The notes below the pieces were generated by a model. The model had not been told where the DNA came from and did not search any database. It was given only the letters and a program-made list of their open reading frames with translations. Below are positions 1-64,000 of a DNA stretch of 64,000 nucleotides, in pieces. Numbering within the stretch: position 1 is the first letter of the stretch; each line of letters opens with the position of its first letter. Both the position numbers and the translations under genes were made by a program. Source of the DNA: a virus. Taxonomy: Duplodnaviria; Heunggongvirae; Uroviricota; Caudoviricetes. The stretch spans positions 64,512-128,511 of IMG/VR virus record IMGVR_UViG_3300043568_002650, one strand, 5' to 3'.

Positions 1-142
1 CATTGCTTCCTTTGCCCACATACTTCGTTTCTTTCGTTTATTTATCCCTCTAGAAGCTATCAGATTTAGGGCTAGTTGCAAGTAGATACCTTCTCGCATC
101 GGATTGATAGCCAAGGTTGATAGCTTGGGGGTTTCCCGTTCG

Positions 143-154
143 GGACTCCGTAGT
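143..154 (+). repeat. GGACTCCGTAGT 12-mer, copy 1, in the 417-nt non-coding leader
   Basis: Exact 12-mer GGACTCCGTAGT, also at 382, 974 and 2173. All four copies are on the + strand. Confidence 0.6.
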
Positions 155-381
155 AAACGTAGGTTGCCCTTGCGGCATTACGGCTCACTAAAGGGATATC
201 GGGGTGCAGTAGACTGTCACCCGTGGTCGGGGTCATTGGGCTAGGTCTGCTGGTATGTTTGGGGTCTCTGCTATCTATAGGATCTCTGTTCCTGGGTCTT
301 GATAGGTAGTGTCCACTCTCTAGAGACTCCTATTCTTTTTCTCCCTATTCTGGTTTCTAGGTATTATAGTCACATAGTGCT

Positions 382-393
382 GGACTCCGTAGT
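382..393 (+). repeat. GGACTCCGTAGT 12-mer, copy 2, 25 nt upstream of the ATG at 418
   Basis: Exact repeat seen in sequence (tggactccgtagtgactagtaagataaataaaagagtATG). Confidence 0.6.
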
Positions 394-417
394 GACTAGT
401 AAGATAAATAAAAGAGT

Positions 418-963
418 ATGAAGTATATTAAGTTATTTGAGACCTATCAATGGTTAAATAAGGAGAGCTCTGACTCTGACGAGAGGGATTTTATCACTAC
501 TGTAGAGTCTCTGTTAGACTGGGCAGGTGGTCCTGAATGGAGCAGTGATTGGACCTGGCTCGAGGATATTTTGATGGTAGATGACGAACCCTTGGAGGAG
601 GGCGAGGCGATTGGTTACCATGAGTTGCTTAAAAGAGGTAGGGATCAGGAGATAGAGGTTTATTCTCAGCAGGTCGAAGGTCAGGTAGATAGCAGTTGGA
701 CTCTCGATGGGGTAAGCTTTACTCTTATCTCATGGGACTGGCCTTTTACTAGTGACCTAGGTGACCTAACAGATATTGAGAAAAGGGTAGTGGATCGATT
801 AGTTAAGGAGTTGACTGGGGATCGCGTCATGGACTTGGCGAATCTAGTTGATATTATTGAATACGTCCAGTTGGTGATTAGAGAGAAGGGCGAGGATCCC
901 GATAAGGTGAACTCAACGGGCTTTAAGAACTGGTATCTCTTACAGAGATCGGGTGCTAACTGA
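418..963 (+). CDS. hypothetical acidic Trp-rich protein with an N-terminal targeting-like motif (MKYIKLFETYQWLNKE)
   Basis: 181-aa ORF preceded by gataaataaaagagt. N-terminus resembles T4 CTS (KTYQEFIAE). Confidence 0.5.
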   Translation: MKYIKLFETYQWLNKESSDSDERDFITTVESLLDWAGGPEWSSDWTWLEDILMVDDEPLEEGEAIGYHELLKRGRDQEIEVYSQQVEGQVDSSWTLDGVSFTLISWDWPFTSDLGDLTDIEKRVVDRLVKELTGDRVMDLANLVDIIEYVQLVIREKGEDPDKVNSTGFKNWYLLQRSGAN

Positions 964-973
964 CCCTAGAGCC

Positions 974-985
974 GGACTCCGTAGT
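974..985 (+). repeat. GGACTCCGTAGT 12-mer, copy 3, upstream of the ATG at 1014, fused to a late-promoter-like motif
   Basis: ccGGACTCCGTAGTaataaataactaaaagg precedes ATG 1014. Confidence 0.6.
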
Positions 986-1013
986 AATAAATAACTAAAA
1001 GGTAGAAGAATAT

Positions 1014-1514
1014 ATGTTAAAGTCATTCTATGATTTTGTTAATGAGTCTCACTCTGATCAAGGGTTAGAGGATGCACGACACCTAATGGAACTGGGTATG
1101 ATCTCAGCCGGTGATTACTATCGAAAGCTGATTGAGCTTCGTACTGACGATATTAAGAGGTATGCAACTGCAGAATTTATAGTCACCTTTACTACTGGTT
1201 GGTTGGCTCAAAATGGATCGCGAGAGACTCAAGATTGGATCCTAAGGGAGATACCTAGGGTATTACCCGACGGTTTTCTACTCGATCCAGAATCGGTTGG
1301 TCTTGACTCTTGGGAAAGGGCTGACTATGAGGACGATTTGAGAGACGGCTTTGATCCAGAGGAGATATATGGAACCTTTGAAGTTGGGTATCCTGTTTTT
1401 GGGGATGAGGATCTTGATGCTAGAGTTGAGGAGAAACTCGATCAGCTCTATCTAGAGATTCATCAAATGGAGGACATGTTTACTGAAGTCGGCATGGATT
1501 CTAATTATAAATAA
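1014..1514 (+). CDS. hypothetical protein with N-terminal FYDFVNE motif (CTS-like)
   Basis: 166-aa ORF. ATAAATAACTAAAA motif 12 nt upstream. N-terminus MLKSFYDFVNES. Confidence 0.5.
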   Translation: MLKSFYDFVNESHSDQGLEDARHLMELGMISAGDYYRKLIELRTDDIKRYATAEFIVTFTTGWLAQNGSRETQDWILREIPRVLPDGFLLDPESVGLDSWERADYEDDLRDGFDPEEIYGTFEVGYPVFGDEDLDARVEEKLDQLYLEIHQMEDMFTEVGMDSNYK

Positions 1515-1534
1515 CTGGAATAGAGAGTTTAGGC

Positions 1535-2122
1535 TTAGTCGTGACTCCAGTCGCTAGTGTCTTCAATAGTGTCATCATCCACTTCCTCATTGAACCCATC
1601 AATGATCTCAAGGATATCCTCTACCTTAAGTATTGATATTGGACCGTTATATGACCAGGTAGCATCATACGAGTTTTCATCATCTTCGTCTTCATCATCT
1701 TCGTCTTCATACCCTTCTTCAAAGTCCCGGTTAGCATAGAGTGCTCTTAGCTCAAGAGAGGAGTCTCCGCCGAGGTAGACTACCACGGTTACCGGGTCGT
1801 CATACTGCCGCTCATACTCATAATTATTATAGTGGTTCTGTGCCATGTTTACCAGGTCTGAACTAAGTGTAAACTCAATCGTGTTATAGGGAGTTTTGTA
1901 AACTACTGGTTTTCCCCAAATATCAGGTTCTGCAAGGTGTCGACTCTCTAGGTCCTGTAGTAGACTATCTACCCATCCAGTAGGGTCAATCTTCTTAGCT
2001 CCTCTTGTAAACTCAAGAGGATCGATTAGTCCCAAGTCAAGCAGATTTTGTAGGTCACCTGGACTCAGCTGACCTGAGGGCTCTTCATTTTCGTTTATCC
2101 ATTCCTGAAATCCTTTAATCAT
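1535..2122 (-). CDS. hypothetical highly acidic protein with N-terminal FQEWINE motif (CTS-like)
   Basis: 195-aa ORF with DEDEDEDD tract encoded by a 15-nt tandem duplication. MIKGFQEWINENEE N-terminus. TTGATAAATAAAAAAAA lies upstream on the minus strand. Confidence 0.5.
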   Translation of the reverse strand: MIKGFQEWINENEEPSGQLSPGDLQNLLDLGLIDPLEFTRGAKKIDPTGWVDSLLQDLESRHLAEPDIWGKPVVYKTPYNTIEFTLSSDLVNMAQNHYNNYEYERQYDDPVTVVVYLGGDSSLELRALYANRDFEEGYEDEDDEDEDDENSYDATWSYNGPISILKVEDILEIIDGFNEEVDDDTIEDTSDWSHD

Positions 2123-2142
2123 GACGGGTCTCTATTTTTTTT

Positions 2143-2415
2143 TTATTTATCAACCAGATTGGACCCAGAGTCGGACTCCGTAGTCCCAGTAGTGGTGTCA
2201 TGGAAGATCTGACCTAGGTGAAACATGTTTCGTAGGGCAAGTATCCGCTCTTCTCGGGTCTCTACTGTACTCTCTAAGCGGGTAGCAAGCTCTTCGACTA
2301 TCATAAGTTCTAGATTAGGCGAGCTGAATCCTTCCATTCGGTGCACGCTCTTTACCAATTCTTCTCCTAGACTCTCCAAGTTATTTTTCATGCTCCTTCT
2401 TTTTAACCTGTTCAA
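2143..2415 (-). CDS. hypothetical 90-aa charged protein
   Basis: ORF only. It overlaps the next gene by 35 nt. Confidence 0.3.
   Translation of the reverse strand: MNRLKRRSMKNNLESLGEELVKSVHRMEGFSSPNLELMIVEELATRLESTVETREERILALRNMFHLGQIFHDTTTGTTESDSGSNLVDK
2173..2184 (+). repeat. GGACTCCGTAGT 12-mer, copy 4
   Basis: Exact repeat in the divergent region upstream of the minus-strand gene 1535..2122 and inside the 3' end of ORF 2143..2415. Confidence 0.55.
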
Positions 2416-3145
2416 ACCAATCTTTAGGATTTTTATATCCTTGTTCTTTGGATATAAATGCAGTTTCTAAATACTGCTCAATGATAGATGGTATTTGTTC
2501 CTGTTGCCATTGAGCACCTGCAATCCAGTTATCTGTTTTACAGATGTTCGGGTCTGCAAGATTGGCTGCAACCTCTTCAATCGTTTCTTGTTTAGGTTTA
2601 CATTCCTCACAGTACAGGTCTTCGGTTAGTCCTTCTGAAATGATTACATAACATTTTCCACAAAGTGTTGCTCCTCTACCATTATTAAATTTATGTATGG
2701 GTTTAGGTTCTTCTTGTGGAATAATTATTTTGTAATCAAAAAATCCTTTAGGATAATCATCTATAAATTCTACAACATGATGTCTTTCTTTAAAAACCTC
2801 AACTTCTTCACAACTTGGATTATTCACAAACCATTCTAAAAACTCATCATCAATAGCTTGTACACCATCTTTGATAAGGTCTTGGTCAGTTGTTAGGATA
2901 ATTACATTTTGCTTTTCTCCGTATTGAGCACCACTAGAGTTCCTTGGTTTATTTAAGTACTTATCTAAATACCATTGGTCAACTCCTTCTTTAATTTCTT
3001 CTAAATTAGTGATGTAGATGTTTTGATTTATATTAAACCCATTTTTTTGTTGTGTAAATTCTATACTTGTAAATGATAATTCTTCACTTATATTTCTATA
3101 CAATATACTTGGTTTGTCTGTTGGTAAAATGTGAATGTTTTTCAT
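2381..3145 (-). CDS. hypothetical protein whose C-terminus carries an AANLADPNICKTDNWIAGAQW module
   Basis: 254-aa ORF. The C-terminal 25 aa are near-identical to ORF 5850..6038. Confidence 0.5.
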   Translation of the reverse strand: MKNIHILPTDKPSILYRNISEELSFTSIEFTQQKNGFNINQNIYITNLEEIKEGVDQWYLDKYLNKPRNSSGAQYGEKQNVIILTTDQDLIKDGVQAIDDEFLEWFVNNPSCEEVEVFKERHHVVEFIDDYPKGFFDYKIIIPQEEPKPIHKFNNGRGATLCGKCYVIISEGLTEDLYCEECKPKQETIEEVAANLADPNICKTDNWIAGAQWQQEQIPSIIEQYLETAFISKEQGYKNPKDWFEQVKKKEHEK

Positions 3146-3165
3146 AATATTAGTTTTTGCTTGAA

Positions 3166-3176
3166 TTATTATACTA
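3166..3176 (-). promoter_or_regulatory. sigma70-like -10 (TAGTATAATAA on the minus strand) upstream of gene 2381..3145
   Basis: Reverse complement of ttattatacta. One of many TAGTATAAT elements immediately 5' of minus-strand genes. Confidence 0.4.
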
Positions 3177-3199
3177 AAGTGATACTATATTTTAAAAAT

Positions 3200-3475
3200 C
3201 TACTTGATCCTAATCTCTTCGATTGAGCACTGACCAAACTCTTCTAGGTTGCTGTGTGCTGACCACGTATTCAGTGACAGATTGTATGTTGGAGAATCCT
3301 CGTCATCTGTGTCACTAAATGCTTTGGCAACATGGTCGCTCATGGCTCCAAGAACTCGATTTGCCTTTTTGGCATACTGGTTAGCGTCTTCCCTTTTATA
3401 GAAAGCCTTTAGGTTTCGGGTGTAGTGTGAGTCCCAGCTCGAAAAACTGGCCGTGACTAAAAATATCTTTTCCAT
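3200..3475 (-). CDS. hypothetical protein
   Basis: 91-aa ORF. AGTATAATAAC -10 lies upstream at 3485-3495. Confidence 0.4.
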   Translation of the reverse strand: MEKIFLVTASFSSWDSHYTRNLKAFYKREDANQYAKKANRVLGAMSDHVAKAFSDTDDEDSPTYNLSLNTWSAHSNLEEFGQCSIEEIRIK

Positions 3476-3499
3476 ATATAGAGTTATTATACTAAAAAA

Positions 3500-3516
3500 G
3501 ATAAATAACTAAAATA
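3500..3516 (+). promoter_or_regulatory. late-promoter-like motif GATAAATAACTAAAATA
   Basis: Conserved motif 11 nt before ATG 3527. Resembles the T4 late promoter TATAAATA. The same 17-mer recurs at 11997, 19649 and 47057. Confidence 0.55.
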
Positions 3517-3526
3517 ACTTCTAAAT

Positions 3527-4333
3527 ATGTCGTTTATCAATTGGGGCTCAGAGAGTCAGGAACAAAAGGAGATCCGCAAGAGGATAGAGGAACAGATGCT
3601 ATATGAACAGGCTGTGTATCGTGCATCACTTGCAGCTACGGCAGCCGTTGGAGGCGGGGGCCAAGCTAATAATCTACCTCTATCTGGTGATCTTACCCTA
3701 GTCTTTACTGACTTTGTGACAGTTGATCTCATCCTAGCTGGTGGATTCGATAGTCTCCCTGACTGGAATACTGCACTTGTAGATTCAGGCACTCCATATA
3801 CCTCAATTATTGTTGATGAGCCGAATTTTACAGTATACTTAAGTGGCGGCTCAGGTATAACCCTGACTCCGCATGCTTTTGATGGAGTGGTTGAAGGGTC
3901 TACTGGCCTAGGCGATGATCTAGTCTCAATTGTAGATACGGGTAGTATTATTGCAGCTAGCGGTTGGGCTTTTTATTATTGTGATCTTCTTCAAACGTGT
4001 ATCCTGCCTGCCGTGACTACTCTTGGTGATAATGATTTTGAGGGTTGTACTCTACTTAATGAGCTTCTCTTGCCTGTAGTAACTGAGGTTGGATTCCAAT
4101 GTTTCTATGGTGCATTTAATACTGCCACATCACCAATCACATTTGACCTGCCGTCGTGTACCTCATTTGGCACCCAAGCATTTACTTCGTACGACGGTGA
4201 ATACTATAGTGGAACTACTGAAGTAGACACACCAACAGTATTGACAGCTACCTTTGCTAGTACCGTGATTGCAAACCCTGATGTAGTATTATTCCTTGCA
4301 CAAAATACTGGTGTAGCGGCAGTGTATGTTTAA
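3527..4333 (+). CDS. structural/fibre-like protein with the conserved N-terminal module MSFINWGSESQEQKEIRKR...
   Basis: 268-aa ORF. Its N-terminal 45 aa are shared with ORFs at 12024 and 15898. Gly/Thr/Ser-rich body. Late-type promoter. Confidence 0.55.
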   Translation: MSFINWGSESQEQKEIRKRIEEQMLYEQAVYRASLAATAAVGGGGQANNLPLSGDLTLVFTDFVTVDLILAGGFDSLPDWNTALVDSGTPYTSIIVDEPNFTVYLSGGSGITLTPHAFDGVVEGSTGLGDDLVSIVDTGSIIAASGWAFYYCDLLQTCILPAVTTLGDNDFEGCTLLNELLLPVVTEVGFQCFYGAFNTATSPITFDLPSCTSFGTQAFTSYDGEYYSGTTEVDTPTVLTATFASTVIANPDVVLFLAQNTGVAAVYV

Positions 4334-4796
4334 GCTAGAGGATCACCTATGGAGAGATATATTCTCGGCAGAAGATGAGATCCAATTAGATAGAGCAATA
4401 CCTGACCTTACCCGAAAGTACAGTCGACAAATCTTACGCTATGGGGTTTCAAAGTATCAGAACAATCTTGTCTCAGTCGAGGTACCTCAATACCTGCTAG
4501 ATTTAGCTAGTCGACTTACTCAGTTAGGCATGCTTAAATTTGTTCCACAGGACTATACAATTAATATCTACAAACCAGGTGATTCAATTGGTTATCATAT
4601 TGACCTCGGCGACGACGATACAGTTATCCTAAATCTACTCTGCCCAGTCACCTTTAACCTAAAAAAGGGTGCAGAACTGGTCTCCTTTGAGTTTCCGCAA
4701 AGATCTGTTTTTTTGCTGACTGGTGAGTGGAGAAACCTTTGGGAGCACTCGATTGAACCAGTAAAAGACCGCCGATTATCTATTGTTTTTAGATAG
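4326..4796 (+). CDS. 2OG-Fe(II) oxygenase superfamily protein
   Basis: HxD (YHIDLGDD), downstream His (WEHSIEP) and C-terminal RLSIVFR (RxS 2OG-binding) motifs. Confidence 0.5.
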   Translation: MFKLEDHLWRDIFSAEDEIQLDRAIPDLTRKYSRQILRYGVSKYQNNLVSVEVPQYLLDLASRLTQLGMLKFVPQDYTINIYKPGDSIGYHIDLGDDDTVILNLLCPVTFNLKKGAELVSFEFPQRSVFLLTGEWRNLWEHSIEPVKDRRLSIVFR

Positions 4797-4854
4797 TGAT
4801 AGTAATAAATCACCTAAATAATGTAGGACTAGTCTTGACCGTGTCAGCTTCCAT

Positions 4855-4871
4855 GATAAATAATAAAAATA
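4855..4871 (+). promoter_or_regulatory. late-promoter-like motif GATAAATAATAAAAATA
   Basis: 14 nt upstream of ATG 4885. Confidence 0.45.
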
Positions 4872-4884
4872 GAAGAATTATACT

Positions 4885-5829
4885 ATGAACTACCTATTAA
4901 ATTATAGAAAATGGAGATCTATCTATGAGGCAGAAGAGTCGAGTGAAAGCCAAAAATCCCTTGTGTTACTCTCTGGACCCAGTGCGTCAGGTAAGACCTA
5001 CTTTGCAATGAACCGACTAAAGGCAAAACACTGGTATTCTGATCTTACTGCCAAGACAGTGCTGATTGGTACTGATAACTTTAATGACAATACAATAGGT
5101 CCTATCTTTATTAAACTAGTAGAGGATTCAGGTATGCCAGCCCTTGCCAAGATTGCAAGCCAAGTTGACAGTCCTCATATCCTTAAGTTATACGATACTG
5201 AGTTTGCACAGTGGAGCAAAAGCGCAAGTCCAGAGGAGAAGAGCAAATATGAAGAGCTTGAACGTGTTGCGGGATACGATCCAAAAAAGTGCAAGGCAAC
5301 TGTTAGGAAGCAACAGGGAAAGGATGGTGACGGACGTGTTAGTGCCATGGCATGGGCAGCACACCTATTGCCTGCAACTGAAATACTTTTTGATGATATC
5401 GGCGACGCAATCAAGAACTACTATGCTGAAGGAGAGATCAGTGACGTTCTTCTTTTTACTCCGCTAGACTACTACTTAGGTAATATAATTTCTCGTAATG
5501 GGAGCAGTAATAAGGCAGAGAAGATAGACACATCGAATCGAGACGCAGGTATCTATCAGTATTGTGACTGGTATAGAGCAGTCGCTGAACCTGACTTAGA
5601 TGATAAGCAGTATTCTGCTGAGGACATGAAAAGCAAGCTTGAAGCCGCCGGTTACTCAAATTCTGATGAACTTCTTCGACTCTTAGGAGTCACTCCTGAA
5701 CTTGAAGAAGGTTTCTATATTGGATTAAAAGACTGGGTAAAGCCTAATACTATCATTAATTCGCGTGACAAGAGCACCGGACGCGCGCAATCAGTCGATG
5801 ACTTTAATTCTTTCTCAGCTCTTCTATAA
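4885..5829 (+). CDS. P-loop kinase-like protein (Walker A GPSASGKT)
   Basis: LLSGPSASGKTYFAMNRL Walker A near the N-terminus, resembling zeta-toxin/polynucleotide-kinase-type P-loop kinases. N-terminus contains SIYEAEE. Confidence 0.5.
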   Translation: MNYLLNYRKWRSIYEAEESSESQKSLVLLSGPSASGKTYFAMNRLKAKHWYSDLTAKTVLIGTDNFNDNTIGPIFIKLVEDSGMPALAKIASQVDSPHILKLYDTEFAQWSKSASPEEKSKYEELERVAGYDPKKCKATVRKQQGKDGDGRVSAMAWAAHLLPATEILFDDIGDAIKNYYAEGEISDVLLFTPLDYYLGNIISRNGSSNKAEKIDTSNRDAGIYQYCDWYRAVAEPDLDDKQYSAEDMKSKLEAAGYSNSDELLRLLGVTPELEEGFYIGLKDWVKPNTIINSRDKSTGRAQSVDDFNSFSALL

Positions 5830-5849
5830 TAAGTTCTAGATTAGGCTAG

Positions 5850-6038
5850 CTAAAACATTCCATTTGCTTTCCACTCTTTCCAAGTATCGAAGTCCTTGAG
5901 TTTTTCAAGGTCCTCTCTGCTGTAAATCTTATCAGTATTCTCAGCATACCATTGGGCTCCAGCTATCCAGTTCTCAGTCTTGCAGATATTTGGATCTGCT
6001 AAATTTGCTGCAGCACGCTCTATCTCTTCCGTATTCAT
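5850..6038 (-). CDS. small protein carrying the AANLADPNICKTENWIAGAQW module
   Basis: 62-aa ORF. Shares its module with the C-terminus of 2381..3145 at both protein and nucleotide level. Confidence 0.4.
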   Translation of the reverse strand: MNTEEIERAAANLADPNICKTENWIAGAQWYAENTDKIYSREDLEKLKDFDTWKEWKANGMF

Positions 6039-6039
6039 G

Positions 6040-6279
6040 TTATTTGTCTACTCGATAATAAACTGGCTCCTCTACTCTAAGATATTTAGGAGGATCCATC
6101 TTTCCGCCCGCTTCTATCCATGTGACTAAGGTTGCAAGTAGAATAACTGTTGCGATTGATGTGATGTATAGTGAGATCTTAAAAGATCTAGGTGTCATAT
6201 CTCCAAGGGCAGAGATCACTAGTGCAGCGGCGATTGTTGCAGCCGTTGAGAGGACAAGTAAAGTTGTTAAGTATTCCAT
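6040..6279 (-). CDS. small two-TM membrane protein
   Basis: 79-aa ORF with two hydrophobic helices. Confidence 0.4.
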   Translation of the reverse strand: MEYLTTLLVLSTAATIAAALVISALGDMTPRSFKISLYITSIATVILLATLVTWIEAGGKMDPPKYLRVEEPVYYRVDK

Positions 6280-6284
6280 AATCC

Positions 6285-6704
6285 TTATTTTACCTGAATC
6301 ATTTTAATTGTTTTGCAGTTAAGCCACTTAGTTATTGGTGAACCAATAAAGAGCCCGATATAATCTTCAGTACCAAAGGGTTCATCTTGTAGAGTCATTG
6401 TTAGTCCATCAAAGAATGATGCACCAGATGTCCAAATTGATACATGATAGACTGACCCATCAATCACTAGTCTATATTGAGATAGCCCTCCCATAAATTG
6501 AAAGTCATTAAGGTGTTCTACCTTCACCTTACCTCTACGTAGGAGCCGATAGAGTTTCCAGCGGTTCTTCCAATAGTGAGGTACAAAGAACATCTCGTAT
6601 GCTCCCCAAAAAGGTAGGCACATAGTTGGTATCATTAGGATACACGCGATTACTATTCGAAGGGTCGCATTGCCCTCCTTTACAAAGTGTTTAGTCATTT
6701 TCAA
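6285..6704 (-). CDS. membrane protein
   Basis: 139-aa ORF with a hydrophobic segment IVIACILMIPTMCLPFWGAY. Confidence 0.4.
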   Translation of the reverse strand: MKMTKHFVKEGNATLRIVIACILMIPTMCLPFWGAYEMFFVPHYWKNRWKLYRLLRRGKVKVEHLNDFQFMGGLSQYRLVIDGSVYHVSIWTSGASFFDGLTMTLQDEPFGTEDYIGLFIGSPITKWLNCKTIKMIQVK

Positions 6705-6733
6705 ATTCTCCTTTAATCTTATTTAGTGATTTT

Positions 6734-6988
6734 TTACTTTACTTGAATCATCGTAACACTTTCCACTCCACGATAGATAAGAATGTGAACAGTATCATCA
6801 ATAGTTATCTTATATAAACCTTTATAAACTTCTTCAGACAACTTTTCAATCTCTAAACGATTAACGTGATCTGGAGTAGAGCCGTCAAGTTTCTTAACAG
6901 AATTTCCTGGTGACTCTTGTGGAAAACTACATGCCATAAATACTAACGGCAATACTAATAGTAACTTTTTCATATGTTTATTATTCAC
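6734..6988 (-). CDS. small secreted/lipoprotein-like protein
   Basis: Signal peptide MKKLLLVLPLVFMACS with a lipobox-like FMAC. Confidence 0.4.
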   Translation of the reverse strand: MNNKHMKKLLLVLPLVFMACSFPQESPGNSVKKLDGSTPDHVNRLEIEKLSEEVYKGLYKITIDDTVHILIYRGVESVTMIQVK

Positions 6989-7373
6989 CTTTCAGAGTTT
7001 TTAATTGTTCCTCAAGCCTTTTAATTTTAGCTTCATCACTTTCCTTTTTATCCTGATCACGCTTAGCAATATACTTAGCTACCTCATCCGGTGTAGATAA
7101 TCTAAACTCGACTCCATACACTTCTAATTCTTGATGGTCACAGTGCCAATCACATGCAACATAGTTGGCGCCTTTTGAGTTTAGCTCAACTAGTGTAGAG
7201 ATAAGCTCATCGATTTTGACAAGACCTGCTTCTAAATAGAGAGCATCTCCAAATGTCTTAGTGTCTGAGTGGATATCCCAATCTAATCCTAAGTCTTCTT
7301 CTGATCGAGCTACAATGTCTTTGCGCCCAATACTCTTTAAGTTAAAAAATATTTCCTTGCTCATTTGTTCCAA
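6981..7373 (-). CDS. hypothetical protein
   Basis: 130-aa ORF. C-terminus is coiled-coil-like. Confidence 0.4.
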   Translation of the reverse strand: MEQMSKEIFFNLKSIGRKDIVARSEEDLGLDWDIHSDTKTFGDALYLEAGLVKIDELISTLVELNSKGANYVACDWHCDHQELEVYGVEFRLSTPDEVAKYIAKRDQDKKESDEAKIKRLEEQLKTLKGE

Positions 7374-7909
7374 TCTATTTTAGGACAGTACTTATTATAT
7401 TTAGCCTTGATAAATTCAATAATAATGCTCTGCTTCTCTTCGTATGGTACATAGTCAGGGTTGCGGATATTGTCTCCATTCTCGTCCCAAATCCACTCAC
7501 GTTGAGTGTGTCGGCGATTATCTCTTCTCTTTTTATAGAGGTGAAGTATGATAAAAACTATTGAGGAGATGATTGTAATCATCCAAATAAGGATTCCAGT
7601 TCCTTGCCAAATACGAAATGTTGTATTAGGATTGAACCAGCCCCAAAAGAGGTATGTCACTGGAAATATTGCTAGAAAAGCAATAAATACTATTCCCCAA
7701 AGAACAGCTCCTCCAAGTAGACGCAATGGCCAATCATCAGCCTTTTCTTTAGCCATAACTAATGGCAAGGAGATTAGACCTACTGGTGCAAGAAATACCC
7801 ACATGATTACAAGCTTCCAAAAGTATGGACATAGTGTTTGAGGCATATCCTTTGCCATGTAGAACCAGCGATATAACTGAGCTGAGATACTGTTGTGATT
7901 TAATTTCAT
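7361..7909 (-). CDS. multi-pass membrane protein
   Basis: 182-aa ORF with at least four hydrophobic helices. Confidence 0.45.
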   Translation of the reverse strand: MKLNHNSISAQLYRWFYMAKDMPQTLCPYFWKLVIMWVFLAPVGLISLPLVMAKEKADDWPLRLLGGAVLWGIVFIAFLAIFPVTYLFWGWFNPNTTFRIWQGTGILIWMITIISSIVFIILHLYKKRRDNRRHTQREWIWDENGDNIRNPDYVPYEEKQSIIIEFIKAKYNKYCPKIDWNK

Positions 7910-7932
7910 AATTTATGTTTTTAGTTATTATA

Positions 7933-8328
7933 CTACTTTATTCTATTCTTTTCTCGGTCGACCTCAACTTTATTTAAAAAGGCCACGAATTCATGGATAA
8001 TCAGTTCATCACTCATTCCCTGATGTCTAAGCTCCCAGCCCATCACAAATGCATCGTTAATTTCTCGCTCAGTATATCTAAGATCCTTTATGAAATTGTA
8101 TACTTTAGAGTGACTTGGCTTCGCATCCTTATGCTCCTTTGGATAATTCCACTGCTTGCCTTGGCTATCAGTAATATCGAACTCGCCATCAATAAATGCA
8201 TATAACCCATCAATCATAAGAGTTACGCATACTTCACCATATTGATCCTGAATCTCGATCTGATAATTGTTGATTTTTATTGCACTTAAGCAGTCACCTT
8301 CGTAATTAATTAATCCTAGTTTTTTCAT
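7933..8328 (-). CDS. hypothetical protein
   Basis: 131-aa ORF. Confidence 0.4.
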   Translation of the reverse strand: MKKLGLINYEGDCLSAIKINNYQIEIQDQYGEVCVTLMIDGLYAFIDGEFDITDSQGKQWNYPKEHKDAKPSHSKVYNFIKDLRYTEREINDAFVMGWELRHQGMSDELIIHEFVAFLNKVEVDREKNRIK

Positions 8329-8343
8329 TTCTATTTAGTTATT

Positions 8344-8676
8344 TTATCGTAATTTAATTTCATCAATTGTTGGACTGTTGATCTTTGTAGTAGTCGGTGA
8401 TTTAGTGTTAACCACTTCTGCAATCTTAACGAATTGTAATACCTTTGCCTCCTCAACATTTGGATTTCCACGAAGACTCTCGATATAGTTAATATGTTTC
8501 GACTTGTCTCCACTTTCATGTATCTCAATCTTCCAGTCAAGCCCAACTCTCTTTACTAGAGAAACATAAGTTGCATCAGATGGTGGAACAATTGTTTGAA
8601 CTGGTGATGCACATACTCCGTATGCAGTGTTATAATAACTTGAGTTAAGTGCGCTGCCTCCTATAATTATACTCAT
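8344..8676 (-). CDS. hypothetical protein
   Basis: 110-aa ORF, preferred over the overlapping 8331..8546 frame. Confidence 0.35.
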   Translation of the reverse strand: MSIIIGGSALNSSYYNTAYGVCASPVQTIVPPSDATYVSLVKRVGLDWKIEIHESGDKSKHINYIESLRGNPNVEEAKVLQFVKIAEVVNTKSPTTTKINSPTIDEIKLR

Positions 8677-9323
8677 TGCTCTAGTGAATTTGGATAATAT
8701 AATAGTGTTGGATTCTTCTTCTGTATGTCAATATTAGGATACTCCTTCTTAAATGTCATCACATCGAATTTCTTAGTAATTAGGTGGTGACCATTTCTAG
8801 TTGGAATGATCGCCTCGATCTTTGGTCCAACTTCGTGGCCAATTGGCATTCCTACTTCATCAAATTTGACTTTAGTAAAAGGCATACATTTATATTCAAT
8901 AAATGCCATCATCAATGGGCTAGCTTCATGCTGATCATCGACATCAATGATCCACCGCTTCTCTTGAGTCTTGACTTGGCCTACGACTGAATCGAAGAGT
9001 CCTTTTTGATTCTGAACTCCATTTCGGATACGTTCAGCAAGGGCAACCATCATGTTCAGTGAGACTTCCGACTGGTTCTGTTTTTGCACATGAATATAGG
9101 CTCGAGCCTTAAACACTTCGCAGAGCTGCTTGACCTCATCCCAACGTCTCTCTAGGTGATCCATATTCTCGATACAATACGTTTTAATGGTTCTGACTGA
9201 CTGATGATTGTCGCGTTCCCCTTCAGGCTGGTCCTTCTTACGTTTAAACACATAGAGCATATAAAAGTCTCCTGGTTCTGAGAAGTTAAGTAAGGGTCTT
9301 ATGAGTTCCAAGTTGTCTATCAT
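8673..9323 (-). CDS. hypothetical protein
   Basis: 216-aa ORF. TAGTATAAT sits 6 nt before the ATG, so leaderless geometry. Confidence 0.45.
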   Translation of the reverse strand: MIDNLELIRPLLNFSEPGDFYMLYVFKRKKDQPEGERDNHQSVRTIKTYCIENMDHLERRWDEVKQLCEVFKARAYIHVQKQNQSEVSLNMMVALAERIRNGVQNQKGLFDSVVGQVKTQEKRWIIDVDDQHEASPLMMAFIEYKCMPFTKVKFDEVGMPIGHEVGPKIEAIIPTRNGHHLITKKFDVMTFKKEYPNIDIQKKNPTLLYYPNSLEQ

Positions 9324-9360
9324 AGTTATATTATACTAAATAATTAGATAAATAAAAAAT

Positions 9361-9909
9361 ATGAAGTACATTAAAATTTACGAAGATTATACACCAACGA
9401 GTAAAGTCATAGTTGAAGGGTCGTATTCACCAAAGGCTGGAGACTATGATGGTATGCACTCATTCCAATCTAGAAAAAAAGATGGATTTGGAGGTAAGAT
9501 GAATACTAAAGTAAATGAAGCACTTCTAAAATTCTATAAGGAGACTCATAAAAATCCTACAATTACTAATATTGAAATTAAGATGGATGACTCCTCTTGG
9601 AAAGTAACATGGAAGGTGACTATCGAAGAGAGCCGAGACGGCAAAGCATGGATAGGATTGACTAGTCGCGGTGGAGCTGGTAAAAAGGATGGACTTACTG
9701 GATCAGTTGAACGAGCTAAACGTCAAATTGATCGAAAGAAGAAAGATCTTGCCTCAGAATTTAGTGACTCTGCACTTGAAACCAAAGAGGTAAAGGATTT
9801 TGGTTGGCAAGGTAAGGGTGCATATATTCGTCAGATCTTTGTAATATACACTAATCCCGCAAAATACCCTGCAATAAAACCGGATACCGATAATAAACAG
9901 ATTGCTTAA
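9361..9909 (+). CDS. hypothetical basic protein (N-terminus MKYIKIYEDY)
   Basis: 182-aa ORF. AGATAAATAAAAAAT lies immediately upstream. Confidence 0.45.
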   Translation: MKYIKIYEDYTPTSKVIVEGSYSPKAGDYDGMHSFQSRKKDGFGGKMNTKVNEALLKFYKETHKNPTITNIEIKMDDSSWKVTWKVTIEESRDGKAWIGLTSRGGAGKKDGLTGSVERAKRQIDRKKKDLASEFSDSALETKEVKDFGWQGKGAYIRQIFVIYTNPAKYPAIKPDTDNKQIA

Positions 9910-10251
9910 TTACTCTACTATCTTTTCAACATATGTACAGGTCTCACCAACTTCAAATCCTTTTTCAATAAGTAGAGGCAAGGACGCAGGTTTACACCAT
10001 GCATAAATCAAATAGCTTTTAAACTTTAGTTGAACATAGTCCCAACGAGCATCCCAAAGCTTTCTAAATATTCCTTTACGTCGATGATCCTCATGGACCC
10101 ATGCATCTAGGAATTTAATCTTTGTGTTCTCTTCACGCTCCATGTAAATATGGCCGACTATTTCTCCATTGACCATCGCAATCCAGGTCTCAAGTTGTTG
10201 TGCATTGCTTTTTAGATGCACAATCTTAATGTCATCAATTATTGTTGTCAT
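9910..10251 (-). CDS. possible GNAT-family acetyltransferase (small)
   Basis: HEDHRRKGIFRKLWD resembles GNAT motif A. Weak call. Confidence 0.3.
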   Translation of the reverse strand: MTTIIDDIKIVHLKSNAQQLETWIAMVNGEIVGHIYMEREENTKIKFLDAWVHEDHRRKGIFRKLWDARWDYVQLKFKSYLIYAWCKPASLPLLIEKGFEVGETCTYVEKIVE

Positions 10252-10465
10252 ATTCTATAATTAGTGCGGATTCAAGTCCTTCAAAGAGACCAACATTTAC
10301 AAAGAGTCTAGGATGAGAGAACTCATCAACTGATTGAAATTCGACAGTTTGTCCCTCTTTAATTGAGTCAGTTACCTTAATAATAGGAATAACTTTGAAT
10401 CTACCATACGAAGTCAGGTATTCAACCATCAATTCATTATCCTTATTTACGATCCTTCCTATCAT
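10235..10465 (-). CDS. hypothetical protein
   Basis: 76-aa ORF. Confidence 0.3.
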   Translation of the reverse strand: MIGRIVNKDNELMVEYLTSYGRFKVIPIIKVTDSIKEGQTVEFQSVDEFSHPRLFVNVGLFEGLESALIIEYDNNN

Positions 10466-10754
10466 CGTCTCCGATTTTTTGCAAAAAAGTTTTTATCTTC
10501 TCATCCACCTCGTTCATCATCTCACCATCACAAGAATTCTTCCACTTTCTAATATTACCGTCTTCCCTTTCAGATTCAAGGTAGATTTTACCGCGTTCAA
10601 CCAGGCCATTTGAGTAGCCATATCCACCAAACCCATGCAGGGCAAGTACCTCCTTTAAGAGTTCAGCGGCTTCGTCACCATCCATTAAAAACTGTTTGCG
10701 CACCGCTCGACCCAATTCCAGGTCGTTCGGATACTTTTTGATTAGGTCTTTCAT
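10443..10754 (-). CDS. hypothetical protein
   Basis: 103-aa ORF. Confidence 0.35.
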   Translation of the reverse strand: MKDLIKKYPNDLELGRAVRKQFLMDGDEAAELLKEVLALHGFGGYGYSNGLVERGKIYLESEREDGNIRKWKNSCDGEMMNEVDEKIKTFLQKIGDDDRKDRK

Positions 10755-10756
10755 AG

Positions 10757-10963
10757 TTAAGAGTTATTTGACATACCGATTACTGCAATTACCGCAGTCA
10801 CAACAATCGTGATAATAGCGAGTGTAATATTTGCTTCCCATGTCACAATGGCTAAGATTGCTGGAAAAAGAAGGTTAACATCACACTTGTCATGATTATA
10901 GACATTGTCAAAGAGACTGAGCAACATTCCGATTAGACTTAAGATCGCGATTGTAATTACCAT
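10757..10963 (-). CDS. small membrane protein
   Basis: 68 aa, two hydrophobic helices. Confidence 0.3.
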   Translation of the reverse strand: MVITIAILSLIGMLLSLFDNVYNHDKCDVNLLFPAILAIVTWEANITLAIITIVVTAVIAVIGMSNNS

Positions 10964-11006
10964 AGTATTTTAGTTTTAATTATTATACTTTAATTCTTAA
11001 TTAGTT

Positions 11007-11957
11007 TTAACTTCCAAAACCCATCTTTTTATTTTCTTTTACTTTAGGTGCCTTCTTAAGTTCTTCAAGAGAAGCCATAGTCTCTTCAAATGTTCTGCCC
11101 ATTACGATAACTGAGACTACTACTTCCTTTAGATGAGAGAGTGACATGCCTTCTGTTCGCTTTACCCATTCATTAAGGTCAATCTTTGCCAAGTCATCCT
11201 CATTTAATTTATTGGTGATATACGCTTGTCTAATTTCAGCATTAGGTAACTCAATCTTATATCGGCGATCAAATCTAGATGGTCGATTAGTCACACGTTC
11301 CTGTAATTTTTCTGGATAGTTAGTAGTCGCAATGTATACTACTCCCTCAATCTGTTTGACTCCATCTAGGATATTTAAGAGTTGAGACGTAGAGTATCTG
11401 TCCTCACCAGCAAGAGCATCTATATCTTCTAGGATAACAACAAGTGGTCGAGTAGGTTCAATTTTACGAAATGTTGGAATAAACTCAATAAAGTAGTCGA
11501 TATCATTTTGCGACTTGATATTGATTACGATACCATTAAGCTCCATTAGCATGTTAGCTAGGATCTGGATAATACCTGATTTACCACAGCCCGGTTCTCC
11601 ATACATTAGGATACCTCGTTTATGTATAAAGTTATAAGTACGATAGACCTCTGCTCTGGTCCAAAAGTTTTCAATATCTTTCAGAATATCAATAATCTCT
11701 GGTGAAGGCAAGTGATATAGCTCATCGGTCTTGAAGGGTTGCTTCTTTAAGGTATGTGAACCGATCGAGTTATTGTAATCTATTTCATATACTCCAGCTG
11801 GTACCTGGTCAACTGTGATATATGCTGGTGCAAACTCTTCGTTTTTTAAGTTGCTCCAGCAACAGGGCACAGTAAGATCCTGTGATTCAGGTTCACCATT
11901 AAGTTCTTCTCGAATACGGTCGATTTCGTGCACGATATTTCTTTTCTTCATGTGCAT
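11007..11957 (-). CDS. AAA+ ATPase (classical AAA family)
   Basis: Walker A ILMYGEPGCGKSG, Walker B VVILEDIDAL, second region of homology ATTNYPEKLQERVTNRPSRFDRRYKIELP. TAGTATAAT abuts the start, so the likely start is the second Met (leaderless). Confidence 0.8.
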   Translation of the reverse strand: MHMKKRNIVHEIDRIREELNGEPESQDLTVPCCWSNLKNEEFAPAYITVDQVPAGVYEIDYNNSIGSHTLKKQPFKTDELYHLPSPEIIDILKDIENFWTRAEVYRTYNFIHKRGILMYGEPGCGKSGIIQILANMLMELNGIVINIKSQNDIDYFIEFIPTFRKIEPTRPLVVILEDIDALAGEDRYSTSQLLNILDGVKQIEGVVYIATTNYPEKLQERVTNRPSRFDRRYKIELPNAEIRQAYITNKLNEDDLAKIDLNEWVKRTEGMSLSHLKEVVVSVIVMGRTFEETMASLEELKKAPKVKENKKMGFGS

Positions 11958-11996
11958 ATTATACTATATAGAGATCTATTTTTAAAATTAGAGTAG

Positions 11997-12013
11997 GATA
12001 AATAACTAAAATA
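11997..12013 (+). promoter_or_regulatory. late-promoter-like motif GATAAATAACTAAAATA
   Basis: Identical to the motif at 3500. 11 nt before ATG 12024. Confidence 0.55.
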
Positions 12014-12023
12014 ACTTTTAAAT

Positions 12024-14807
12024 ATGTCATTTATTAACTGGGGATCAGAGAGTCCAGAACAAAAGGAAATCCGACGCAGGATGGAAGAACAGATGATGTT
12101 TGAACAAATGTCATACAGTGCAGCAGTTGCTGCAGCTGCAGCTGCCGGAAGCGGTTCACTGCCTCGAACAAAACAGGGTCAAACTTCATCGTATACCTAT
12201 GAATCTGAAACTGGCCAATTCTATATTGGGATAATGGATTTTGAAAAAGGGTCACTTCCTGCAGTATTTAATACTGGTCTTAATACTAGCGAAGATTGGT
12301 ATTATGATGATAATAACTATGCTGGAACGTATGTTGTTCAAGATAGTGGTTATCTAATGACCTTTAGTAATAATAGTTCAGCAGATAGAGTATTCTTCTT
12401 CTTTAGTGCAGGAGGTGCACTTATCGAAAAATTAGAGCTCACAACAAACGACACTGACGTATTTGGTGCAAATGGTAATTTTATTGTAGTATGTGATTGG
12501 GATGCATACAAAATATGGTGGTTCGATGGATTAGAAGTAAAGACTTCAGACTTATCAGAAAACACGAATAGTTGGGACTATATAGGTGCAAATGTATCAG
12601 GATTTTTTATAACTTCGTATACTACTGAAGGAGCTACTGATTTCTACAACGTCTTCTTTATTGATGGATCTGGATTAAATCAAATACTTGAAAGAGATGT
12701 AACTAGTCCGACTAATTCATATTCACTAGAGGTATATGAAAACGCAAATATCTTTAGACTATTTAATTATAATGATACCCCTGGTGAATATACCCATATT
12801 TATTATTATGATACTGCTGGAGTTGAACTAGCCGATCTTGATGTGTCCGCTGGAAATTATGTTAGCAAATTTATAGATGTTTTCGGTGCAGGTAAACACG
12901 TCGATACTTTCTACAATGCTACTGAGTACTGTATCTGTTATTACGATGAGGCAGTCGGAGACTTATTAACAACTACTCATGATAGAGTAGACTATCCTAA
13001 TTTTATAGTTACAGGTCAATATAGAAATAATGGTAGTCAATTCAATACCTTGACTGAGAATGGATTAATTACTTTCTCAAGCGACGGTCTTGGGTCGATT
13101 AAAGATTTACAAAATGTGACCCATTGTGATTTTATTCGCTTACATGACGGGCTGGCTGACTTAGATCAAATAGTTCCATTCGCTGATAATGAACCAAAGG
13201 CAATCAATTGGAATATTATTAAAGTCGCCGACTCAATATTCGTGCCAAATTGCCCAGACACTGATGCAGTTTCACCTCAACTAGCATACTTAACTTTTAC
13301 TAGCATAGGTACGAACTTTAATACTCTATTAATTTCATTTGATGATTACGATTATTTTAATACTGACATATTAGGTAATCGATATCTAACTGATGCATGG
13401 CTAGACACTGGGCTGGAACCTGGAACCTATTTTATAACAAATAAAACAGGTGCTGATTATTTAGAGTACCAATATGACATTCGAGATTCAAATTATCTTG
13501 ATGATGAAGGAGATGTAGTAGCATGGAGAAACTCAAGTGATACTACTTTTCAATCATATTATTTAACAACAGAAGATCCTATACCATTTGAGGCAAGTAT
13601 ATTACCTCCATTTGGGAGAATCCAGACAACTTCAACATATCGTCAAGAGGATAAGCTGTATCCTGGAAATCTCTTGATCCAGAGCGGAGAAGGTAGTCGA
13701 TTGTATCTATTTAATGATATTGGTGAAGATAATATAGTATATGGCGGAGATGACATGTATGATGTCGGAAACAAATTAAATACTAATCTTATAGTTGAGA
13801 TAGCATATACGCATACTCAAATGGTGGACACTCCTGAGGATGATGATATAGAAGCTTTACCGAGTATGTTTGAAATGGACGGAGAAGTAGTAGACGGTAT
13901 TACACAATTTGGAGCAGGATCGGAATACTTTACTAACCTATATCCTGGACTATTTACAATGGTTGCTAAGGGCGTAGATATCACTGAATTTTTTATAGAT
14001 GGCAGCACTGGACTTGACAGTAATGGTTATAATACACTTTATTCATATGAAGTAACAGTAGGCGGTCATGATTATACTGCATTCCTAAAGACTACTACTG
14101 GTGGAGGTAGTGACATGGACGGCGAGTCTGATCCAACTATTAATCAAATCATAATTGTAAATGCACAAGATGTAGCACTAATTCAAGAGATCGATGAAAC
14201 CGTTGATACTAATAATGATTATCATAAGATACTTGGACTAGATACTGCTGGTGTAACTGAAGTACACTACTTATTAATGGCAACATATAATAAGTCAGTT
14301 CAGCACGGATTTACTGAAACAGATTTTACTAATGTGGTTAACCAGTATTTAGATATCGTTGATGGTTTATCAATATCGGCTACCTTAACTGCACTAAATG
14401 AAGATTATTCTCTTATCACTGACCAAATTGAAGACACTGAATCATATACTTTAACTTTAGTTAAAGCAGACGGAACCGTACTCGAAAAGGATTCAGTATT
14501 CTATAATGAAGGATTGGATTTAGGACCGACTATGTGTGCCTGTGCATACAATAACGCAGATGGTTTTGCATGTGTCGACGTATACGATATTGACTTAGAG
14601 TTAATTTCAACTTATGTATCTAATGAAACTAATGTAAATACCGTTAGAATAATTGATAATCGATTATATATCATAACTAACTATTTTGATGAAAATGAGG
14701 ATGAACATACTGTTATGGCAATAATGCGAGGAACTTCATTTATCAAGAAAGAATACATACACAATAATGACTGGCGAACATCCAACGATTATGCAGCTTG
14801 GTACTAA
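12024..14807 (+). CDS. large virion structural / tail-fibre-like protein with the conserved N-terminal MSFINWGSES module
   Basis: 927-aa Asn/Asp/Tyr/Thr-rich ORF. N-terminal 45 aa are paralogous to 3527 and 15898. Late-type promoter. Confidence 0.6.
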   Translation: MSFINWGSESPEQKEIRRRMEEQMMFEQMSYSAAVAAAAAAGSGSLPRTKQGQTSSYTYESETGQFYIGIMDFEKGSLPAVFNTGLNTSEDWYYDDNNYAGTYVVQDSGYLMTFSNNSSADRVFFFFSAGGALIEKLELTTNDTDVFGANGNFIVVCDWDAYKIWWFDGLEVKTSDLSENTNSWDYIGANVSGFFITSYTTEGATDFYNVFFIDGSGLNQILERDVTSPTNSYSLEVYENANIFRLFNYNDTPGEYTHIYYYDTAGVELADLDVSAGNYVSKFIDVFGAGKHVDTFYNATEYCICYYDEAVGDLLTTTHDRVDYPNFIVTGQYRNNGSQFNTLTENGLITFSSDGLGSIKDLQNVTHCDFIRLHDGLADLDQIVPFADNEPKAINWNIIKVADSIFVPNCPDTDAVSPQLAYLTFTSIGTNFNTLLISFDDYDYFNTDILGNRYLTDAWLDTGLEPGTYFITNKTGADYLEYQYDIRDSNYLDDEGDVVAWRNSSDTTFQSYYLTTEDPIPFEASILPPFGRIQTTSTYRQEDKLYPGNLLIQSGEGSRLYLFNDIGEDNIVYGGDDMYDVGNKLNTNLIVEIAYTHTQMVDTPEDDDIEALPSMFEMDGEVVDGITQFGAGSEYFTNLYPGLFTMVAKGVDITEFFIDGSTGLDSNGYNTLYSYEVTVGGHDYTAFLKTTTGGGSDMDGESDPTINQIIIVNAQDVALIQEIDETVDTNNDYHKILGLDTAGVTEVHYLLMATYNKSVQHGFTETDFTNVVNQYLDIVDGLSISATLTALNEDYSLITDQIEDTESYTLTLVKADGTVLEKDSVFYNEGLDLGPTMCACAYNNADGFACVDVYDIDLELISTYVSNETNVNTVRIIDNRLYIITNYFDENEDEHTVMAIMRGTSFIKKEYIHNNDWRTSNDYAAWY

Positions 14808-14826
14808 TTAAAAAAATTAAACACTT

Positions 14827-15105
14827 ATGAAATATTTTATTGACGTTACAATAATAGATTTAAAAACAAATAATGTTGCTCAGAAAATGAATTACGATGT
14901 TAACTGTGCAGAAGATGCAGTAGTAACAATCGAGTCTGTGAAATCTGAATTATCACAATGGGTTACTATTCCTCGGGATACGGTCTTGCTAAATGAAAAG
15001 GCTAAGATTAAGGGAAGTACGCAAGAAGACTCAGCAGTAGTTAGTGATAAAACTCGAGTTTATTATACTGCACATCTTCAACAGAAGGTAAAAGATCAAA
15101 AATAA
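14827..15105 (+). CDS. hypothetical protein
   Basis: 92-aa ORF immediately after the 927-aa gene. Confidence 0.35.
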   Translation: MKYFIDVTIIDLKTNNVAQKMNYDVNCAEDAVVTIESVKSELSQWVTIPRDTVLLNEKAKIKGSTQEDSAVVSDKTRVYYTAHLQQKVKDQK

Positions 15106-15846
15106 TTAACTGACGATCGGGATAATTACCCCTTCAACAAACCTTTGCATATCCTCGATACTAATAGTGTCGAGGGTATCTCGTTTAGTATGGCAATTAA
15201 ATAACATGTCGTAGTCAAGATAAGATTCTCCCCACTTTACTGGACTTGTGCCCTCATCTAAAATAGGTAAAGGGTTAATCACAACTGAGTCGATTCCGTT
15301 CCTCCTAAAGATTACTGAGTCATTGAATGGCGTACTAACTATCGGACAACTGAAGATCCCTCTAATATGATCCTGTAATTTACCAGGATAGTCTCCAATA
15401 AAGAAGGTGGAACCTCCGCGACCAGTCAGCTCAAGATTAAGGATCCAGCTAATTTCACCAAACTCTCCAGCATTAATCTGATCCGATAAATATTGCGAAC
15501 CTAATCCACCAACCTCTTCTCCATCTAATAGGACAACTGTAATTTCAGGTTTAAGTAACTTGGTTGCAATCGCATTAATTACTGAAGCTGAATTATCGTT
15601 TGCATTATCTATATCGGGATTTACGATATCATGATGAGCAGTGATAATCCTATTTGAACTTCCTCGAAGAACAATATTAAACCCACTATTCTCGCGATCT
15701 ACTTCGAATTCATGCAGTTCGGGGTTTAGTCCAAGGTCGTCAGCCAGGTCCATTAAGAATCTTACTCGAGGAGATCTTTCGAGTCCGTTAGAGTAGATCG
15801 AACCTGAGTTACGAGCTTTACACAAATCATATATCTTGTCATACAT
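15106..15846 (-). CDS. M42/M28-like zinc metallopeptidase domain protein (truncated relative)
   Basis: AHHD, DNSAS and DGEEVGGLGS motifs in the spacing typical of M20/M28/M42 peptidases. TAGTATAAT sits 6 nt before the ATG. Confidence 0.4.
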   Translation of the reverse strand: MYDKIYDLCKARNSGSIYSNGLERSPRVRFLMDLADDLGLNPELHEFEVDRENSGFNIVLRGSSNRIITAHHDIVNPDIDNANDNSASVINAIATKLLKPEITVVLLDGEEVGGLGSQYLSDQINAGEFGEISWILNLELTGRGGSTFFIGDYPGKLQDHIRGIFSCPIVSTPFNDSVIFRRNGIDSVVINPLPILDEGTSPVKWGESYLDYDMLFNCHTKRDTLDTISIEDMQRFVEGVIIPIVS

Positions 15847-15871
15847 GATTATATTATACTATATTCATTAA

Positions 15872-15888
15872 TATAAATAACTAAAATA
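15872..15888 (+). promoter_or_regulatory. late promoter-like TATAAATAACTAAAATA (exact T4-type TATAAATA)
   Basis: 9 nt before ATG 15898. Confidence 0.55.
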
Positions 15889-15897
15889 GTATAGAGT

Positions 15898-16098
15898 ATG
15901 TCATTTATTAATTGGGGAGAAGAATCACAAGAACAATTAGCTGCTCGTAAAAGAATGGAAGAGATTATGATGTTTGAACAAGCTGCGTTTAATGCAGCAA
16001 CTGCAGCGGCTGCAGCCGCTGGATCAGGTGGATCAGGTGGAATTAAATCTAATAAATACGTCGTTAATGGATATGTTGAGGATGGATATTTTGAATAA
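15898..16098 (+). CDS. stand-alone copy of the conserved N-terminal module (MSFINWGEESQEQ...) with a Gly-Ser linker
   Basis: 66-aa ORF consisting almost entirely of the shared module. Followed 23 nt later by a fibre-like gene, so possibly a split or coupled gene pair. Confidence 0.45.
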   Translation: MSFINWGEESQEQLAARKRMEEIMMFEQAAFNAATAAAAAAGSGGSGGIKSNKYVVNGYVEDGYFE

Positions 16099-16121
16099 TC
16101 ATTAAAAAATAAAACAATAAT

Positions 16122-17426
16122 ATGGGAATTACAACAAGAGACTTTGGACCTAATGCAAAAGGTTCCAAGTTGTCTATCGAAGAGATGGATGAAAACTTTA
16201 ACTATCTTTATGATTTGGCATCAGAAGGTGGCGGTTTAGGAGCATTACCTTTGTCTTTTACTGAGTTAACTGATTTAATATCAACTAGTTCATTTGTAAT
16301 AGGTAAATATTATTTAATTACTGATTATCAAACAATTTATGATCAACCAGATTATGATAATGCAGGTCTTCCAAAGACAGTTGTTTCAACACTAACTGGT
16401 ATAACAGAACCTTTGATTGTTACTGCGGTAAGTAATAATGAGATATCAAGTCAAGTTTATTCTTCATTATTTCCTAATGATATATTAGAGTATGACATTA
16501 CATTTACTTCTACTGAAATAATGAATGCTCCTGCTAAAGGAAGAATTACAAGCAGAACAGATGATAATAAAAATATTACTAACTATGATAATAGAGCTGT
16601 ATCTTTTAAAAGATATGAAACTATTTCTGGTAGTGGTATCTATGATTCATATAAAGATACTGGATTTAATAGCAATGCAAATATTAAAACTTTTCAACCC
16701 AATAGCTGGAATAATAATTTAGAAAATTTCTACACAACAGACAGTTCAGCAATTCAAGATTTTATTTTACCTAATAATGTCTTTGGAGAATACACTTATG
16801 ATAATAAATTTGGTAACTACTTTATCAATAATACATTTGGCGATTTTACTTATGATAATGAGATTAATGAAGAATGTTATAATAATGTAATAGGTGAACA
16901 ATTCTTTAAAAATATTATCGGTAATGGTTTTTCTAATAATGTTATTTCAACAGAGTTTAAAAATAACCATATTCTTAATGGTTTTAGAAATAATGTAATA
17001 GGAGCACAATTTCAACAAAACTCAATATTATCTGGATTTAGAGAAAACATAACTGCAGGAGGATTTACATTTAATCAAATAGGTTATGACTTTAGAAATC
17101 CTGGTATTACAATTGGATCTGGTTTTATTAGCAATAGAATAGCTAATAACTTTGGTCCTAATACAGCCATTAGTACTAACTTCTCAAGTAATGTAATTTT
17201 TGATAATTTTCAAAATAATACTATTGATGATGACTTTACTAATAATAATATTAAAGTAAAATGTGATAATGTATTACCAGCAAGTTGGGCATCTCAACCT
17301 AAAGTTTATACTGCTTCTTATTGTGAAATAATCAATGGTTTTGATGCAGGAGGTATTGCTGAAACACAGTGTATTTTGGGATTTTATGATTCATCACTTG
17401 GTACTTTTTCTTATTCAGGACTTTAA
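16122..17426 (+). CDS. tail-fibre / beta-helix repeat protein
   Basis: 434-aa Asn-rich ORF with approximately 14-aa repeats (NNVIGEQFFKNIIGNGFSNNVISTEFKNNHILNGFRNNVIG...). Confidence 0.5.
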   Translation: MGITTRDFGPNAKGSKLSIEEMDENFNYLYDLASEGGGLGALPLSFTELTDLISTSSFVIGKYYLITDYQTIYDQPDYDNAGLPKTVVSTLTGITEPLIVTAVSNNEISSQVYSSLFPNDILEYDITFTSTEIMNAPAKGRITSRTDDNKNITNYDNRAVSFKRYETISGSGIYDSYKDTGFNSNANIKTFQPNSWNNNLENFYTTDSSAIQDFILPNNVFGEYTYDNKFGNYFINNTFGDFTYDNEINEECYNNVIGEQFFKNIIGNGFSNNVISTEFKNNHILNGFRNNVIGAQFQQNSILSGFRENITAGGFTFNQIGYDFRNPGITIGSGFISNRIANNFGPNTAISTNFSSNVIFDNFQNNTIDDDFTNNNIKVKCDNVLPASWASQPKVYTASYCEIINGFDAGGIAETQCILGFYDSSLGTFSYSGL

Positions 17427-17511
17427 ATAAATAAAAATGGACAGTTCTATAGTATTCTACATGGACCAGTTACGAAGATTTGAATAACCAGTGATATATT
17501 GACCTTTGTAA

Positions 17512-17748
17512 CTACGTGATTCTGATTTTACTTAGTAAGTGGCTTATTACTTGAGATTCATGGTCCCAACCCAATGCTGACCCTTCACTATTATGGGTAT
17601 ACGACCAAGTCATTGGATTCTTACCATGATAATTTACTACAACTACTTCAAAGCCTTGCTCACGCAGGGCTTTTATGTTATTACGATATTCCTCTTGTGA
17701 GGCTTGTAGTTTAGCAAGTTTTTTAGGACCAATATAGTTATTTCGCAT
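17512..17748 (-). CDS. hypothetical protein (possibly the 3' part of a frameshifted gene)
   Basis: 78-aa ORF overlapping 17738..18025 by 11 nt in another frame. Confidence 0.3.
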   Translation of the reverse strand: MRNNYIGPKKLAKLQASQEEYRNNIKALREQGFEVVVVNYHGKNPMTWSYTHNSEGSALGWDHESQVISHLLSKIRIT

Positions 17749-18025
17749 CCGACCTAGTAAATCTTGGCGAGCAGCCTAGGTGAATAGCTACACTAAATGA
17801 TTTATGCAGACTCTTAGGAACTTTATGTTTCTTTAGAGTCTCAATAATAATTGTTTGAAAAGTCTCTTCATCTATTTCATAATCATCAAATGGAATCTCT
17901 TTTTGACCTCGATCATTGATTGTAGCATCTTCTACAAGCTGGTCAAAATCTCCTTGTGGAGTAGAGTTGGCAAAGAGCTCTCGATAACAATCAAAAAGAG
18001 CATCATCTATCTTATTCTGTTTCAT
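17738..18025 (-). CDS. hypothetical acidic protein (possibly the 5' part of a frameshifted gene)
   Basis: 95-aa ORF. TATAAT sits 5 nt before the ATG. Confidence 0.3.
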   Translation of the reverse strand: MKQNKIDDALFDCYRELFANSTPQGDFDQLVEDATINDRGQKEIPFDDYEIDEETFQTIIIETLKKHKVPKSLHKSFSVAIHLGCSPRFTRSDAK

Positions 18026-18056
18026 GATAGATTATACTTGACACTAAGAAAAAGGT

Positions 18057-19568
18057 TTAGAAACCGTCAGTAGTAATTGATTCACCGCTAGTGATTATAT
18101 CCTTGATTTGTTCTTCACTATCTATCGCTCTAGCGAGTTGAGGATAGGCTCCTCTGCCTGCACTTGCTAAGATCCTTTTAAGTCCTCTTCCTGGATCATT
18201 AATTAGTCGGTCGTTGTTATTTAATAACGTAGTCTTTTCATCATCCGTAAGATTAGGAAGTAGGATATTCATGATTCGTGCTGAGAAAGTTGAGAGAACT
18301 CCGAACTTCATATAGAGTTCAAGTACAGTTTCTCTAGAAAGTTTAGTAGATAGCTGATCTCTAATAATTCCAACTATAACGTTTCGAATAGCCACCTCAA
18401 CATCTAGATCTATTGTATATGTTGATTTTACAAGAGATGATAGAAGGTCAGAAGGATTAGAAGTATCTATGTTTAACTCAGTTACGATATTCTTAATCGT
18501 ATATTCAGCATCTAGACTATTCATCATAGTCGTTACTAGGCTTTCTGGATATCCGAGCTTAGTAAAATGTTCAAATGGATCTCGAGATTTTGTAATATTA
18601 TCATCATTCTTATTATGAGACGTATCAATAGTCCTATTTGAGTAAATAGTTGTTCCAGTTATATGCATTAAGTCAGTAACCGGTAAATTAAAGTTAAAAA
18701 TATTAAATTGTAAAGAACCCTTTGCTCCTCCATATCTCTTCCAATATCCTTGTCTACGGTTAATACACCAGTCGGCAACCGAACATAATTCTATTTGAGC
18801 ATGTTCAGTTCGGATACTCATTGCAAGGTATCCATCTCTATTATAAAGGATGCCGGCTTCCGGTTGTAGTGCACGAAGAGCGTTTACTTTACTTAAAACG
18901 TCTGAATTATATAATCCATCGGCCTTTTCTTCAATCCATTTTAGGTATGGCGCCCCTTCTCTAAATGCATTAGACTTAAATAATAGAGAAATCCGATTAT
19001 TTGTAATTTTTCCTGTTTCAGGATCTTTAAAATCGCCAGCTTCTGCATCCGCTTCATCAATTAGCTTTGCAGCTTTATAGAGACGGTCAATCATTTCAGG
19101 AGGCATACTCTTAATACTTCTACGAAGATCGCCATTTACTTTATCAATAACCCATCGATATTTTCTACGCTCTTCAATATTATTGAACTGATCCATTAAG
19201 GCTTCTAATGGGTTTACACCATTTACTACTTCCGACTTTGAATACTCTTCAATTGTCATTGGCAGAGTATTTAGTGAACCTGCATTATCTTTAATTTTAG
19301 TATAGAGTTCTTCCAATCTATCAGGTGTAGCCTTGTGATCAAGATAAAATAGAAGAAATGCATAAACATAACCATCATTTCCTTTTACTATTTCCCTTAT
19401 TTTATTATACATTTTATTGTCGACTGCCTTTTGTTCGACTTCAGGTGTGATCTCTTCGATATTGTTCTTTTCAACATATCTCTTGATAAGTTCGCTTTTT
19501 GCAGCTTTCACGTTTTCATTCAATTCGCCAGTATTACACCACTGCGAAAAATTTAAAATTCCATTCAT
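18057..19568 (-). CDS. hypothetical 503-aa protein
   Basis: Long ORF. N-terminus MNGILNFSQWCNTGELNE is a weak CTS-like motif. Confidence 0.5.
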   Translation of the reverse strand: MNGILNFSQWCNTGELNENVKAAKSELIKRYVEKNNIEEITPEVEQKAVDNKMYNKIREIVKGNDGYVYAFLLFYLDHKATPDRLEELYTKIKDNAGSLNTLPMTIEEYSKSEVVNGVNPLEALMDQFNNIEERRKYRWVIDKVNGDLRRSIKSMPPEMIDRLYKAAKLIDEADAEAGDFKDPETGKITNNRISLLFKSNAFREGAPYLKWIEEKADGLYNSDVLSKVNALRALQPEAGILYNRDGYLAMSIRTEHAQIELCSVADWCINRRQGYWKRYGGAKGSLQFNIFNFNLPVTDLMHITGTTIYSNRTIDTSHNKNDDNITKSRDPFEHFTKLGYPESLVTTMMNSLDAEYTIKNIVTELNIDTSNPSDLLSSLVKSTYTIDLDVEVAIRNVIVGIIRDQLSTKLSRETVLELYMKFGVLSTFSARIMNILLPNLTDDEKTTLLNNNDRLINDPGRGLKRILASAGRGAYPQLARAIDSEEQIKDIITSGESITTDGF

Positions 19569-19644
19569 ACTAAAATAAACTGTTTTATAGACTTATTTAT
19601 CTTGAAGATTGTACTCTTTATTTTTTGATTTCATCTAAATATCG

Positions 19645-19665
19645 AGATAAATAACTAAAATAAAT
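19645..19665 (+). promoter_or_regulatory. late-promoter-like motif GAGATAAATAACTAAAATAAA
   Basis: 8 nt before ATG 19674. Confidence 0.5.
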
Positions 19666-19673
19666 CTATTTTT

Positions 19674-19946
19674 ATGGCTAGAAAGCATATTAAGACAATG
19701 AACGAAAGATTCATGATGAGTGATACTGACACTAAACCTACGACTGCACCACCAGTAACAGCGCCACCGTCAACTCGACCATTTAGACCAGTGCCAACTA
19801 AGAGACCTAACGAAAAGACCAAGGGCAAACCGATGGCTGAATATGAAAACATGATCGATTTATTCTTTGCTGAATTAGAGAAGATTAAAGATACGCCAGA
19901 AGGAAAAGAAATGATCAAAAATTTACACAATAAATATGCAAAATAA
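19674..19946 (+). CDS. hypothetical Pro/Thr-rich small protein
   Basis: 90-aa ORF after a late motif. Confidence 0.4.
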   Translation: MARKHIKTMNERFMMSDTDTKPTTAPPVTAPPSTRPFRPVPTKRPNEKTKGKPMAEYENMIDLFFAELEKIKDTPEGKEMIKNLHNKYAK

Positions 19947-21444
19947 AGTATTTGATTTTAAATCCTTCATTAACGAAGTTTCATTAGAAGGAAATCGCGG
20001 AATTCCAGGAGAAGCTGGAGATACTTCTCCATCATGGTTGAAAAAAGTAGACGCTGAAAAAGGTGCTCGAATGGCAAATTTTGAGAGAGAAAATCGCCAA
20101 GATATCATGAGATTCATGCAATTAGTTGGCCAGTCTCAACAACTTCAAAGAGGTCACGAAGAAGAACTATCTACCTTAGCAGAAGAGTCATTTAGGACTC
20201 TTTTTAAAAGTTTACTTGATGATGTCATATTAGATTTTAAAATAGGCGAAGATTCTAAAGAAATTATTATGGAAACGCCTGAAAAAACTAGTGTTGAGGC
20301 AAAAATAGAGGAGATAACTGATGAAAGGATACTTGCTGCGATTGAAGTAAGAAAACTACTACGTACTATTCAACAAGGAAAAGGATTGACCTCTAAAGCG
20401 ATTCTAAACTTGCCAATGTTTAAGAAAGGTATTACAGATATCTTGGGACAGTCTGCAACAGAATACATTAGTATTTTAAATAAAATTTCAAACATTGCAC
20501 AATTTAATGATTGGAGACTATCTGAAGAAATGATTAAGATGATGTTGAGCGAAGGAACTGCTGGAGCATGTAAGATAGACTTTGAAGAAAAGGAAGACTT
20601 TGGAAAAGATGAAGATAAACCAGAAACTCCAGAAATTCCTGAAGAGACTGCTGAAGAACTATTGAAGCGTTTAGCTGCCGGCGATGACTTAGAAGATATC
20701 GAAGAAGCTGCAGATTTGGTTCAAGGATTAGGTGCAAAGATTACTGCTCGAGGAGTAGACATGTCAATATTAATTCACGAAGCAATTAAAGGTATTTATA
20801 TGTTACCTTTACAATTAAGTTTAGAAAATCTTTCTGACGACGAGGCAGAATTAGTAATTGCAAATACTGATACTCTACTTGATGAGGCTCAAGAGTTTAA
20901 GTATGGAACAGAAATGCAAAAGGCTGTATATAAAGCTATTTCATCTAATCCAATAGTAAAAGAGAGACTTGATAATTTTAGAAGATCTCTCGATACTGAC
21001 GATGCTTGGGACGAGATGGGAGCATTTGAAGAACAACTTTTTTGGATGGTTTTTGGAATAATTGCAGTACGCAGTCAAGAGGAACCTATAGAGATATTAA
21101 TGGTTATATATGCAGTTTTGATGGAGAGCCAAGAAGAGATAGACGAGTTATTTTACCCAATAGTGGAAGAAGCAATTAACAACTTGGATTCAGAAAATGA
21201 CTATCAAGCTACGAAAGGACAAGGCTTTCAAGCCCCTATGCAAGAGGAACCACGAATGGAAAAAGAGCCTGAGTCGATGGTCAACGCAGAAGAAGATGAA
21301 AACCTTTCACCAGATGAAGTAAACAATGCTATTCTTGATGCATATGCTAAAAAAGACATGGCAAAAGTAGCAAGACTACGTAAGAAATATCTTGGAGAAT
21401 CTAAATTGTTTCCTTATTCTATTTGGACAAAACTTAATTTTTGA
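19936..21444 (+). CDS. hypothetical acidic 502-aa protein with N-terminal FDFKSFINE motif (CTS-like)
   Basis: MQNKVFDFKSFINEVSLEG N-terminus. Glu-rich. Confidence 0.5.
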   Translation: MQNKVFDFKSFINEVSLEGNRGIPGEAGDTSPSWLKKVDAEKGARMANFERENRQDIMRFMQLVGQSQQLQRGHEEELSTLAEESFRTLFKSLLDDVILDFKIGEDSKEIIMETPEKTSVEAKIEEITDERILAAIEVRKLLRTIQQGKGLTSKAILNLPMFKKGITDILGQSATEYISILNKISNIAQFNDWRLSEEMIKMMLSEGTAGACKIDFEEKEDFGKDEDKPETPEIPEETAEELLKRLAAGDDLEDIEEAADLVQGLGAKITARGVDMSILIHEAIKGIYMLPLQLSLENLSDDEAELVIANTDTLLDEAQEFKYGTEMQKAVYKAISSNPIVKERLDNFRRSLDTDDAWDEMGAFEEQLFWMVFGIIAVRSQEEPIEILMVIYAVLMESQEEIDELFYPIVEEAINNLDSENDYQATKGQGFQAPMQEEPRMEKEPESMVNAEEDENLSPDEVNNAILDAYAKKDMAKVARLRKKYLGESKLFPYSIWTKLNF

Positions 21445-21733
21445 TTTCAATAAAAGGAGAACCGAAACAACTAGTAGATTTCATCTTTCCGAAGTCTACT
21501 AGTTTTGATTTCATGAAATCTAGGTGTTGACATACTTGATTGCCCATGCCTTTTTCATGGTATATAATAAATTCAACAAGTAGAGTATAAGTATATCGAG
21601 TATCCCATTTCAACATGTGGTGAATAATCTCCTTTGCTTCAGATCGACACTCTTCAAGAATCCATTTATCTATAATATCGTTAAAATCGTATTTAACGAT
21701 TCCGATTTTCATTTTATGGGAGAGGGTCTTCAT
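21434..21733 (-). CDS. hypothetical protein
   Basis: 99-aa ORF. Confidence 0.35.
   Translation of the reverse strand: MKTLSHKMKIGIVKYDFNDIIDKWILEECRSEAKEIIHHMLKWDTRYTYTLLVEFIIYHEKGMGNQVCQHLDFMKSKLVDFGKMKSTSCFGSPFIEIKN
21469..21510 (+). terminator. rho-independent terminator
   Basis: Perfect 10-bp stem AACTAGTAGA/TCTACTAGTT followed by TTTTGATTT. Immediately 3' of gene 19936..21444. Confidence 0.6.
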
Positions 21734-22019
21734 CTTCTGTTCTTTTAAGTTGATTTAAAAATTCACGTAGGATAGTATTATCTTTTTCTTGAAAGATAAA
21801 CTCATCCCACTCTCCAAAACGAGAAGTATGACCAAAGATATACTTGAGTCCCTTCTTTACTCTTGCCCAAAAAGTATCCTTAGTTAGGTGAATATACACA
21901 TACAACATATTATCTTGTTCATCATACATAAACTTTGCCTGGTGCTCAAATGAGTGACAGTCACAAACAAATATTTCAGTTTCAGTTAGAACTTGAGCAG
22001 TCTTCTCTATTTTTTTCAT
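21714..22019 (-). CDS. hypothetical protein
   Basis: 101-aa ORF. Confidence 0.4.
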   Translation of the reverse strand: MKKIEKTAQVLTETEIFVCDCHSFEHQAKFMYDEQDNMLYVYIHLTKDTFWARVKKGLKYIFGHTSRFGEWDEFIFQEKDNTILREFLNQLKRTEDEDPLP

Positions 22020-22597
22020 TTTTCTCCTTTTAATTTAAACAGTGTAATTAAGCTAGCTCTCATCTTCTCTTCAATGTATGGTCGATTTGAACTTCCTTTT
22101 GGATGCACAGGATACCACTTTTTAATCATTCCTGGACGAGGATTAGTCTCAAATATCTTCTCTTCTTTGAATATGACCCTTTCGATTAGCCAGTCACTGA
22201 TAAATTCGTCTACTTCTTTTTGAAGTTCTGAATACTTTTCTAGAGCAGGTTGGGTTGATCCCTTTCTCTCCCACCATTCGCAAAAAGAAGAGATTCCATC
22301 AAAAGCATTCTCTAATCGATCATATTTAAAGTCTGCATCAATGATGAAGTTATCTGGAAAGTCACAATACTGCTTATAGATCTGACATTGATCCTTTGCA
22401 AGATAAACCCTAAATCCAAGCTCTTCAATCTTTTCCACAACTGTCATCAACCATTCCCAAGAAGAGTGATATTGAGCTTCCTCAATATTATACTCCTTAT
22501 TCTTACGAATGTAGTACGAAGGTTCCAATCCAGTATCATAGAAATCTTCCATGAATACTGCGATATGGTGATTCTGTTTACGAGTGTATTCGTCCAT
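22016..22597 (-). CDS. hypothetical protein
   Basis: 193-aa ORF. Confidence 0.45.
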   Translation of the reverse strand: MDEYTRKQNHHIAVFMEDFYDTGLEPSYYIRKNKEYNIEEAQYHSSWEWLMTVVEKIEELGFRVYLAKDQCQIYKQYCDFPDNFIIDADFKYDRLENAFDGISSFCEWWERKGSTQPALEKYSELQKEVDEFISDWLIERVIFKEEKIFETNPRPGMIKKWYPVHPKGSSNRPYIEEKMRASLITLFKLKGEK

Positions 22598-22982
22598 CTT
22601 CTATTATTTTATTACAGCTTTGTTTCCATTCAAAATGTTCAACGTTTACTGGTCGACATGGATCCTGTCCTTCTACTATCTTCATTAGTTCGTCGACATC
22701 GTCATCTAGATGAAATGCGAAACCTTTACCCTTAAGAAAGTGTATCTTATCCTGATGATCAGTAAAGACAATATGCTCCTTAAGTATTCCACACGCTTCA
22801 GCTATCTCGAACAGGATAATATTTTGATCTTTACTCCAGTGCCAACCTCTCTCAATTATATCTTCAGTAGTTGTTCGAGTAGTAACTATCCATACTTCAT
22901 GGCCGTTTTCGACTAGGCTCTTTGCATACCTTTGAACATCAAGTCGACGAAGGGTACCATCAAAATCAAAACTTACTTTCAT
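22578..22982 (-). CDS. small HAD-superfamily phosphatase-like protein
   Basis: N-terminal FDFDGT (HAD motif I, DxDGT). Confidence 0.5.
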   Translation of the reverse strand: MKVSFDFDGTLRRLDVQRYAKSLVENGHEVWIVTTRTTTEDIIERGWHWSKDQNIILFEIAEACGILKEHIVFTDHQDKIHFLKGKGFAFHLDDDVDELMKIVEGQDPCRPVNVEHFEWKQSCNKIIEDGRIHS

Positions 22983-23356
22983 CTCCCAATCACAACAAAT
23001 TTACTTCCAGCTTGTGCAACGATATCATCGATCCATGTAATAGCCTCTTCGTCTGAATTGAAACGGTGAAGGATTTCCCCTTTTTCCAATAGTCTTATTC
23101 CAACTTCAGGCCTATGATAAATCTCATTCTTTGCTTCATCAAAGCCGTACCACGTGTAACACAGAATGTCTTTTAATTCCTCACGGTCACAATCATCATA
23201 GTAAGCCCAACCAGCAGGTAGAGCTTTCTTCAACCTAATTAGACCGAATAGTCCTCTCTTTTCTGGTCGAGCCTCTGTCCAAGAGTATCCACTAGGTTTT
23301 CTTTTTACTAATGTGATTCGAGTTATTGAATCTAGTTTAAAATGTACTTCACTCAT
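22979..23356 (-). CDS. hypothetical protein
   Basis: 125-aa ORF. Confidence 0.4.
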   Translation of the reverse strand: MSEVHFKLDSITRITLVKRKPSGYSWTEARPEKRGLFGLIRLKKALPAGWAYYDDCDREELKDILCYTWYGFDEAKNEIYHRPEVGIRLLEKGEILHRFNSDEEAITWIDDIVAQAGSKFVVIGR

Positions 23357-23747
23357 TGTCTTTTCGGGTTAAGCTTTCGGGTAAATAATAATCTTTCTCA
23401 AAATTGCCTAGCTCATATGAGCCATCTGGTTGAATAGCGATTACGAATTTACCAGTATTTGGTTTCTCTTCATATTCAAATCGAGCATCCATTTCACGTA
23501 ACACTCGCACTTCAGTTCCAATAGCTTCAGCTAAGGTCTTTAGTTTTTCCAAGCTCAAGGTAACATCGAGATCTCCATACCAGATTTTGTCAGGTTTTGC
23601 ACCCATTGCTATCACATTGGCGTTAAAGATTGCCATGTTTTTTGGGTTTCGTTGAAGGTATCCTGATTTCGAACCAGAGATCATTGCTCCGTTCCAACCA
23701 AGAATTTGAGTTGCTTTTTCTTGCATCATGTTTAAATTTAATTCCAA
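23349..23747 (-). CDS. hypothetical protein
   Basis: 132-aa ORF. Confidence 0.4.
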   Translation of the reverse strand: MELNLNMMQEKATQILGWNGAMISGSKSGYLQRNPKNMAIFNANVIAMGAKPDKIWYGDLDVTLSLEKLKTLAEAIGTEVRVLREMDARFEYEEKPNTGKFVIAIQPDGSYELGNFEKDYYLPESLTRKDNE

Positions 23748-24259
23748 TCTATTTTATAGTTATACACGCGTTCAGCATATGCATTTATGCAGGGCCTGCC
23801 AGTGTTATACTCTCCGAACACTACTTTCCAATTGCCTCGTAAGTTATAGAGACGTCGTAAGAGTTTCATTGAAGTATATACATTATATTTTATATTGGTT
23901 CTCAAATAATCCTTCGAGACCCTATCTCGATTAATATATCTAGCTGTACCGACCATTACTTGCATTGGCCCAACTGCTCCAGCCGAACTTGTCTGTGCTG
24001 GATTATATCTCCAATGAAATGGTCCACCGTATCGAGTCTCAGCATAGGCAACACCAAATGCATACTGAATAGGAATATCAAAAGTATCTGCATAGTCTTT
24101 AATATAATTATACACTTGTATGCATGGCGGAGAACCTTGATCGATACTTTCTGGGATACGAACCGCTTGTTCCTGAGGAGCAACCGATTCAGTAACGGTG
24201 AGAGTAGTGACAGCAAACGCTCCCACTACAATACCGATTTTAATACTATTTACCAGCAT
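23738..24259 (-). CDS. lytic transglycosylase (SLT domain) with an N-terminal membrane anchor
   Basis: AYAETRYGG...SSAGAVGPMQVMVGTARY matches the SLT catalytic Glu and the AGA-GLMQ motif. Confidence 0.7.
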   Translation of the reverse strand: MLVNSIKIGIVVGAFAVTTLTVTESVAPQEQAVRIPESIDQGSPPCIQVYNYIKDYADTFDIPIQYAFGVAYAETRYGGPFHWRYNPAQTSSAGAVGPMQVMVGTARYINRDRVSKDYLRTNIKYNVYTSMKLLRRLYNLRGNWKVVFGEYNTGRPCINAYAERVYNYKIDWN

Positions 24260-24617
24260 TCGTTACCTCTTGATGAATACGATTAGCATACATTCCAAAG
24301 ATGGTTTGACCGATCTTATCTGAATACGCAATATACTTTCCAGTTGAGCGTTCAATCATAATAAGCTCATTGCTTTCATTGACTGCAATTGAAATCTCTT
24401 CTGGTGAAAAGGCATGTGCATATGGATTACTCACCTTTACCTCCTCCTTCTTAGAAGACTGATAGTTTTGACCTAATTTAAAAGCAGCGGTTGCTACTGA
24501 AACTAGGATCACGATATTCACGATTGGCTTTAAACTTCTAGCAATCATTATTCTGCTAAACTTCATAATTTTTATTTTAGTTAGACAATAGTAATATTGT
24601 ACTAAAGAAATAATCAT
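24246..24617 (-). CDS. membrane protein adjacent to the transglycosylase (holin/spanin candidate)
   Basis: 123-aa ORF with a TM helix IVNIVILVSVATAAF. Confidence 0.35.
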   Translation of the reverse strand: MIISLVQYYYCLTKIKIMKFSRIMIARSLKPIVNIVILVSVATAAFKLGQNYQSSKKEEVKVSNPYAHAFSPEEISIAVNESNELIMIERSTGKYIAYSDKIGQTIFGMYANRIHQEVTNAGK

Positions 24618-24748
24618 CTTTAAAACTTGTGTAAAGAAGATAGTTAAATATTAATAGAGCCTGACACTCTAGTCGGCATCAAGTTTAATAGCTTTTGAGT
24701 GGTCCATAGCCACAATGATGTCTGCTTATAAAAATAACAGGTAAACTT

Positions 24749-25504
24749 ATGTACTATCAAAACACAACGGGCTTTATGAGTCCAACTGCTAATATTGCAG
24801 TAAACAGAAATCGTCTAAAGTCATATGGCGAAAAAATCTATTTAAAGAGTGGCACTCATTTCGAGATCGAGCTATTCAATCCAACAACAACAAAAGTCCT
24901 AGCTATGATCCATCTTGACGGAGTCGCAATCTCCAGTGCAGGAATAGTGATTAAGCCTGGACAAAGAGTCTTCCTAGAGAGATGGATCGATGAACCTAAA
25001 AAGTTTCTATTTGAAACTTATGAAGTTGATGATTCGGCAGAAGCCAAAAAGGCAATTAGTGAGAATGGAAAAGTAAAGGTCGAGTTTTATGATCAGTCAC
25101 CCCCAAGTAATTTAACTATTATGCCTACTACATGGACGTACACTTCAAATTCTCCAAGTCAGCCAATCTATGGTGGAACTACTCACAACCAGATCTACTT
25201 TAGTTCTTCAATTGGAGGACCAAGTGACATTATTGGTCAAAACAGTTCGATCGTTAGTTCATCAGTTAACCTGACTTCGCTTGAGACTGGTCGTGCTGAA
25301 AAAGGTTCACGCTCTGATCAAGGATTCACAAACAATGACTCTTCCTACAATTCATGGACCTGTAATACGGTTCACCTGCAAATCTTACCTGAATCTCAAA
25401 AACCAGTAGAGGTTGCTGAAATCAGAAACTATTGCACAAACTGTGGAACTCGCCACAAAAAATCGAGTTGGAAGTTCTGTCCAAATTGCGGAACACCGAT
25501 CTAA
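24749..25504 (+). CDS. hypothetical protein with a C-terminal zinc ribbon
   Basis: CTNCGTRHKKSSWKFCPNCGTPI at the C-terminus. Confidence 0.45.
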   Translation: MYYQNTTGFMSPTANIAVNRNRLKSYGEKIYLKSGTHFEIELFNPTTTKVLAMIHLDGVAISSAGIVIKPGQRVFLERWIDEPKKFLFETYEVDDSAEAKKAISENGKVKVEFYDQSPPSNLTIMPTTWTYTSNSPSQPIYGGTTHNQIYFSSSIGGPSDIIGQNSSIVSSSVNLTSLETGRAEKGSRSDQGFTNNDSSYNSWTCNTVHLQILPESQKPVEVAEIRNYCTNCGTRHKKSSWKFCPNCGTPI

Positions 25505-25526
25505 ATTTTAAAGTCAGGCTCTAATG

Positions 25527-25557
25527 AAGGATCTCGAAAGGGATCCTTTCTTGTTTT
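25527..25557 (+). terminator. putative rho-independent terminator
   Basis: AAGGATC-tcgaaagg-GATCCTT hairpin followed by TCTTGTTTT. Confidence 0.45.
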
Positions 25558-25561
25558 AAGA

Positions 25562-25578
25562 GATAAATAATAAAAATA
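25562..25578 (+). promoter_or_regulatory. late-promoter-like GATAAATAATAAAAATA
   Basis: 11 nt before ATG 25589. Confidence 0.45.
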
Positions 25579-25588
25579 ATTACTGACA

Positions 25589-25912
25589 ATGTCACAATTT
25601 AATACAATTCACCTATTTGGATTCGGAGATGCTCAAATTATCGGAAAAGATAATAATGGTACTGTAAAATCAGATACTTTAACTAACCTTACTGCATTCG
25701 TAGATCATGTAGTTACTTTTAAACCTGAAGAAGTTATACTAACTGATTACCATGTGATCCATATCTTTAATGAGATGGACGTTCGTTATCTAGGTAGAGG
25801 TACTGAAAATAATGCAGATAAGACTGACTTTATTGTTAGTATGACTGAAGTTGACGCAACTATCCTAGCTAACCTAGTTAATGAGCTAATTGCAGCAGTA
25901 ACTCCAGAATAA
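25589..25912 (+). CDS. hypothetical protein
   Basis: 107-aa ORF. Confidence 0.4.
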   Translation: MSQFNTIHLFGFGDAQIIGKDNNGTVKSDTLTNLTAFVDHVVTFKPEEVILTDYHVIHIFNEMDVRYLGRGTENNADKTDFIVSMTEVDATILANLVNELIAAVTPE

Positions 25913-25914
25913 TT

Positions 25915-26250
25915 ATGAAAAGATACATTCAATTATACGAGAGCTGGCAACGTGAAGAGACAATTATTATGACTTCTAGAATGGGTCGTGATATAACTCT
26001 AACGATTCGTCATGGAAAGATTGAAGAGATCGAAAATAACAGCGGAATTATTTTTCCTTTTGTAACTGGGCAACCTTTACAGATTCCTTTTATTAAAGGC
26101 TGGGCATGTCGCAATGGATTCAAATGGAACGGAGAAGATGCATGTCAGCCAGGTATGAAACCTGAAAAGAAGATCTTTGGTATTAGAACAAAGGACATTC
26201 CACATGGACACGATTTAAGACGAATCTTTCCTGGAAAGTTTAGAGATTAA
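25915..26250 (+). CDS. hypothetical protein (N-terminus MKRYIQLYESW)
   Basis: 111-aa ORF. Confidence 0.4.
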   Translation: MKRYIQLYESWQREETIIMTSRMGRDITLTIRHGKIEEIENNSGIIFPFVTGQPLQIPFIKGWACRNGFKWNGEDACQPGMKPEKKIFGIRTKDIPHGHDLRRIFPGKFRD

Positions 26251-26660
26251 AGAATCCCTAGTTCTTCCATTAAGATTCTACACTTAGGCCAATCAACAAA
26301 TGGACGATCTGATAATTCAAGATTAACTTTTAGTGGAATACCTAAGCAGATATCATCAATAATCAATTGACCGTAAGCTTTTGGAGAACTTGTCCAAGAC
26401 TTTTGTGTAGGGTTTTCTTGAATTCCATAAAGAGGAATATCGTTTTCTTTAAACCAGTTTATAGCATCAGTTAATCCATTATTATCAATCTTACCATTAG
26501 GTCTTTTAAAGCCGTTATTATCACTACGCATAGTGAATAAGATTAAACGATGTCCCGCCAATACTAAGTCTCTTAATACTTCTGGTGCACCAATATCGTG
26601 ACCAATATTTGGAAAATTATGTGTTGTACACGTTCCATCAAAATCTACTAATATATCCAT
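26247..26660 (-). CDS. small HAD-superfamily phosphatase-like protein
   Basis: VDFDGT motif at the N-terminus. Second such gene in the window. Confidence 0.5.
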   Translation of the reverse strand: MDILVDFDGTCTTHNFPNIGHDIGAPEVLRDLVLAGHRLILFTMRSDNNGFKRPNGKIDNNGLTDAINWFKENDIPLYGIQENPTQKSWTSSPKAYGQLIIDDICLGIPLKVNLELSDRPFVDWPKCRILMEELGIL

Positions 26661-26681
26661 TTTATTTAATATTTTACAAAA

Positions 26682-26711
26682 ATAAAAAGGTCTCGGTGAG
26701 TCACCGAGACC
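26682..26711 (-). terminator. rho-independent terminator (perfect palindrome)
   Basis: GGTCTCGGTGA-G-TCACCGAGACC perfect 11-bp inverted repeat. On the minus strand it is followed by TTTTTATTTTTG. Confidence 0.6.
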
Positions 26712-27114
26712 TTCATAACTACTTTATCCATTTCCAATTGGAATATCATATCCTTATCTTGTCGGAGAAAAGTTAGGCTTAAAACCAACTCAAGGAATCA
26801 GATATCTTACCGTCAGCTCTATGATATGCATCTCATAGAATACGATTGGCTGTAAACAATTTCAGGTAAAGGTTCGGCCTTTTATGTCAGTCGCTCGACG
26901 TGTTATTACCCCAAAACCCCAATTCCGTTTCCCCTAACTATTTTGAATCTTTATCAAAATTAAAGACTCTCAAGGATTGGTAGCATCTATTGTTTTCATT
27001 GTGCCAACATTCAGCAAGTAGTCAAATGTAGAACCGTCGGTCATAGAGCGCCTTGAGAACACAAGGTTGCTTAATTATACTCAATTCCTACAGGCTCACA
27101 CTATTCTCAAAGAA

Positions 27115-27621
27115 CTAATCTATTATACTCTTTTTTTCTGGAAAGTTTATTGCAACTTGATATAATTCTCTAAGATACATCCAAGATTTACCAAGTTTAT
27201 TCTCTCCGATCCAATCATCATCAACCAGCATTGCTCCCCAATATAGGTTAGAACCACGAGATCCTCTAGCCGTCACATCTTCAACGATTATAGCATTACC
27301 CGTTTCTAAAAGAGAATCTATTAATTCTGGATGATGCTTGATTTTCAGGAGTAGACAAAGTGTCATATTTCCATAGTCATCATCAGACATTGGCTGAATT
27401 ACCATTTTCTCCCTATGTTTCTTAGCCATCATTTTAGCAGCAATCGGAGATTTCTGTTCTCGTATTAATTCACAAATCTCTTCATCTTTAAATCTCAGTG
27501 CCTGGAATAGAGCTTCAGTAGTTCTCCAAGTTTTGCCATCGTATTCCACAGGATATGGAGCCATATTTCCAAGCCAGCCATGCTGAAGTTTAACTTTAGT
27601 GAATGATATAATATTTTCCAT
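27115..27621 (-). CDS. NADAR (YbiA-like) domain protein
   Basis: GWLGNMAPYPVEYDGKTWRTTEALFQALRF matches the YbiA/NADAR core (FSNF...DGKTWPTSEHYFQAQKF). Confidence 0.8.
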   Translation of the reverse strand: MENIISFTKVKLQHGWLGNMAPYPVEYDGKTWRTTEALFQALRFKDEEICELIREQKSPIAAKMMAKKHREKMVIQPMSDDDYGNMTLCLLLKIKHHPELIDSLLETGNAIIVEDVTARGSRGSNLYWGAMLVDDDWIGENKLGKSWMYLRELYQVAINFPEKKSIID

Positions 27622-27631
27622 CTCTCTTTTA

Positions 27632-27649
27632 TAATAAATAACTAAAAGA
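27632..27649 (+). promoter_or_regulatory. late-promoter-like TAATAAATAACTAAAAGA
   Basis: Upstream of the GTG start at 27657. Confidence 0.4.
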
Positions 27650-27656
27650 TTTTTAA

Positions 27657-28091
27657 GTGTTAAAACATATCTTAGAAAGAGAAGAATTTTTTAGTCATGA
27701 TCTAGATTGGCAAGGGATAAGATTCGTGAGATTAGAATCTGAAGGAAGCCTAATGAATCTAGGAGTTATTCTTCCTGGAGAGGATATTCCTAATCCCGGA
27801 ATAGTATTAACCCTTCAGGTGATTCATGATTACCTATATCAACCTCACATAACCCTTGATGAAAACTTAAGACGCCGAGGTCTCGCGACTAAGATTTATC
27901 GAGCACTAATAGATAGACTTGGCCATCTCTATTCAGGTAAAGGCCGTCGTCAAAACCCAATGGTCGATAAGATCTGGGACAAACTAAAAAATGATCCAAC
28001 TATTGATTGTGCAAGTAGCTCTATTGGAGATGCTTGCTGGACTCTAGATAATCCTGATGGAGAAGATATTCGAGCATTTATAGAAGGATAA
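27657..28091 (+). CDS. GNAT-family acetyltransferase-like protein
   Basis: LRRRGLATKIYRALIDRLG resembles GNAT motif A. GTG start. Confidence 0.4.
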   Translation: MLKHILEREEFFSHDLDWQGIRFVRLESEGSLMNLGVILPGEDIPNPGIVLTLQVIHDYLYQPHITLDENLRRRGLATKIYRALIDRLGHLYSGKGRRQNPMVDKIWDKLKNDPTIDCASSSIGDACWTLDNPDGEDIRAFIEG

Positions 28092-28100
28092 ATAAAGTAT

Positions 28101-29228
28101 ATGGAACTATTATCATTTAACCAATTTATTAATGAAGGCGCGTATCTTGGAAAAGACGGTCTGGTTCATCTCAATATTGCAGATGATCGAAATAATCCAG
28201 ATGAAGTCCTAAAAACTGTGGACTCTGGAAAAGACCATTTTAAAGGTACACTACTTACTGGAATGAACGATAACAAGCCACACATGTGGTCATGGCCAAT
28301 CTTTTGGGGACTAGGGCCAGATAACATTTCACCAGAGATAGATCATCCAGGTAGAATAAAATATACTATGGATAAATTAAAGAATGGCGAAATTGCAGAC
28401 ATGCCATCAAGTTTAAATGATTTTATTAAAGGATCCTTTATGAAAGTTGGAATAACTCGTAATTTTAGACCAGACTACGTAGTTACAGTCGGTTCGACTG
28501 CAGGTTTAGTAAATTCAATGGCTAATGCAATTACTCAGACACTAGGGTCAGATGTAAAAATAATTGAACTACCGAAGGTCATATATTTCGATGCATATGA
28601 TGCATTTGATTGGGAAGAAGTAAATCGACAAGTGGATCGTCTTGGAAAAAAGACTTTCAATAAAGCTAAAAGCTTGATATATGAATATATTGATAAAGAA
28701 CAGACTCCTCCTGAACTGAAAGCAGCAATCAAGGCAGCGACTACTGTAGCTGAACTTAAAAAAGCAGTCGCAGTATATGGAATAATTTGGAGAGATATAG
28801 TTAATGATAAATCCGCAAAACCATTTATAGTAAGAAGTTCAGGTATAACGTCTGGTGGTTCTCGAAGCATGTGGAAAGCAAAATATGATTATGAGACTAC
28901 TTCATTTATAGACGCAGTTGTTAATTGTGCAGGAGGTGAAAGCAAAATGTTAATTATTGATGATAACAAACATTCTGGAACAGATATGCGGACGATTCGC
29001 CGTAATATTGAGGAAATTGTTGCTGGTTTAGATGAGAAAGGACCAAATGTTGATACTCAATTTGCATTTTATGTTTTATACAGAATGCCGACTAAAGAAT
29101 ATGCGGACCGTCGAGGAGAAAAACACCCATTTATTGCAACTGCACAAGTTGTTCAAGGCTTTCAAGCATTCTTACAAGGAGGTCAAGCGCCTCAAGTAGA
29201 TGACCAAATCGAAGATAATCTAGAATAA
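28101..29228 (+). CDS. hypothetical protein with a PRTase-like PRPP-binding motif and N-terminal SFNQFINE (CTS-like)
   Basis: MLIIDDNKHSGTDM resembles the type-I phosphoribosyltransferase loop. MELLSFNQFINEGAY N-terminus. Tentative call. Confidence 0.35.
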   Translation: MELLSFNQFINEGAYLGKDGLVHLNIADDRNNPDEVLKTVDSGKDHFKGTLLTGMNDNKPHMWSWPIFWGLGPDNISPEIDHPGRIKYTMDKLKNGEIADMPSSLNDFIKGSFMKVGITRNFRPDYVVTVGSTAGLVNSMANAITQTLGSDVKIIELPKVIYFDAYDAFDWEEVNRQVDRLGKKTFNKAKSLIYEYIDKEQTPPELKAAIKAATTVAELKKAVAVYGIIWRDIVNDKSAKPFIVRSSGITSGGSRSMWKAKYDYETTSFIDAVVNCAGGESKMLIIDDNKHSGTDMRTIRRNIEEIVAGLDEKGPNVDTQFAFYVLYRMPTKEYADRRGEKHPFIATAQVVQGFQAFLQGGQAPQVDDQIEDNLE

Positions 29229-29235
29229 CTAAAAG

Positions 29236-29252
29236 ATAAATAATAAAAAAAC
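29236..29252 (+). promoter_or_regulatory. late-promoter-like GATAAATAATAAAAAAA
   Basis: 9 nt before ATG 29261. Confidence 0.45.
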
Positions 29253-29260
29253 TTAATACA

Positions 29261-30637
29261 ATGTCTAAAAGAGATATTTATTGTGCGCCGACATTTGAGT
29301 CGTTTGCTATATTTGAAGACTCAAACTTAAGTCAATTGGGTTTGCCTAAAGATATGATTAGAAAGATTCATACTAAAGAGGAGCACTATACTGAACGTTA
29401 TCCTCAAATGGGTCATACTTATAAATCTAGAGCAGCTATTCCAATGCCTTACAAGTATTATATCCCTTCGCCAGACATTGAGATTCCTGAACCACTTAAA
29501 TTAAGAGGTCGTAAATCTACACGTAGTCCATTTCAAGACAAAGAGGTTAAGAGCGAATATACTGATTTTGCATGGTACTTACAATCAATTCCATTTGGTG
29601 AGATCCGAATCTTTATTGTAAATAAAGAGATTGATTTCTTTATGTTCCTATATCACAAACAACCAAGTAAAGGTGCTACTGGAGAACAGTATGCAGTAAT
29701 GGCATGGGACCCAGAAAGAAAGAAGGTAATTGATTATGGATATTCTGAGTTGACTACTAGTGGAGTAGATAGATCACAACTAAGAACTGTTCACGATACT
29801 AAAGGTGGAAACACAAACGGTAAGATTCAAGAATTCGTTAGAGCAATGACAAGAAAAGGAGAAAAGAAATATGCTCCTTCCCTAGAAAAACCTCTATATG
29901 TTTATGTTTTACCAGTTACTCCAAATGCTGAACCTAGAACAACTAGAGAAACTAGAACGTCAGCTAAAGGAGAAGCTACATCATATGATTTCGTAAGAGT
30001 ATTTGCTAGTCGATTTGCAAAGATCACAGATAAAGCTAGACCTCAAATTAAAGAGAAAATGACAACTCAAATTGACGGTCAACCTCATTCTAGAACAAAT
30101 AATTCTGAGTTTGATGAATTAGCATCTGCACTAGGTACCGATGCAGGTAGAACACAAACTTGGCTATTTTCAAAATTTAGAGACTTTAGACAAGAGCTTT
30201 TTGAAGAGGGTAGAGGTAGAGTACAAGGAGCTCCTAGTGCATACACTAAAACTTCCGGCTTTGAATTAGAAAAAGAAAATCAGGAGGCAAGCTCTCGAGG
30301 AATGTCACACACTTCAGTATACAGTGTAGCTAAGAAAAAATTTAGTCCAGATGAGGAAGGTTCAGATCCTGAAACTGGATTTAGAGAAGCACAAGCTGAA
30401 AAATATAAAAGAGAATTACCTATTGCTGGAAATTATGCGTCTATTCCAAGTATTATCGCTACTCACACATTAGATGGAGCAGTTGATAAATTCGCAGCGT
30501 ACCTTGTTACTGGTAAAATTAAAACACCTGAAATAAGTATTGCTGGTCTATTAGGAATATCTATGGATGATACTGACAATGAATTCAAGAGAACATCAGC
30601 AGCTGGCGGAAAAGCTTCAGGAAACTGGTTATTTTAA
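29261..30637 (+). CDS. hypothetical 458-aa protein
   Basis: Long ORF, basic, Thr/Arg-rich central region. Confidence 0.5.
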   Translation: MSKRDIYCAPTFESFAIFEDSNLSQLGLPKDMIRKIHTKEEHYTERYPQMGHTYKSRAAIPMPYKYYIPSPDIEIPEPLKLRGRKSTRSPFQDKEVKSEYTDFAWYLQSIPFGEIRIFIVNKEIDFFMFLYHKQPSKGATGEQYAVMAWDPERKKVIDYGYSELTTSGVDRSQLRTVHDTKGGNTNGKIQEFVRAMTRKGEKKYAPSLEKPLYVYVLPVTPNAEPRTTRETRTSAKGEATSYDFVRVFASRFAKITDKARPQIKEKMTTQIDGQPHSRTNNSEFDELASALGTDAGRTQTWLFSKFRDFRQELFEEGRGRVQGAPSAYTKTSGFELEKENQEASSRGMSHTSVYSVAKKKFSPDEEGSDPETGFREAQAEKYKRELPIAGNYASIPSIIATHTLDGAVDKFAAYLVTGKIKTPEISIAGLLGISMDDTDNEFKRTSAAGGKASGNWLF

Positions 30638-30651
30638 ATTAAAGAGAAGAT

Positions 30652-31245
30652 ATGTTAAATTTTAATCAATGGTTAAACCACATTAATGAGAATACTGATG
30701 CTGTTTCAACAGTAGATAAGAATAATCTTACTGCAGTATTATCAGCAAGCGGATACGCAGTAGGCTCTGCTCCTTTTGAAATAGCAAAAATTATTGCAAC
30801 TAAAGAAGGCTGGGCGTCTAAACCAAATGGAGGAAAGGGTACGCGAGCATATCGTAATAATAATCCTGGAAATCTTGATGGAACTGACTTTAAAGACATT
30901 GATCCTGCAGTTACAGTTGAAACAATGTTAGACGGAACTAAAGGTCGATATGCTAAGTTTTCTAAACCTGAGCTTGGTGCAAAAGCTTTAATTGACAAGA
31001 AGATAATTAAATGGGCAAATGGAGGAATGCCTACAACTAGTGGAAATCAAACACTAATTGTTTCAAGTAAAGGAGGAAAAAAATATATTAAAGGCGAGAA
31101 GCCTACTGTGGCTCAATTCTTTTATACTTATGCTCCACCTAATGAGAACGATACTGAAGGTTATATTAGAGGATTTATTACAGCTGCTAAAAAGCTTAAA
31201 GCTGATGCAACTAGAGATACCCTAGTTGCTGATCTTCTTTCCTAA
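30652..31245 (+). CDS. hypothetical protein with N-terminal FNQWLNHINE motif (CTS-like)
   Basis: MLNFNQWLNHINENT N-terminus. 197 aa. Confidence 0.5.
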   Translation: MLNFNQWLNHINENTDAVSTVDKNNLTAVLSASGYAVGSAPFEIAKIIATKEGWASKPNGGKGTRAYRNNNPGNLDGTDFKDIDPAVTVETMLDGTKGRYAKFSKPELGAKALIDKKIIKWANGGMPTTSGNQTLIVSSKGGKKYIKGEKPTVAQFFYTYAPPNENDTEGYIRGFITAAKKLKADATRDTLVADLLS

Positions 31246-31661
31246 TCCTTAATTGAAATCTCAGGGTCGTACAGACGATGCATTAATTCTTGCTTATACA
31301 TTTCATTTGCAAAACTTTCACCCATTCCACGATCTTCGTTGTACTCAATACATGCAAGTAACCACTCATCACTCATCTTTGACATTGGTACCCAAGTAAG
31401 AGGTTGAGTACCATCTTTACCTCGACCGCCTCTGTGAAAACTTTCACGAATCACTTCAAATGGAGCATCTTCATAAACTGTTAGCTCTTCATATGGAGCA
31501 TCTTCATGAACAGTACGACGAAGATATTCACTACCTCCATCTACCATATATTCAAGACCATTTGCATCAGTATGTGTCACATAATCATGGCGGTGAATAG
31601 ATTTCAAGATAGTACCATCTGGCGTCTTGATTTGATTTAGGATAATTCGTTTATCTTCCAT
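31242..31661 (-). CDS. hypothetical protein
   Basis: 139-aa ORF. Confidence 0.4.
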   Translation of the reverse strand: MEDKRIILNQIKTPDGTILKSIHRHDYVTHTDANGLEYMVDGGSEYLRRTVHEDAPYEELTVYEDAPFEVIRESFHRGGRGKDGTQPLTWVPMSKMSDEWLLACIEYNEDRGMGESFANEMYKQELMHRLYDPEISIKD

Positions 31662-31662
31662 T

Positions 31663-31863
31663 TTAATTAATTGTTATTTTATATCTTACTTCAAAATCCT
31701 TTTTGGTTCCGAATTCGACCTTTCCAATTGAATATTCGTATGCATCTTCATGAACTATCATGTACATATCTCTAAATCCAGTCTTAATCACATGGATTAA
31801 TTCAGGTTCGTCTTCTAATTGAAAGCACTGTGCTGTGCTTGGTATTTCTTTCCAGGTTGTCAT
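31663..31863 (-). CDS. hypothetical small protein
   Basis: 66-aa ORF. Confidence 0.3.
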   Translation of the reverse strand: MTTWKEIPSTAQCFQLEDEPELIHVIKTGFRDMYMIVHEDAYEYSIGKVEFGTKKDFEVRYKITIN

Positions 31864-32282
31864 TTTTCGATAGTTGTTGAGTGTAAAATATATTCAGAAT
31901 TCTTGGTCTTGAAGTGAATCTTATGATATTCTTTAGACTTCTTATCTTCTAATATCTCTTTGACTCCAGTCGTCATCCAACCGAAACCTGAAGCAGAAGG
32001 CAAACCTTCAATATCTGGATTAATTGTATATGGATCTAAACATAGACTGAATCCTACTTGAGGTTCACCATGTAAAGCTTTACCTCTACCGTCTTCTGTC
32101 CATTCAACCCATATCAATCTTTTTCCAATATTGCTTCGTCCATCTCCGATCCTCTTAAGGAAGATTGGATAGTTACAAATATCACATTTGTTACATACAA
32201 TATCCTGCATCTTCTGACGATGAGGTGTAGGTTTTTCACAAGATTTACAGTATACTTTCATTTTCATTTTTATTAATTCCAA
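31860..32282 (-). CDS. zinc-finger protein
   Basis: CKSCEKPTPHRQKMQDIVCNKCDICNY carries multiple Cys pairs. Confidence 0.4.
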   Translation of the reverse strand: MELIKMKMKVYCKSCEKPTPHRQKMQDIVCNKCDICNYPIFLKRIGDGRSNIGKRLIWVEWTEDGRGKALHGEPQVGFSLCLDPYTINPDIEGLPSASGFGWMTTGVKEILEDKKSKEYHKIHFKTKNSEYILHSTTIEK

Positions 32283-32482
32283 TCATCTTCTACAGTTTCA
32301 CCTAATAGACACATAGCCGATGTACATAGATTCATACCTAAAATTTGGTTAGTGGTTTTCTCTTCCATGTACTTTTCAGAATAATCTCTAGCAACTGCTC
32401 TCCAACTATAGCCTTCGACTACTCGAAGATTCTTAATGAATTGAGCCTGTTCAAGAGTAATATCAATTGATTCGTATGTCAT
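32273..32482 (-). CDS. hypothetical small protein
   Basis: 69-aa ORF. Confidence 0.3.
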   Translation of the reverse strand: MTYESIDITLEQAQFIKNLRVVEGYSWRAVARDYSEKYMEEKTTNQILGMNLCTSAMCLLGETVEDDWN

Positions 32483-32550
32483 ATTAATGCTTCTTAACCC
32501 GAAAAAGAGCTTGCGGTTAGCAAGCTCTCGGTCGGTATATGAGTGACTGA

Positions 32551-34416
32551 TTACTCAGTCGGAGGAGTTACCTTTGCTGTAACATCAGTGATTACTTGTT
32601 TCTTTTCCTGGATCTGCTTTAACATTTCCATTCCAAGTAATCCATTGATTGCACCATTTCCATCATTACCTGAGATCAAGATCTCTGGGATAATTTTGAT
32701 TCCGTTAGTACCAATCATTTCAGTAACTTTTAATTTGCCAAAGTTATCTGCTCCCATTGCTTTAACCTGTTTCTCATAAGCTTCAGCAGTTGATTTACCG
32801 ATTGCTGCAATTTTACTTGCTTCAGCATCACCAGTAAGTTTAATTTGAGCCGCATCTGCTTCAGCCATCATCTTCTTAGCTTTGGCTTGAGCGCCAGCTT
32901 TTAATTCTAGTGCTTTTGCTTCACCTTCAGATCTCTTAACAGATGCTTCAGCTTCACGTTGTGAGATCTCTACTGATTGTTGAGCAGCAACCATTTTCCC
33001 TTGCATATCAGCTAGGGCTTTTGCAGATTCTAATGTCTTACGTTGATCTTGTGCCTTACGCTGAGTTTCGAAAGTTACCTCCTCTTCTTGAGCAATCTTA
33101 CGATCAGTAAGAGTTTTCATTAGGGATTCAGGTGGAGTAATATCACCAATTAAGGTATCTACTGCATGTACATTGTACTCGTCTAATACTCTACTGATAG
33201 ACTCTTTAGCTGCATTTTGTCGAGCTTGACGAGTAGTTAAGAATGCAATAACATCTGAGTCTTGAGCAGAGTTTCTAAAGTAGTTACCGATAGTTGGCTC
33301 TAATACTTGAGATACTAAGTTCTGCATTGATCCGAATCGTGCAATTACCTTTGGTGCTTCTGTTGCTGGGATATGTATGATTTGAGATACATCTAAGTTG
33401 AATGGGAAACCGTCTTTAGAACGTACTGTGATTGTACTTAATCCCTTGTCTAATTGATGAGACTCGTTTCGTGCATTCGCCCAGTTAAGTACTAGATTAG
33501 TTGTAGGTACAACTTCAATCTTATGAGTATATGGATTGATTGCATATTTTCCAGGATCAAGTGGAGTAATACATACACCCTTTTCACCTTTCTTCACGAT
33601 ATTACCGTGCTTAAAGGTTTCGCCAGTAGTGTCTACTCCTTCATCTCCAACATAAGAGATTACAACACCTACATGTCCAATAGGAATTTGAGTCATTGCG
33701 ACCTTTTCAACTTGTACTGCCCATGGGTTAAGAGAGTAATTACCCGCTTGAACTACTTGAGTCTGTAGACCACGTTGACCGTTATTTAATAAGAATGAAT
33801 CGAAATCTTGGAAGTTATTATGACCTTCGATTACTTTTCCAGCAATTGCACTCTGATCTAGTGGAACACCATCTAGTGCAGTCATTACCCCGACTTGACC
33901 ATCTTCAATATATGTAATATCAGTCATTGCTAAATCAAATAGGAATGGATTGATACGATATACACCATTATTTAAGTAACCAACTTGCTTACCTCGTTGA
34001 CCGCCATTTGTTAAGAATGCATGGGTGTCTTGGTAATTATCACACTCTACGTGTCGAGCTAGGATAGCACCGGTTGGTAGTTGTGCACCGTCTTTAGCAG
34101 ATAAGAGTCCAATCTTTCCTTGTGGAATAATCGTTAATGGTGACTGCTCAATTGAGAATTGCCATACCCAATAGAACCAATAGAGTCCAGGAGCTAAGGT
34201 GTCTGCTTGAAATCCAGGTTCACCATTAAGTGCAATAATCTTACCGTCAGGTAAGGATCTATTTGCTCCAAATAGAACGAATTTCTTAGTAACTAATCCA
34301 ATCTTGTCCTCTGGAATAATCACCATACCGAAAAATACTCTTAGTGTAAACTTGTAAAACACTAAAGCGATAAGTGGAATCGCCATCCATGCATAATTTA
34401 AAACTGTTTCTAACAT
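32551..34416 (-). CDS. flotillin / SPFH-family membrane protein (YqiK-like)
   Basis: N-terminal TM helices. Repeated GQRG.Q..V...G.Y..NP SPFH-type segments. C-terminal flotillin-like Ala/Glu/Lys coiled coil (EAEASVKRSEGEAKALELKAGAQAKAKKMMAEADAAQIKL) and a ...NGIKIIPE tail. Confidence 0.7.
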   Translation of the reverse strand: MLETVLNYAWMAIPLIALVFYKFTLRVFFGMVIIPEDKIGLVTKKFVLFGANRSLPDGKIIALNGEPGFQADTLAPGLYWFYWVWQFSIEQSPLTIIPQGKIGLLSAKDGAQLPTGAILARHVECDNYQDTHAFLTNGGQRGKQVGYLNNGVYRINPFLFDLAMTDITYIEDGQVGVMTALDGVPLDQSAIAGKVIEGHNNFQDFDSFLLNNGQRGLQTQVVQAGNYSLNPWAVQVEKVAMTQIPIGHVGVVISYVGDEGVDTTGETFKHGNIVKKGEKGVCITPLDPGKYAINPYTHKIEVVPTTNLVLNWANARNESHQLDKGLSTITVRSKDGFPFNLDVSQIIHIPATEAPKVIARFGSMQNLVSQVLEPTIGNYFRNSAQDSDVIAFLTTRQARQNAAKESISRVLDEYNVHAVDTLIGDITPPESLMKTLTDRKIAQEEEVTFETQRKAQDQRKTLESAKALADMQGKMVAAQQSVEISQREAEASVKRSEGEAKALELKAGAQAKAKKMMAEADAAQIKLTGDAEASKIAAIGKSTAEAYEKQVKAMGADNFGKLKVTEMIGTNGIKIIPEILISGNDGNGAINGLLGMEMLKQIQEKKQVITDVTAKVTPPTE

Positions 34417-34475
34417 TTGTTTAATTTAATTGATTTATATTATTATACTACTATTTGTCTAATGATAAAACTTTA

Positions 34476-35960
34476 TTATCCAATAAGTTTATCGATGTTA
34501 GACCGAACTTCGGTAAGAGTAGTCTCATTCAAGAATTTACCATCTTCATAGATAGTTTGCAAGATTCCAGTCTCTTCCTCTTCCCAAGAACATTGAGTGT
34601 GTACTTCATGATCTTCATCTACCATGATTAGACCCTTTAGGGATTTCTTAGTTCCATCATCAGTGATTGGATCTTTAAAAATATCATAAGCTTTACCATC
34701 AGCTTCGAACCATGCACCCTTAGCTGCAAATCCAAAAGTATCTCGAGTATTCATTTGATATGTGTATGAACCAACACCTAACACGATATTAGTTGAAGCA
34801 AATCCTTTAGCGGCTAATCGCTCATAGATTTGAATTTGGCGATCCAGTGTAATTGAGTCTCCATAGATTGCACCAATATGAGGATCTAGAACTTTGAATC
34901 CTTGTTCGTTGATTGTACCACCGAAGATATCCCATAGTAATTCGATAACGCCTTTATTTTGAGGTTCGTTTCTAGCCTCTTCACTTTCTCCATCAGGATC
35001 AAAACCGCCCCATCCACAAAGAATATCTACTGGATCTCCAGAGTCAGGGCGAATAACTAATTTACCTTCGCGAGACATAATTTGCTCCTTGTTTTCAGGC
35101 AAGTATTGAGTAATCAACGTCCATAAGTCAAAGGTATCGGATACAACTGAAAGAATTCCAGTAGGAAATTGATCCATAAAGTATTTCAACATTTGTGATT
35201 CACCCATTGTAAAGATACAAGTAGTTGATACTGAGTGTTCGGATGCATTTACAGAATTGATACTGACTTCGTTTTCTGGTTCTCCATAGAAGTATCGAGC
35301 TCCTGGAATCACAATAATTGAATCTGAGCCTCTGAAAGAGGTAGCGTGACCAAGTCCACTAGATAACATATCCCATGGGCTTAATCCTCTAGCACTAAAG
35401 TCATGAGCTAAGAAAGGAATCAACCATGCATTTGCTGGATCAGTCGTCATTACCCATTCAACAAGATTTCTTTTGTATTGAAGAGCAATAGTTGCGGATG
35501 TTGCAGGTTTCCATGCAAGAGAGGAGACAATTGTTTCTAGATAAAGAGTTAGCCAAGCAAATCCTGCAACAGTATTAACGAAAGTCATGTGAGGAACATT
35601 TGGACTTGTCTCAATTCCTTCAGGTAGAGCTTTAAAACGAATAGGCAAGTAACCTAGGTCATGTAGTTCACCAAAATGAGTAGAGTCAAACTCCATTCCT
35701 AGATACATTGACATGTCCTGACCAAACTTTAAAGCTTCGTCTTTAGGGAGACTGAAAAAATTCTCTTGATATTCGTCATGTAACCAACGAACTACTAGTT
35801 GCTGACCAAATGAAACAATTTTAGTAACACCTTTAGGCGCGTGTTTTGTGCTGCGAGGAATCCAGGTTCCATATAGGAAGTCTGTTCCTGGTGCTAGCAT
35901 TTTGCGATGGCCTATCTTGTATCCATCAGAATAAAAAAGCGTGATTGGTTTAAATGACAT
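34476..35960 (-). CDS. nadV: nicotinamide phosphoribosyltransferase family protein (NadV/NAMPT-like, or Namat-like)
   Basis: DGYKIGH (DSYKVTH), KALPEG, AHDFSARG, SVVSDTFD, VIRPDSGDPVD, AIYGDSI and FKDPITDDGTKKSLKGL all align with NAMPT hallmarks. Confidence 0.85.
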   Translation of the reverse strand: MSFKPITLFYSDGYKIGHRKMLAPGTDFLYGTWIPRSTKHAPKGVTKIVSFGQQLVVRWLHDEYQENFFSLPKDEALKFGQDMSMYLGMEFDSTHFGELHDLGYLPIRFKALPEGIETSPNVPHMTFVNTVAGFAWLTLYLETIVSSLAWKPATSATIALQYKRNLVEWVMTTDPANAWLIPFLAHDFSARGLSPWDMLSSGLGHATSFRGSDSIIVIPGARYFYGEPENEVSINSVNASEHSVSTTCIFTMGESQMLKYFMDQFPTGILSVVSDTFDLWTLITQYLPENKEQIMSREGKLVIRPDSGDPVDILCGWGGFDPDGESEEARNEPQNKGVIELLWDIFGGTINEQGFKVLDPHIGAIYGDSITLDRQIQIYERLAAKGFASTNIVLGVGSYTYQMNTRDTFGFAAKGAWFEADGKAYDIFKDPITDDGTKKSLKGLIMVDEDHEVHTQCSWEEEETGILQTIYEDGKFLNETTLTEVRSNIDKLIG

Positions 35961-35975
35961 ATTATAAATTTTTGA

Positions 35976-36470
35976 TTAGTTACTTGTGTTAATTAAATCG
36001 TCACGTAATTGAGTAAGTACTTCACCTAACCAGTTAGTACCTTTCCAATTCTTTGGATCGTGAATTTTCGGATCATCTTCAGATAAGCCGATTCCCCATA
36101 CAGTATCGTATGCTGCAGCCTCGACTAGAAGTGTTCCTTCTGTTTCTAATAAAAAAGCTAAGAGCTTAGGGTTCTGTGTAAATTTTAAGTAGCATCCATC
36201 ATAAACTATTTGCTTAGCGAATTCGTTCCAGATAGAAGAATCAAAATTCTTGACCTTTCGACCTAGTGCTTTTTGTTTACCTGGATCTTTTTCAAAAAGA
36301 ATATCTTCGAGAGTCTCATCATCACTGAATAGTCTAGCTTTTCCAGCCATCATCCATTGCTCAGAGCAATTGTATTCATTTCCTTCTTCATCTTCAAAAG
36401 TGCAAGGATGCCAATTTGAGAATGGGTTACGCGTCTTATAAAAGAACGTGTATTTTGTGTACTGTTTCAT
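35976..36470 (-). CDS. NADAR (YbiA-like) domain protein
   Basis: TFFYKTRNPFSNW, SEQWMMAGKARLF, LLVEAAAYDTVWGIG and GTNWLGEVLTQLR match the YbiA/NADAR family. Confidence 0.8.
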   Translation of the reverse strand: MKQYTKYTFFYKTRNPFSNWHPCTFEDEEGNEYNCSEQWMMAGKARLFSDDETLEDILFEKDPGKQKALGRKVKNFDSSIWNEFAKQIVYDGCYLKFTQNPKLLAFLLETEGTLLVEAAAYDTVWGIGLSEDDPKIHDPKNWKGTNWLGEVLTQLRDDLINTSN

Positions 36471-36664
36471 ACTGTTTCGTTTTTGTTTGATGATAATGTC
36501 AAGCAGACTTTACTGCCAGCAAATCTGTTCCACTTTTTTGTTTGTATTTGGACAACGTCCGAAATTGCTGATTGTAATTTAATTGTAAATTCTTTAAGGT
36601 GTACACAATCATATATACCCATACTTTCAACTTCAATCTCAATAGTTATTTTTCGTTTTGACAT
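36467..36664 (-). CDS. hypothetical small protein
   Basis: 65-aa ORF within the operon. Confidence 0.3.
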   Translation of the reverse strand: MSKRKITIEIEVESMGIYDCVHLKEFTIKLQSAISDVVQIQTKKWNRFAGSKVCLTLSSNKNETV

Positions 36665-36667
36665 TAT

Positions 36668-37006
36668 TTAGTTATTAAAGTTCTTATAAAAATCTTTTCC
36701 CGAGCCAGTAACATATTGAACTGATAGTCCAGTCGGGGTATGTAGTTCAACAAACATTGGGTTTCCAGAATAGGTACATACTTGCGTAACATACTCTAGG
36801 TTTTTTATCTCAGTTAGAAAATTTCTATTTTCTCCTAAGATCTTTAGCGAAGCATCAGTGAGATCTAATTCGTTTGATATTGTGATCTCTATGCAGTATT
36901 CGCCAGTAGCGATTGCTCGAAAGTCGCTTAATGCAGGTTTGTCATGTTTATCCACTCCAGTGTAGGTAATATTGATTGATATCTGCTTGTGCAAGAACGT
37001 GTTCAC
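36668..37006 (-). CDS. hypothetical protein
   Basis: 112-aa ORF. It overlaps the upstream gene's 3' end by 59 nt. Confidence 0.35.
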   Translation of the reverse strand: MNTFLHKQISINITYTGVDKHDKPALSDFRAIATGEYCIEITISNELDLTDASLKILGENRNFLTEIKNLEYVTQVCTYSGNPMFVELHTPTGLSVQYVTGSGKDFYKNFNN

Positions 37007-37727
37007 AAGTCGCTTTCACAATTTCAAGAGCTTGGATATACCATGAGTTGTCGCTTTCAGTCACGACATACATGCAATCACGTTCTCTAAGGAGTGTAGA
37101 CTTTCCAGGTATAATCGCTAAGACTTTAAGTGGTTCAGCCATATAGAACTCACCAGTCTTATTAGAGTAGTTTGAGTTAAGTCTATTTTCTCGACTAGTC
37201 TCATCGATAAAAGCACTAAGTGCAGCAAACTCAGATTTTATGTCAGGTTCACTAAAAATATTTGTCGAGACTGTGTTTACTCGATATGCACCTTTCTCTT
37301 TAAATAGAGCGATTATTTTAGTTACTCTAGTTAAAGCATCTTGCCAGTTAGGTTGAAACGTATACTCTTCATCCTCTTTTTGAAAGATATCATGTATTGT
37401 AGGTAGTCCTAAATTGCGTAGTATTCTCTCAAGTCCACCAGAATTATATGAGCTTCTGAAGTAGCCTATTTTGAAATAGTGATCAGGATAATCTGGATGA
37501 GGTAACTCTATACACTCCTTACCTGCCTTATCGTCTCCCCACTGGTCAAGTCCTAGACTCTCAGCAAATTCTTTCTCCTTTGTACGAAGTTCATCTTTTA
37601 CCTCTTGTGCCATTGAATCGTATTCGTGACCTTTCCATAGTTTTTCTGAAAATTCTTCGTATTCTTTCTCAAGTCTTTGAGTCTTTTCAAAATCCTGATA
37701 CTTATAAAGATAAATGTCTAATCCCAT
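36948..37727 (-). CDS. hypothetical 259-aa protein within the NAD/ADP-ribose operon
   Basis: Long ORF with no motif recognised. Confidence 0.45.
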   Translation of the reverse strand: MGLDIYLYKYQDFEKTQRLEKEYEEFSEKLWKGHEYDSMAQEVKDELRTKEKEFAESLGLDQWGDDKAGKECIELPHPDYPDHYFKIGYFRSSYNSGGLERILRNLGLPTIHDIFQKEDEEYTFQPNWQDALTRVTKIIALFKEKGAYRVNTVSTNIFSEPDIKSEFAALSAFIDETSRENRLNSNYSNKTGEFYMAEPLKVLAIIPGKSTLLRERDCMYVVTESDNSWYIQALEIVKATCEHVLAQADINQYYLHWSG

Positions 37728-37775
37728 TATAGTGTTATTTATAGATACTATACTAAATTATAGAGAAATTAAAAA

Positions 37776-38309
37776 CTATTGTACATAATTGACTATTGTC
37801 ACTTCACAAAACCAGAGTTCAGTCTCAATAATCTTTTCAATCCTTTCCCAGTCTCCTCCAGCAAGACCTGCACCAATCTTTGGTAGCCCAATATGTTTGC
37901 CTCCAAATAGGTTATTGATTTTTCGCATACACAAGGTAAATGCTTCATAATCGAATGGAGCAGTTGCACCATCTTTATGATTACGACCGTACTTATATTG
38001 AGTATATGCATTTACTACAATTAGCTCAGGTTCATTACGATTATTTTTTGCATCTTCGAGTGACCAAATAGCCTTTTCGCCAAGTACAACTGTTTTATAG
38101 TCGATATTACCTAACTTGTTGATATCTCGACCTAAGAGTTCCATCTCAAATCGATCGCAGCCAAAAGCTTTTGCCATTTGTGGAGCAATACCAGCTCCCA
38201 TAGTACTCATGCAATTACAGCCATGTGCAATCACATCAAACTTGCCCTCTTTAGCAAGCTGGATCAAGTCTCCATCTATCCTATTCATCTGCATCCTCGA
38301 TTGAAGCAA
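37776..38309 (-). CDS. macro domain (ADP-ribose binding/processing) protein
   Basis: GDLIQLAKEGKFDVIAHGCNCMSTMGAGIAPQMAKAF resembles GDIT-LAVDAIVNAAN..LGGGGVDGAIHRAAG. Later IGAGLAGGDW resembles the second macro phosphate-binding loop. Confidence 0.6.
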   Translation of the reverse strand: MLQSRMQMNRIDGDLIQLAKEGKFDVIAHGCNCMSTMGAGIAPQMAKAFGCDRFEMELLGRDINKLGNIDYKTVVLGEKAIWSLEDAKNNRNEPELIVVNAYTQYKYGRNHKDGATAPFDYEAFTLCMRKINNLFGGKHIGLPKIGAGLAGGDWERIEKIIETELWFCEVTIVNYVQ

Positions 38310-38475
38310 TTATTGTTCTCTCAATTGGATAACAGCAAACAAGTTTACTATCCGCATAGAATGCATAGTAACCACTAGAAGTGCCACTATTTGTGGTAGT
38401 ACTAAAGTTTTCTGCAAACGCGGTGTATCGACATTCACGATCGCCAATCATTACAATTAACTGATACTTATTCAT
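38281..38475 (-). CDS. hypothetical small protein (start moved to the internal Met MNKYQ)
   Basis: This ATG overlaps the stop of the upstream gene (GATGAATAA). The longer 38535 start would overlap by 68 nt. Confidence 0.3.
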   Translation of the reverse strand: MNKYQLIVMIGDRECRYTAFAENFSTTTNSGTSSGYYAFYADSKLVCCYPIERTIIASIEDADE

Positions 38476-38668
38476 CTTCGTCTTTCTTTTTTGGAAAATC
38501 TCCATCTGCATCGCAGTGAGCTGGAGGATATCCATGTGTACTAATGTTGAGGTGTCTCCAGAAACGGTTCCATACTCTAAATAAAAAGTTTAGGGGTACT
38601 GAAATTAGGATGAGTACTCCAATAAATGTCCAGAATGATCTGAACGTAAATTCTAAAAAATCCATCAT
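38468..38668 (-). CDS. small membrane protein
   Basis: 66 aa with a TM helix FWTFIGVLILISVPLNFLF. Confidence 0.35.
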   Translation of the reverse strand: MMDFLEFTFRSFWTFIGVLILISVPLNFLFRVWNRFWRHLNISTHGYPPAHCDADGDFPKKKDEDE

Positions 38669-39138
38669 ATTAATTCTTTGTTTTTAATGTCTTCTAATAA
38701 TTCGTCTAACTTTTCATAGTTAGGTATTCCATATCGTTCACATACGATATCAACGTTGCCTTTTCTCCAAAAGCCAGTCGGGCAGCATACTAGCATCCTC
38801 CCAGAATCTGCAAACTTACCGAATTCAAGTAGAGAGATCGGTGATTTTGTGTCTGGAGAAAAATACATGATTATCAAGTCAGCTTTCTCTAACGCAGTTA
38901 ATTCCCAGTTTACTTGCTGATAAAATTGAGGATTTGTTATACTCTGTGGCCAGCTTGAATCCCATTCATCTCGTCGAGGATTAAGAATAGCAATATCTTT
39001 GGGATACTTTTTAAAGTAGTTCTCGACTAGGGTTTGCCAGTCTTCTGCAATTCCCATTTCAATACTGCCAGCTAGGAAGATAGTCCGGATATTTGCGCCA
39101 GCTTTACTTATTGGATACGGCGGTTTGATTACTTTCAT
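38665..39138 (-). CDS. nucleoside 2-deoxyribosyltransferase-like (DNPH1/Rcl-type) protein
   Basis: 157 aa. IFLAGSIEMG...ILNPRRDEW...ADLIIMYF pattern resembles the N-deoxyribosyltransferase fold. Motif-level call only. Confidence 0.4.
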   Translation of the reverse strand: MKVIKPPYPISKAGANIRTIFLAGSIEMGIAEDWQTLVENYFKKYPKDIAILNPRRDEWDSSWPQSITNPQFYQQVNWELTALEKADLIIMYFSPDTKSPISLLEFGKFADSGRMLVCCPTGFWRKGNVDIVCERYGIPNYEKLDELLEDIKNKELI

Positions 39139-39139
39139 A

Positions 39140-40033
39140 TTAAAATATATTAAATTGGGTTAAGAAGCTATTATCGACTGTGTAATCTGAATATTCGTCG
39201 ACTTTAATATCCTTGACACTATTTGTACAGTAAACACCAGTAAAATAGTTGGAAAGTTCAAGTAGACCAGCTGAAAATATTCCATGAGTGACAATCAAGT
39301 AGATTTTATCACCAAATAAGTCTCGCGGTCTCTGTTCGCGAATAGCTTTTGCAACTTCAATAAATGTTCGACCTCCGTCACAAATATCGTCGATGATTAC
39401 AAAGTTTTTTCCACGAGAACCATCGATGTGTGGAAGTTCAGTGTGTAGGATCTTGCCTGTGGTCAAGTCTCTGACTTTAGATGCAGTCGCAACTTCTCTG
39501 ATATCAAAATGCTTAGCTACTCCATATATCTTTTTAAGTGCACCGGCGTCTGGCGAAATAATACATATCTTTTCTCGAGCAGCATTCGTATTATCAATTG
39601 AGGTAAGAGCAGCTTTGATTAGACTATAGTTGTCTATCTTATCTAGCCGATCAATACATGCTTCGATTACGTCAGAGTGAGGATCTAGGACTAGGACTCC
39701 TTTATAGTGCTGCGCATTAATAATTGGAGCAACAACATCCTTGATATAATTGATTGAGCCCTCTTCGAACTTACGATCACTACGACCGCCTAAGAAGTAT
39801 GGAATATAGAGAAAAATATCAGTCATTCCCATATTCTTTAGAGCGGCAGTTGCACAAAGAATAAGTTCAAGATCCTGAAAGCTAGTAAATCTTGAATAGA
39901 TCTTAATTGCAATTTCAGATGCTACACCTGAAGTTATCTTAATAGACTGCTGACCATCAGGAAATTTTGTTTTCTCGAACTTAATATCTGATTTCTCAGG
40001 ATATGCGAGATTAAGTGTGCTAATTTTTGACAT
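39140..40033 (-). CDS. prs: ribose-phosphate pyrophosphokinase family protein (Prs-like; could be ADPR-PP synthetase)
   Basis: IPYFLGGRSDRK (IPYFGYARQDRR), LVLDPHSDVIEACID (DLHAEQIQGFFD), ISPDAGALKK, NFVIIDDICDGGRT (VLVDDMIDTGGT) and THGIFS (THPIFS). Confidence 0.85.
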   Translation of the reverse strand: MSKISTLNLAYPEKSDIKFEKTKFPDGQQSIKITSGVASEIAIKIYSRFTSFQDLELILCATAALKNMGMTDIFLYIPYFLGGRSDRKFEEGSINYIKDVVAPIINAQHYKGVLVLDPHSDVIEACIDRLDKIDNYSLIKAALTSIDNTNAAREKICIISPDAGALKKIYGVAKHFDIREVATASKVRDLTTGKILHTELPHIDGSRGKNFVIIDDICDGGRTFIEVAKAIREQRPRDLFGDKIYLIVTHGIFSAGLLELSNYFTGVYCTNSVKDIKVDEYSDYTVDNSFLTQFNIF

Positions 40034-40047
40034 CTTAGTTACGGGTT

Positions 40048-40458
40048 TTAATTAATTTTTTCTATTTTAACTACTGAACCTTGGCCGTGCATTACTTGGA
40101 TCACATAGGAGCCAATCGTATACATTGATCCGGTAAAAGTGTTTGCATATTGAGGATCTTCACAAGGCTTGCAATATTCTTCTGCATAATTAAATGCGAC
40201 CCAAAGAAGAGTTTCTCTAGGCTCATATCCTAATCTATATTCTCGACGAACGTATTCGTCTGAATCGTACTTGTCAATTATCTTTTCAAGCACTTCATCA
40301 AGTCGACCTTCGGTGTATTGCTTAAATCGCTCTACTTGACGATCGCGGTAGTCTTCCTCTTGTTCAAGTTTTTTACCAAACTCTTCAAGATATCGCTGAC
40401 CCTCTTCAGTTTCTAATAAAGCTGTTAACTTATCTAGTAGACTTATTTTTTCGCTCAT
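40048..40458 (-). CDS. hypothetical protein
   Basis: 136-aa ORF. Confidence 0.4.
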   Translation of the reverse strand: MSEKISLLDKLTALLETEEGQRYLEEFGKKLEQEEDYRDRQVERFKQYTEGRLDEVLEKIIDKYDSDEYVRREYRLGYEPRETLLWVAFNYAEEYCKPCEDPQYANTFTGSMYTIGSYVIQVMHGQGSVVKIEKIN

Positions 40459-40847
40459 AATTCTAGGTGTTTTTTAGCGTTATCTAAATAACCCTGTATG
40501 TTTTTCTTTCCTACTGGATTTGCAGAGTGTACATGGTATTCTGGTAGTTTAAATCCATTATCTAAACAGTATTCAACTAGCCATTTTGCACAGTCTAATC
40601 CAGTTTCCTCTACTCCAAGCTGATCTGCGGTCATGTCATTCCAGTCATTAAAGTCAACTTCATAGTGAACATCCGCAAGATCATGATCAAATGATACTAT
40701 TTCTGGGAGACCATTTCTCTTGATCCATGCACAAAATTCAGGATAGTTCTTTACTATTGCCCAATCGTCTTCCCAATAGAGAGCTGGATTTAGGACAAGA
40801 TAGCAAGCATCTTTGGGTTGTCTAATATCGTCTAGGAATAGTTTCAT
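40455..40847 (-). CDS. hypothetical protein
   Basis: 130-aa ORF. Confidence 0.4.
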   Translation of the reverse strand: MKLFLDDIRQPKDACYLVLNPALYWEDDWAIVKNYPEFCAWIKRNGLPEIVSFDHDLADVHYEVDFNDWNDMTADQLGVEETGLDCAKWLVEYCLDNGFKLPEYHVHSANPVGKKNIQGYLDNAKKHLEL

Positions 40848-41341
40848 CTGTATTTTTCCATTTGTTTCTTAATCTTTTCAGCAAGCTCGTAATTTTCTGT
40901 CTCAATCGCCTTTTTTAAGTAGACTTGACACTCAGTCTCACTTAATAGGTCAATTGACTTACCATCAATGCTTCCACTAATATTTTTTTGTGCTCCTAAT
41001 CCTGGTGCAAATCCTGGATCTTTACCCATTGCCTTTTCACAAGCTTGGTGATTTCTTCGCCAAATAGCTGATTTATTAAAATGGAAATCATCCCAGTCCA
41101 GTTTATTTGTACTCCCTTCTTTTTCAATATAGAAGCCAGACTGTTCCCAGCCTAATATTGTAAATAGTTTATCAGTACGATAGAGACTGATTTGATCTCC
41201 GACTTGCCAATCGGAGTATTCCCTTGCTCGAGATGACTTAATAATCTTAGATCTAATAATAATGATTGCCGATATACTTAGGGCAATTCCACAAATAATG
41301 TATCCTACCATGATTATAGTTTTTGAAGTAATATTGCCCAT
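40844..41341 (-). CDS. membrane-anchored hypothetical protein
   Basis: 165 aa with an N-terminal TM helix. Confidence 0.4.
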   Translation of the reverse strand: MGNITSKTIIMVGYIICGIALSISAIIIIRSKIIKSSRAREYSDWQVGDQISLYRTDKLFTILGWEQSGFYIEKEGSTNKLDWDDFHFNKSAIWRRNHQACEKAMGKDPGFAPGLGAQKNISGSIDGKSIDLLSETECQVYLKKAIETENYELAEKIKKQMEKYR

Positions 41342-41496
41342 TCACCTTTTTGGCTGTATGATGTACCAGCAGATACATACTGTGCAGTTACTGAAATTAC
41401 TTCCCAGCCTTTGTCCAACCATTCATTGACGTCTCTCGGGTTATCGACTATTAAAAATTTTTGCTGTTTCATCTTATTTACTTTCAAAAAGTTCAA
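41314..41496 (-). CDS. hypothetical small protein
   Basis: 60-aa ORF. Confidence 0.3.
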   Translation of the reverse strand: MNFLKVNKMKQQKFLIVDNPRDVNEWLDKGWEVISVTAQYVSAGTSYSQKGEWAILLQKL

Positions 41497-42019
41497 TTAG
41501 GTATGCAAATAGTGGAGTAAGCGCATGATTACCAGAACCAGCCCATCCTAATTTTTCCATAAAGTTTTCATTTTCTCTCTTGTACATTTCAAACATTCTA
41601 GAACCACTTATTTTTGAATACTGAACATTTGCAATACGGTCACATAGTTTTACAAAGACTGCCCCTGGCTGATTACGAATTCCTTCATAATACTTATCAT
41701 TTGCTCTTTCTGCACGATTCTTCCCTTTCTCATTACTAACAGCATAGATAATATCTGCTGCACATTCACCAAGCTCTTCAACAACATCATTATATGAAAC
41801 TCGAGTGTCCTCAATAAGATCATGTCCCCAACAAGCTAAGTAGACATTTACCTGGCTGTCAATTGTTCCATGATGATTTGAAAGTATGTACTTAAATCTA
41901 TTATATGCCTCAACTACCATTCTTAAATGAAACTCGTATGGCAAATATTTATCGTACATGTGATTAGTCGAACGATGTTGTTCTAATACCCAATCGGATT
42001 TTGATTTTAATCTTTCCAT
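41474..42019 (-). CDS. HD-domain phosphohydrolase, Mesh1/SpoT-hydrolase-like (small alarmone hydrolase candidate)
   Basis: EFHL ... LACWGHDLIEDTRVSYNDVVEELG closely resembles the RelA/SpoT/Mesh1 hydrolase HDxxEDT...EEFG signature. TATAAT sits 6 nt before the ATG. Confidence 0.55.
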   Translation of the reverse strand: MERLKSKSDWVLEQHRSTNHMYDKYLPYEFHLRMVVEAYNRFKYILSNHHGTIDSQVNVYLACWGHDLIEDTRVSYNDVVEELGECAADIIYAVSNEKGKNRAERANDKYYEGIRNQPGAVFVKLCDRIANVQYSKISGSRMFEMYKRENENFMEKLGWAGSGNHALTPLFAYLIELFESK

Positions 42020-42045
42020 ATCTCTATTATACTAAAAAGTTTTGA

Positions 42046-42393
42046 CTAATTAATAGGTGTGATCCAAATATCTTTAGGAAAATCGCCAAAGACAAACTTA
42101 GTGACGTCACATAACCAGACTCTTAAATTGATAGTCAATCCAATATATTCATCAATATGATATTGAGCACCTTCGCCTATTTCAGGAGTCTCTCTTATGA
42201 AGTGTAGGTGATATGCATTATCTACTTTTCTAGTGGAAAGAATAGCTCTGACTTCACCTAAGCCTTCTGCCATGTATTCTAACATAGTATCAGCTCCATC
42301 CACCATTTCTAGCGCAGCCTTAGGACCTTCCCACTCAGGCAAGTCAACATACCATCGATGAGTCTCTTCTTTATAGAATCTAAACTCTTTCAT
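42046..42393 (-). CDS. hypothetical protein
   Basis: 115-aa ORF. Confidence 0.4.
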   Translation of the reverse strand: MKEFRFYKEETHRWYVDLPEWEGPKAALEMVDGADTMLEYMAEGLGEVRAILSTRKVDNAYHLHFIRETPEIGEGAQYHIDEYIGLTINLRVWLCDVTKFVFGDFPKDIWITPIN

Positions 42394-42779
42394 GATTTTC
42401 TATTTTTGATTTCAATATGATGTGCTTCACAGAGAGTTCGGTACCATCCAGTATCCCTTCGAATTTCACCAGGCGAACCACACATCTCACAGATAGTATA
42501 ACTCTTGATTTCAGCTTCAGTAATCCTAGCATGAACTTCAGGAGATCCTTCATTGATGTAAAAACGAAGCCCGCCAAACTTTTCTTTTACTTGAGTTACT
42601 TGTCGATTCCATCCGAGTTTAATAATGTCTTCAATAAGTTGTTGGATTAGTGGATACCATCCCTCATTACACTCAAAATAGTGAGCATCCTTTATTGGAG
42701 GTCGGTGAGGTCGCCAACCATTTTCAAGCCCACATATTGATTCTAGATAAGCATCAAGTTTTTCCTTTGAAGAGTCCAT
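42390..42779 (-). CDS. hypothetical protein with a C-terminal Cys/His cluster
   Basis: CEMCGSPGE...LCEAHH. Confidence 0.4.
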   Translation of the reverse strand: MDSSKEKLDAYLESICGLENGWRPHRPPIKDAHYFECNEGWYPLIQQLIEDIIKLGWNRQVTQVKEKFGGLRFYINEGSPEVHARITEAEIKSYTICEMCGSPGEIRRDTGWYRTLCEAHHIEIKNRKS

Positions 42780-42820
42780 TAAGTACTTTTTTAAATATTG
42801 TACTTAAAAATAGAGAAGGA

Positions 42821-43708
42821 TTAAATAAACTTTACGTGTTTTTTCTTAATGAATTTGGAAAAGTCAGTGTCATCCATTTCAGAAACTATTTCAGTAAGGC
42901 CAAATGAGTCTCCAAAATCTGCTCCGTCTAGAGTAATTGAAGTGACTTCAGTTGTAACTGATTCGATATTAGTCTCGCCGTCTGGTGGAGTCATATTGTC
43001 TCCTGGATCATACCACTGACTAAAGGCAACGTCTGATGTAAAGTAGATAATTACTTCAAATCGGCGAAGTTCCATTTCAGAAAGTTTATCGTCTAGCTCA
43101 GGTTTACCTACATAGAGACAATCAAAGGAAGCTTCCCATCCTATTTCTTGAGAACCAGTGCGTTCATTACTATCTATTAAGTCATAAAAAGTATCCTCTG
43201 AAATATCCCAATCTAGCAATATTACCTGTTCTCCTTCTTTAAAAATTGAATCTACCGCATCAGCAACAGCGGTTTCCTCAAGTGACTTAAGAGAATCGGT
43301 AGATTCAAATACATAATTTGAACCGAGTAAGTCGCCTTCGACTGCATCTAGTGCGTCTCTCAAGTTGGTGTGCTTTAGGGTCTTCCAATGATATGGAGTT
43401 TTAGTATTATTACGCACAACACTTAGTTTACCAGGCGTCTTGAAATTAAGAGCATCTTTTAATGAATCTTCACTTCTCCAATTGATTTTTACTCCCTTGA
43501 TCTTATCACCTTCTTGAATAACACGATAGAACGTATCAGATAAGAACATCATTGTTGCACCTGGGCGGAGTTCTGCCCAAGTATTTACATGGGTTGCAAA
43601 AAGCATTTGCTCCTTATTCTTGCCCTTAGGCTTGCCTTTAATCAAGATGATTCCATGCTGTTTCATAGACTCATTAATTGGCTCAAATGGTTTAATGTAC
43701 ATGTTCAT
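42821..43708 (-). CDS. hypothetical 295-aa protein
   Basis: Long ORF. First gene of the 12.5-kb minus-strand block. Confidence 0.45.
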   Translation of the reverse strand: MNMYIKPFEPINESMKQHGIILIKGKPKGKNKEQMLFATHVNTWAELRPGATMMFLSDTFYRVIQEGDKIKGVKINWRSEDSLKDALNFKTPGKLSVVRNNTKTPYHWKTLKHTNLRDALDAVEGDLLGSNYVFESTDSLKSLEETAVADAVDSIFKEGEQVILLDWDISEDTFYDLIDSNERTGSQEIGWEASFDCLYVGKPELDDKLSEMELRRFEVIIYFTSDVAFSQWYDPGDNMTPPDGETNIESVTTEVTSITLDGADFGDSFGLTEIVSEMDDTDFSKFIKKKHVKFI

Positions 43709-43747
43709 ATAAATTATTTATTTAGACGGTAGTCATTATTAAGATAC

Positions 43748-43762
43748 TTATATCTTAGATAA
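43748..43762 (+). promoter_or_regulatory. late-promoter-like GATAAATAAAATAAA
   Basis: In the divergent region. 25 nt before ATG 43787. Confidence 0.4.
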
Positions 43763-43786
43763 ATAAAATAAATCATCTTTACTGTT

Positions 43787-44527
43787 TTGAAGCATAATGC
43801 ACGCACTTTTAATCAATGGATAAACGAGAAAGTAGAATACAATCGTGATCTTTGTCCTAAATTTTGGGAAGAGGGTAAGATGGACACAGCAATACGAGCA
43901 AAACTTCTTGCAATAGCTGACGATTTCTGGTCTTCACTAAAATTAGAAGTCCCAATTATGGATATTCAATTGACTGGTTCAATAGCTAATTTTAATTGGA
44001 ATAAGGATTCAGATTTAGATGTACATATTATTATTGATTTTGCACAAATTGATGGAAACCTAGAACTAGTTAGAAAAGCCTTAGATGGTCAGAGGTTTAT
44101 GTGGAATCTACGCCATCCAGTAGTTCTTAGAGGACATGATGTTGAATGTTATGTTCAACACAAAGACGAGCAACACGTTGCGTCAGGTCTCTTTTCGATA
44201 CTTAGAGATAAGTGGATAATTGTTCCTAATTGGAGTGAACCTAATATTGATCAGAAGGATGTTGATGAAAAGATGAGAGTCATTAAGACTGAAATCAAGA
44301 TGGTGAAGGTAAAGGCTAGATCAGCTGAGGGTGATGAAGCTCAAAATTTACATGATTACTTAGATCGTATCAAAAAGAAGATCATGAATGATCGTAAAGA
44401 GGGTCTCGCTAAAGACGGCGAATTTGCAGTTGAAAATCTAGTCTTTAAAGAGTTACGCCGAGATGGAACAATTGAAGAAATCATTGACTTGCTATCAGAA
44501 ATATATTCAAAGATATATTCAGAATAA
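43787..44527 (+). CDS. pol-beta-superfamily nucleotidyltransferase with N-terminal TFNQWINE motif (CTS-like)
   Basis: GSIANFNWNKDSDLDVHI matches the hG[GS]x9-13DhD NTase signature. MKHNARTFNQWINEKVE N-terminus. Confidence 0.55.
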   Translation: MKHNARTFNQWINEKVEYNRDLCPKFWEEGKMDTAIRAKLLAIADDFWSSLKLEVPIMDIQLTGSIANFNWNKDSDLDVHIIIDFAQIDGNLELVRKALDGQRFMWNLRHPVVLRGHDVECYVQHKDEQHVASGLFSILRDKWIIVPNWSEPNIDQKDVDEKMRVIKTEIKMVKVKARSAEGDEAQNLHDYLDRIKKKIMNDRKEGLAKDGEFAVENLVFKELRRDGTIEEIIDLLSEIYSKIYSE

Positions 44528-44547
44528 ATAATAAAAAATAAAGCATT

Positions 44548-45306
44548 ATGCATAAATATTTTAATTTTACGAAAATTTACGAAGCTGAAAAGATGGGAGC
44601 TCCTCTCGATCCAGAAGAGATGGGAATGCCTGGAAGCTTACCTGAAGCTATCCCTACTGATAAATTGGAAGATTTTGAACTACTAGCGAAAGAAAATATC
44701 CTAGAGATTACACTAACTATGAAGGATATGGATGGGCTAGCAAATGGCCAGTCAGTATCTAAAGAGGATGCTAAGTGGAAAGATAAAATAAATGAAACTA
44801 AATCTAAAGATATTAAGCTAGTTATTCTAAATACTAAAAACGATACATCTAAAAACGATGCAGAAGCACTAGTATTTAATCTAGATGATTCAATTACTGG
44901 TGATATAGTAGAAGGAATTAAGTTAGGCAATATTACACAAGTATTAAAAGGAACCGGTGGAGATGGAATTGAAATTCCTGATATTACAGTTAGATTTATC
45001 AAGTCAGTTGAACTAGATACTTCAACTAAAGAAACAGTTGTTCCAGCTTCTCCTGAACAAATTGAGAGTGGTGTAGTTACTCCAAATGCAGTTGCTGGTG
45101 AAATGCCAAATGAATCTAGAGGAATTATGAGTTTTAGTCAATTTGTTAATGAGGGTAAAAAACAAATGGCTAAAGGTAAGGTAGCTAAAAAAGATGCTAC
45201 ACTAAAAAAGAAGCCTAAAAAAGATAAAGGCTTTCCAGATATGAGCGGAGACGGTATCGTTACAAAAAAAGATATCCTAATTGCTAAAGGAGTAATTAAA
45301 AAATAA
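44548..45306 (+). CDS. acidic protein with a basic C-terminal tail and an internal MSFSQFVNEG motif
   Basis: 252 aa. Internal in-frame ATG at 45127 is preceded by GAGGAA and starts MSFSQFVNEGKKQMAKGK..., so possibly a nested 60-aa product. Confidence 0.5.
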   Translation: MHKYFNFTKIYEAEKMGAPLDPEEMGMPGSLPEAIPTDKLEDFELLAKENILEITLTMKDMDGLANGQSVSKEDAKWKDKINETKSKDIKLVILNTKNDTSKNDAEALVFNLDDSITGDIVEGIKLGNITQVLKGTGGDGIEIPDITVRFIKSVELDTSTKETVVPASPEQIESGVVTPNAVAGEMPNESRGIMSFSQFVNEGKKQMAKGKVAKKDATLKKKPKKDKGFPDMSGDGIVTKKDILIAKGVIKK

Positions 45307-45313
45307 ATTAGAT

Positions 45314-46099
45314 ATGAGAATTAATGAATGTTCATGTGGATGCGAAGGAGCATCTAATAACTGTATGAAAAACCGTGAATCTGATGTGAATTATATGTTT
45401 TTTGGAAACCTTGAAACTATGAAGAGAATGATTGATGAACTTGTACAAATGGATCATACTCAAATTGATGAAATCTTAAAAGGTGGTCATGAATGGGCTG
45501 TTGATCATATTGCATCATCGGTTGATGATGTACAAGAAGTTTATAACTTTCTAATGAATCATGCAGCTGTTCCCATGAATAGAGAGATGGACCGTTTTGC
45601 AGAAGATGACATGATGGTTAAGACCTTTGAAAGTTATGTAAACGAAGTTTCAGGTAAAAAATGGAGAGAAATAGAAACTGATTTACGTGGAAGAAAAATG
45701 GGTGCATTTGCAGATAGAGTATCAGCTCACAGTAAGCAGTATGGAACTAATCAAGTTACTGAAGTCAAATTGGTAGGTATGCCGATTAGTGGATATGAAA
45801 GAGAAGAAAAGCATCTATCAGTTACTAATCTTGAACTTAGACAAAAATCTGGTTCAAACTTTAAAATTGTAGGACAAGATTCTGATTTTGGAACAGTTGT
45901 AATTCACGGATTTACAACTAGCGATGGTAGTGTTCAAATGTTCGAAAGCGAAAGAATGCCACTGCTTGCAGTAGATCGAAAAAATGCACTAGATTTAATT
46001 AAATTTCTAATTGACGAAGGAGTATCTTATGAAAAAGAACTTGACTGGAGAAGATTTACGAATGGATATGTCTCCTTTAAAGAAGCATATAATATGTAA
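45314..46099 (+). CDS. hypothetical protein with an N-terminal Cys cluster and an internal TFESYVNEVSG motif
   Basis: 261 aa. CSCGCEGASNNC at the N-terminus. Internal CTS-like motif at about residue 105. Confidence 0.45.
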   Translation: MRINECSCGCEGASNNCMKNRESDVNYMFFGNLETMKRMIDELVQMDHTQIDEILKGGHEWAVDHIASSVDDVQEVYNFLMNHAAVPMNREMDRFAEDDMMVKTFESYVNEVSGKKWREIETDLRGRKMGAFADRVSAHSKQYGTNQVTEVKLVGMPISGYEREEKHLSVTNLELRQKSGSNFKIVGQDSDFGTVVIHGFTTSDGSVQMFESERMPLLAVDRKNALDLIKFLIDEGVSYEKELDWRRFTNGYVSFKEAYNM

Positions 46100-46101
46100 A
46101 T

Positions 46102-46131
46102 AAAAAAGCCGAGATAAACTCGGCTTTTTTT
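46102..46131 (+). terminator. bidirectional rho-independent terminator
   Basis: AAAAAA-AGCCGAG-ATAAA-CTCGGCT-TTTTTTT between convergent genes 45314..46099 and 46130..46393. Confidence 0.75.
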
Positions 46132-46393
46132 ATATTAGATCAAATTTATTTCCTAGTCGATGTTCTAACTCTTCAAGAGTGTACTTTTTAGCGGCTAATT
46201 CTAAGAGGGTAATCTTTTCCCCTCTAACATATGACCCTTCAAGTCCAGTATCAGATTCTTCTGCATCAATCTCACCAATCTCTTTACGAATCGTATCTAT
46301 TTCAGAGTCTGATGCATAGTCTGTAATATATTCCATGACATCATCAAATTCAATTTCAATGTCAACATCTGTGTTTTTATACATTGTGCTCAT
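46130..46393 (-). CDS. hypothetical acidic small protein
   Basis: 87-aa ORF. Confidence 0.4.
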   Translation of the reverse strand: MSTMYKNTDVDIEIEFDDVMEYITDYASDSEIDTIRKEIGEIDAEESDTGLEGSYVRGEKITLLELAAKKYTLEELEHRLGNKFDLI

Positions 46394-46787
46394 CTAATTC
46401 GCTTTTAAAGAGTGTTGTTAATTTATCTAACTTAGATGAAGTTCTACCAGAAAGCTGGCCAAACTTTATCTTATATGCATGGAACTCTCTTCCAGGAAGT
46501 TTCATTCGCATACGATCAAAGACTTCTTTGAATTCTAACATATTTGATTTTACCTGTTGCCAAAAGGTCCTTTCATTCATTGGGGAACTAAATTTCCAGA
46601 CAGCATCGAAATATATTCCGAGCTCAATACTGGTCCCATTATCAAGGTCGTCGATTGATACTTTTACTGCTTGACGTTCAGTGCGTCGATAATTTAAAAG
46701 TCTTTTAAAACAAAGTTGTCTGTTTTCAGTCAGTTCAATTGAATCTTCATAATAAGAATCAATTATTTTTTCCATTTCTTCAGTCAT
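46377..46787 (-). CDS. hypothetical protein
   Basis: 136-aa ORF. Confidence 0.4.
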   Translation of the reverse strand: MTEEMEKIIDSYYEDSIELTENRQLCFKRLLNYRRTERQAVKVSIDDLDNGTSIELGIYFDAVWKFSSPMNERTFWQQVKSNMLEFKEVFDRMRMKLPGREFHAYKIKFGQLSGRTSSKLDKLTTLFKSELDEHNV

Positions 46788-46797
46788 ATTCTAGATT

Positions 46798-47007
46798 TTA
46801 GTGATTACGTTTCCAATAAGTTTCCCCATCCACAAGAATCTCAATGACCAATGGATCACCTTTTAGTTGTGCACAGTATTTTGCAACAGATTTAATTTTA
46901 TCATATGTTAGTTTCTTGCCGTTACTCAGTATTGCAGTAACATCAGAACCTCCAGGAGAAAGGCTTAAATCATTTCGACGATATTCGTCCTTTACTTTAA
47001 TTGACAT
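46798..47007 (-). CDS. hypothetical small protein
   Basis: 69-aa ORF. Confidence 0.35.
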   Translation of the reverse strand: MSIKVKDEYRRNDLSLSPGGSDVTAILSNGKKLTYDKIKSVAKYCAQLKGDPLVIEILVDGETYWKRNH

Positions 47008-47056
47008 AGTATTGTATTTTTTTAAAAGTTATCAACTAAACTAAAGAATAGGTCAA

Positions 47057-47073
47057 GATAAATAACTAAAATA
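47057..47073 (+). promoter_or_regulatory. late-promoter-like GATAAATAACTAAAATA
   Basis: 11 nt before ATG 47084. Identical to the motifs at 3500 and 11997. Confidence 0.55.
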
Positions 47074-47083
47074 ATTATACACA

Positions 47084-47824
47084 ATGCCAGGTAGAGTTTT
47101 AAATTTTTTAGAATTTTCTGATAAATATTCTAATGGAAGTACTGAACCAGCTAGCGTAGACGATATTAAAAACGCTTCCGCTAATTTCGAAGAAGGCTTT
47201 GACCAAGAAACATACGATCAACCACAAATAGGACCAAATAGACCAGTTGCTGGCAACTATGAAGCTACTCCAGCTACACCTGGAGAAGAAGGATCTCCTG
47301 CATTTTCTGCCAACAATACAAAAGATATGAATGCTCCCCAAGAAGCTGAAGAATCTCCAGAGGAAGAAGAAGGAGAGGCTGACACAGAAGAGACAAAGGA
47401 AGATGATGAGGAAGAAGCAGAAGAGGGAAATCCTGAAGCTGGCGCAAACCCTAAAAAGAAAGTAGAAGAAGGTATAACATTAGTAAAAGGATTCACTCAA
47501 TTCGTGAATGAAGGTAAATTTAATTTATTTAAACGTAAATCAAAGGATCCTGAAGCTGCTGAAAATGAAAGAAAAAGAGTTGAATCATTTTGGAATGATC
47601 CCGATTATAATATCCCAGAAGAAACGTATGAAGAATGTACTGACTGTAATGGAAAAGGTTGTGTTGAATGTAATTACGAAGGCCATGTTCCATTAAAGGA
47701 TGATAATACTTATGGATATGCACCAATAGGTGACAAATATGCAAAAGATGATGACTCTTGTGAGACATGTGGAGAAGTTTCTATTTCAAATGAATATGGA
47801 TATTCTTGCGGATGCAATATGTAA
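47084..47824 (+). CDS. acidic disordered N-terminal region + internal GFTQFVNEG motif + C-terminal Cys-rich zinc-finger domain
   Basis: 246 aa. EESPEEEEGEADTEETKEDDEEEAEEG, then KGFTQFVNEGKFN, then CTDCNGKGCVECNYEGH...CETCGE...CGCNM. Confidence 0.5.
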   Translation: MPGRVLNFLEFSDKYSNGSTEPASVDDIKNASANFEEGFDQETYDQPQIGPNRPVAGNYEATPATPGEEGSPAFSANNTKDMNAPQEAEESPEEEEGEADTEETKEDDEEEAEEGNPEAGANPKKKVEEGITLVKGFTQFVNEGKFNLFKRKSKDPEAAENERKRVESFWNDPDYNIPEETYEECTDCNGKGCVECNYEGHVPLKDDNTYGYAPIGDKYAKDDDSCETCGEVSISNEYGYSCGCNM

Positions 47825-47845
47825 TAAAAATTTTAAGATTTAGGG

Positions 47846-48448
47846 ATGAATTCATTTACTTCAATAGCAATAGCTTTCATAACTGGTGTATTAGGACCAG
47901 TATTAATAATTATAATCAAAAACAGATTAGATAAGGCTAAACCTAAACCAGATATGGTAACTGACGCTCTTAGAATAGGCGAACTAGTAATGGCTAGACT
48001 AGATCATATTCGAGAAGAATTTAAAGCAGACCGAGTTTGGGTTACCCAGTTCCATAATGGTGGTCACTTCTATCCAACAGGTAAATCAATAGCTAAATTT
48101 AGTGTTATCTATGAAACTGTTTCACTAAACACCGCTTCAATACAAGGCAATCTTCAAAATATCCCAGTTAACCTATTTACTCGATCTATGAATCAGTTAT
48201 TAGAGGCTGATGTTATTGAAATTAGCGACTATCGAGATGATAAAATAGCAACGTATGGTTTAAAGTATGTTGCAGAAGAGTCTGGTTGCAAATCAGGATA
48301 CCTATTTGCAATAAAAACAATTGACGATAAATTTATAGGAGTTCTTGGACTAGATTATACTAAGAGAAAAACTAAACTCGATATTGAATCAATTAATCAT
48401 CTTGCAGTTCATGCGTCCTCTCTAGGCGGAGCAATAATGAGTCATTGA
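47846..48448 (+). CDS. membrane-anchored hypothetical protein
   Basis: 200 aa with an N-terminal TM helix IAIAFITGVLGPVLIIII. Confidence 0.45.
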   Translation: MNSFTSIAIAFITGVLGPVLIIIIKNRLDKAKPKPDMVTDALRIGELVMARLDHIREEFKADRVWVTQFHNGGHFYPTGKSIAKFSVIYETVSLNTASIQGNLQNIPVNLFTRSMNQLLEADVIEISDYRDDKIATYGLKYVAEESGCKSGYLFAIKTIDDKFIGVLGLDYTKRKTKLDIESINHLAVHASSLGGAIMSH

Positions 48449-48449
48449 T

Positions 48450-48914
48450 ATGATAAGACTAGTTGAAAATTTTAAAGAGTTCCTAGATCTTGCAAGTATT
48501 AATCAAGGACCAAATGGATGGACTATGTATGGGTCAAACCCTAGAGCTTTATCACACGCTGAAAAAGTATCATTTCCTGATCTTGGAATAAAATCAATTA
48601 GGACAAAGGTTGATACTGGTGCAGATGGTACTTCAATTCATGCAAATAATATAAAAGTAAAAGCAGGAGTTCTCTCTTTTTGGGTAACGTCACCAGATAA
48701 AATTTTAGAATTTAAGAATTTTAAAAAGATAAAAGTAAAAAACTCATCAGGCTCAGAACAAACCCGATATCAAATCACGACCACAATTAAATTAGATGAC
48801 TCTGAATTTAAAATTAAAGTTTCATTAACTGATAGAGAAAACATGAAATATCCATGTATCTTAGGTAAAAACTTTATTAAGTCTGGAAAATTTACAGTTG
48901 ACTTAAATCAATAA
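48450..48914 (+). CDS. retropepsin-like aspartic protease fold protein
   Basis: TKVDTGADGTSIHA contains the D-T-G-A aspartyl protease signature. 154 aa is the size of retropepsin-like bacterial domains. Confidence 0.45.
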   Translation: MIRLVENFKEFLDLASINQGPNGWTMYGSNPRALSHAEKVSFPDLGIKSIRTKVDTGADGTSIHANNIKVKAGVLSFWVTSPDKILEFKNFKKIKVKNSSGSEQTRYQITTTIKLDDSEFKIKVSLTDRENMKYPCILGKNFIKSGKFTVDLNQ

Positions 48915-49162
48915 TCGTCGTCGTCCTCTAAATCATTATCACCAGTAAAAGATAAATTAGGATTAATTGAATCATATTCCCAATTAAGTAGAACATCATC
49001 TAAATCCTCATCTACCATTATTAACATTTGAAAATATGATGATTTATCTGAGCCTTTATCAAAAACAATATTTTCTCGGATCACATCAATTTTCTTAAGT
49101 ATGTTAGCACGAAGAGCAGTATTCAATGCGGCTTGTCGTGCAGATATATCTTTTTCCTTCAT
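48908..49162 (-). CDS. hypothetical acidic small protein
   Basis: 84-aa ORF. Lone minus-strand gene in a + block. Confidence 0.35.
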   Translation of the reverse strand: MKEKDISARQAALNTALRANILKKIDVIRENIVFDKGSDKSSYFQMLIMVDEDLDDVLLNWEYDSINPNLSFTGDNDLEDDDDY

Positions 49163-49230
49163 GATTTATTATATCTTAAAACGACGATTAGGTTTCCAAA
49201 TAAATAACACTATAAAATAAACTTTAAATT

Positions 49231-49674
49231 ATGCGTATTAAGAGACTTTATGAGGCAGATGATGTTCAACAGCTACCAATGAATGGCCAGATGCCACTTC
49301 CTCAAGAGATGCCACAAATGGCTCCACCCACACCAGTTCAATCTCCAGCTGAGATGATGCCGGATTTTGATTTTCAAAATGAACCAGAACAGGAACAACT
49401 TGCGTTACCTCAACCTGATGTAATGACCCTAACTGTGCAAGAACTACTTGATCGTTGTGATGCAATTAATCCTCTTATTTGCATGGGACTAAGACAATTT
49501 ATTGAGTCAAATAATGCAGAGTTACTTAACCAAACTACTGGCGAAGCTCCTGAAGAGACTGAAGATATTACAATAGATGATACTGACGTTAATTTCTCAA
49601 AACAAATGGAACCGCAAGCTCCTGAATTTTCACTAGATCAACCAGCTGAACAATTAGACTTTCCACAAGCATAA
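49231..49674 (+). CDS. Pro/Gln/Glu-rich hypothetical protein (N-terminus MRIKRLYEAD)
   Basis: 147 aa. Late-like motif AAATAAATAACACTATAAAATAAAC upstream. Confidence 0.45.
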   Translation: MRIKRLYEADDVQQLPMNGQMPLPQEMPQMAPPTPVQSPAEMMPDFDFQNEPEQEQLALPQPDVMTLTVQELLDRCDAINPLICMGLRQFIESNNAELLNQTTGEAPEETEDITIDDTDVNFSKQMEPQAPEFSLDQPAEQLDFPQA

Positions 49675-49675
49675 G

Positions 49676-49951
49676 ATGAGACTAAAGAGACTAGTTGAAG
49701 GCTTTGGTGCTATTATGATGGAGCCAGATCCTGCTGAACGAATCATGCAGCCCGATACTAAGCGTGCAAATGCAATGATGTTCTATTCGGGATCATCTGG
49801 GACCACTCCAACTCATTGGAATAATTCTCCGTTTCTGGCGGGAAGAAGTGCGAGTAGCGCATTTGGATCTAATCCTAGACTGGAGAAAAAAGTTAAGGTC
49901 TTATCGTATCAAGAGTTTGTCGAGACATCTAATAAGTTTACAAATAAATAA
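49676..49951 (+). CDS. hypothetical protein (N-terminus MRLKRLVEGF, paralogous start to 49231)
   Basis: 91-aa ORF. Confidence 0.4.
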   Translation: MRLKRLVEGFGAIMMEPDPAERIMQPDTKRANAMMFYSGSSGTTPTHWNNSPFLAGRSASSAFGSNPRLEKKVKVLSYQEFVETSNKFTNK

Positions 49952-49959
49952 TAAAAAAG
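49942..49959 (+). promoter_or_regulatory. late-promoter-like AAATAAATAATAAAAAAG
   Basis: 10 nt before ATG 49969. Confidence 0.45.
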
Positions 49960-49968
49960 CAGATTAAA

Positions 49969-50289
49969 ATGGCTTACGTAAAAAGTTTTAAAGGCTTTCA
50001 AAGTGCTGAAAAAAAGGCGGCTGATGAAGTAACTAGTGGTGCAAATCCTCAAATGATTAAAGAAGAAGGTCCACCAGTAGATACTCAGCTTATACCACAG
50101 TATACTGCATTACAAAAAGAAAAAACCGCTGCGATTCAATTAGCAACTGAAAAAGCAGCTCAAGATAAAAGGGTACTTGAATTACAAGCAACATATGATG
50201 CAGCGGTTCTTAAATCTAATGCTGCACAAAAGAATGCTGAGGCAAACAAGCCAGCTCCGACACCACCGCCGGTTGCACCTACGACATAA
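49969..50289 (+). CDS. coiled-coil hypothetical protein
   Basis: 106 aa. Ala/Lys/Glu-rich with a Pro-rich tail. Confidence 0.4.
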   Translation: MAYVKSFKGFQSAEKKAADEVTSGANPQMIKEEGPPVDTQLIPQYTALQKEKTAAIQLATEKAAQDKRVLELQATYDAAVLKSNAAQKNAEANKPAPTPPPVAPTT

Positions 50290-50732
50290 TGAAAAGAAAC
50301 ATAAAAACATATCATCAATTTATCAATGAATCTACTAAGGAAGTGGTGTACCCAACTAATTTTAAAGGCATGGTGCAAAGTGCATTGGGTGGACTTTATA
50401 CTTCGATTATGTCAATAGCTAGGGAGTTGGCTAATGAAAAAACTGCACGAAACCCAAGTCGATATGATGGAAATATCCAAGAGGTCGATATTACTAGAGC
50501 AATGAACATGATTTTTCATAGCGATTGGAAAAAGATGATTAAGTCTCAAGCTCTAGGCCAAGTAATGAAACATTCAATGGAACGAGCTGGTAAACAGGAT
50601 GATGTAATTGCTAGTAAAAACCAACGAGCTCTAGGTAGATCAATGGGAGATAGAGAGTTTAATGTAGATATTGATAAATCTAGCGTTAGATTTAGTGATG
50701 AAAGAGGCGGAGGAACTGGATCAAATCAATAA
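50289..50732 (+). CDS. hypothetical protein with N-terminus MKRNIKTYHQFINE (closest match to T4 CTS MKTYQEFIAE)
   Basis: 147-aa ORF. Confidence 0.5.
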   Translation: MKRNIKTYHQFINESTKEVVYPTNFKGMVQSALGGLYTSIMSIARELANEKTARNPSRYDGNIQEVDITRAMNMIFHSDWKKMIKSQALGQVMKHSMERAGKQDDVIASKNQRALGRSMGDREFNVDIDKSSVRFSDERGGGTGSNQ

Positions 50733-50738
50733 AAGAAG

Positions 50739-51473
50739 ATGACAGAACAGGAATTAATTACGGACATAAATGATGAGATTACCTTCTCAGGTGCTCTACC
50801 ATACGGTCTTCCTGAAAAGGAGGTAAAACGTATTATTGAGAATGATTCTAGATATTTTTGGGATAACTGGAGACATGCAGTAGAGAGCAGATACCTGCTT
50901 CTTCCATTAGAGTTATTTCAAAATGAAACATTTAAAAGTCTTAGACAAATTCAATTGCCTGAATGCGTTCAATTTGTAGTAGATTTTAAAGAGGCAAAGG
51001 GAGGATCTATCTTTGGAACAATTGATAGAGATTTTGCTGAACAAAAATTTATTGGTGCTGAGATATTCTTAACTCCTTTTATTGGAGAGAGTATTATGTA
51101 TAGAACAGTAATGTTTTCATTTTTAGACCTAACAAAAGCAATGATGATTGATACTATTGCATATGACTATAATAAAAACAGTAAATTACTTGGAGTAATT
51201 GGAAGAACTCCTAAAACACCAGCAGTACTTCGAGTATTTAAAAAACTTGATCAAGATAAATTATTTGAGGACGAGATGTTTCAAAGATACGTTCGTTCCC
51301 ATGCAAAGGTGAGATTAGCTCACATGCTCCAAACATTTAACTATACTCTTCCTGGAGGAGTTACAGTAAACTATCAAAATATTGTGACTACTGCTGAAAA
51401 GGAAATGGAAGACGTTAAAGCAATGATGAAGGGAGAAAATACTCCAGATTGGATGTACTTAACTAGACAATAA
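50739..51473 (+). CDS. putative baseplate/structural protein (upstream of the gp25-like gene)
   Basis: 244-aa ORF in a late-gene block. Call is from position only. Confidence 0.35.
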   Translation: MTEQELITDINDEITFSGALPYGLPEKEVKRIIENDSRYFWDNWRHAVESRYLLLPLELFQNETFKSLRQIQLPECVQFVVDFKEAKGGSIFGTIDRDFAEQKFIGAEIFLTPFIGESIMYRTVMFSFLDLTKAMMIDTIAYDYNKNSKLLGVIGRTPKTPAVLRVFKKLDQDKLFEDEMFQRYVRSHAKVRLAHMLQTFNYTLPGGVTVNYQNIVTTAEKEMEDVKAMMKGENTPDWMYLTRQ

Positions 51474-51475
51474 TT

Positions 51476-51853
51476 ATGGCAAGTCTTAGAGATTTTTATA
51501 CACGAACAGACGAGGATCCTAAATACTTAGGAGACCGCCTAGAGATTAGTGATGAATTGGAATCAGCAATTCAACAGGTAAAGATGACTCTTTTTACCAG
51601 AAAAGGAGAAGTATTAGGGGAACCTGACTTTGGAATAGAATTAGATAGTTATCTATTTGAATATTCAATTGATCCAAGTAGACTAGGTAAAGATGCGACG
51701 GGTCAAATTAATAAATACGTCGCTGAAGCACGAAAAAGACAGATCACAGTATCTCCTTCACTATATCCAGATGATAAAGCTAACCGTGACATTTTCGTAC
51801 TTCTTATTGACATACCGGAAACGAAGAATTCGTTTGCCCTGTTCTACGATTAA
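51476..51853 (+). CDS. g25: baseplate wedge protein, gp25/GPW family
   Basis: TLFTRKGEVLGEPDFGIELDSYLFE matches gp25/gpW TRKGSRPFDPEFGCDLSDQLFE. 125 aa. Confidence 0.75.
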   Translation: MASLRDFYTRTDEDPKYLGDRLEISDELESAIQQVKMTLFTRKGEVLGEPDFGIELDSYLFEYSIDPSRLGKDATGQINKYVAEARKRQITVSPSLYPDDKANRDIFVLLIDIPETKNSFALFYD

Positions 51854-52233
51854 TCTTCAGATGCTAAATTAATTACTAGCAAGATTGCTCTTATATTTCT
51901 TTGTTCGTTTGAGTGTTGCTCAATTGAAATTCTAATAAGATCCAGTTTGTGAGATTGTCGAGCCTTCTCAGCATATAACGTAGATAGATCAGAATCCTCT
52001 TTTGAATCTGTTAAAAATGCAATTTTTCTCGCTTCATCATTAGAATAGAGCTTCTTACCATTTTCATCAAGTGCAGCATTGATTTCTGTCTTGATTTGAG
52101 ATTCTGTCTGAACGATCTCATCTGAGATAAGTTGGACTGTATCATTTAATGCTAACACATTAACTTGAAGATCTGAAATTTCAGTAGGAAGGATCATAAG
52201 CCTATCGATTAGACTATTTAATTTTTCTTTCAT
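51850..52233 (-). CDS. coiled-coil protein downstream of portal (prohead core/scaffold candidate)
   Basis: 127 aa. Position analogous to T4 gp67/68 after gene 20. Confidence 0.35.
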   Translation of the reverse strand: MKEKLNSLIDRLMILPTEISDLQVNVLALNDTVQLISDEIVQTESQIKTEINAALDENGKKLYSNDEARKIAFLTDSKEDSDLSTLYAEKARQSHKLDLIRISIEQHSNEQRNIRAILLVINLASED

Positions 52234-52275
52234 GGGTATAATTTTTTAATTATTATACTTAAGTTAGTCGCTAAA

Positions 52276-53994
52276 TTAAAGTTGCCCTTCTGCGCCAGTT
52301 TCTCCGCCTTCTTTTACTTCTCCACCGCCTTCTGCTGGTGCTTCTCCTCCTGGAGCTGGTGCGGCTCCTCCACCTGGTGCTCCTCCAGCTGGCATTGCTC
52401 CTCCAGCAGGTGGAGCGGCTTCGGCTTCTTCAGTATCTGCTTGTTGATCAAACCATGATTGATTAGACTTAATATCAGACTCATTCATTTTAAGTTCTTC
52501 TCTAATTAAGTACTCAGTAGCGAAGTATGGAGTACCATCATCTTTCATTACTCCTTTCTTAGCTTGGAATGCAGCTATTCTCTTAGCTTCGATCTCATTC
52601 TTCTTCATCTCTTCAAATACGTTATCGTTATTGTATTTAAGTCCAATCGCATTATTAAATTTATAATCGTCTGCAATATCAGGAAAATCTAGACACATTT
52701 GTAGATACCATGGTTTTACCATCATTTCTGAAAAGGCTGATCTTAATCTATTAACAAATTTCTGATACCGTACCTCTTCACGAGTAATACCTTCAGCATT
52801 AAGAGTAAATGCACCCATTCCAGATTGACCTTCCCATCTTGAATAAGGAATCTTTGAATCCATTTTTAATTTCTTATAGAAATAGTTTAATAATTCTGAA
52901 CCAGATAAGTTTGGACCAGGGGTCTGCAAGGTCTCAATTTTTACTGATTGATTTTGATCATTGACTGGTAGAATATAGTTTTTATAGAATAGGATATTTG
53001 GTTTACCATCAACTTGAAGTTCTCCAGAATCACCATTAAAGTTAATATCCTCCTTAAACATGTTTAGGAATTCACGAACGTCCTCTTGGCCTTTTTGAAA
53101 ACTCTTACTCCCGATTGGAACAGTAGTTGTTAAACGAATCGGCGCATTCATTACGTGCCATATAACTTTACTGTGTTCAATAATTCTCAATAGGTTAAAT
53201 GATCTAATTAGACGTTCAACGAAACTTACTCTCTTTGTTCTAAAGTGATTAGCGTATGAAATATAGATGATTTGTGAGTCATTAAGAACTCGAGTCGAAC
53301 CTGTTTGCTGATCATATTGTAACCACTGCATAAAGATCTTGCCTTTAGCATCCTTCTGTAATTGTGGCGCAATACTGGCGGGATCAAGTTCCTTAAATCC
53401 AATTATCTCTTTAGGCTTTTCCAAGTTATCATAGATGATCTCAAAAGAGAGATGGCCTTCAACTAAGAATTGAAACGCATACTGCCAAGCTGAAATACCT
53501 TCAGCAAATCCCCAAGCAGTATACATTCTTTCAAAGTTATCATTATATTTTCTAAGAACCTTCTCTTGAAAATTTAAACGTTCTTCTTTTGTATCTCCAT
53601 GGTAAAGCATTTTACCAGTAAGATCCTTAGGATAGATAAAGCGTTGTTCTTCATCATACACAATCATGTCATCCACGATAGTCTCAAGAATAAACTCGAT
53701 TTCACCATTTGCTGCAACATCTCTTAGTCGCTCTCTTTTTACTACATAATCTAATTGAAAGAATGCAATTGCCTTTGTTCTTAGCTGAGAAGTAGTATCA
53801 GATATTGCCATTGAGAACTTAAGAAGGTCGTCATTTGCATTTAATCTAGAAGTACGAGACTGTAATTGACCTTCAATGAAACCAATTGCTTGTGAATTTT
53901 TAAGTAAAAGATCTTCATGTCTAGTACCAAACTTACTTAAGTTCGATAGAGCACTACTTACTTTTCTTCCTGATGTATCTAAGAATCCACTCAT
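52276..53994 (-). CDS. g20: portal vertex protein (gp20-like)
   Basis: 572 aa. Central region pattern (...WHVMNAPIRL...YILPVNDQ...KIPYSRW) parallels T4 gp20. Acidic Gly/Ala/Pro-rich C-terminus. Confidence 0.6.
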   Translation of the reverse strand: MSGFLDTSGRKVSSALSNLSKFGTRHEDLLLKNSQAIGFIEGQLQSRTSRLNANDDLLKFSMAISDTTSQLRTKAIAFFQLDYVVKRERLRDVAANGEIEFILETIVDDMIVYDEEQRFIYPKDLTGKMLYHGDTKEERLNFQEKVLRKYNDNFERMYTAWGFAEGISAWQYAFQFLVEGHLSFEIIYDNLEKPKEIIGFKELDPASIAPQLQKDAKGKIFMQWLQYDQQTGSTRVLNDSQIIYISYANHFRTKRVSFVERLIRSFNLLRIIEHSKVIWHVMNAPIRLTTTVPIGSKSFQKGQEDVREFLNMFKEDINFNGDSGELQVDGKPNILFYKNYILPVNDQNQSVKIETLQTPGPNLSGSELLNYFYKKLKMDSKIPYSRWEGQSGMGAFTLNAEGITREEVRYQKFVNRLRSAFSEMMVKPWYLQMCLDFPDIADDYKFNNAIGLKYNNDNVFEEMKKNEIEAKRIAAFQAKKGVMKDDGTPYFATEYLIREELKMNESDIKSNQSWFDQQADTEEAEAAPPAGGAMPAGGAPGGGAAPAPGGEAPAEGGGEVKEGGETGAEGQL

Positions 53995-54731
53995 ATATTA
54001 TTATTATTATTTTTTTTCCATAAATACCCACCAGCATGGTCTAGAGTTCCAGCAACACAGCCTTGAATACTAGACTTTGGTATTCCAGTAAGTCGAACGG
54101 CTTCACTAATAGATGTAAATGTATTAATATACACTGTGTCTTTCGATAACTGAACGACACTTATTTTATTTTTAATATTATTTGTTTTTCTAGAAGAGTA
54201 ATTTGAATTTTTATGGATTTTCATATTTTCATATTTCCATATAAATCCGCCAGCTTCATTTCTAGATCCACGACAACAACTAGAAATATGATAAATATTT
54301 AAAGAACGTTGAGCAAATGCTGCAGATTTCCACCAACCTACTAATTCTCCAGATTTTGAATATTGTAAAACTGGTTTTTCTCTAGATGGATATTCTTTAA
54401 GTTTTAGAATATATGCTTCCCTAGATTCAGAATATGCAATTGAAGATATTTTAATTAAATTATGATTAATGTTTCGTAAATTACACATTCGATAAAATGC
54501 ATGAAGCATTGAAATGCGTGAATTAAAATCTATTGAGTTTTCATATATTCTCCATAACAACCAATGTGCAATGAAGTGTTCTCGTGCAGTTAAATAGACA
54601 ATATTTTCAGGATCATCATTTCCTCCAAGTGATCTAGGTATAATATGATGTTTTTCATAATATTGATCATGAGAAGTCGGTCGATTTTTTCGAGTAACTA
54701 TTAATGAATTATAATGTCTTTGATAATCCAT
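53991..54731 (-). CDS. HNH homing endonuclease with two C-terminal AGG[FY]xWK DNA-binding repeats
   Basis: EKHHIIPRSLGGNDDPENIVYLTAREHFIAHW is a canonical HNH motif. AGGFIWKYEN and AGGYLWKKNN repeats. Confidence 0.7.
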   Translation of the reverse strand: MDYQRHYNSLIVTRKNRPTSHDQYYEKHHIIPRSLGGNDDPENIVYLTAREHFIAHWLLWRIYENSIDFNSRISMLHAFYRMCNLRNINHNLIKISSIAYSESREAYILKLKEYPSREKPVLQYSKSGELVGWWKSAAFAQRSLNIYHISSCCRGSRNEAGGFIWKYENMKIHKNSNYSSRKTNNIKNKISVVQLSKDTVYINTFTSISEAVRLTGIPKSSIQGCVAGTLDHAGGYLWKKNNNNNI

Positions 54732-54732
54732 A

Positions 54733-55353
54733 TTATACTAATGTATTTGTTAAAAAGTCTTCGTAGACCTTTGCCAGATTTATTGGATCTGGATAGAGAC
54801 CATCTACTGTAAGTGTAGGGTTGACTAGCATACCGAAGTTATCCCAGTCAATTAACCTAGCTTCTAGTACCTGGTCCATGTTATATTTATTTATTGCGTA
54901 ATTTAAGTTCTTTACTCCAAGTATAGTGCTGAATGCCGTTGGCGTAATTAAGTAGAATCGCTGATCTATTAATCTGCGCTCTTCAATGGAGCGAAGTTTA
55001 CCATCTTTATCAAAAAGAGTATTTAATCCATTAAGTTGAGAAAACCTCCAATATGCTTCAAGTATCTTTGCGCTTGCCCGAGGAGGCATAACTTTTAGAT
55101 TTAAGATAAGAGCAGTCTCTTTCCAATTATCATGGAAAAGAAGAAGACCTACTGGGTTTAAATCTAAGTAATTTCGACCAGATATTTCGTGAACGATCTC
55201 TTCAGTCAGTGCCGGAACTTCTGTTCTAGTCTTAAGAGCATAGAATCTTCCTGGGATAACTTCGTTTCGAGTTTGAAGTATACCAAAATTTTTCGCTACC
55301 ACATTTAGGGGTAAGGAACCGTTATTTTTTGTTATGTCGTTAAACTCTTTCAC
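54733..55353 (-). CDS. hypothetical protein (possible tail component)
   Basis: 206-aa ORF between the HNH gene and a late-type promoter block. Confidence 0.4.
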   Translation of the reverse strand: MKEFNDITKNNGSLPLNVVAKNFGILQTRNEVIPGRFYALKTRTEVPALTEEIVHEISGRNYLDLNPVGLLLFHDNWKETALILNLKVMPPRASAKILEAYWRFSQLNGLNTLFDKDGKLRSIEERRLIDQRFYLITPTAFSTILGVKNLNYAINKYNMDQVLEARLIDWDNFGMLVNPTLTVDGLYPDPINLAKVYEDFLTNTLV

Positions 55354-55361
55354 CTAATATT

Positions 55362-55862
55362 TTACACCTTATTGAACAGAAAGTTTTCTGTTATTATGCC
55401 AAATCGCATATTATTATTTTTTGCATATACTTTGGCTGCCTTAAATTTTGCATCATTAATAATATATGCCTTAGCGTGACGAGCATAATTAAGAGTAGCC
55501 TTCTCAGTAAGTCGATTTGGTGGTTCGGGCGGACTAAGATACTTTTGAGGTTTTACTTCAATTAGCCATTTAGTGATCTCACCTTCAGGTGATTTAGTGG
55601 CCATATAACAGTCGACCCAATAAGTAGATTCCTTTTTAAGGATAGGGTTCCAGTATTTTATTGGCATGGGTTCTGAAGCGTATTCAACAACTGCATCTGT
55701 GTTATCGCAATAGGTTAAAAATTTAAGTTCCCAACTTGATCGATAAATTATCTTAGTTATGTCGCCAGAATATTTTTCAGGATACATTGGAGTAAAGTAT
55801 CCCTGTTTGACTCTACCGTGTTGCGGCTTTAGAAAATCATGTATGTTTCTTTCTGCTTTCAT
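55362..55862 (-). CDS. hypothetical protein
   Basis: 166 aa. AATAAATAATTAAT late-like motif upstream on the minus strand. Confidence 0.4.
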   Translation of the reverse strand: MKAERNIHDFLKPQHGRVKQGYFTPMYPEKYSGDITKIIYRSSWELKFLTYCDNTDAVVEYASEPMPIKYWNPILKKESTYWVDCYMATKSPEGEITKWLIEVKPQKYLSPPEPPNRLTEKATLNYARHAKAYIINDAKFKAAKVYAKNNNMRFGIITENFLFNKV

Positions 55863-55878
55863 ATTAATTATTTATTCC

Positions 55879-55923
55879 AAAAAAAGACCTCACTCCCATT
55901 TCAGGAAGTGAGGTCTAAAAAAA
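55879..55923 (-). terminator. rho-independent terminator (bidirectional)
   Basis: Perfect 10-bp stem AGACCTCACT/AGTGAGGTCT with a 12-nt loop, flanked by A7 and A7 (T-runs on the minus strand). Confidence 0.75.
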
Positions 55924-55946
55924 CCAAGATATTCTTGGAAATATGT

Positions 55947-56255
55947 TTAGCCTAAATATTTTTCGATTAGTCCATCAGCATCGTCTGGACCAAGTTTTCC
56001 TTTTTCTACTAATTTAACTAGGAGTGCAGCGATTACTAGTTTTTCTGGCATATCCTCTTCAGACATTTCAAGTTCTCCGTTTTCTGCAGCATTAGCTAAA
56101 TCATTGTGCGCTTCTTCGGCTGCCTCTTCGACCTCTTCCTCAGAACCGACTAGTTCAACTAGTTCATCTAATAATGCTTCGTCTAATTCGAATGGAGTTT
56201 CCATTTCCTCCATCTCATTTAATTTATATTCTCTAAAAGACATAACTCTTTTCAT
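55947..56255 (-). CDS. highly acidic small protein (N-terminus MKRVMSFREYKLNE)
   Basis: 102 aa. Glu/Asp/Ala/Leu-rich. Confidence 0.45.
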   Translation of the reverse strand: MKRVMSFREYKLNEMEEMETPFELDEALLDELVELVGSEEEVEEAAEEAHNDLANAAENGELEMSEEDMPEKLVIAALLVKLVEKGKLGPDDADGLIEKYLG

Positions 56256-56279
56256 GAATTGCGATTTTTTATTATTTAT

Positions 56280-57413
56280 TTACACATATAGTAAATCTAG
56301 TGGAGATTCGGAAAAGTATTGTAGAACAAACTCATTAAACTGATCAAAAGTAAGAGACTTATCGTGTTTTAACATAAACGAATATAGATCATTCACATCT
56401 TTAATTAGTCGAACACTTCTATAATCTTCACTATATTTTTTTCGAAGATCTGCCATTACTTTATTCCATAGGAATACTTGATAACCTTTTTTGATTAGTT
56501 CAATAGATTGAGTCTTACCAGCAAGGTCACTATCGAATAGGATTAGGGTGTTTGATTTACTTAATAGGTTCTCCAATAGAAGTTTACTCTTAGAGATACC
56601 AGTAGTGGCGATTGAGTTATTCAGGAACATTGCATCAATTTGACCCTCAGTTACTAGGATAGGCTTTGTAAAATCAACATTCAATACATTAAAGTAATTA
56701 TTAATTGAATCAATATCAGATATTATATCGTCTTCTACGTTTCGGACAAGACCATTCTTTTTTAATTCAGAATAGTTTTTAATTAGGTATTTTGGCCCAG
56801 TGATATCTTCACCGATTCGACGTATTGCAAAACCAAGTATCTTACCAGTTCGATAATCTATATTAAAAAGATATACTTTATCCTCTCTTGAATCAAAATA
56901 ACTACACCTTTGAAATGCAGGGAGAGTATCAAGTGCGCGATTTTTTATGAATAGTCCAAGTTCAGTATCTGGATCAATCTCACTACATGGAGTTAATGAA
57001 AATCGGTGAGCTACTTCTTCTATTTTTAAGAGGTGATCACTTGCGTTCTTATTAATTAAGAGCTCGATTAATGAGCCTCTCTTCTTTTTAGAAGTTTGAG
57101 GAACCCACTCTTCTTTTGCATTAACCTCAGGTATTCCTAGTGAATATTTAAGTGCAAATTTAGAGATAAACTTAGGAATATCAGATTTTACACCACATCC
57201 ATCATTATAGCATTTGTAGAATCCGCGATCAGGATATATGTTTCCTCTCTTTTTTCTAGAGTCTGATTTGGAATCTCCGCAATATGGGCAGGCGAAATTA
57301 ATCTTATCACCAGATTCATATACTTCCTGTTTAAATCGATCATCTGGAAATCTCTTCTTTAGGACATCCTTTATGAAAGCGTGTATATTGTATCCAGTTA
57401 ACAAATTAATCAT
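56280..57413 (-). CDS. g61: DNA primase (T4 gp61-like; zinc ribbon + TOPRIM)
   Basis: ACPYCGDSKSDSRKKRGNIYP...YKCYNDGCG matches gp61 CPVCGDSKTDQNKARGWYY...CYNC. LVTEGQIDAMF is the TOPRIM acidic motif. Confidence 0.8.
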   Translation of the reverse strand: MINLLTGYNIHAFIKDVLKKRFPDDRFKQEVYESGDKINFACPYCGDSKSDSRKKRGNIYPDRGFYKCYNDGCGVKSDIPKFISKFALKYSLGIPEVNAKEEWVPQTSKKKRGSLIELLINKNASDHLLKIEEVAHRFSLTPCSEIDPDTELGLFIKNRALDTLPAFQRCSYFDSREDKVYLFNIDYRTGKILGFAIRRIGEDITGPKYLIKNYSELKKNGLVRNVEDDIISDIDSINNYFNVLNVDFTKPILVTEGQIDAMFLNNSIATTGISKSKLLLENLLSKSNTLILFDSDLAGKTQSIELIKKGYQVFLWNKVMADLRKKYSEDYRSVRLIKDVNDLYSFMLKHDKSLTFDQFNEFVLQYFSESPLDLLYV

Positions 57414-58842
57414 TTTCTTCTTCCTCTAATACGGGAACAAGATTAGATTTTTCCTTCTTCTTGATCATCCTTTTTAAATACTTATCGAGTTCTGGCTTAG
57501 GAACAATTGTGGTATTTAGACCATATCGAGTAATAACTCCCAAATATTCTTGGAAGTCTTCTTCTGGAATATCGGCATCTGCATTTCCTATGACTTTCCA
57601 GAATTTTTCTGGGACTTCAACATATTCTAGTGTCTCCTGATCAACTATGTATAACGGAAATATCTCAGCATCAGTAAGTACCTTCTTGCTTTTTACTGTT
57701 ACTAACTCTACTGTTCTCTTTAAGTTTGAATCAAGAGAACTGATCTTCATTGCAGTCAATAATCGATTAATAGGTTCAATAATTAGTGAAAAGAATTGAG
57801 AGTCAATATCCATAAGTAGAGCGATCTCATCAGGATAGGTTCCAGGAGAGTATGCAAATACATCATGACCTCCTTCATTAGATGCAGGATTACAGTAATA
57901 AAATTTTATTTTATCACCTTCTCTAATCTTTGGATATTTTTCAACTAGTCCAGTAGTAATTAAAGTATGATTATAAATTGCAGCTGCTCTAGGAAAGATT
58001 GATATTCCTTTTCTGAGTTCAAGTTTAGCTTCACTAGCAACATACTTATTATAGACTCTAATTCTAAAGTTAAAGGCTAGATCATCTGGATGAAGACTAA
58101 GTGCTTCATTCTTTAGATCTAACAGTCGAGGAATAATATCTTTTTCTAAGTCAAGTCTTTTACCGCGATCCATAACAAAGGAGGTAAGCTCAGTAAGTTT
58201 ATTTCGAGCCCAGATAGGGTATGAACCCTTAACTGGTTCTAGACCTTTTATTATTAAGTATCTCTTATCTTGTGGTTCTAGCTCATAATTTGGGTTTGGC
58301 TCATATGCTACTCTAATAGCATAGTTTTTCTTTTTTAGCCAAATACCAGTCTCAGAAAGATTTTCAAGTTTAAACTTAAGTCGGTTCTTAGTATTAAAAA
58401 CTCTTCCATATTTCTCAAAGCACATATCAAAATAACTAGATAGACGATATCGATCAATACTAATACAGATATTTAAAGCTTCGTCTTTTGAAAAATCAGC
58501 GCCAATTATTGAATCAAGGGCAGAGTCAAACTGTACATAAATTGAGTCAGTATCAGTATAGATTGCAGCTTCTGCTTCAATCTTATTAATAGTGTATTGA
58601 TCAATTCCAAGCAATTTGTGTAGCTCAGTATCAAGATGCCACTTTTCTAAAAAATAATGGTTTACTGCTTTAATCGAAAACTTGATTAGATCTTGTCCTT
58701 GTAGAGTGATGGACTGTGCAATATCTGGGTTGTAAAAATAGAACCACTTATTTCCAAATGCACCATAAATTGAGTTAATTAGGATCTTTATCGCATTCTG
58801 CTTCAGATCAAGTTTTTTGATATTTTTTGCTTTATCTTCCAT
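57406..58842 (-). CDS. g43: family-B DNA polymerase, C-terminal fragment only (gp43-like; motifs B and C and thumb)
   Basis: KILINSIYGAFGN (motif B, KxxxNSxYG) at residues 19-31. ITLQGQ. IYTDTDSIYV (motif C). The ORF starts 18 aa before motif B, and upstream is an intergenic region followed by a + strand gene. Confidence 0.85.
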   Translation of the reverse strand: MEDKAKNIKKLDLKQNAIKILINSIYGAFGNKWFYFYNPDIAQSITLQGQDLIKFSIKAVNHYFLEKWHLDTELHKLLGIDQYTINKIEAEAAIYTDTDSIYVQFDSALDSIIGADFSKDEALNICISIDRYRLSSYFDMCFEKYGRVFNTKNRLKFKLENLSETGIWLKKKNYAIRVAYEPNPNYELEPQDKRYLIIKGLEPVKGSYPIWARNKLTELTSFVMDRGKRLDLEKDIIPRLLDLKNEALSLHPDDLAFNFRIRVYNKYVASEAKLELRKGISIFPRAAAIYNHTLITTGLVEKYPKIREGDKIKFYYCNPASNEGGHDVFAYSPGTYPDEIALLMDIDSQFFSLIIEPINRLLTAMKISSLDSNLKRTVELVTVKSKKVLTDAEIFPLYIVDQETLEYVEVPEKFWKVIGNADADIPEEDFQEYLGVITRYGLNTTIVPKPELDKYLKRMIKKKEKSNLVPVLEEEEND

Positions 58843-58933
58843 ATAATTTTATACTAGTCTGAGCTAATCTAGTTTCAGATATGACTATAATACTAAATCT
58901 TTAGTAGACATTAAATACTAGTTTGACCACATC

Positions 58934-58951
58934 GAAATAAATAACAAAAAG
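58934..58951 (+). promoter_or_regulatory. late-promoter-like GAAATAAATAACAAAAAG
   Basis: 9 nt before ATG 58961. Confidence 0.45.
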
Positions 58952-58960
58952 AAGTTTGGT

Positions 58961-59587
58961 ATGGATGACCGTGATCAAGATGGAACGGTAGACAGAACTT
59001 CGGAGCTAATGACAGTTCTTCCATTTATGACAGAATTTCCTTTTGGAGACTATGACATAATGATGGTTGAAAGAGGTGAAGACTTTATACAACTCGGAGT
59101 CTCACCGATTTTAGTGAAGGAGTTTGGGGATACTGGTAAAATACAAAACCTTAACTTCTACTATATTGAAGAAGGATCAGATATTTCAATCTCGCTATAT
59201 AAGGGCGACATTGAATGGATAGCTGAGGAAGCTATCCATGTAAAGAAGGTCGATGCTCTTCGTAAAATGCTAGACGACGCTCTGTCTAGTGATGATCTTA
59301 TATTAAAGACTAAAGCAATCAAGAACGGCCGAAAATTTTCAAAGCTTTTAAACTGTGATACTGTGACCGGAATTGACTTTAATGAATTAGTATCAGACTT
59401 CTTAATCATATACGATACTAATCTTAACTCAAAGATAAAATTGGGTTTGCAAAAATTAAGCGAGGCTACACTAAAATCCACTGAATTTTCAGAAAGACAA
59501 TTTAAAGCAGTGAGAGCGTTCCTTAATTTTCAAATTCACTATATAAAGATCCTATTAGGGATTGTAATTGCAGCTAAAATATATTAA
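58961..59587 (+). CDS. hypothetical protein
   Basis: 208-aa ORF. Confidence 0.45.
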   Translation: MDDRDQDGTVDRTSELMTVLPFMTEFPFGDYDIMMVERGEDFIQLGVSPILVKEFGDTGKIQNLNFYYIEEGSDISISLYKGDIEWIAEEAIHVKKVDALRKMLDDALSSDDLILKTKAIKNGRKFSKLLNCDTVTGIDFNELVSDFLIIYDTNLNSKIKLGLQKLSEATLKSTEFSERQFKAVRAFLNFQIHYIKILLGIVIAAKIY

Positions 59588-59590
59588 CTT

Positions 59591-60352
59591 ATGGCACAAA
59601 AACGAAAATTAAGTAGAGAGGAATTAGATGATGTTGACAACTGGCAAAGAGAACGTGAAGCGTTACTTGCAGCAAAAGCATTCAGCAATAAAATAGAGAT
59701 AAAATGTAAGTCTAAAGCCCAAAAGGATGCACTTACTGCAATCGAAAACCATGATATTTCAATTATAACTGGACCTCCAGGAACAGGTAAGACTTATCTC
59801 TCTTGTGCAAGAGCACTAAAGTATATCAAGGATGAGCCTGGAACATACAAGAAGATCATCTTAATAAAATCTGTTAATGTACCTAAGGATGAGGAGATAG
59901 GTTACTTAAAAGGGACAATGGAGGAGAAGATGGAGATGTACATGTATCCATTTATCTCAAACTTTCAAAAAGTAATTGGTAAACCGGCTACTGAGTCACT
60001 TAAAGCTAGTGGAAATATTGAAATCTTACCTATTAAGTTTGCATTAGGTGTTACTCTAGACAATGCAATCATCCTAATCGATGAAGCTCAACAAATAGCA
60101 AAGGATCACCTACATACTCTATTAACCCGAATTGGAACTGACTCTAAAATGGTATTTTTAGGAGATATTAAGCAAAAATCAGTAAATAAGGGACAAAAAA
60201 GTGCTCTTGAGATCTTGATTGAATATTTTGTAGATGTTGAAGAGATTGGAGTAGCTCAATTATCAAAAGAGGATATTGTACGTCACCCAATTATTAAAAA
60301 GTTGGAAGAAGTCTTTGAAAAAATAGAAAATTCTGAAAAACTGAATAAATAA
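59591..60352 (+). CDS. phoH: PhoH-like ATPase
   Basis: ITGPPGTGKTYLSCARAL Walker A, ILIDEAQ, FLGDIKQ, VVRHP all match the PhoH family. Confidence 0.9.
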   Translation: MAQKRKLSREELDDVDNWQREREALLAAKAFSNKIEIKCKSKAQKDALTAIENHDISIITGPPGTGKTYLSCARALKYIKDEPGTYKKIILIKSVNVPKDEEIGYLKGTMEEKMEMYMYPFISNFQKVIGKPATESLKASGNIEILPIKFALGVTLDNAIILIDEAQQIAKDHLHTLLTRIGTDSKMVFLGDIKQKSVNKGQKSALEILIEYFVDVEEIGVAQLSKEDIVRHPIIKKLEEVFEKIENSEKLNK

Positions 60353-60371
60353 TTAAAATTAACCATAAAAG

Positions 60372-60974
60372 ATGAATAATGTATTATCATTTGATAAATG
60401 GCATAGGCTTAATGAACAAGTTAACTCAAAGGCTGCTATTGCATCAGTATCAAAACCTGTGTCTAAAACACCTACATTAGGTGGTTCAAAACCTCCTATG
60501 AAAGGAGGAAGTTCAAATAGTTCAGCGGCTAAACCTGCAACTACGAATAAGCCTGCAACTACGAATAAACCAGTACCTAAGCCTGCTGCAACTACGACTA
60601 AACCGACAGTTACAACAAAACCGTCAGTTACGACTAAACCAGCCGCAACTACCAATTATTCAAGTACAGCTATACAAATATCTGATAAAATTAGTAATCT
60701 TTTTAGCGACACTAACTTTTGGGCTAAATTTAAAGGAACTATTAATGATGATGAAGACGGTGCACTAGTTGCATTTAACAACTGGTGGAATTCTTCAATT
60801 AGACCAATGTTATCTAAGCTGCCTTCAACTGATCCAAACGCTCAGACTATAATTAGAACGCAACCACTAATCCAAAAAGCATTACTTGGATCAAGTTCAA
60901 GTGATACTGTTTCGTGGACGATTCGTGGAGCTCAAGGAATGAGTAAAGCATATTCAGTGGATACTGATTTTTAA
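60372..60974 (+). CDS. protein with a mucin-like Thr/Pro/Lys tandem-repeat linker (N-terminus MNNVLSFDKWHRLNE, CTS-like)
   Basis: KPATTNKPATTNKPVPKPAATTTKPTVTTKPSVTTKPAATT encoded by imperfect 21-nt tandem repeats at 60531-60655. Confidence 0.5.
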   Translation: MNNVLSFDKWHRLNEQVNSKAAIASVSKPVSKTPTLGGSKPPMKGGSSNSSAAKPATTNKPATTNKPVPKPAATTTKPTVTTKPSVTTKPAATTNYSSTAIQISDKISNLFSDTNFWAKFKGTINDDEDGALVAFNNWWNSSIRPMLSKLPSTDPNAQTIIRTQPLIQKALLGSSSSDTVSWTIRGAQGMSKAYSVDTDF

Positions 60975-60986
60975 TATTAATATACT

Positions 60987-61286
60987 ATGAGAAAGATTCG
61001 TATACTTCGCCTTAATGAATGGCATCCAGGAGCAAAAGAGATTGATGAAAGTATCCGTGCGTTTATGGAAAGAGGAGAGTATGAACTAAATATCCCTAGA
61101 GAAGACTTATTAGATGCAGTTCGTCTTCTTATCATATATCATGAAGGTGGAAGTATTAAAAACATGTTTAGTCGAGAATCAGAGTTATATCGAGCAATGG
61201 TACATATGGAATTATGTATCGATACGATAATTGACGATGGATATCAGATTAAATGGATCTTGAAAGAATTAAAAAACGTACTATAA
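60987..61286 (+). CDS. hypothetical protein
   Basis: 99-aa ORF. Confidence 0.4.
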   Translation: MRKIRILRLNEWHPGAKEIDESIRAFMERGEYELNIPREDLLDAVRLLIIYHEGGSIKNMFSRESELYRAMVHMELCIDTIIDDGYQIKWILKELKNVL

Positions 61287-61290
61287 TCTT

Positions 61291-61311
61291 AAATAAATAA
61301 AAATAAAAAGT
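61291..61311 (+). promoter_or_regulatory. late-promoter-like TAAATAAATAAAAATAAAAAG
   Basis: 4 nt before ATG 61316. Confidence 0.4.
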
Positions 61312-61315
61312 TAAC

Positions 61316-61708
61316 ATGAAAAATTATATTCCGACTTTTTCAAGATTTATTAATGAAAATTTTGAAGATTCTCAAGAATGGCATAGAGTTAGTAAACAAC
61401 AAATTAAATATAAAGTCTCGTTTCGTGGAATAGATCAAGAATGGGTCGATCAGCTTGTTTCAGGAGAAAGATACCCCAATCAGACATTAGGAGAGATTGA
61501 GGATTATATCAACACAAAACTAGCTAATTACTTTGGAAAATTATCAAGTCAATTGAAATACGATACTCGTATGGGAGTAGTTGCTGGAAGAAACAGCGGA
61601 TTTTTCTTTATTACTTCAATCAGAGAACCTGAAATTATTGAAAAAGCTATGGAAGCAATATTTCCTATGATATCTGATTTTAAGATAACTCAAATAGAAA
61701 AACATTAA
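61316..61708 (+). CDS. hypothetical protein with N-terminal TFSRFINE motif (CTS-like)
   Basis: MKNYIPTFSRFINENFED N-terminus. 130 aa. Confidence 0.5.
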   Translation: MKNYIPTFSRFINENFEDSQEWHRVSKQQIKYKVSFRGIDQEWVDQLVSGERYPNQTLGEIEDYINTKLANYFGKLSSQLKYDTRMGVVAGRNSGFFFITSIREPEIIEKAMEAIFPMISDFKITQIEKH

Positions 61709-61715
61709 TTGATTA

Positions 61716-61742
61716 AAGCGGCTCAGTTGGGTCGCTTTTTTG
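61716..61742 (+). terminator. weak bidirectional terminator
   Basis: AAAGCG-gctcagttgggt-CGCTTT stem followed by TTTTTTG. Overlaps the 3' end of the minus-strand helicase gene. Confidence 0.35.
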
Positions 61743-63300
61743 TTATATCTACTGTATTTTCAGACATCTCAAACTTTTGTTCTCGATAAATCTCCTTTCT
61801 TATCTTAGCATGGCGAATCGAATACCCATCTAACTGATCAACTAGATCCCAGACCAAAACATTAGTCTTTTCAGCTAATTTTCTCATTCCTCGACCTATT
61901 GCTTGTCGTAGAGTGACTTCAGCTTTAATTGATTCAGCTAAGATAATATGATGTAGGTTTTTAGAGTCAATTCCAGTAGCAAAAGTTCCAAATGATGCAA
62001 CTAGAATCACATCGTCTTGAGCTTCAAGTATATCTTTAAATCTGTCACGCTCTTTTGAGTCAACTTCACCATCAATATAGAAAGTATTAGGATTCCACTC
62101 TAATAATTTCGACTGAATCATCTTTCCATAACCATTCTTGACATCTGAAAAGAGAATAAGTGAGTTCTTACCGAATTTTTTAACTAGATCATTAATAAAA
62201 TCTAGTCTCTCTTTGCTCTCAAAGATAATTCCCTTTTCGATAGCTAACATGTCCCTTCCAAAGTCTTTGGGGTCGTTATACATTTCCTTACCAGTCTCTT
62301 TAAGGTGCCAGTATTTTTGAATCATTGGATCAGATTCATCATATTTTAGTTTAACGATCTTGATCTTAATATTTGGTGAGTAACCATTATCAATTAGGTG
62401 TTTTGCTGAAAGGACCATCACTAATGGCCCAACGTTTTCCTGAACTTTAAAGAAATCTGAAAATTGTTCGTCTAATTTAACTGTTCCGGATAGTCCAAGC
62501 CGATATTCCCAATTTACACAACAGAGAAGGATCTCTCGAATGGAGTTTCCTTTAGATTTATGCACTTCATCCACTTGAACGATAGAAAATGACCTAAATA
62601 TCTCAACTGGAAGGTTAATTAAGCTTTGATATGTTGAAATTACTACTTCAGACTCATCAAACCTCTCTTGTGTAAATTTATCTTTACCTCCTATTGTGCA
62701 TACTTTCCATTCCTTTCCAGGTTGAGCATACATTTCAAATTTTTCAGCGGTTTGGCCTACTAGTGAAATATTTGGAACTATAATCAAGGATTTTCTGTCC
62801 TTTGTGATCTTTCCGCCATCTCTTAAGAATGAATTGTAGATAAAAAAGATTAGTGTCTTACCTGCAGATGTTGCAAGTTCCTGGGTACAAAACTTATATT
62901 TAATTGCTCTAAATGCACCCTCAACTTGATAGTCTCTAGGGACGATTGGAAGACCTCGTTCATCAACTATTCCAGCTAATAGGTTTTCTACATAGCTAAG
63001 GTATTTGGCTCTATCCAATTGAGTATTTACAAAGTCTTCAGATCCTTCAATCTCACAATCATAACCATACTTATCTGCAAAATTGTAGATCTCTTTCCAT
63101 AATCCAATTGCGATATTTCCATCCTTTGTGATAAATGGGTCCAGTCCATCCCATACTCCACGATCTACTAGAACGTTAAATGCTGCCTTTTTTGATTTAC
63201 GTTTAAAAAACTTAAATAGACTTGACTTTTCGCTATTGAGAGTAACATCTATAAGTTTAATAAATTTCTTGTCACTAGATACTTTAAATTTTAACAACAT
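61723..63300 (-). CDS. uvsW: UvsW-like SF2 DNA helicase
   Basis: PRDYQVEGAF, ELATSAGKTLI (Walker A), IIVPNISLVGQTAEKF, DEVHK, LGLSGT and VASFGTFATGIDSKNLHHIILAESIKAEVTLRQAIGRGMRK align block-for-block with T4 UvsW. Confidence 0.85.
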   Translation of the reverse strand: MLLKFKVSSDKKFIKLIDVTLNSEKSSLFKFFKRKSKKAAFNVLVDRGVWDGLDPFITKDGNIAIGLWKEIYNFADKYGYDCEIEGSEDFVNTQLDRAKYLSYVENLLAGIVDERGLPIVPRDYQVEGAFRAIKYKFCTQELATSAGKTLIFFIYNSFLRDGGKITKDRKSLIIVPNISLVGQTAEKFEMYAQPGKEWKVCTIGGKDKFTQERFDESEVVISTYQSLINLPVEIFRSFSIVQVDEVHKSKGNSIREILLCCVNWEYRLGLSGTVKLDEQFSDFFKVQENVGPLVMVLSAKHLIDNGYSPNIKIKIVKLKYDESDPMIQKYWHLKETGKEMYNDPKDFGRDMLAIEKGIIFESKERLDFINDLVKKFGKNSLILFSDVKNGYGKMIQSKLLEWNPNTFYIDGEVDSKERDRFKDILEAQDDVILVASFGTFATGIDSKNLHHIILAESIKAEVTLRQAIGRGMRKLAEKTNVLVWDLVDQLDGYSIRHAKIRKEIYREQKFEMSENTVDITKKRPN

Positions 63301-63311
63301 TGTCCATTTTT

Positions 63312-63746
63312 TTATAGACCTAACGTTTTTTCTATATCAAGTCGAGTTTTAATTCCAAAAATAACATTATCAATCGTTTTAATTGATTCAGTAAAGAATG
63401 CAACCTGATTTTCAAATATTTCAAGAGCTTCTTTAGTGATTGACGTTCTTCCTTCAATCACAATATTCTTTTCATTTGCTTGATACCTAATTTGAAGATT
63501 TCTTGAAATATTTTCCATTTCAAGTGATCTATCATCTCGAAATTTCTTACGAAGAGTTGTGATGTGTTCAAATAGAGTATGGTTGTCTTCTAATAATCGT
63601 TGACGAAGTGAAAGCATATTTACTTGTGCCTCCTTAAGAGTCTTAAGATTAGAAAGTTTTTCAATATTCGTATAAATTTCCTTTGAGACCTCTTCTCTAC
63701 GTTTTTGAAATTTTTCGAGTATCTTACTCTTTGTCTCTTCGTTCAT
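63312..63746 (-). CDS. coiled-coil protein immediately upstream of uvsW (UvsY-like by position)
   Basis: 144 aa, helical. Size and position match T4 uvsY (137 aa), but sequence similarity is not convincing by eye. Confidence 0.3.
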   Translation of the reverse strand: MNEETKSKILEKFQKRREEVSKEIYTNIEKLSNLKTLKEAQVNMLSLRQRLLEDNHTLFEHITTLRKKFRDDRSLEMENISRNLQIRYQANEKNIVIEGRTSITKEALEIFENQVAFFTESIKTIDNVIFGIKTRLDIEKTLGL

Positions 63747-63758
63747 AATAAAAGTATT

Positions 63759-63953
63759 TTACTTTTTATACTCAAGAAAGGATAAAAGTTTAACCAGCAA
63801 AATCGATAAATTTATAGTAGGTCGAACCCATTTTAAAGTGTTCGTCATTATCCATATCATCCTTGTCGAGTGATGAAATAATCTCATTACCTGCTGGAGA
63901 TGATGTACCATCACTATAGTAATAGTCAACATATTCTTCTCCCTTTTTACCAA
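63759..63953 (-). CDS. hypothetical small protein
   Basis: 64-aa ORF near the window edge. Confidence 0.25.
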   Translation of the reverse strand: MVKREKNMLTITIVMVHHLQQVMRLFHHSTRMIWIMTNTLKWVRPTINLSILLVKLLSFLEYKK

Positions 63954-64000
63954 GAATTAGGTTCTTAATCTTATATTTTTCAAATATTTGTGGTATCTTA

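Follow-up and report, generated by a model that had tools for sequence, protein, structure and literature searches.

The window, as we call the whole 64,000-nucleotide stretch of tailed-phage DNA analysed here, contains an open reading frame (ORF) that resembles only the C-terminal part of a family-B DNA polymerase. This raises the question of whether half a replicative polymerase is a genuine gene product, and of what would supply the other half. The ORF, its domains and its motifs are located as follows.

57406..58842, minus strand: gene for the putative 43B-type C-terminal subunit of a split T4-like family-B DNA polymerase, 478 aa (ORF, Pfam, PHROGs, structure model)
58699..58842, minus strand: fingers helix P and motif B region, residues 1-48 (phmmer against the PDB, alignment)
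58762..58788, minus strand: motif B, KILINSIYG, residues 19-27 (sequence, aligned to RB69 K560-G568)
58543..58560, minus strand: motif C, YTDTDS, with the catalytic aspartates, residues 95-100 (aligned to RB69 YGDTDS)
58321..58335, minus strand: KKKNY, residues 170-174, counterpart of the polB KKRY primer-terminus motif (alignment)
57409..57705, minus strand: clade-specific C-terminal extension, residues ~380-478 (alignment, structure model)

The original prediction described this ORF as a C-terminal family-B fragment carrying motifs B and C and the thumb beside a primase gene, and Pfam, PHROGs, PDB alignment and the structure model all agreed. The ORF begins with ATG, 18 codons before the motif B lysine as had been claimed, and the DTDS reported within it lies in IYTDTDSIYV (residues 94-103). 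Pfam DNA_pol_B covered only residues 7-107 of the protein, hereafter 43B, at profile positions 146-238 of 453 (E=1e-14). The full-length polymerase family phrog_262 (856 positions) was matched at profile positions 500-840, and phrog_1918, a stand-alone polB C-terminal family, was matched end to end (E=2.3e-59; residues 4-368 against positions 28-369 of 382). Identity to Syn30 gp43 residues 485-828 was 32%. Motif B was invariant across the clade alignment, as were K172 and Y174 of KKKNY, which aligned with AKKRY of Syn30 and GKKRYAL of RB69. The protein had no Pfam match to PF03104, and the exonuclease motifs (Exo I-III) and motif A (DxxSLYPS) were absent. Because these elements are missing from the polypeptide, 43B is a subunit and not a complete polB.

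The AF2 model of 43B matched the palm and thumb of RB69/T4 gp43 with a probability of 1.00. The pLDDT was 36-48 for residues 1-48 and above 80 elsewhere. The poorly predicted N-terminal helix is consistent with a need for helix N of a partner, although the model is only suggestive on this point. Residues 380-467, with pLDDT values of 83-90, belong to the C-terminal extension, which consists of a small α/β domain followed by a basic stretch and an acidic tail. In the alignment this extension was missing from Syn30, Mosig and LR756504, and it was kept across the clade, with EVPEKFWK, YGLNT and KYLKR as conserved elements. Clamp binding and subunit docking are candidate roles.

The ORF is flanked by a primase gene on one side and a short spacer on the other.

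56280..57413, minus strand: gp61-type DNA primase gene (phrog_47 DNA primase, E=2e-22; junction sequence)
58843..58960, no strand assigned: divergent intergenic spacer of 118 bp upstream of the polymerase fragment (stops, tblastn)

The primase ATG overlaps the 43B stop codon (ATGATTAA), and the two genes are therefore translationally coupled; the pairing was present in every relative inspected. The wider context is T4-like, with gp20 portal, UvsW, the gp61-type primase, gp13 and PhoH in the window and baseplate genes just beyond its edge. The 118-bp spacer was confirmed to be filled with stops, all six frames being closed. The nearest in-frame stop is 3 codons upstream of the 43B ATG, and the divergent plus-strand gene begins at 58961. 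The spacer has no coding capacity, and tblastn with gp43 N-halves detected no polB remnant in it. The spacer had also been proposed to carry promoter motifs for both the polymerase fragment and the divergent gene. The string suggested as a -10 element, TAGTATAAA, does literally occur, but the proposal found no support: a sigma-70 consensus scan returned no site in the spacer for either gene, the region had fewer such sites than shuffles did (6 against 8.2), and the repeated word ACTAGTAT showed no enrichment in the window (3 occurrences, 3.2 expected).

Alignments located the break within the polymerase fold. By phmmer against the PDB, residues 18-19 of 43B corresponded to RB69 559-560 and residue 9 to KOD/Tgo 477. 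K19 is the counterpart of RB69 K560, and Met1 falls at about residue 542 of RB69 and about residue 469 of Pfu/KOD; in Syn30 gp43 the start aligned to about residue 481. Approached from the other side, stand-alone N-terminal halves (43A) stop 65-93 residues past motif A, right after helix N. The two halves also abut within Pfam PF00136, with 43A ending at position 140 and 43B beginning at 146. The alignments thus put the break between helices N and P, at the tip of the fingers, and we consider both this position and the domain content of 43B established. It is the same site as in the published 43A/43B splits of T4-related phages and in an engineered Pfu split, and not a new one inside the palm.

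Nothing upstream encodes the N-terminal, exonuclease and motif A parts, which must therefore come from another polypeptide, and to this extent the original prediction that they lie elsewhere stood. We looked for the N-half by tblastn with cyanophage and pelagiphage gp43 probes (Syn30 and Mosig, residues 1-480) and then with two 43A proteins (L176 and L218). There were no matches in the window and its exact-sequence extensions, which run from about -9.6 to +73.7 kb; these ~83 kb amount to about a third of a ~250-kb genome, and the presence of the N-half in this genome is inferred. The rightward extension, via a 649-aa anchor, led to a baseplate and tail module. The leftward one, via a sigma-factor anchor, led to early genes, and polB was not found there. 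The stretch free of 43A is at least 15 kb long on one side of 43B and at least 67 kb long on the other. Nor did the N-half turn up in the 10 kb to either side of 43B among 59 relatives, in another ~10 kb per side in relatives, or over about 100 kb of close relatives. Among the matches listed from scans for motif A and the Exo II signature, no contig paired a 43A with a 43B of this clade, and the member lists of the 43A and 43B clusters shared no contig.

Individual partner candidates were also considered. One 43A protein (P0473) occurs in JGI sample 3300059473 together with the exact 43B of the window, this being a single shared sample. Its contigs have a GC content of 0.35 and its cluster has 35 members, compared with 43 in the window's 43B cluster. 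Neither physical nor protein-level chaining linked these contigs to the window, and GC content and tetranucleotide correlation did not discriminate among such AT-rich phages. A second 43A (P0617) lies on a contig of 22,247 bp, the same length as the contig of one 43B (L049); this was a coincidence, the former coming from a different sample and lacking 43B. Large ORFs without Pfam domains, such as one of 927 aa at 12024-14807, gave neither a polB nor an exonuclease signal with Pfam or PHROGs and were rejected as divergent partners.

A complementary 43A family does exist. Stand-alone 43A ORFs are 455-522 aa long and contain PF03104 and positions 19-140 of PF00136. The family comprised 1141 clusters at E<=1e-10 in a first search and 2189 at E<=1e-30 in a second. 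Among the Exo II-signature matches listed from IMG/VR (at least 120), about 118 of 120 were stand-alone, and the signature, TGWNFxx[FY]DW, is also present in the 43A proteins of the LR7565xx huge phages. A 43A was found in all relatives with complete or long records that we examined. In related phages it lies in a conserved module in the order mazG-like gene, 43A, nrdB/nrdA, ligase and topoisomerase. The distance between the halves varies widely. It is ~70 bp in one locus (L275), 2.2 kb in MA9V-1, where the halves are annotated as two different polymerases, and ~4 kb in a sister group, whose 43B (36% identical to the window's) lies downstream of 43A. In complete genomes of more distant relatives the halves are physically distant, ~132 kb apart in LR756502, ~221 kb in Lak-A2 and ~281 kb in LR756504, where 43A is at 255,869-257,356 on the plus strand and 43B at ~537,992-539,218 on the minus strand. 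In the 250-kb genome CACVGE010000001.1, 43A lies at 233 kb and 43B is absent within 10 kb.

Several other explanations of the half-length gene were weighed. The spacer and its stops might be a sequencing or assembly artefact in a continuous full-length polB, as the original prediction had cautioned, but this is practically out of the question, and the feature goes far beyond what chance would produce. The exact 478-aa protein was recovered with its neighbours unchanged, including the divergent upstream gene on the opposite strand, in at least five independent assemblies (three JGI samples and two Logan runs), and no polB-like sequence was present upstream in any frame. There are 479 homologous clusters, the best 120 of which are almost all 455-492 aa, with hundreds of homologues of 470-480 aa; IMG/VR holds 55 43B loci. 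The N-terminus MED..IKKLDLKQNAIK was kept in 14 of 14 relatives, with the MED start conserved down to 51% identity, and 13 of the 14 had an in-frame stop 1-15 codons upstream. LR796916.1 (250,308 bp), a 92% relative of this phage, has its 92%-identical 43B at ~139-140.6 kb. Among the nearest 150 cluster representatives, 113 were stand-alone C-halves and 11-12 were full-length. A split identical in kind occurs in the cultured Chryseobacterium phage MA9V-1 and in Lak and other huge phages. The statement that split gp43 is known only in a few T4-like phages and in some archaea fits the searchable literature but not the sequence data. It is also extremely improbable that the ORF is a decaying pseudogene of an unused polymerase, for example after another replicase took over, even though it encodes half a polymerase and no partner appeared across the ~83 kb. 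The dN/dS of 43B was 0.03-0.06 with synonymous sites near saturation, so 43B is under purifying selection, and this ratio also counts against an artefact. The catalytic motifs of the C-half were all invariant across a clade spanning 51-96% identity, the AF2 fold was confident, and the gene is coupled to that of the primase. In addition, Pfam and PHROGs identified no other replicative polymerase in the window. The age and conservation of the break, like the selection on 43B, are established by these comparisons.

The remaining alternatives accept a genuine C-half and concern how it would work. Joining into a single chain, by a split intein at the A/B junction or by mRNA recoding, is very improbable. 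Split inteins do operate in this clade: in one relative (L031) IntN and IntC fragments break 43B at motif C, and 'fractured genes' of this type are known (PMC2677866). However, an IntC block is missing from the 43B N-terminus (MEDKAKNIKK...), as is a terminal HN with Ser, Thr or Cys after it, and 43A proteins end in a helical lysine-rich tail rather than IntN. Neither the window's 43B nor the 43A proteins gave a Pfam intein match, and the suggested check of the junction in this phage revealed neither intein remnants nor a homing endonuclease. Elsewhere, inteins follow the DTD of motif C in four proteins (P0037, P0103, P0106 and P0109), a further relative (L030) also has IntN and IntC there, and some relatives have fractured 43B and nrdA genes. 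Somewhat less remote, but still unlikely, is a C-half that does without a canonical 43A. It would then have a non-polymerase role of its own, or it would team up with a non-homologous or highly divergent protein from which the missing aspartate and the exonuclease come. Many searches detected no 43A for the clade, the lineage-specific C-terminal domain of ~100 aa could dock another partner, and in phiKZ-like phages the exonuclease has an ORF to itself (PMC3201878). The counterargument is that 43B lacks motif A, the source of a catalytic aspartate and the sugar-steric gate, and that an abundant 43A family ends exactly where 43B starts. Members of that family come from the same samples and the same genome-size class, all complete-genome relatives examined have one, and the sequence searched covers about a third of the genome.

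We therefore favor, with a probability of about 0.8, the reading that the ORF is the gene for one subunit of a T4-type family-B replicative DNA polymerase that works as a heterodimer. The heterodimer proposed earlier is the best reading of the data; the association and activity of its subunits are argued from precedent. In such an enzyme 43B would bring fingers helix P with motif B, which binds dNTPs, the palm's second half including motif C and its pair of catalytic aspartates, the thumb, the primer-contacting KKxxY motif and the lineage-specific C-terminal domain. A 43A-type subunit of ~460 aa, encoded by a separate, non-adjacent gene, would contribute the N-terminal domain, the 3'-5' exonuclease, fingers helix N and motif A with the remaining catalytic aspartate and the steric-gate tyrosine. 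The two polypeptides would assemble non-covalently, helices N and P pairing as the fingers hairpin and the palm halves completing one β-sheet. We infer that this genome has a 43A gene and that both products form an active enzyme.

Several known systems resemble this arrangement in part. Bicistronic gp43 is described in the T4-related phages 133, 44RR, 31, 25 and 65 (Petrov et al. 2006, 2010, as summarized in PMC3061061 and PMC2988022), with the 43A and 43B cistrons 2 bp to 3 kb apart in one locus; in phage 25 the two proteins co-purify and show activity (PMC2988022). The present phage shares with them a T4-like background, the fingertip cut and the lack of an intein, and two independently translated polypeptides that reassemble non-covalently would be expected here by analogy. 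It differs from them in that the upstream neighbour is divergent and no 43A cistron lies in the same locus, that 43B sits in an operon with the primase gene, and that the trait is clade-wide and old rather than sporadic. Compared with T4-related gp43s of cyanophages and pelagiphages in the phage collection, 43B is only ~32% identical and has the extra C-terminal domain. Engineered split Pfu (467|468; Hansen et al. 2011) behaves like the wild type as a fully active heterodimer (PMC3061061). Its break is at the same structural position as 43B Met1, but the system is artificial and archaeal and works by termination-reinitiation from one bicistronic mRNA (PMC3061061). The PolB of Methanothermobacter thermautotrophicus assembles into an active enzyme from fragments encoded 85 kb apart (Kelman et al. 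1999, as summarized in PMC3061061). It is similarly built from two distant genes, but it is a cellular archaeal enzyme split in the palm, ~83 residues C-terminal of the fingertip site. MA9V-1, the Lak megaphages and the huge phages LR756500-LR756504 have the same 43A/43B architecture and break point, and their 43B proteins are only 25-33% identical to the window's. The literature searched contained no description of widely dispersed polB halves in phages, including the splits of these phages; the enzyme is termed 'classic family B' in PMC7824862. The split NrdA of Aeromonas phage Aeh1 and split-intein 'fractured genes' (PMC3045599, PMC2677866) also involve essential phage replication enzymes encoded in separate pieces, often with homing endonucleases, which the A/B junction of this phage lacks.

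No new mechanism is implied, as the biochemical principle was already set by phage 25 and split Pfu. What is new relative to the published splits is the lack of an adjacent partner gene and the commonness of the arrangement. So far, split gp43 has been regarded as an oddity of a few Aeromonas and Acinetobacter phages whose cistrons adjoin. The present data point to a fingertip-split, two-gene family-B replicase as the rule in a very large, mostly uncultured T4-related group, which takes in freshwater phages of 250 kb, one cultured Chryseobacterium phage, the Lak megaphages and huge phages of 460-735 kb. The halves in this group are up to ~280 kb apart and can be on opposite strands. A more speculative and rather doubtful extension is that the dispersed 43A/43B pair is no tolerated accident but an ancient, lineage-defining design of a very large group of jumbo and huge T4-related phages, among them the Lak megaphages and the phages with the largest genomes known. 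The replicase would then be drawn from separately transcribed modules, 43B being co-translated with the primase and 43A lying inside a nucleotide-supply module (mazG-like, nrdAB). If this were true, polymerase assembly would be gated by the timing or stoichiometry of both modules, and the 43B C-terminal domain would make a new contact, such as one to the primase, the clamp or 43A. Annotation pipelines at present label the halves inconsistently, and polB phylogenies and marker-gene surveys will treat these phages wrongly, since genes of half length are taken for fragments or counted as two polymerases. The phages themselves offer natural test cases for replicase assembly in trans and for subunit expression as a means of regulation.

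The DNA is that of a T4-like phage: the window has genes for the gp20 portal, UvsW, PhoH and gp13, and baseplate genes lie just beyond it. The C-terminal half of a split family-B DNA polymerase (gp43), termed 43B, is encoded within the following features.

57406..58842, minus strand: 43B ORF, ATG start, 478 aa
57409-57705, minus strand: conserved C-terminal extension of 43B (residues ~380-478, ~100 aa)
58843..58960: 118-bp spacer 5' of 43B, with stop codons in all six frames
From 58961, opposite strand to 43B: gene divergent from 43B across the spacer

The original prediction had read the ORF, its motifs B and C and the spacer accurately. Its central inference, that the ORF is the C-half of a split polymerase, is well supported, while the promoters it assigned in the spacer were unsupported. 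The protein begins with MEDKAKNIKKLDLKQNAIKILINSIYGAFGN, in which the motif B lysine is residue 19, and residues 94-103 read IYTDTDSIYV. An in-frame stop lies three codons 5' of the ATG. At the 3' end, 43B is coupled to a gp61-type primase gene (phrog_47, E=2e-22), the start of which overlaps the 43B stop codon (ATGATTAA). The stretch 5' of the ATG (58843-58865, minus strand) has no Shine-Dalgarno-like sequence, and a gene for a sigma-70-family factor of the phage itself lies immediately left of the window (locus L065, 695-1414). Taken together, the two observations hint at a host without a need for such sequences (e.g. Bacteroidota) and at phage-specific promoters.

The Pfam DNA_pol_B profile matched only residues 7-107 of 43B, at positions 146-238 of 453. 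Two PHROGs matches were nearly equal. One covered positions 500-840 in a family of full-length polymerases; the other ran end to end along phrog_1918 (382 positions), whose members are short polymerase proteins that stand alone. Aligned with the complete gp43 proteins of Syn30 (a cyanophage) and Mosig (a pelagiphage), 43B matched their part from residue ~481-485 to the end, at 32% identity. In comparison with solved structures, K19 corresponded to RB69 K560, which puts Met1 at about RB69 residue 542, and residue 9 corresponded to residue 477 of archaeal enzymes, which puts Met1 at about residue 469. By these alignments, 43B starts where fingers helix P starts, directly past the fingertip loop. 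Exo I-III and motif A were absent from the protein. Motif A of family-B polymerases supplies one catalytic aspartate and the steric-gate tyrosine, so 43B alone cannot be a complete polymerase.

An AlphaFold2 model of 43B, built from a 54-sequence alignment, had a mean pLDDT of 81 and was confident over residues ~50 to 467. It matched RB69 and T4 gp43 with a probability of 1.00 over about 370 columns. Confidence was low only in residues 1-48, which comprise helix P and motif B, and this might, cautiously, be attributed to a helix without its packing partner. The RB69 and T4 structures matched only ~370 of the 478 modelled residues. In the C-terminal extension the model showed, with confidence, a small alpha/beta domain, after which come a basic stretch and an acidic tail (LEEEEND); in the alignment the extension had no counterpart in Syn30, Mosig or LR756504, a complete 636-kb phage genome. 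The usual clamp-binding C-terminus of gp43 aligned inside 43B (SSLDSNL).

The stops and spacer could in principle have arisen from faulty assembly, as the original prediction had considered. However, five assemblies made independently of one another, three from JGI samples and two from Logan runs, contained an identical 478-aa 43B, always with the divergent 5' gene and the 3' primase around it. The start (MED...IKKLDLKQNAIK) was kept in 14 relatives of 51-91% identity, 13 of which have an in-frame stop 1-15 codons 5' of it. In the protein database, 479 clusters were related to 43B at E<=1e-10; the best 120 were 57-96% identical and nearly all 455-492 aa long, and one is named 'DNA polymerase subunit B [uncultured Caudovirales phage]' at NCBI. 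An artefact is therefore ruled out for practical purposes. Decay of a pseudogene can be dismissed almost as firmly, because the start and length are conserved and dN/dS was 0.03-0.06 against relatives 88-91% identical, with dS above 1. The gene was present at 55 IMG/VR loci on contigs of up to 207 kb, and database members lie on contigs of 250-275 kb.

An exhaustive search of 1.84 billion cluster representatives yielded 2513 relatives of the window 43B. Among the best 150 of these, 113 were stand-alone C-halves, 11-12 were full-length and 25 were fragments or variants, so the split form is the rule among the nearest relatives. The supposed rarity of split gene 43 thus matches the literature but not these data. 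The split site is real but not new. Natural 43A/43B splits occur at the fingertip position in the T4-related phages 133, 44RR, 31, 25 and 65, and Pfu polymerase has been split by engineering at 467|468 (PMC3061061); the break in 43B falls at this same site. The window enzyme would work as the published bicistronic gp43 enzymes do, but it lacks one descriptive feature of that group, adjacency within 3 kb. The PolB of M. thermautotrophicus is likewise encoded by distant genes, but its cut site differs (PMC3061061).

The complementary N-terminal half, 43A, which carries the exonuclease motifs, motif A and fingers helix N, exists as a family of its own. An IMG/VR scan with the T4-type motif A signature gave at least 119 matches, and six of the matches listed were stand-alone N-terminal ORFs that stop 65-93 residues beyond motif A. 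Two divergent ones (458 aa at locus L176 and 468 aa at L218) are flanked by a mazG-like gene and nrdB, and no C-half was found in the ~2.7 kb downstream that each locus covers. The family that these two define comprised 1141 clusters (E<=1e-10) in one search and 2189 (E<=1e-30) in a later one, essentially all 455-465 aa long with PF03104 and a partial PF00136. Since 43A covers PF00136 positions 19-140 and the window 43B begins at position 146, the two families are abutting halves. The Exo II motif of 43A, TGWNFxx[FY]DW, replaces the GWNxxx[FY]DxPY of the Syn30/Mosig type and is invariant across subgroups only ~38% identical (e.g. L176, 8434-8463; L425, 3001-4488). A scan for it gave at least 120 matches, and all but two of those listed were stand-alone ORFs.

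To look for the N-half of this phage, tblastn was run first with residues 1-480 of the Syn30 and Mosig gp43 proteins and then with genuine 43A proteins. No match came from the 64-kb window, from its exact-sequence extensions (about -9.6 kb to +73.7 kb), from the 10 kb on either side of 43B in 59 relatives, or from another ~10 kb on each side in relatives. Precomputed Pfam hits agreed, both for the genes called in the extensions and for those called at 19 to 40 kb of the window. The partner gene would therefore lie 15 kb or more from 43B on the 5' side, or 67 kb or more on the 3' side. No contig carrying a 43A together with a 43B of the window's exact clade was among the matches listed in the IMG/VR scans, the cluster member lists of 43A and 43B shared no match, and sequence composition was uninformative for pairing. 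One apparent 43A/43B match (22,247 bp) was rejected as a coincidence. The best candidate partner is P0473, a 462-aa 43A from a cluster of 35 members, larger than any other 43A cluster examined (the window 43B cluster has 43). JGI sample 3300059473 contains P0473, the exact window 43B and another exact window protein; P0473 also occurs in sister samples and runs, on contigs with a GC of 0.35. The pairing is suggestive only.

Both halves were found in other genomes, at very different distances.

OR050627.1 (L414), 19968-24921: split polymerase of the cultured Chryseobacterium phage MA9V-1, the same split as in the window phage
LR756504, 255,869-257,356, plus strand: stand-alone 43A, 495 aa
LR756504, about 537,992-539,218, minus strand: 43B, 408 aa, about 281 kb from 43A

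In MA9V-1, two genes separate a 495-aa 'DNA polymerase II' from a 425-aa 'DNA polymerase family B'; annotating the halves as two different enzymes is a trap. Lak-A2 has about 221 kb between its halves, LR756502 about 132 kb, LR756500 about 13 kb and the Lak-B phages about 6 kb. A sister group with contigs of ~160 kb has a 43B, 36% identical to that of the window, about 4 kb downstream of its 43A, and at L275 the gap is about 70 bp. In the 252.8-kb assembly CACVGE010000001.1, nrdA and nrdB come after 43A, which lies at 233 kb, and there is no 43B up to 10 kb away.

We consider it probable (about 0.8) that the window phage genome encodes a 43A, that the two chains would pair without a covalent bond, held by the hairpin of helices N and P and by the palm sheet common to both, and that the resulting enzyme would both polymerise and proofread. 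Active non-covalent enzymes have been demonstrated for 43A and 43B of phage 25 (PMC2988022) and for split Pfu (PMC3061061). It is unlikely that the C-half instead serves a non-canonical partner or role. Covalent joining of the halves by trans-splicing is more doubtful still, as the 43A/43B junction carries no intein, nor the intein remnant for which the original prediction had proposed a check.

Inteins do occur elsewhere in relatives. Motif C is the classical intein insertion point of family-B polymerases. At L031 (8042-11140, IMGVR_UViG_3300021093_000252) a split intein breaks 43B at this motif, and 43B is broken in the same way in L030, P0032, P0062 and P0073; all of these are close relatives of 86-88% identity. 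In the L031 type, the first ORF holds 43B residues 1-101 and an N-intein fragment, the middle one (392 aa) has a weak restriction-endonuclease-like match, and the third starts with a C-intein fragment of ~45 aa (...ILVHN|SIYV), after which come residues 99-477. Counting 43A, the polymerase is then encoded by three genes, in a 'fractured gene' arrangement. At the same motif C position (DTD|S ... HN|S), P0037, P0103, P0106 and P0109 (636-653 aa) carry contiguous inteins, and so does Lak-A2 (L070, 5887-8038). At L431 (11223-14146, JGI 3300013094 Ga0164297_10001784), the nrdA adjoining 43A is in fragments, with weak intein-splicing hits on the pieces, which suggests a second fractured replication gene of the same module. 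Further genes of the window were as follows.

53991-54731, minus strand: free-standing homing endonuclease (HNH and NUMOD), its stop codon overlapping the portal gene start
55362-55862, minus strand: TnsA-like endonuclease N-terminal domain (E=7e-17) in a protein of 166 aa, its gene lying between those for primase and portal
27115-40033: NAD / nucleotide-salvage-like gene cluster, including two NADAR-domain proteins
34476-35960: NAPRTase, in this cluster
38665-39138: nucleoside deoxyribosyltransferase-like protein, in this cluster
39140-40033: phosphoribosyltransferase, in this cluster
32551-34416: SPFH/Band 7 protein, 621 aa
12024-14807, plus strand: 927-aa ORF, divergent from an AAA+ ATPase gene with a weak clamp-loader-like match; no Pfam or PHROGs match

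The HNH endonuclease was 56% identical over 107 aa to the one directly 3' of 43A in L176/L253.

In the literature searched, the polB of these jumbo phages is termed 'classic' (PMC7824862), the split goes unmentioned in the PolB survey (PMC7544198), and two polymerase VOGs appear without comment among the core genes in a paper on freshwater jumbo phages (PMC12619734). A split gp43 in itself will not surprise specialists. The breadth of the split form, the extreme separation of its halves and the further fragmentation by split inteins are relevant to annotation and to marker-gene work.
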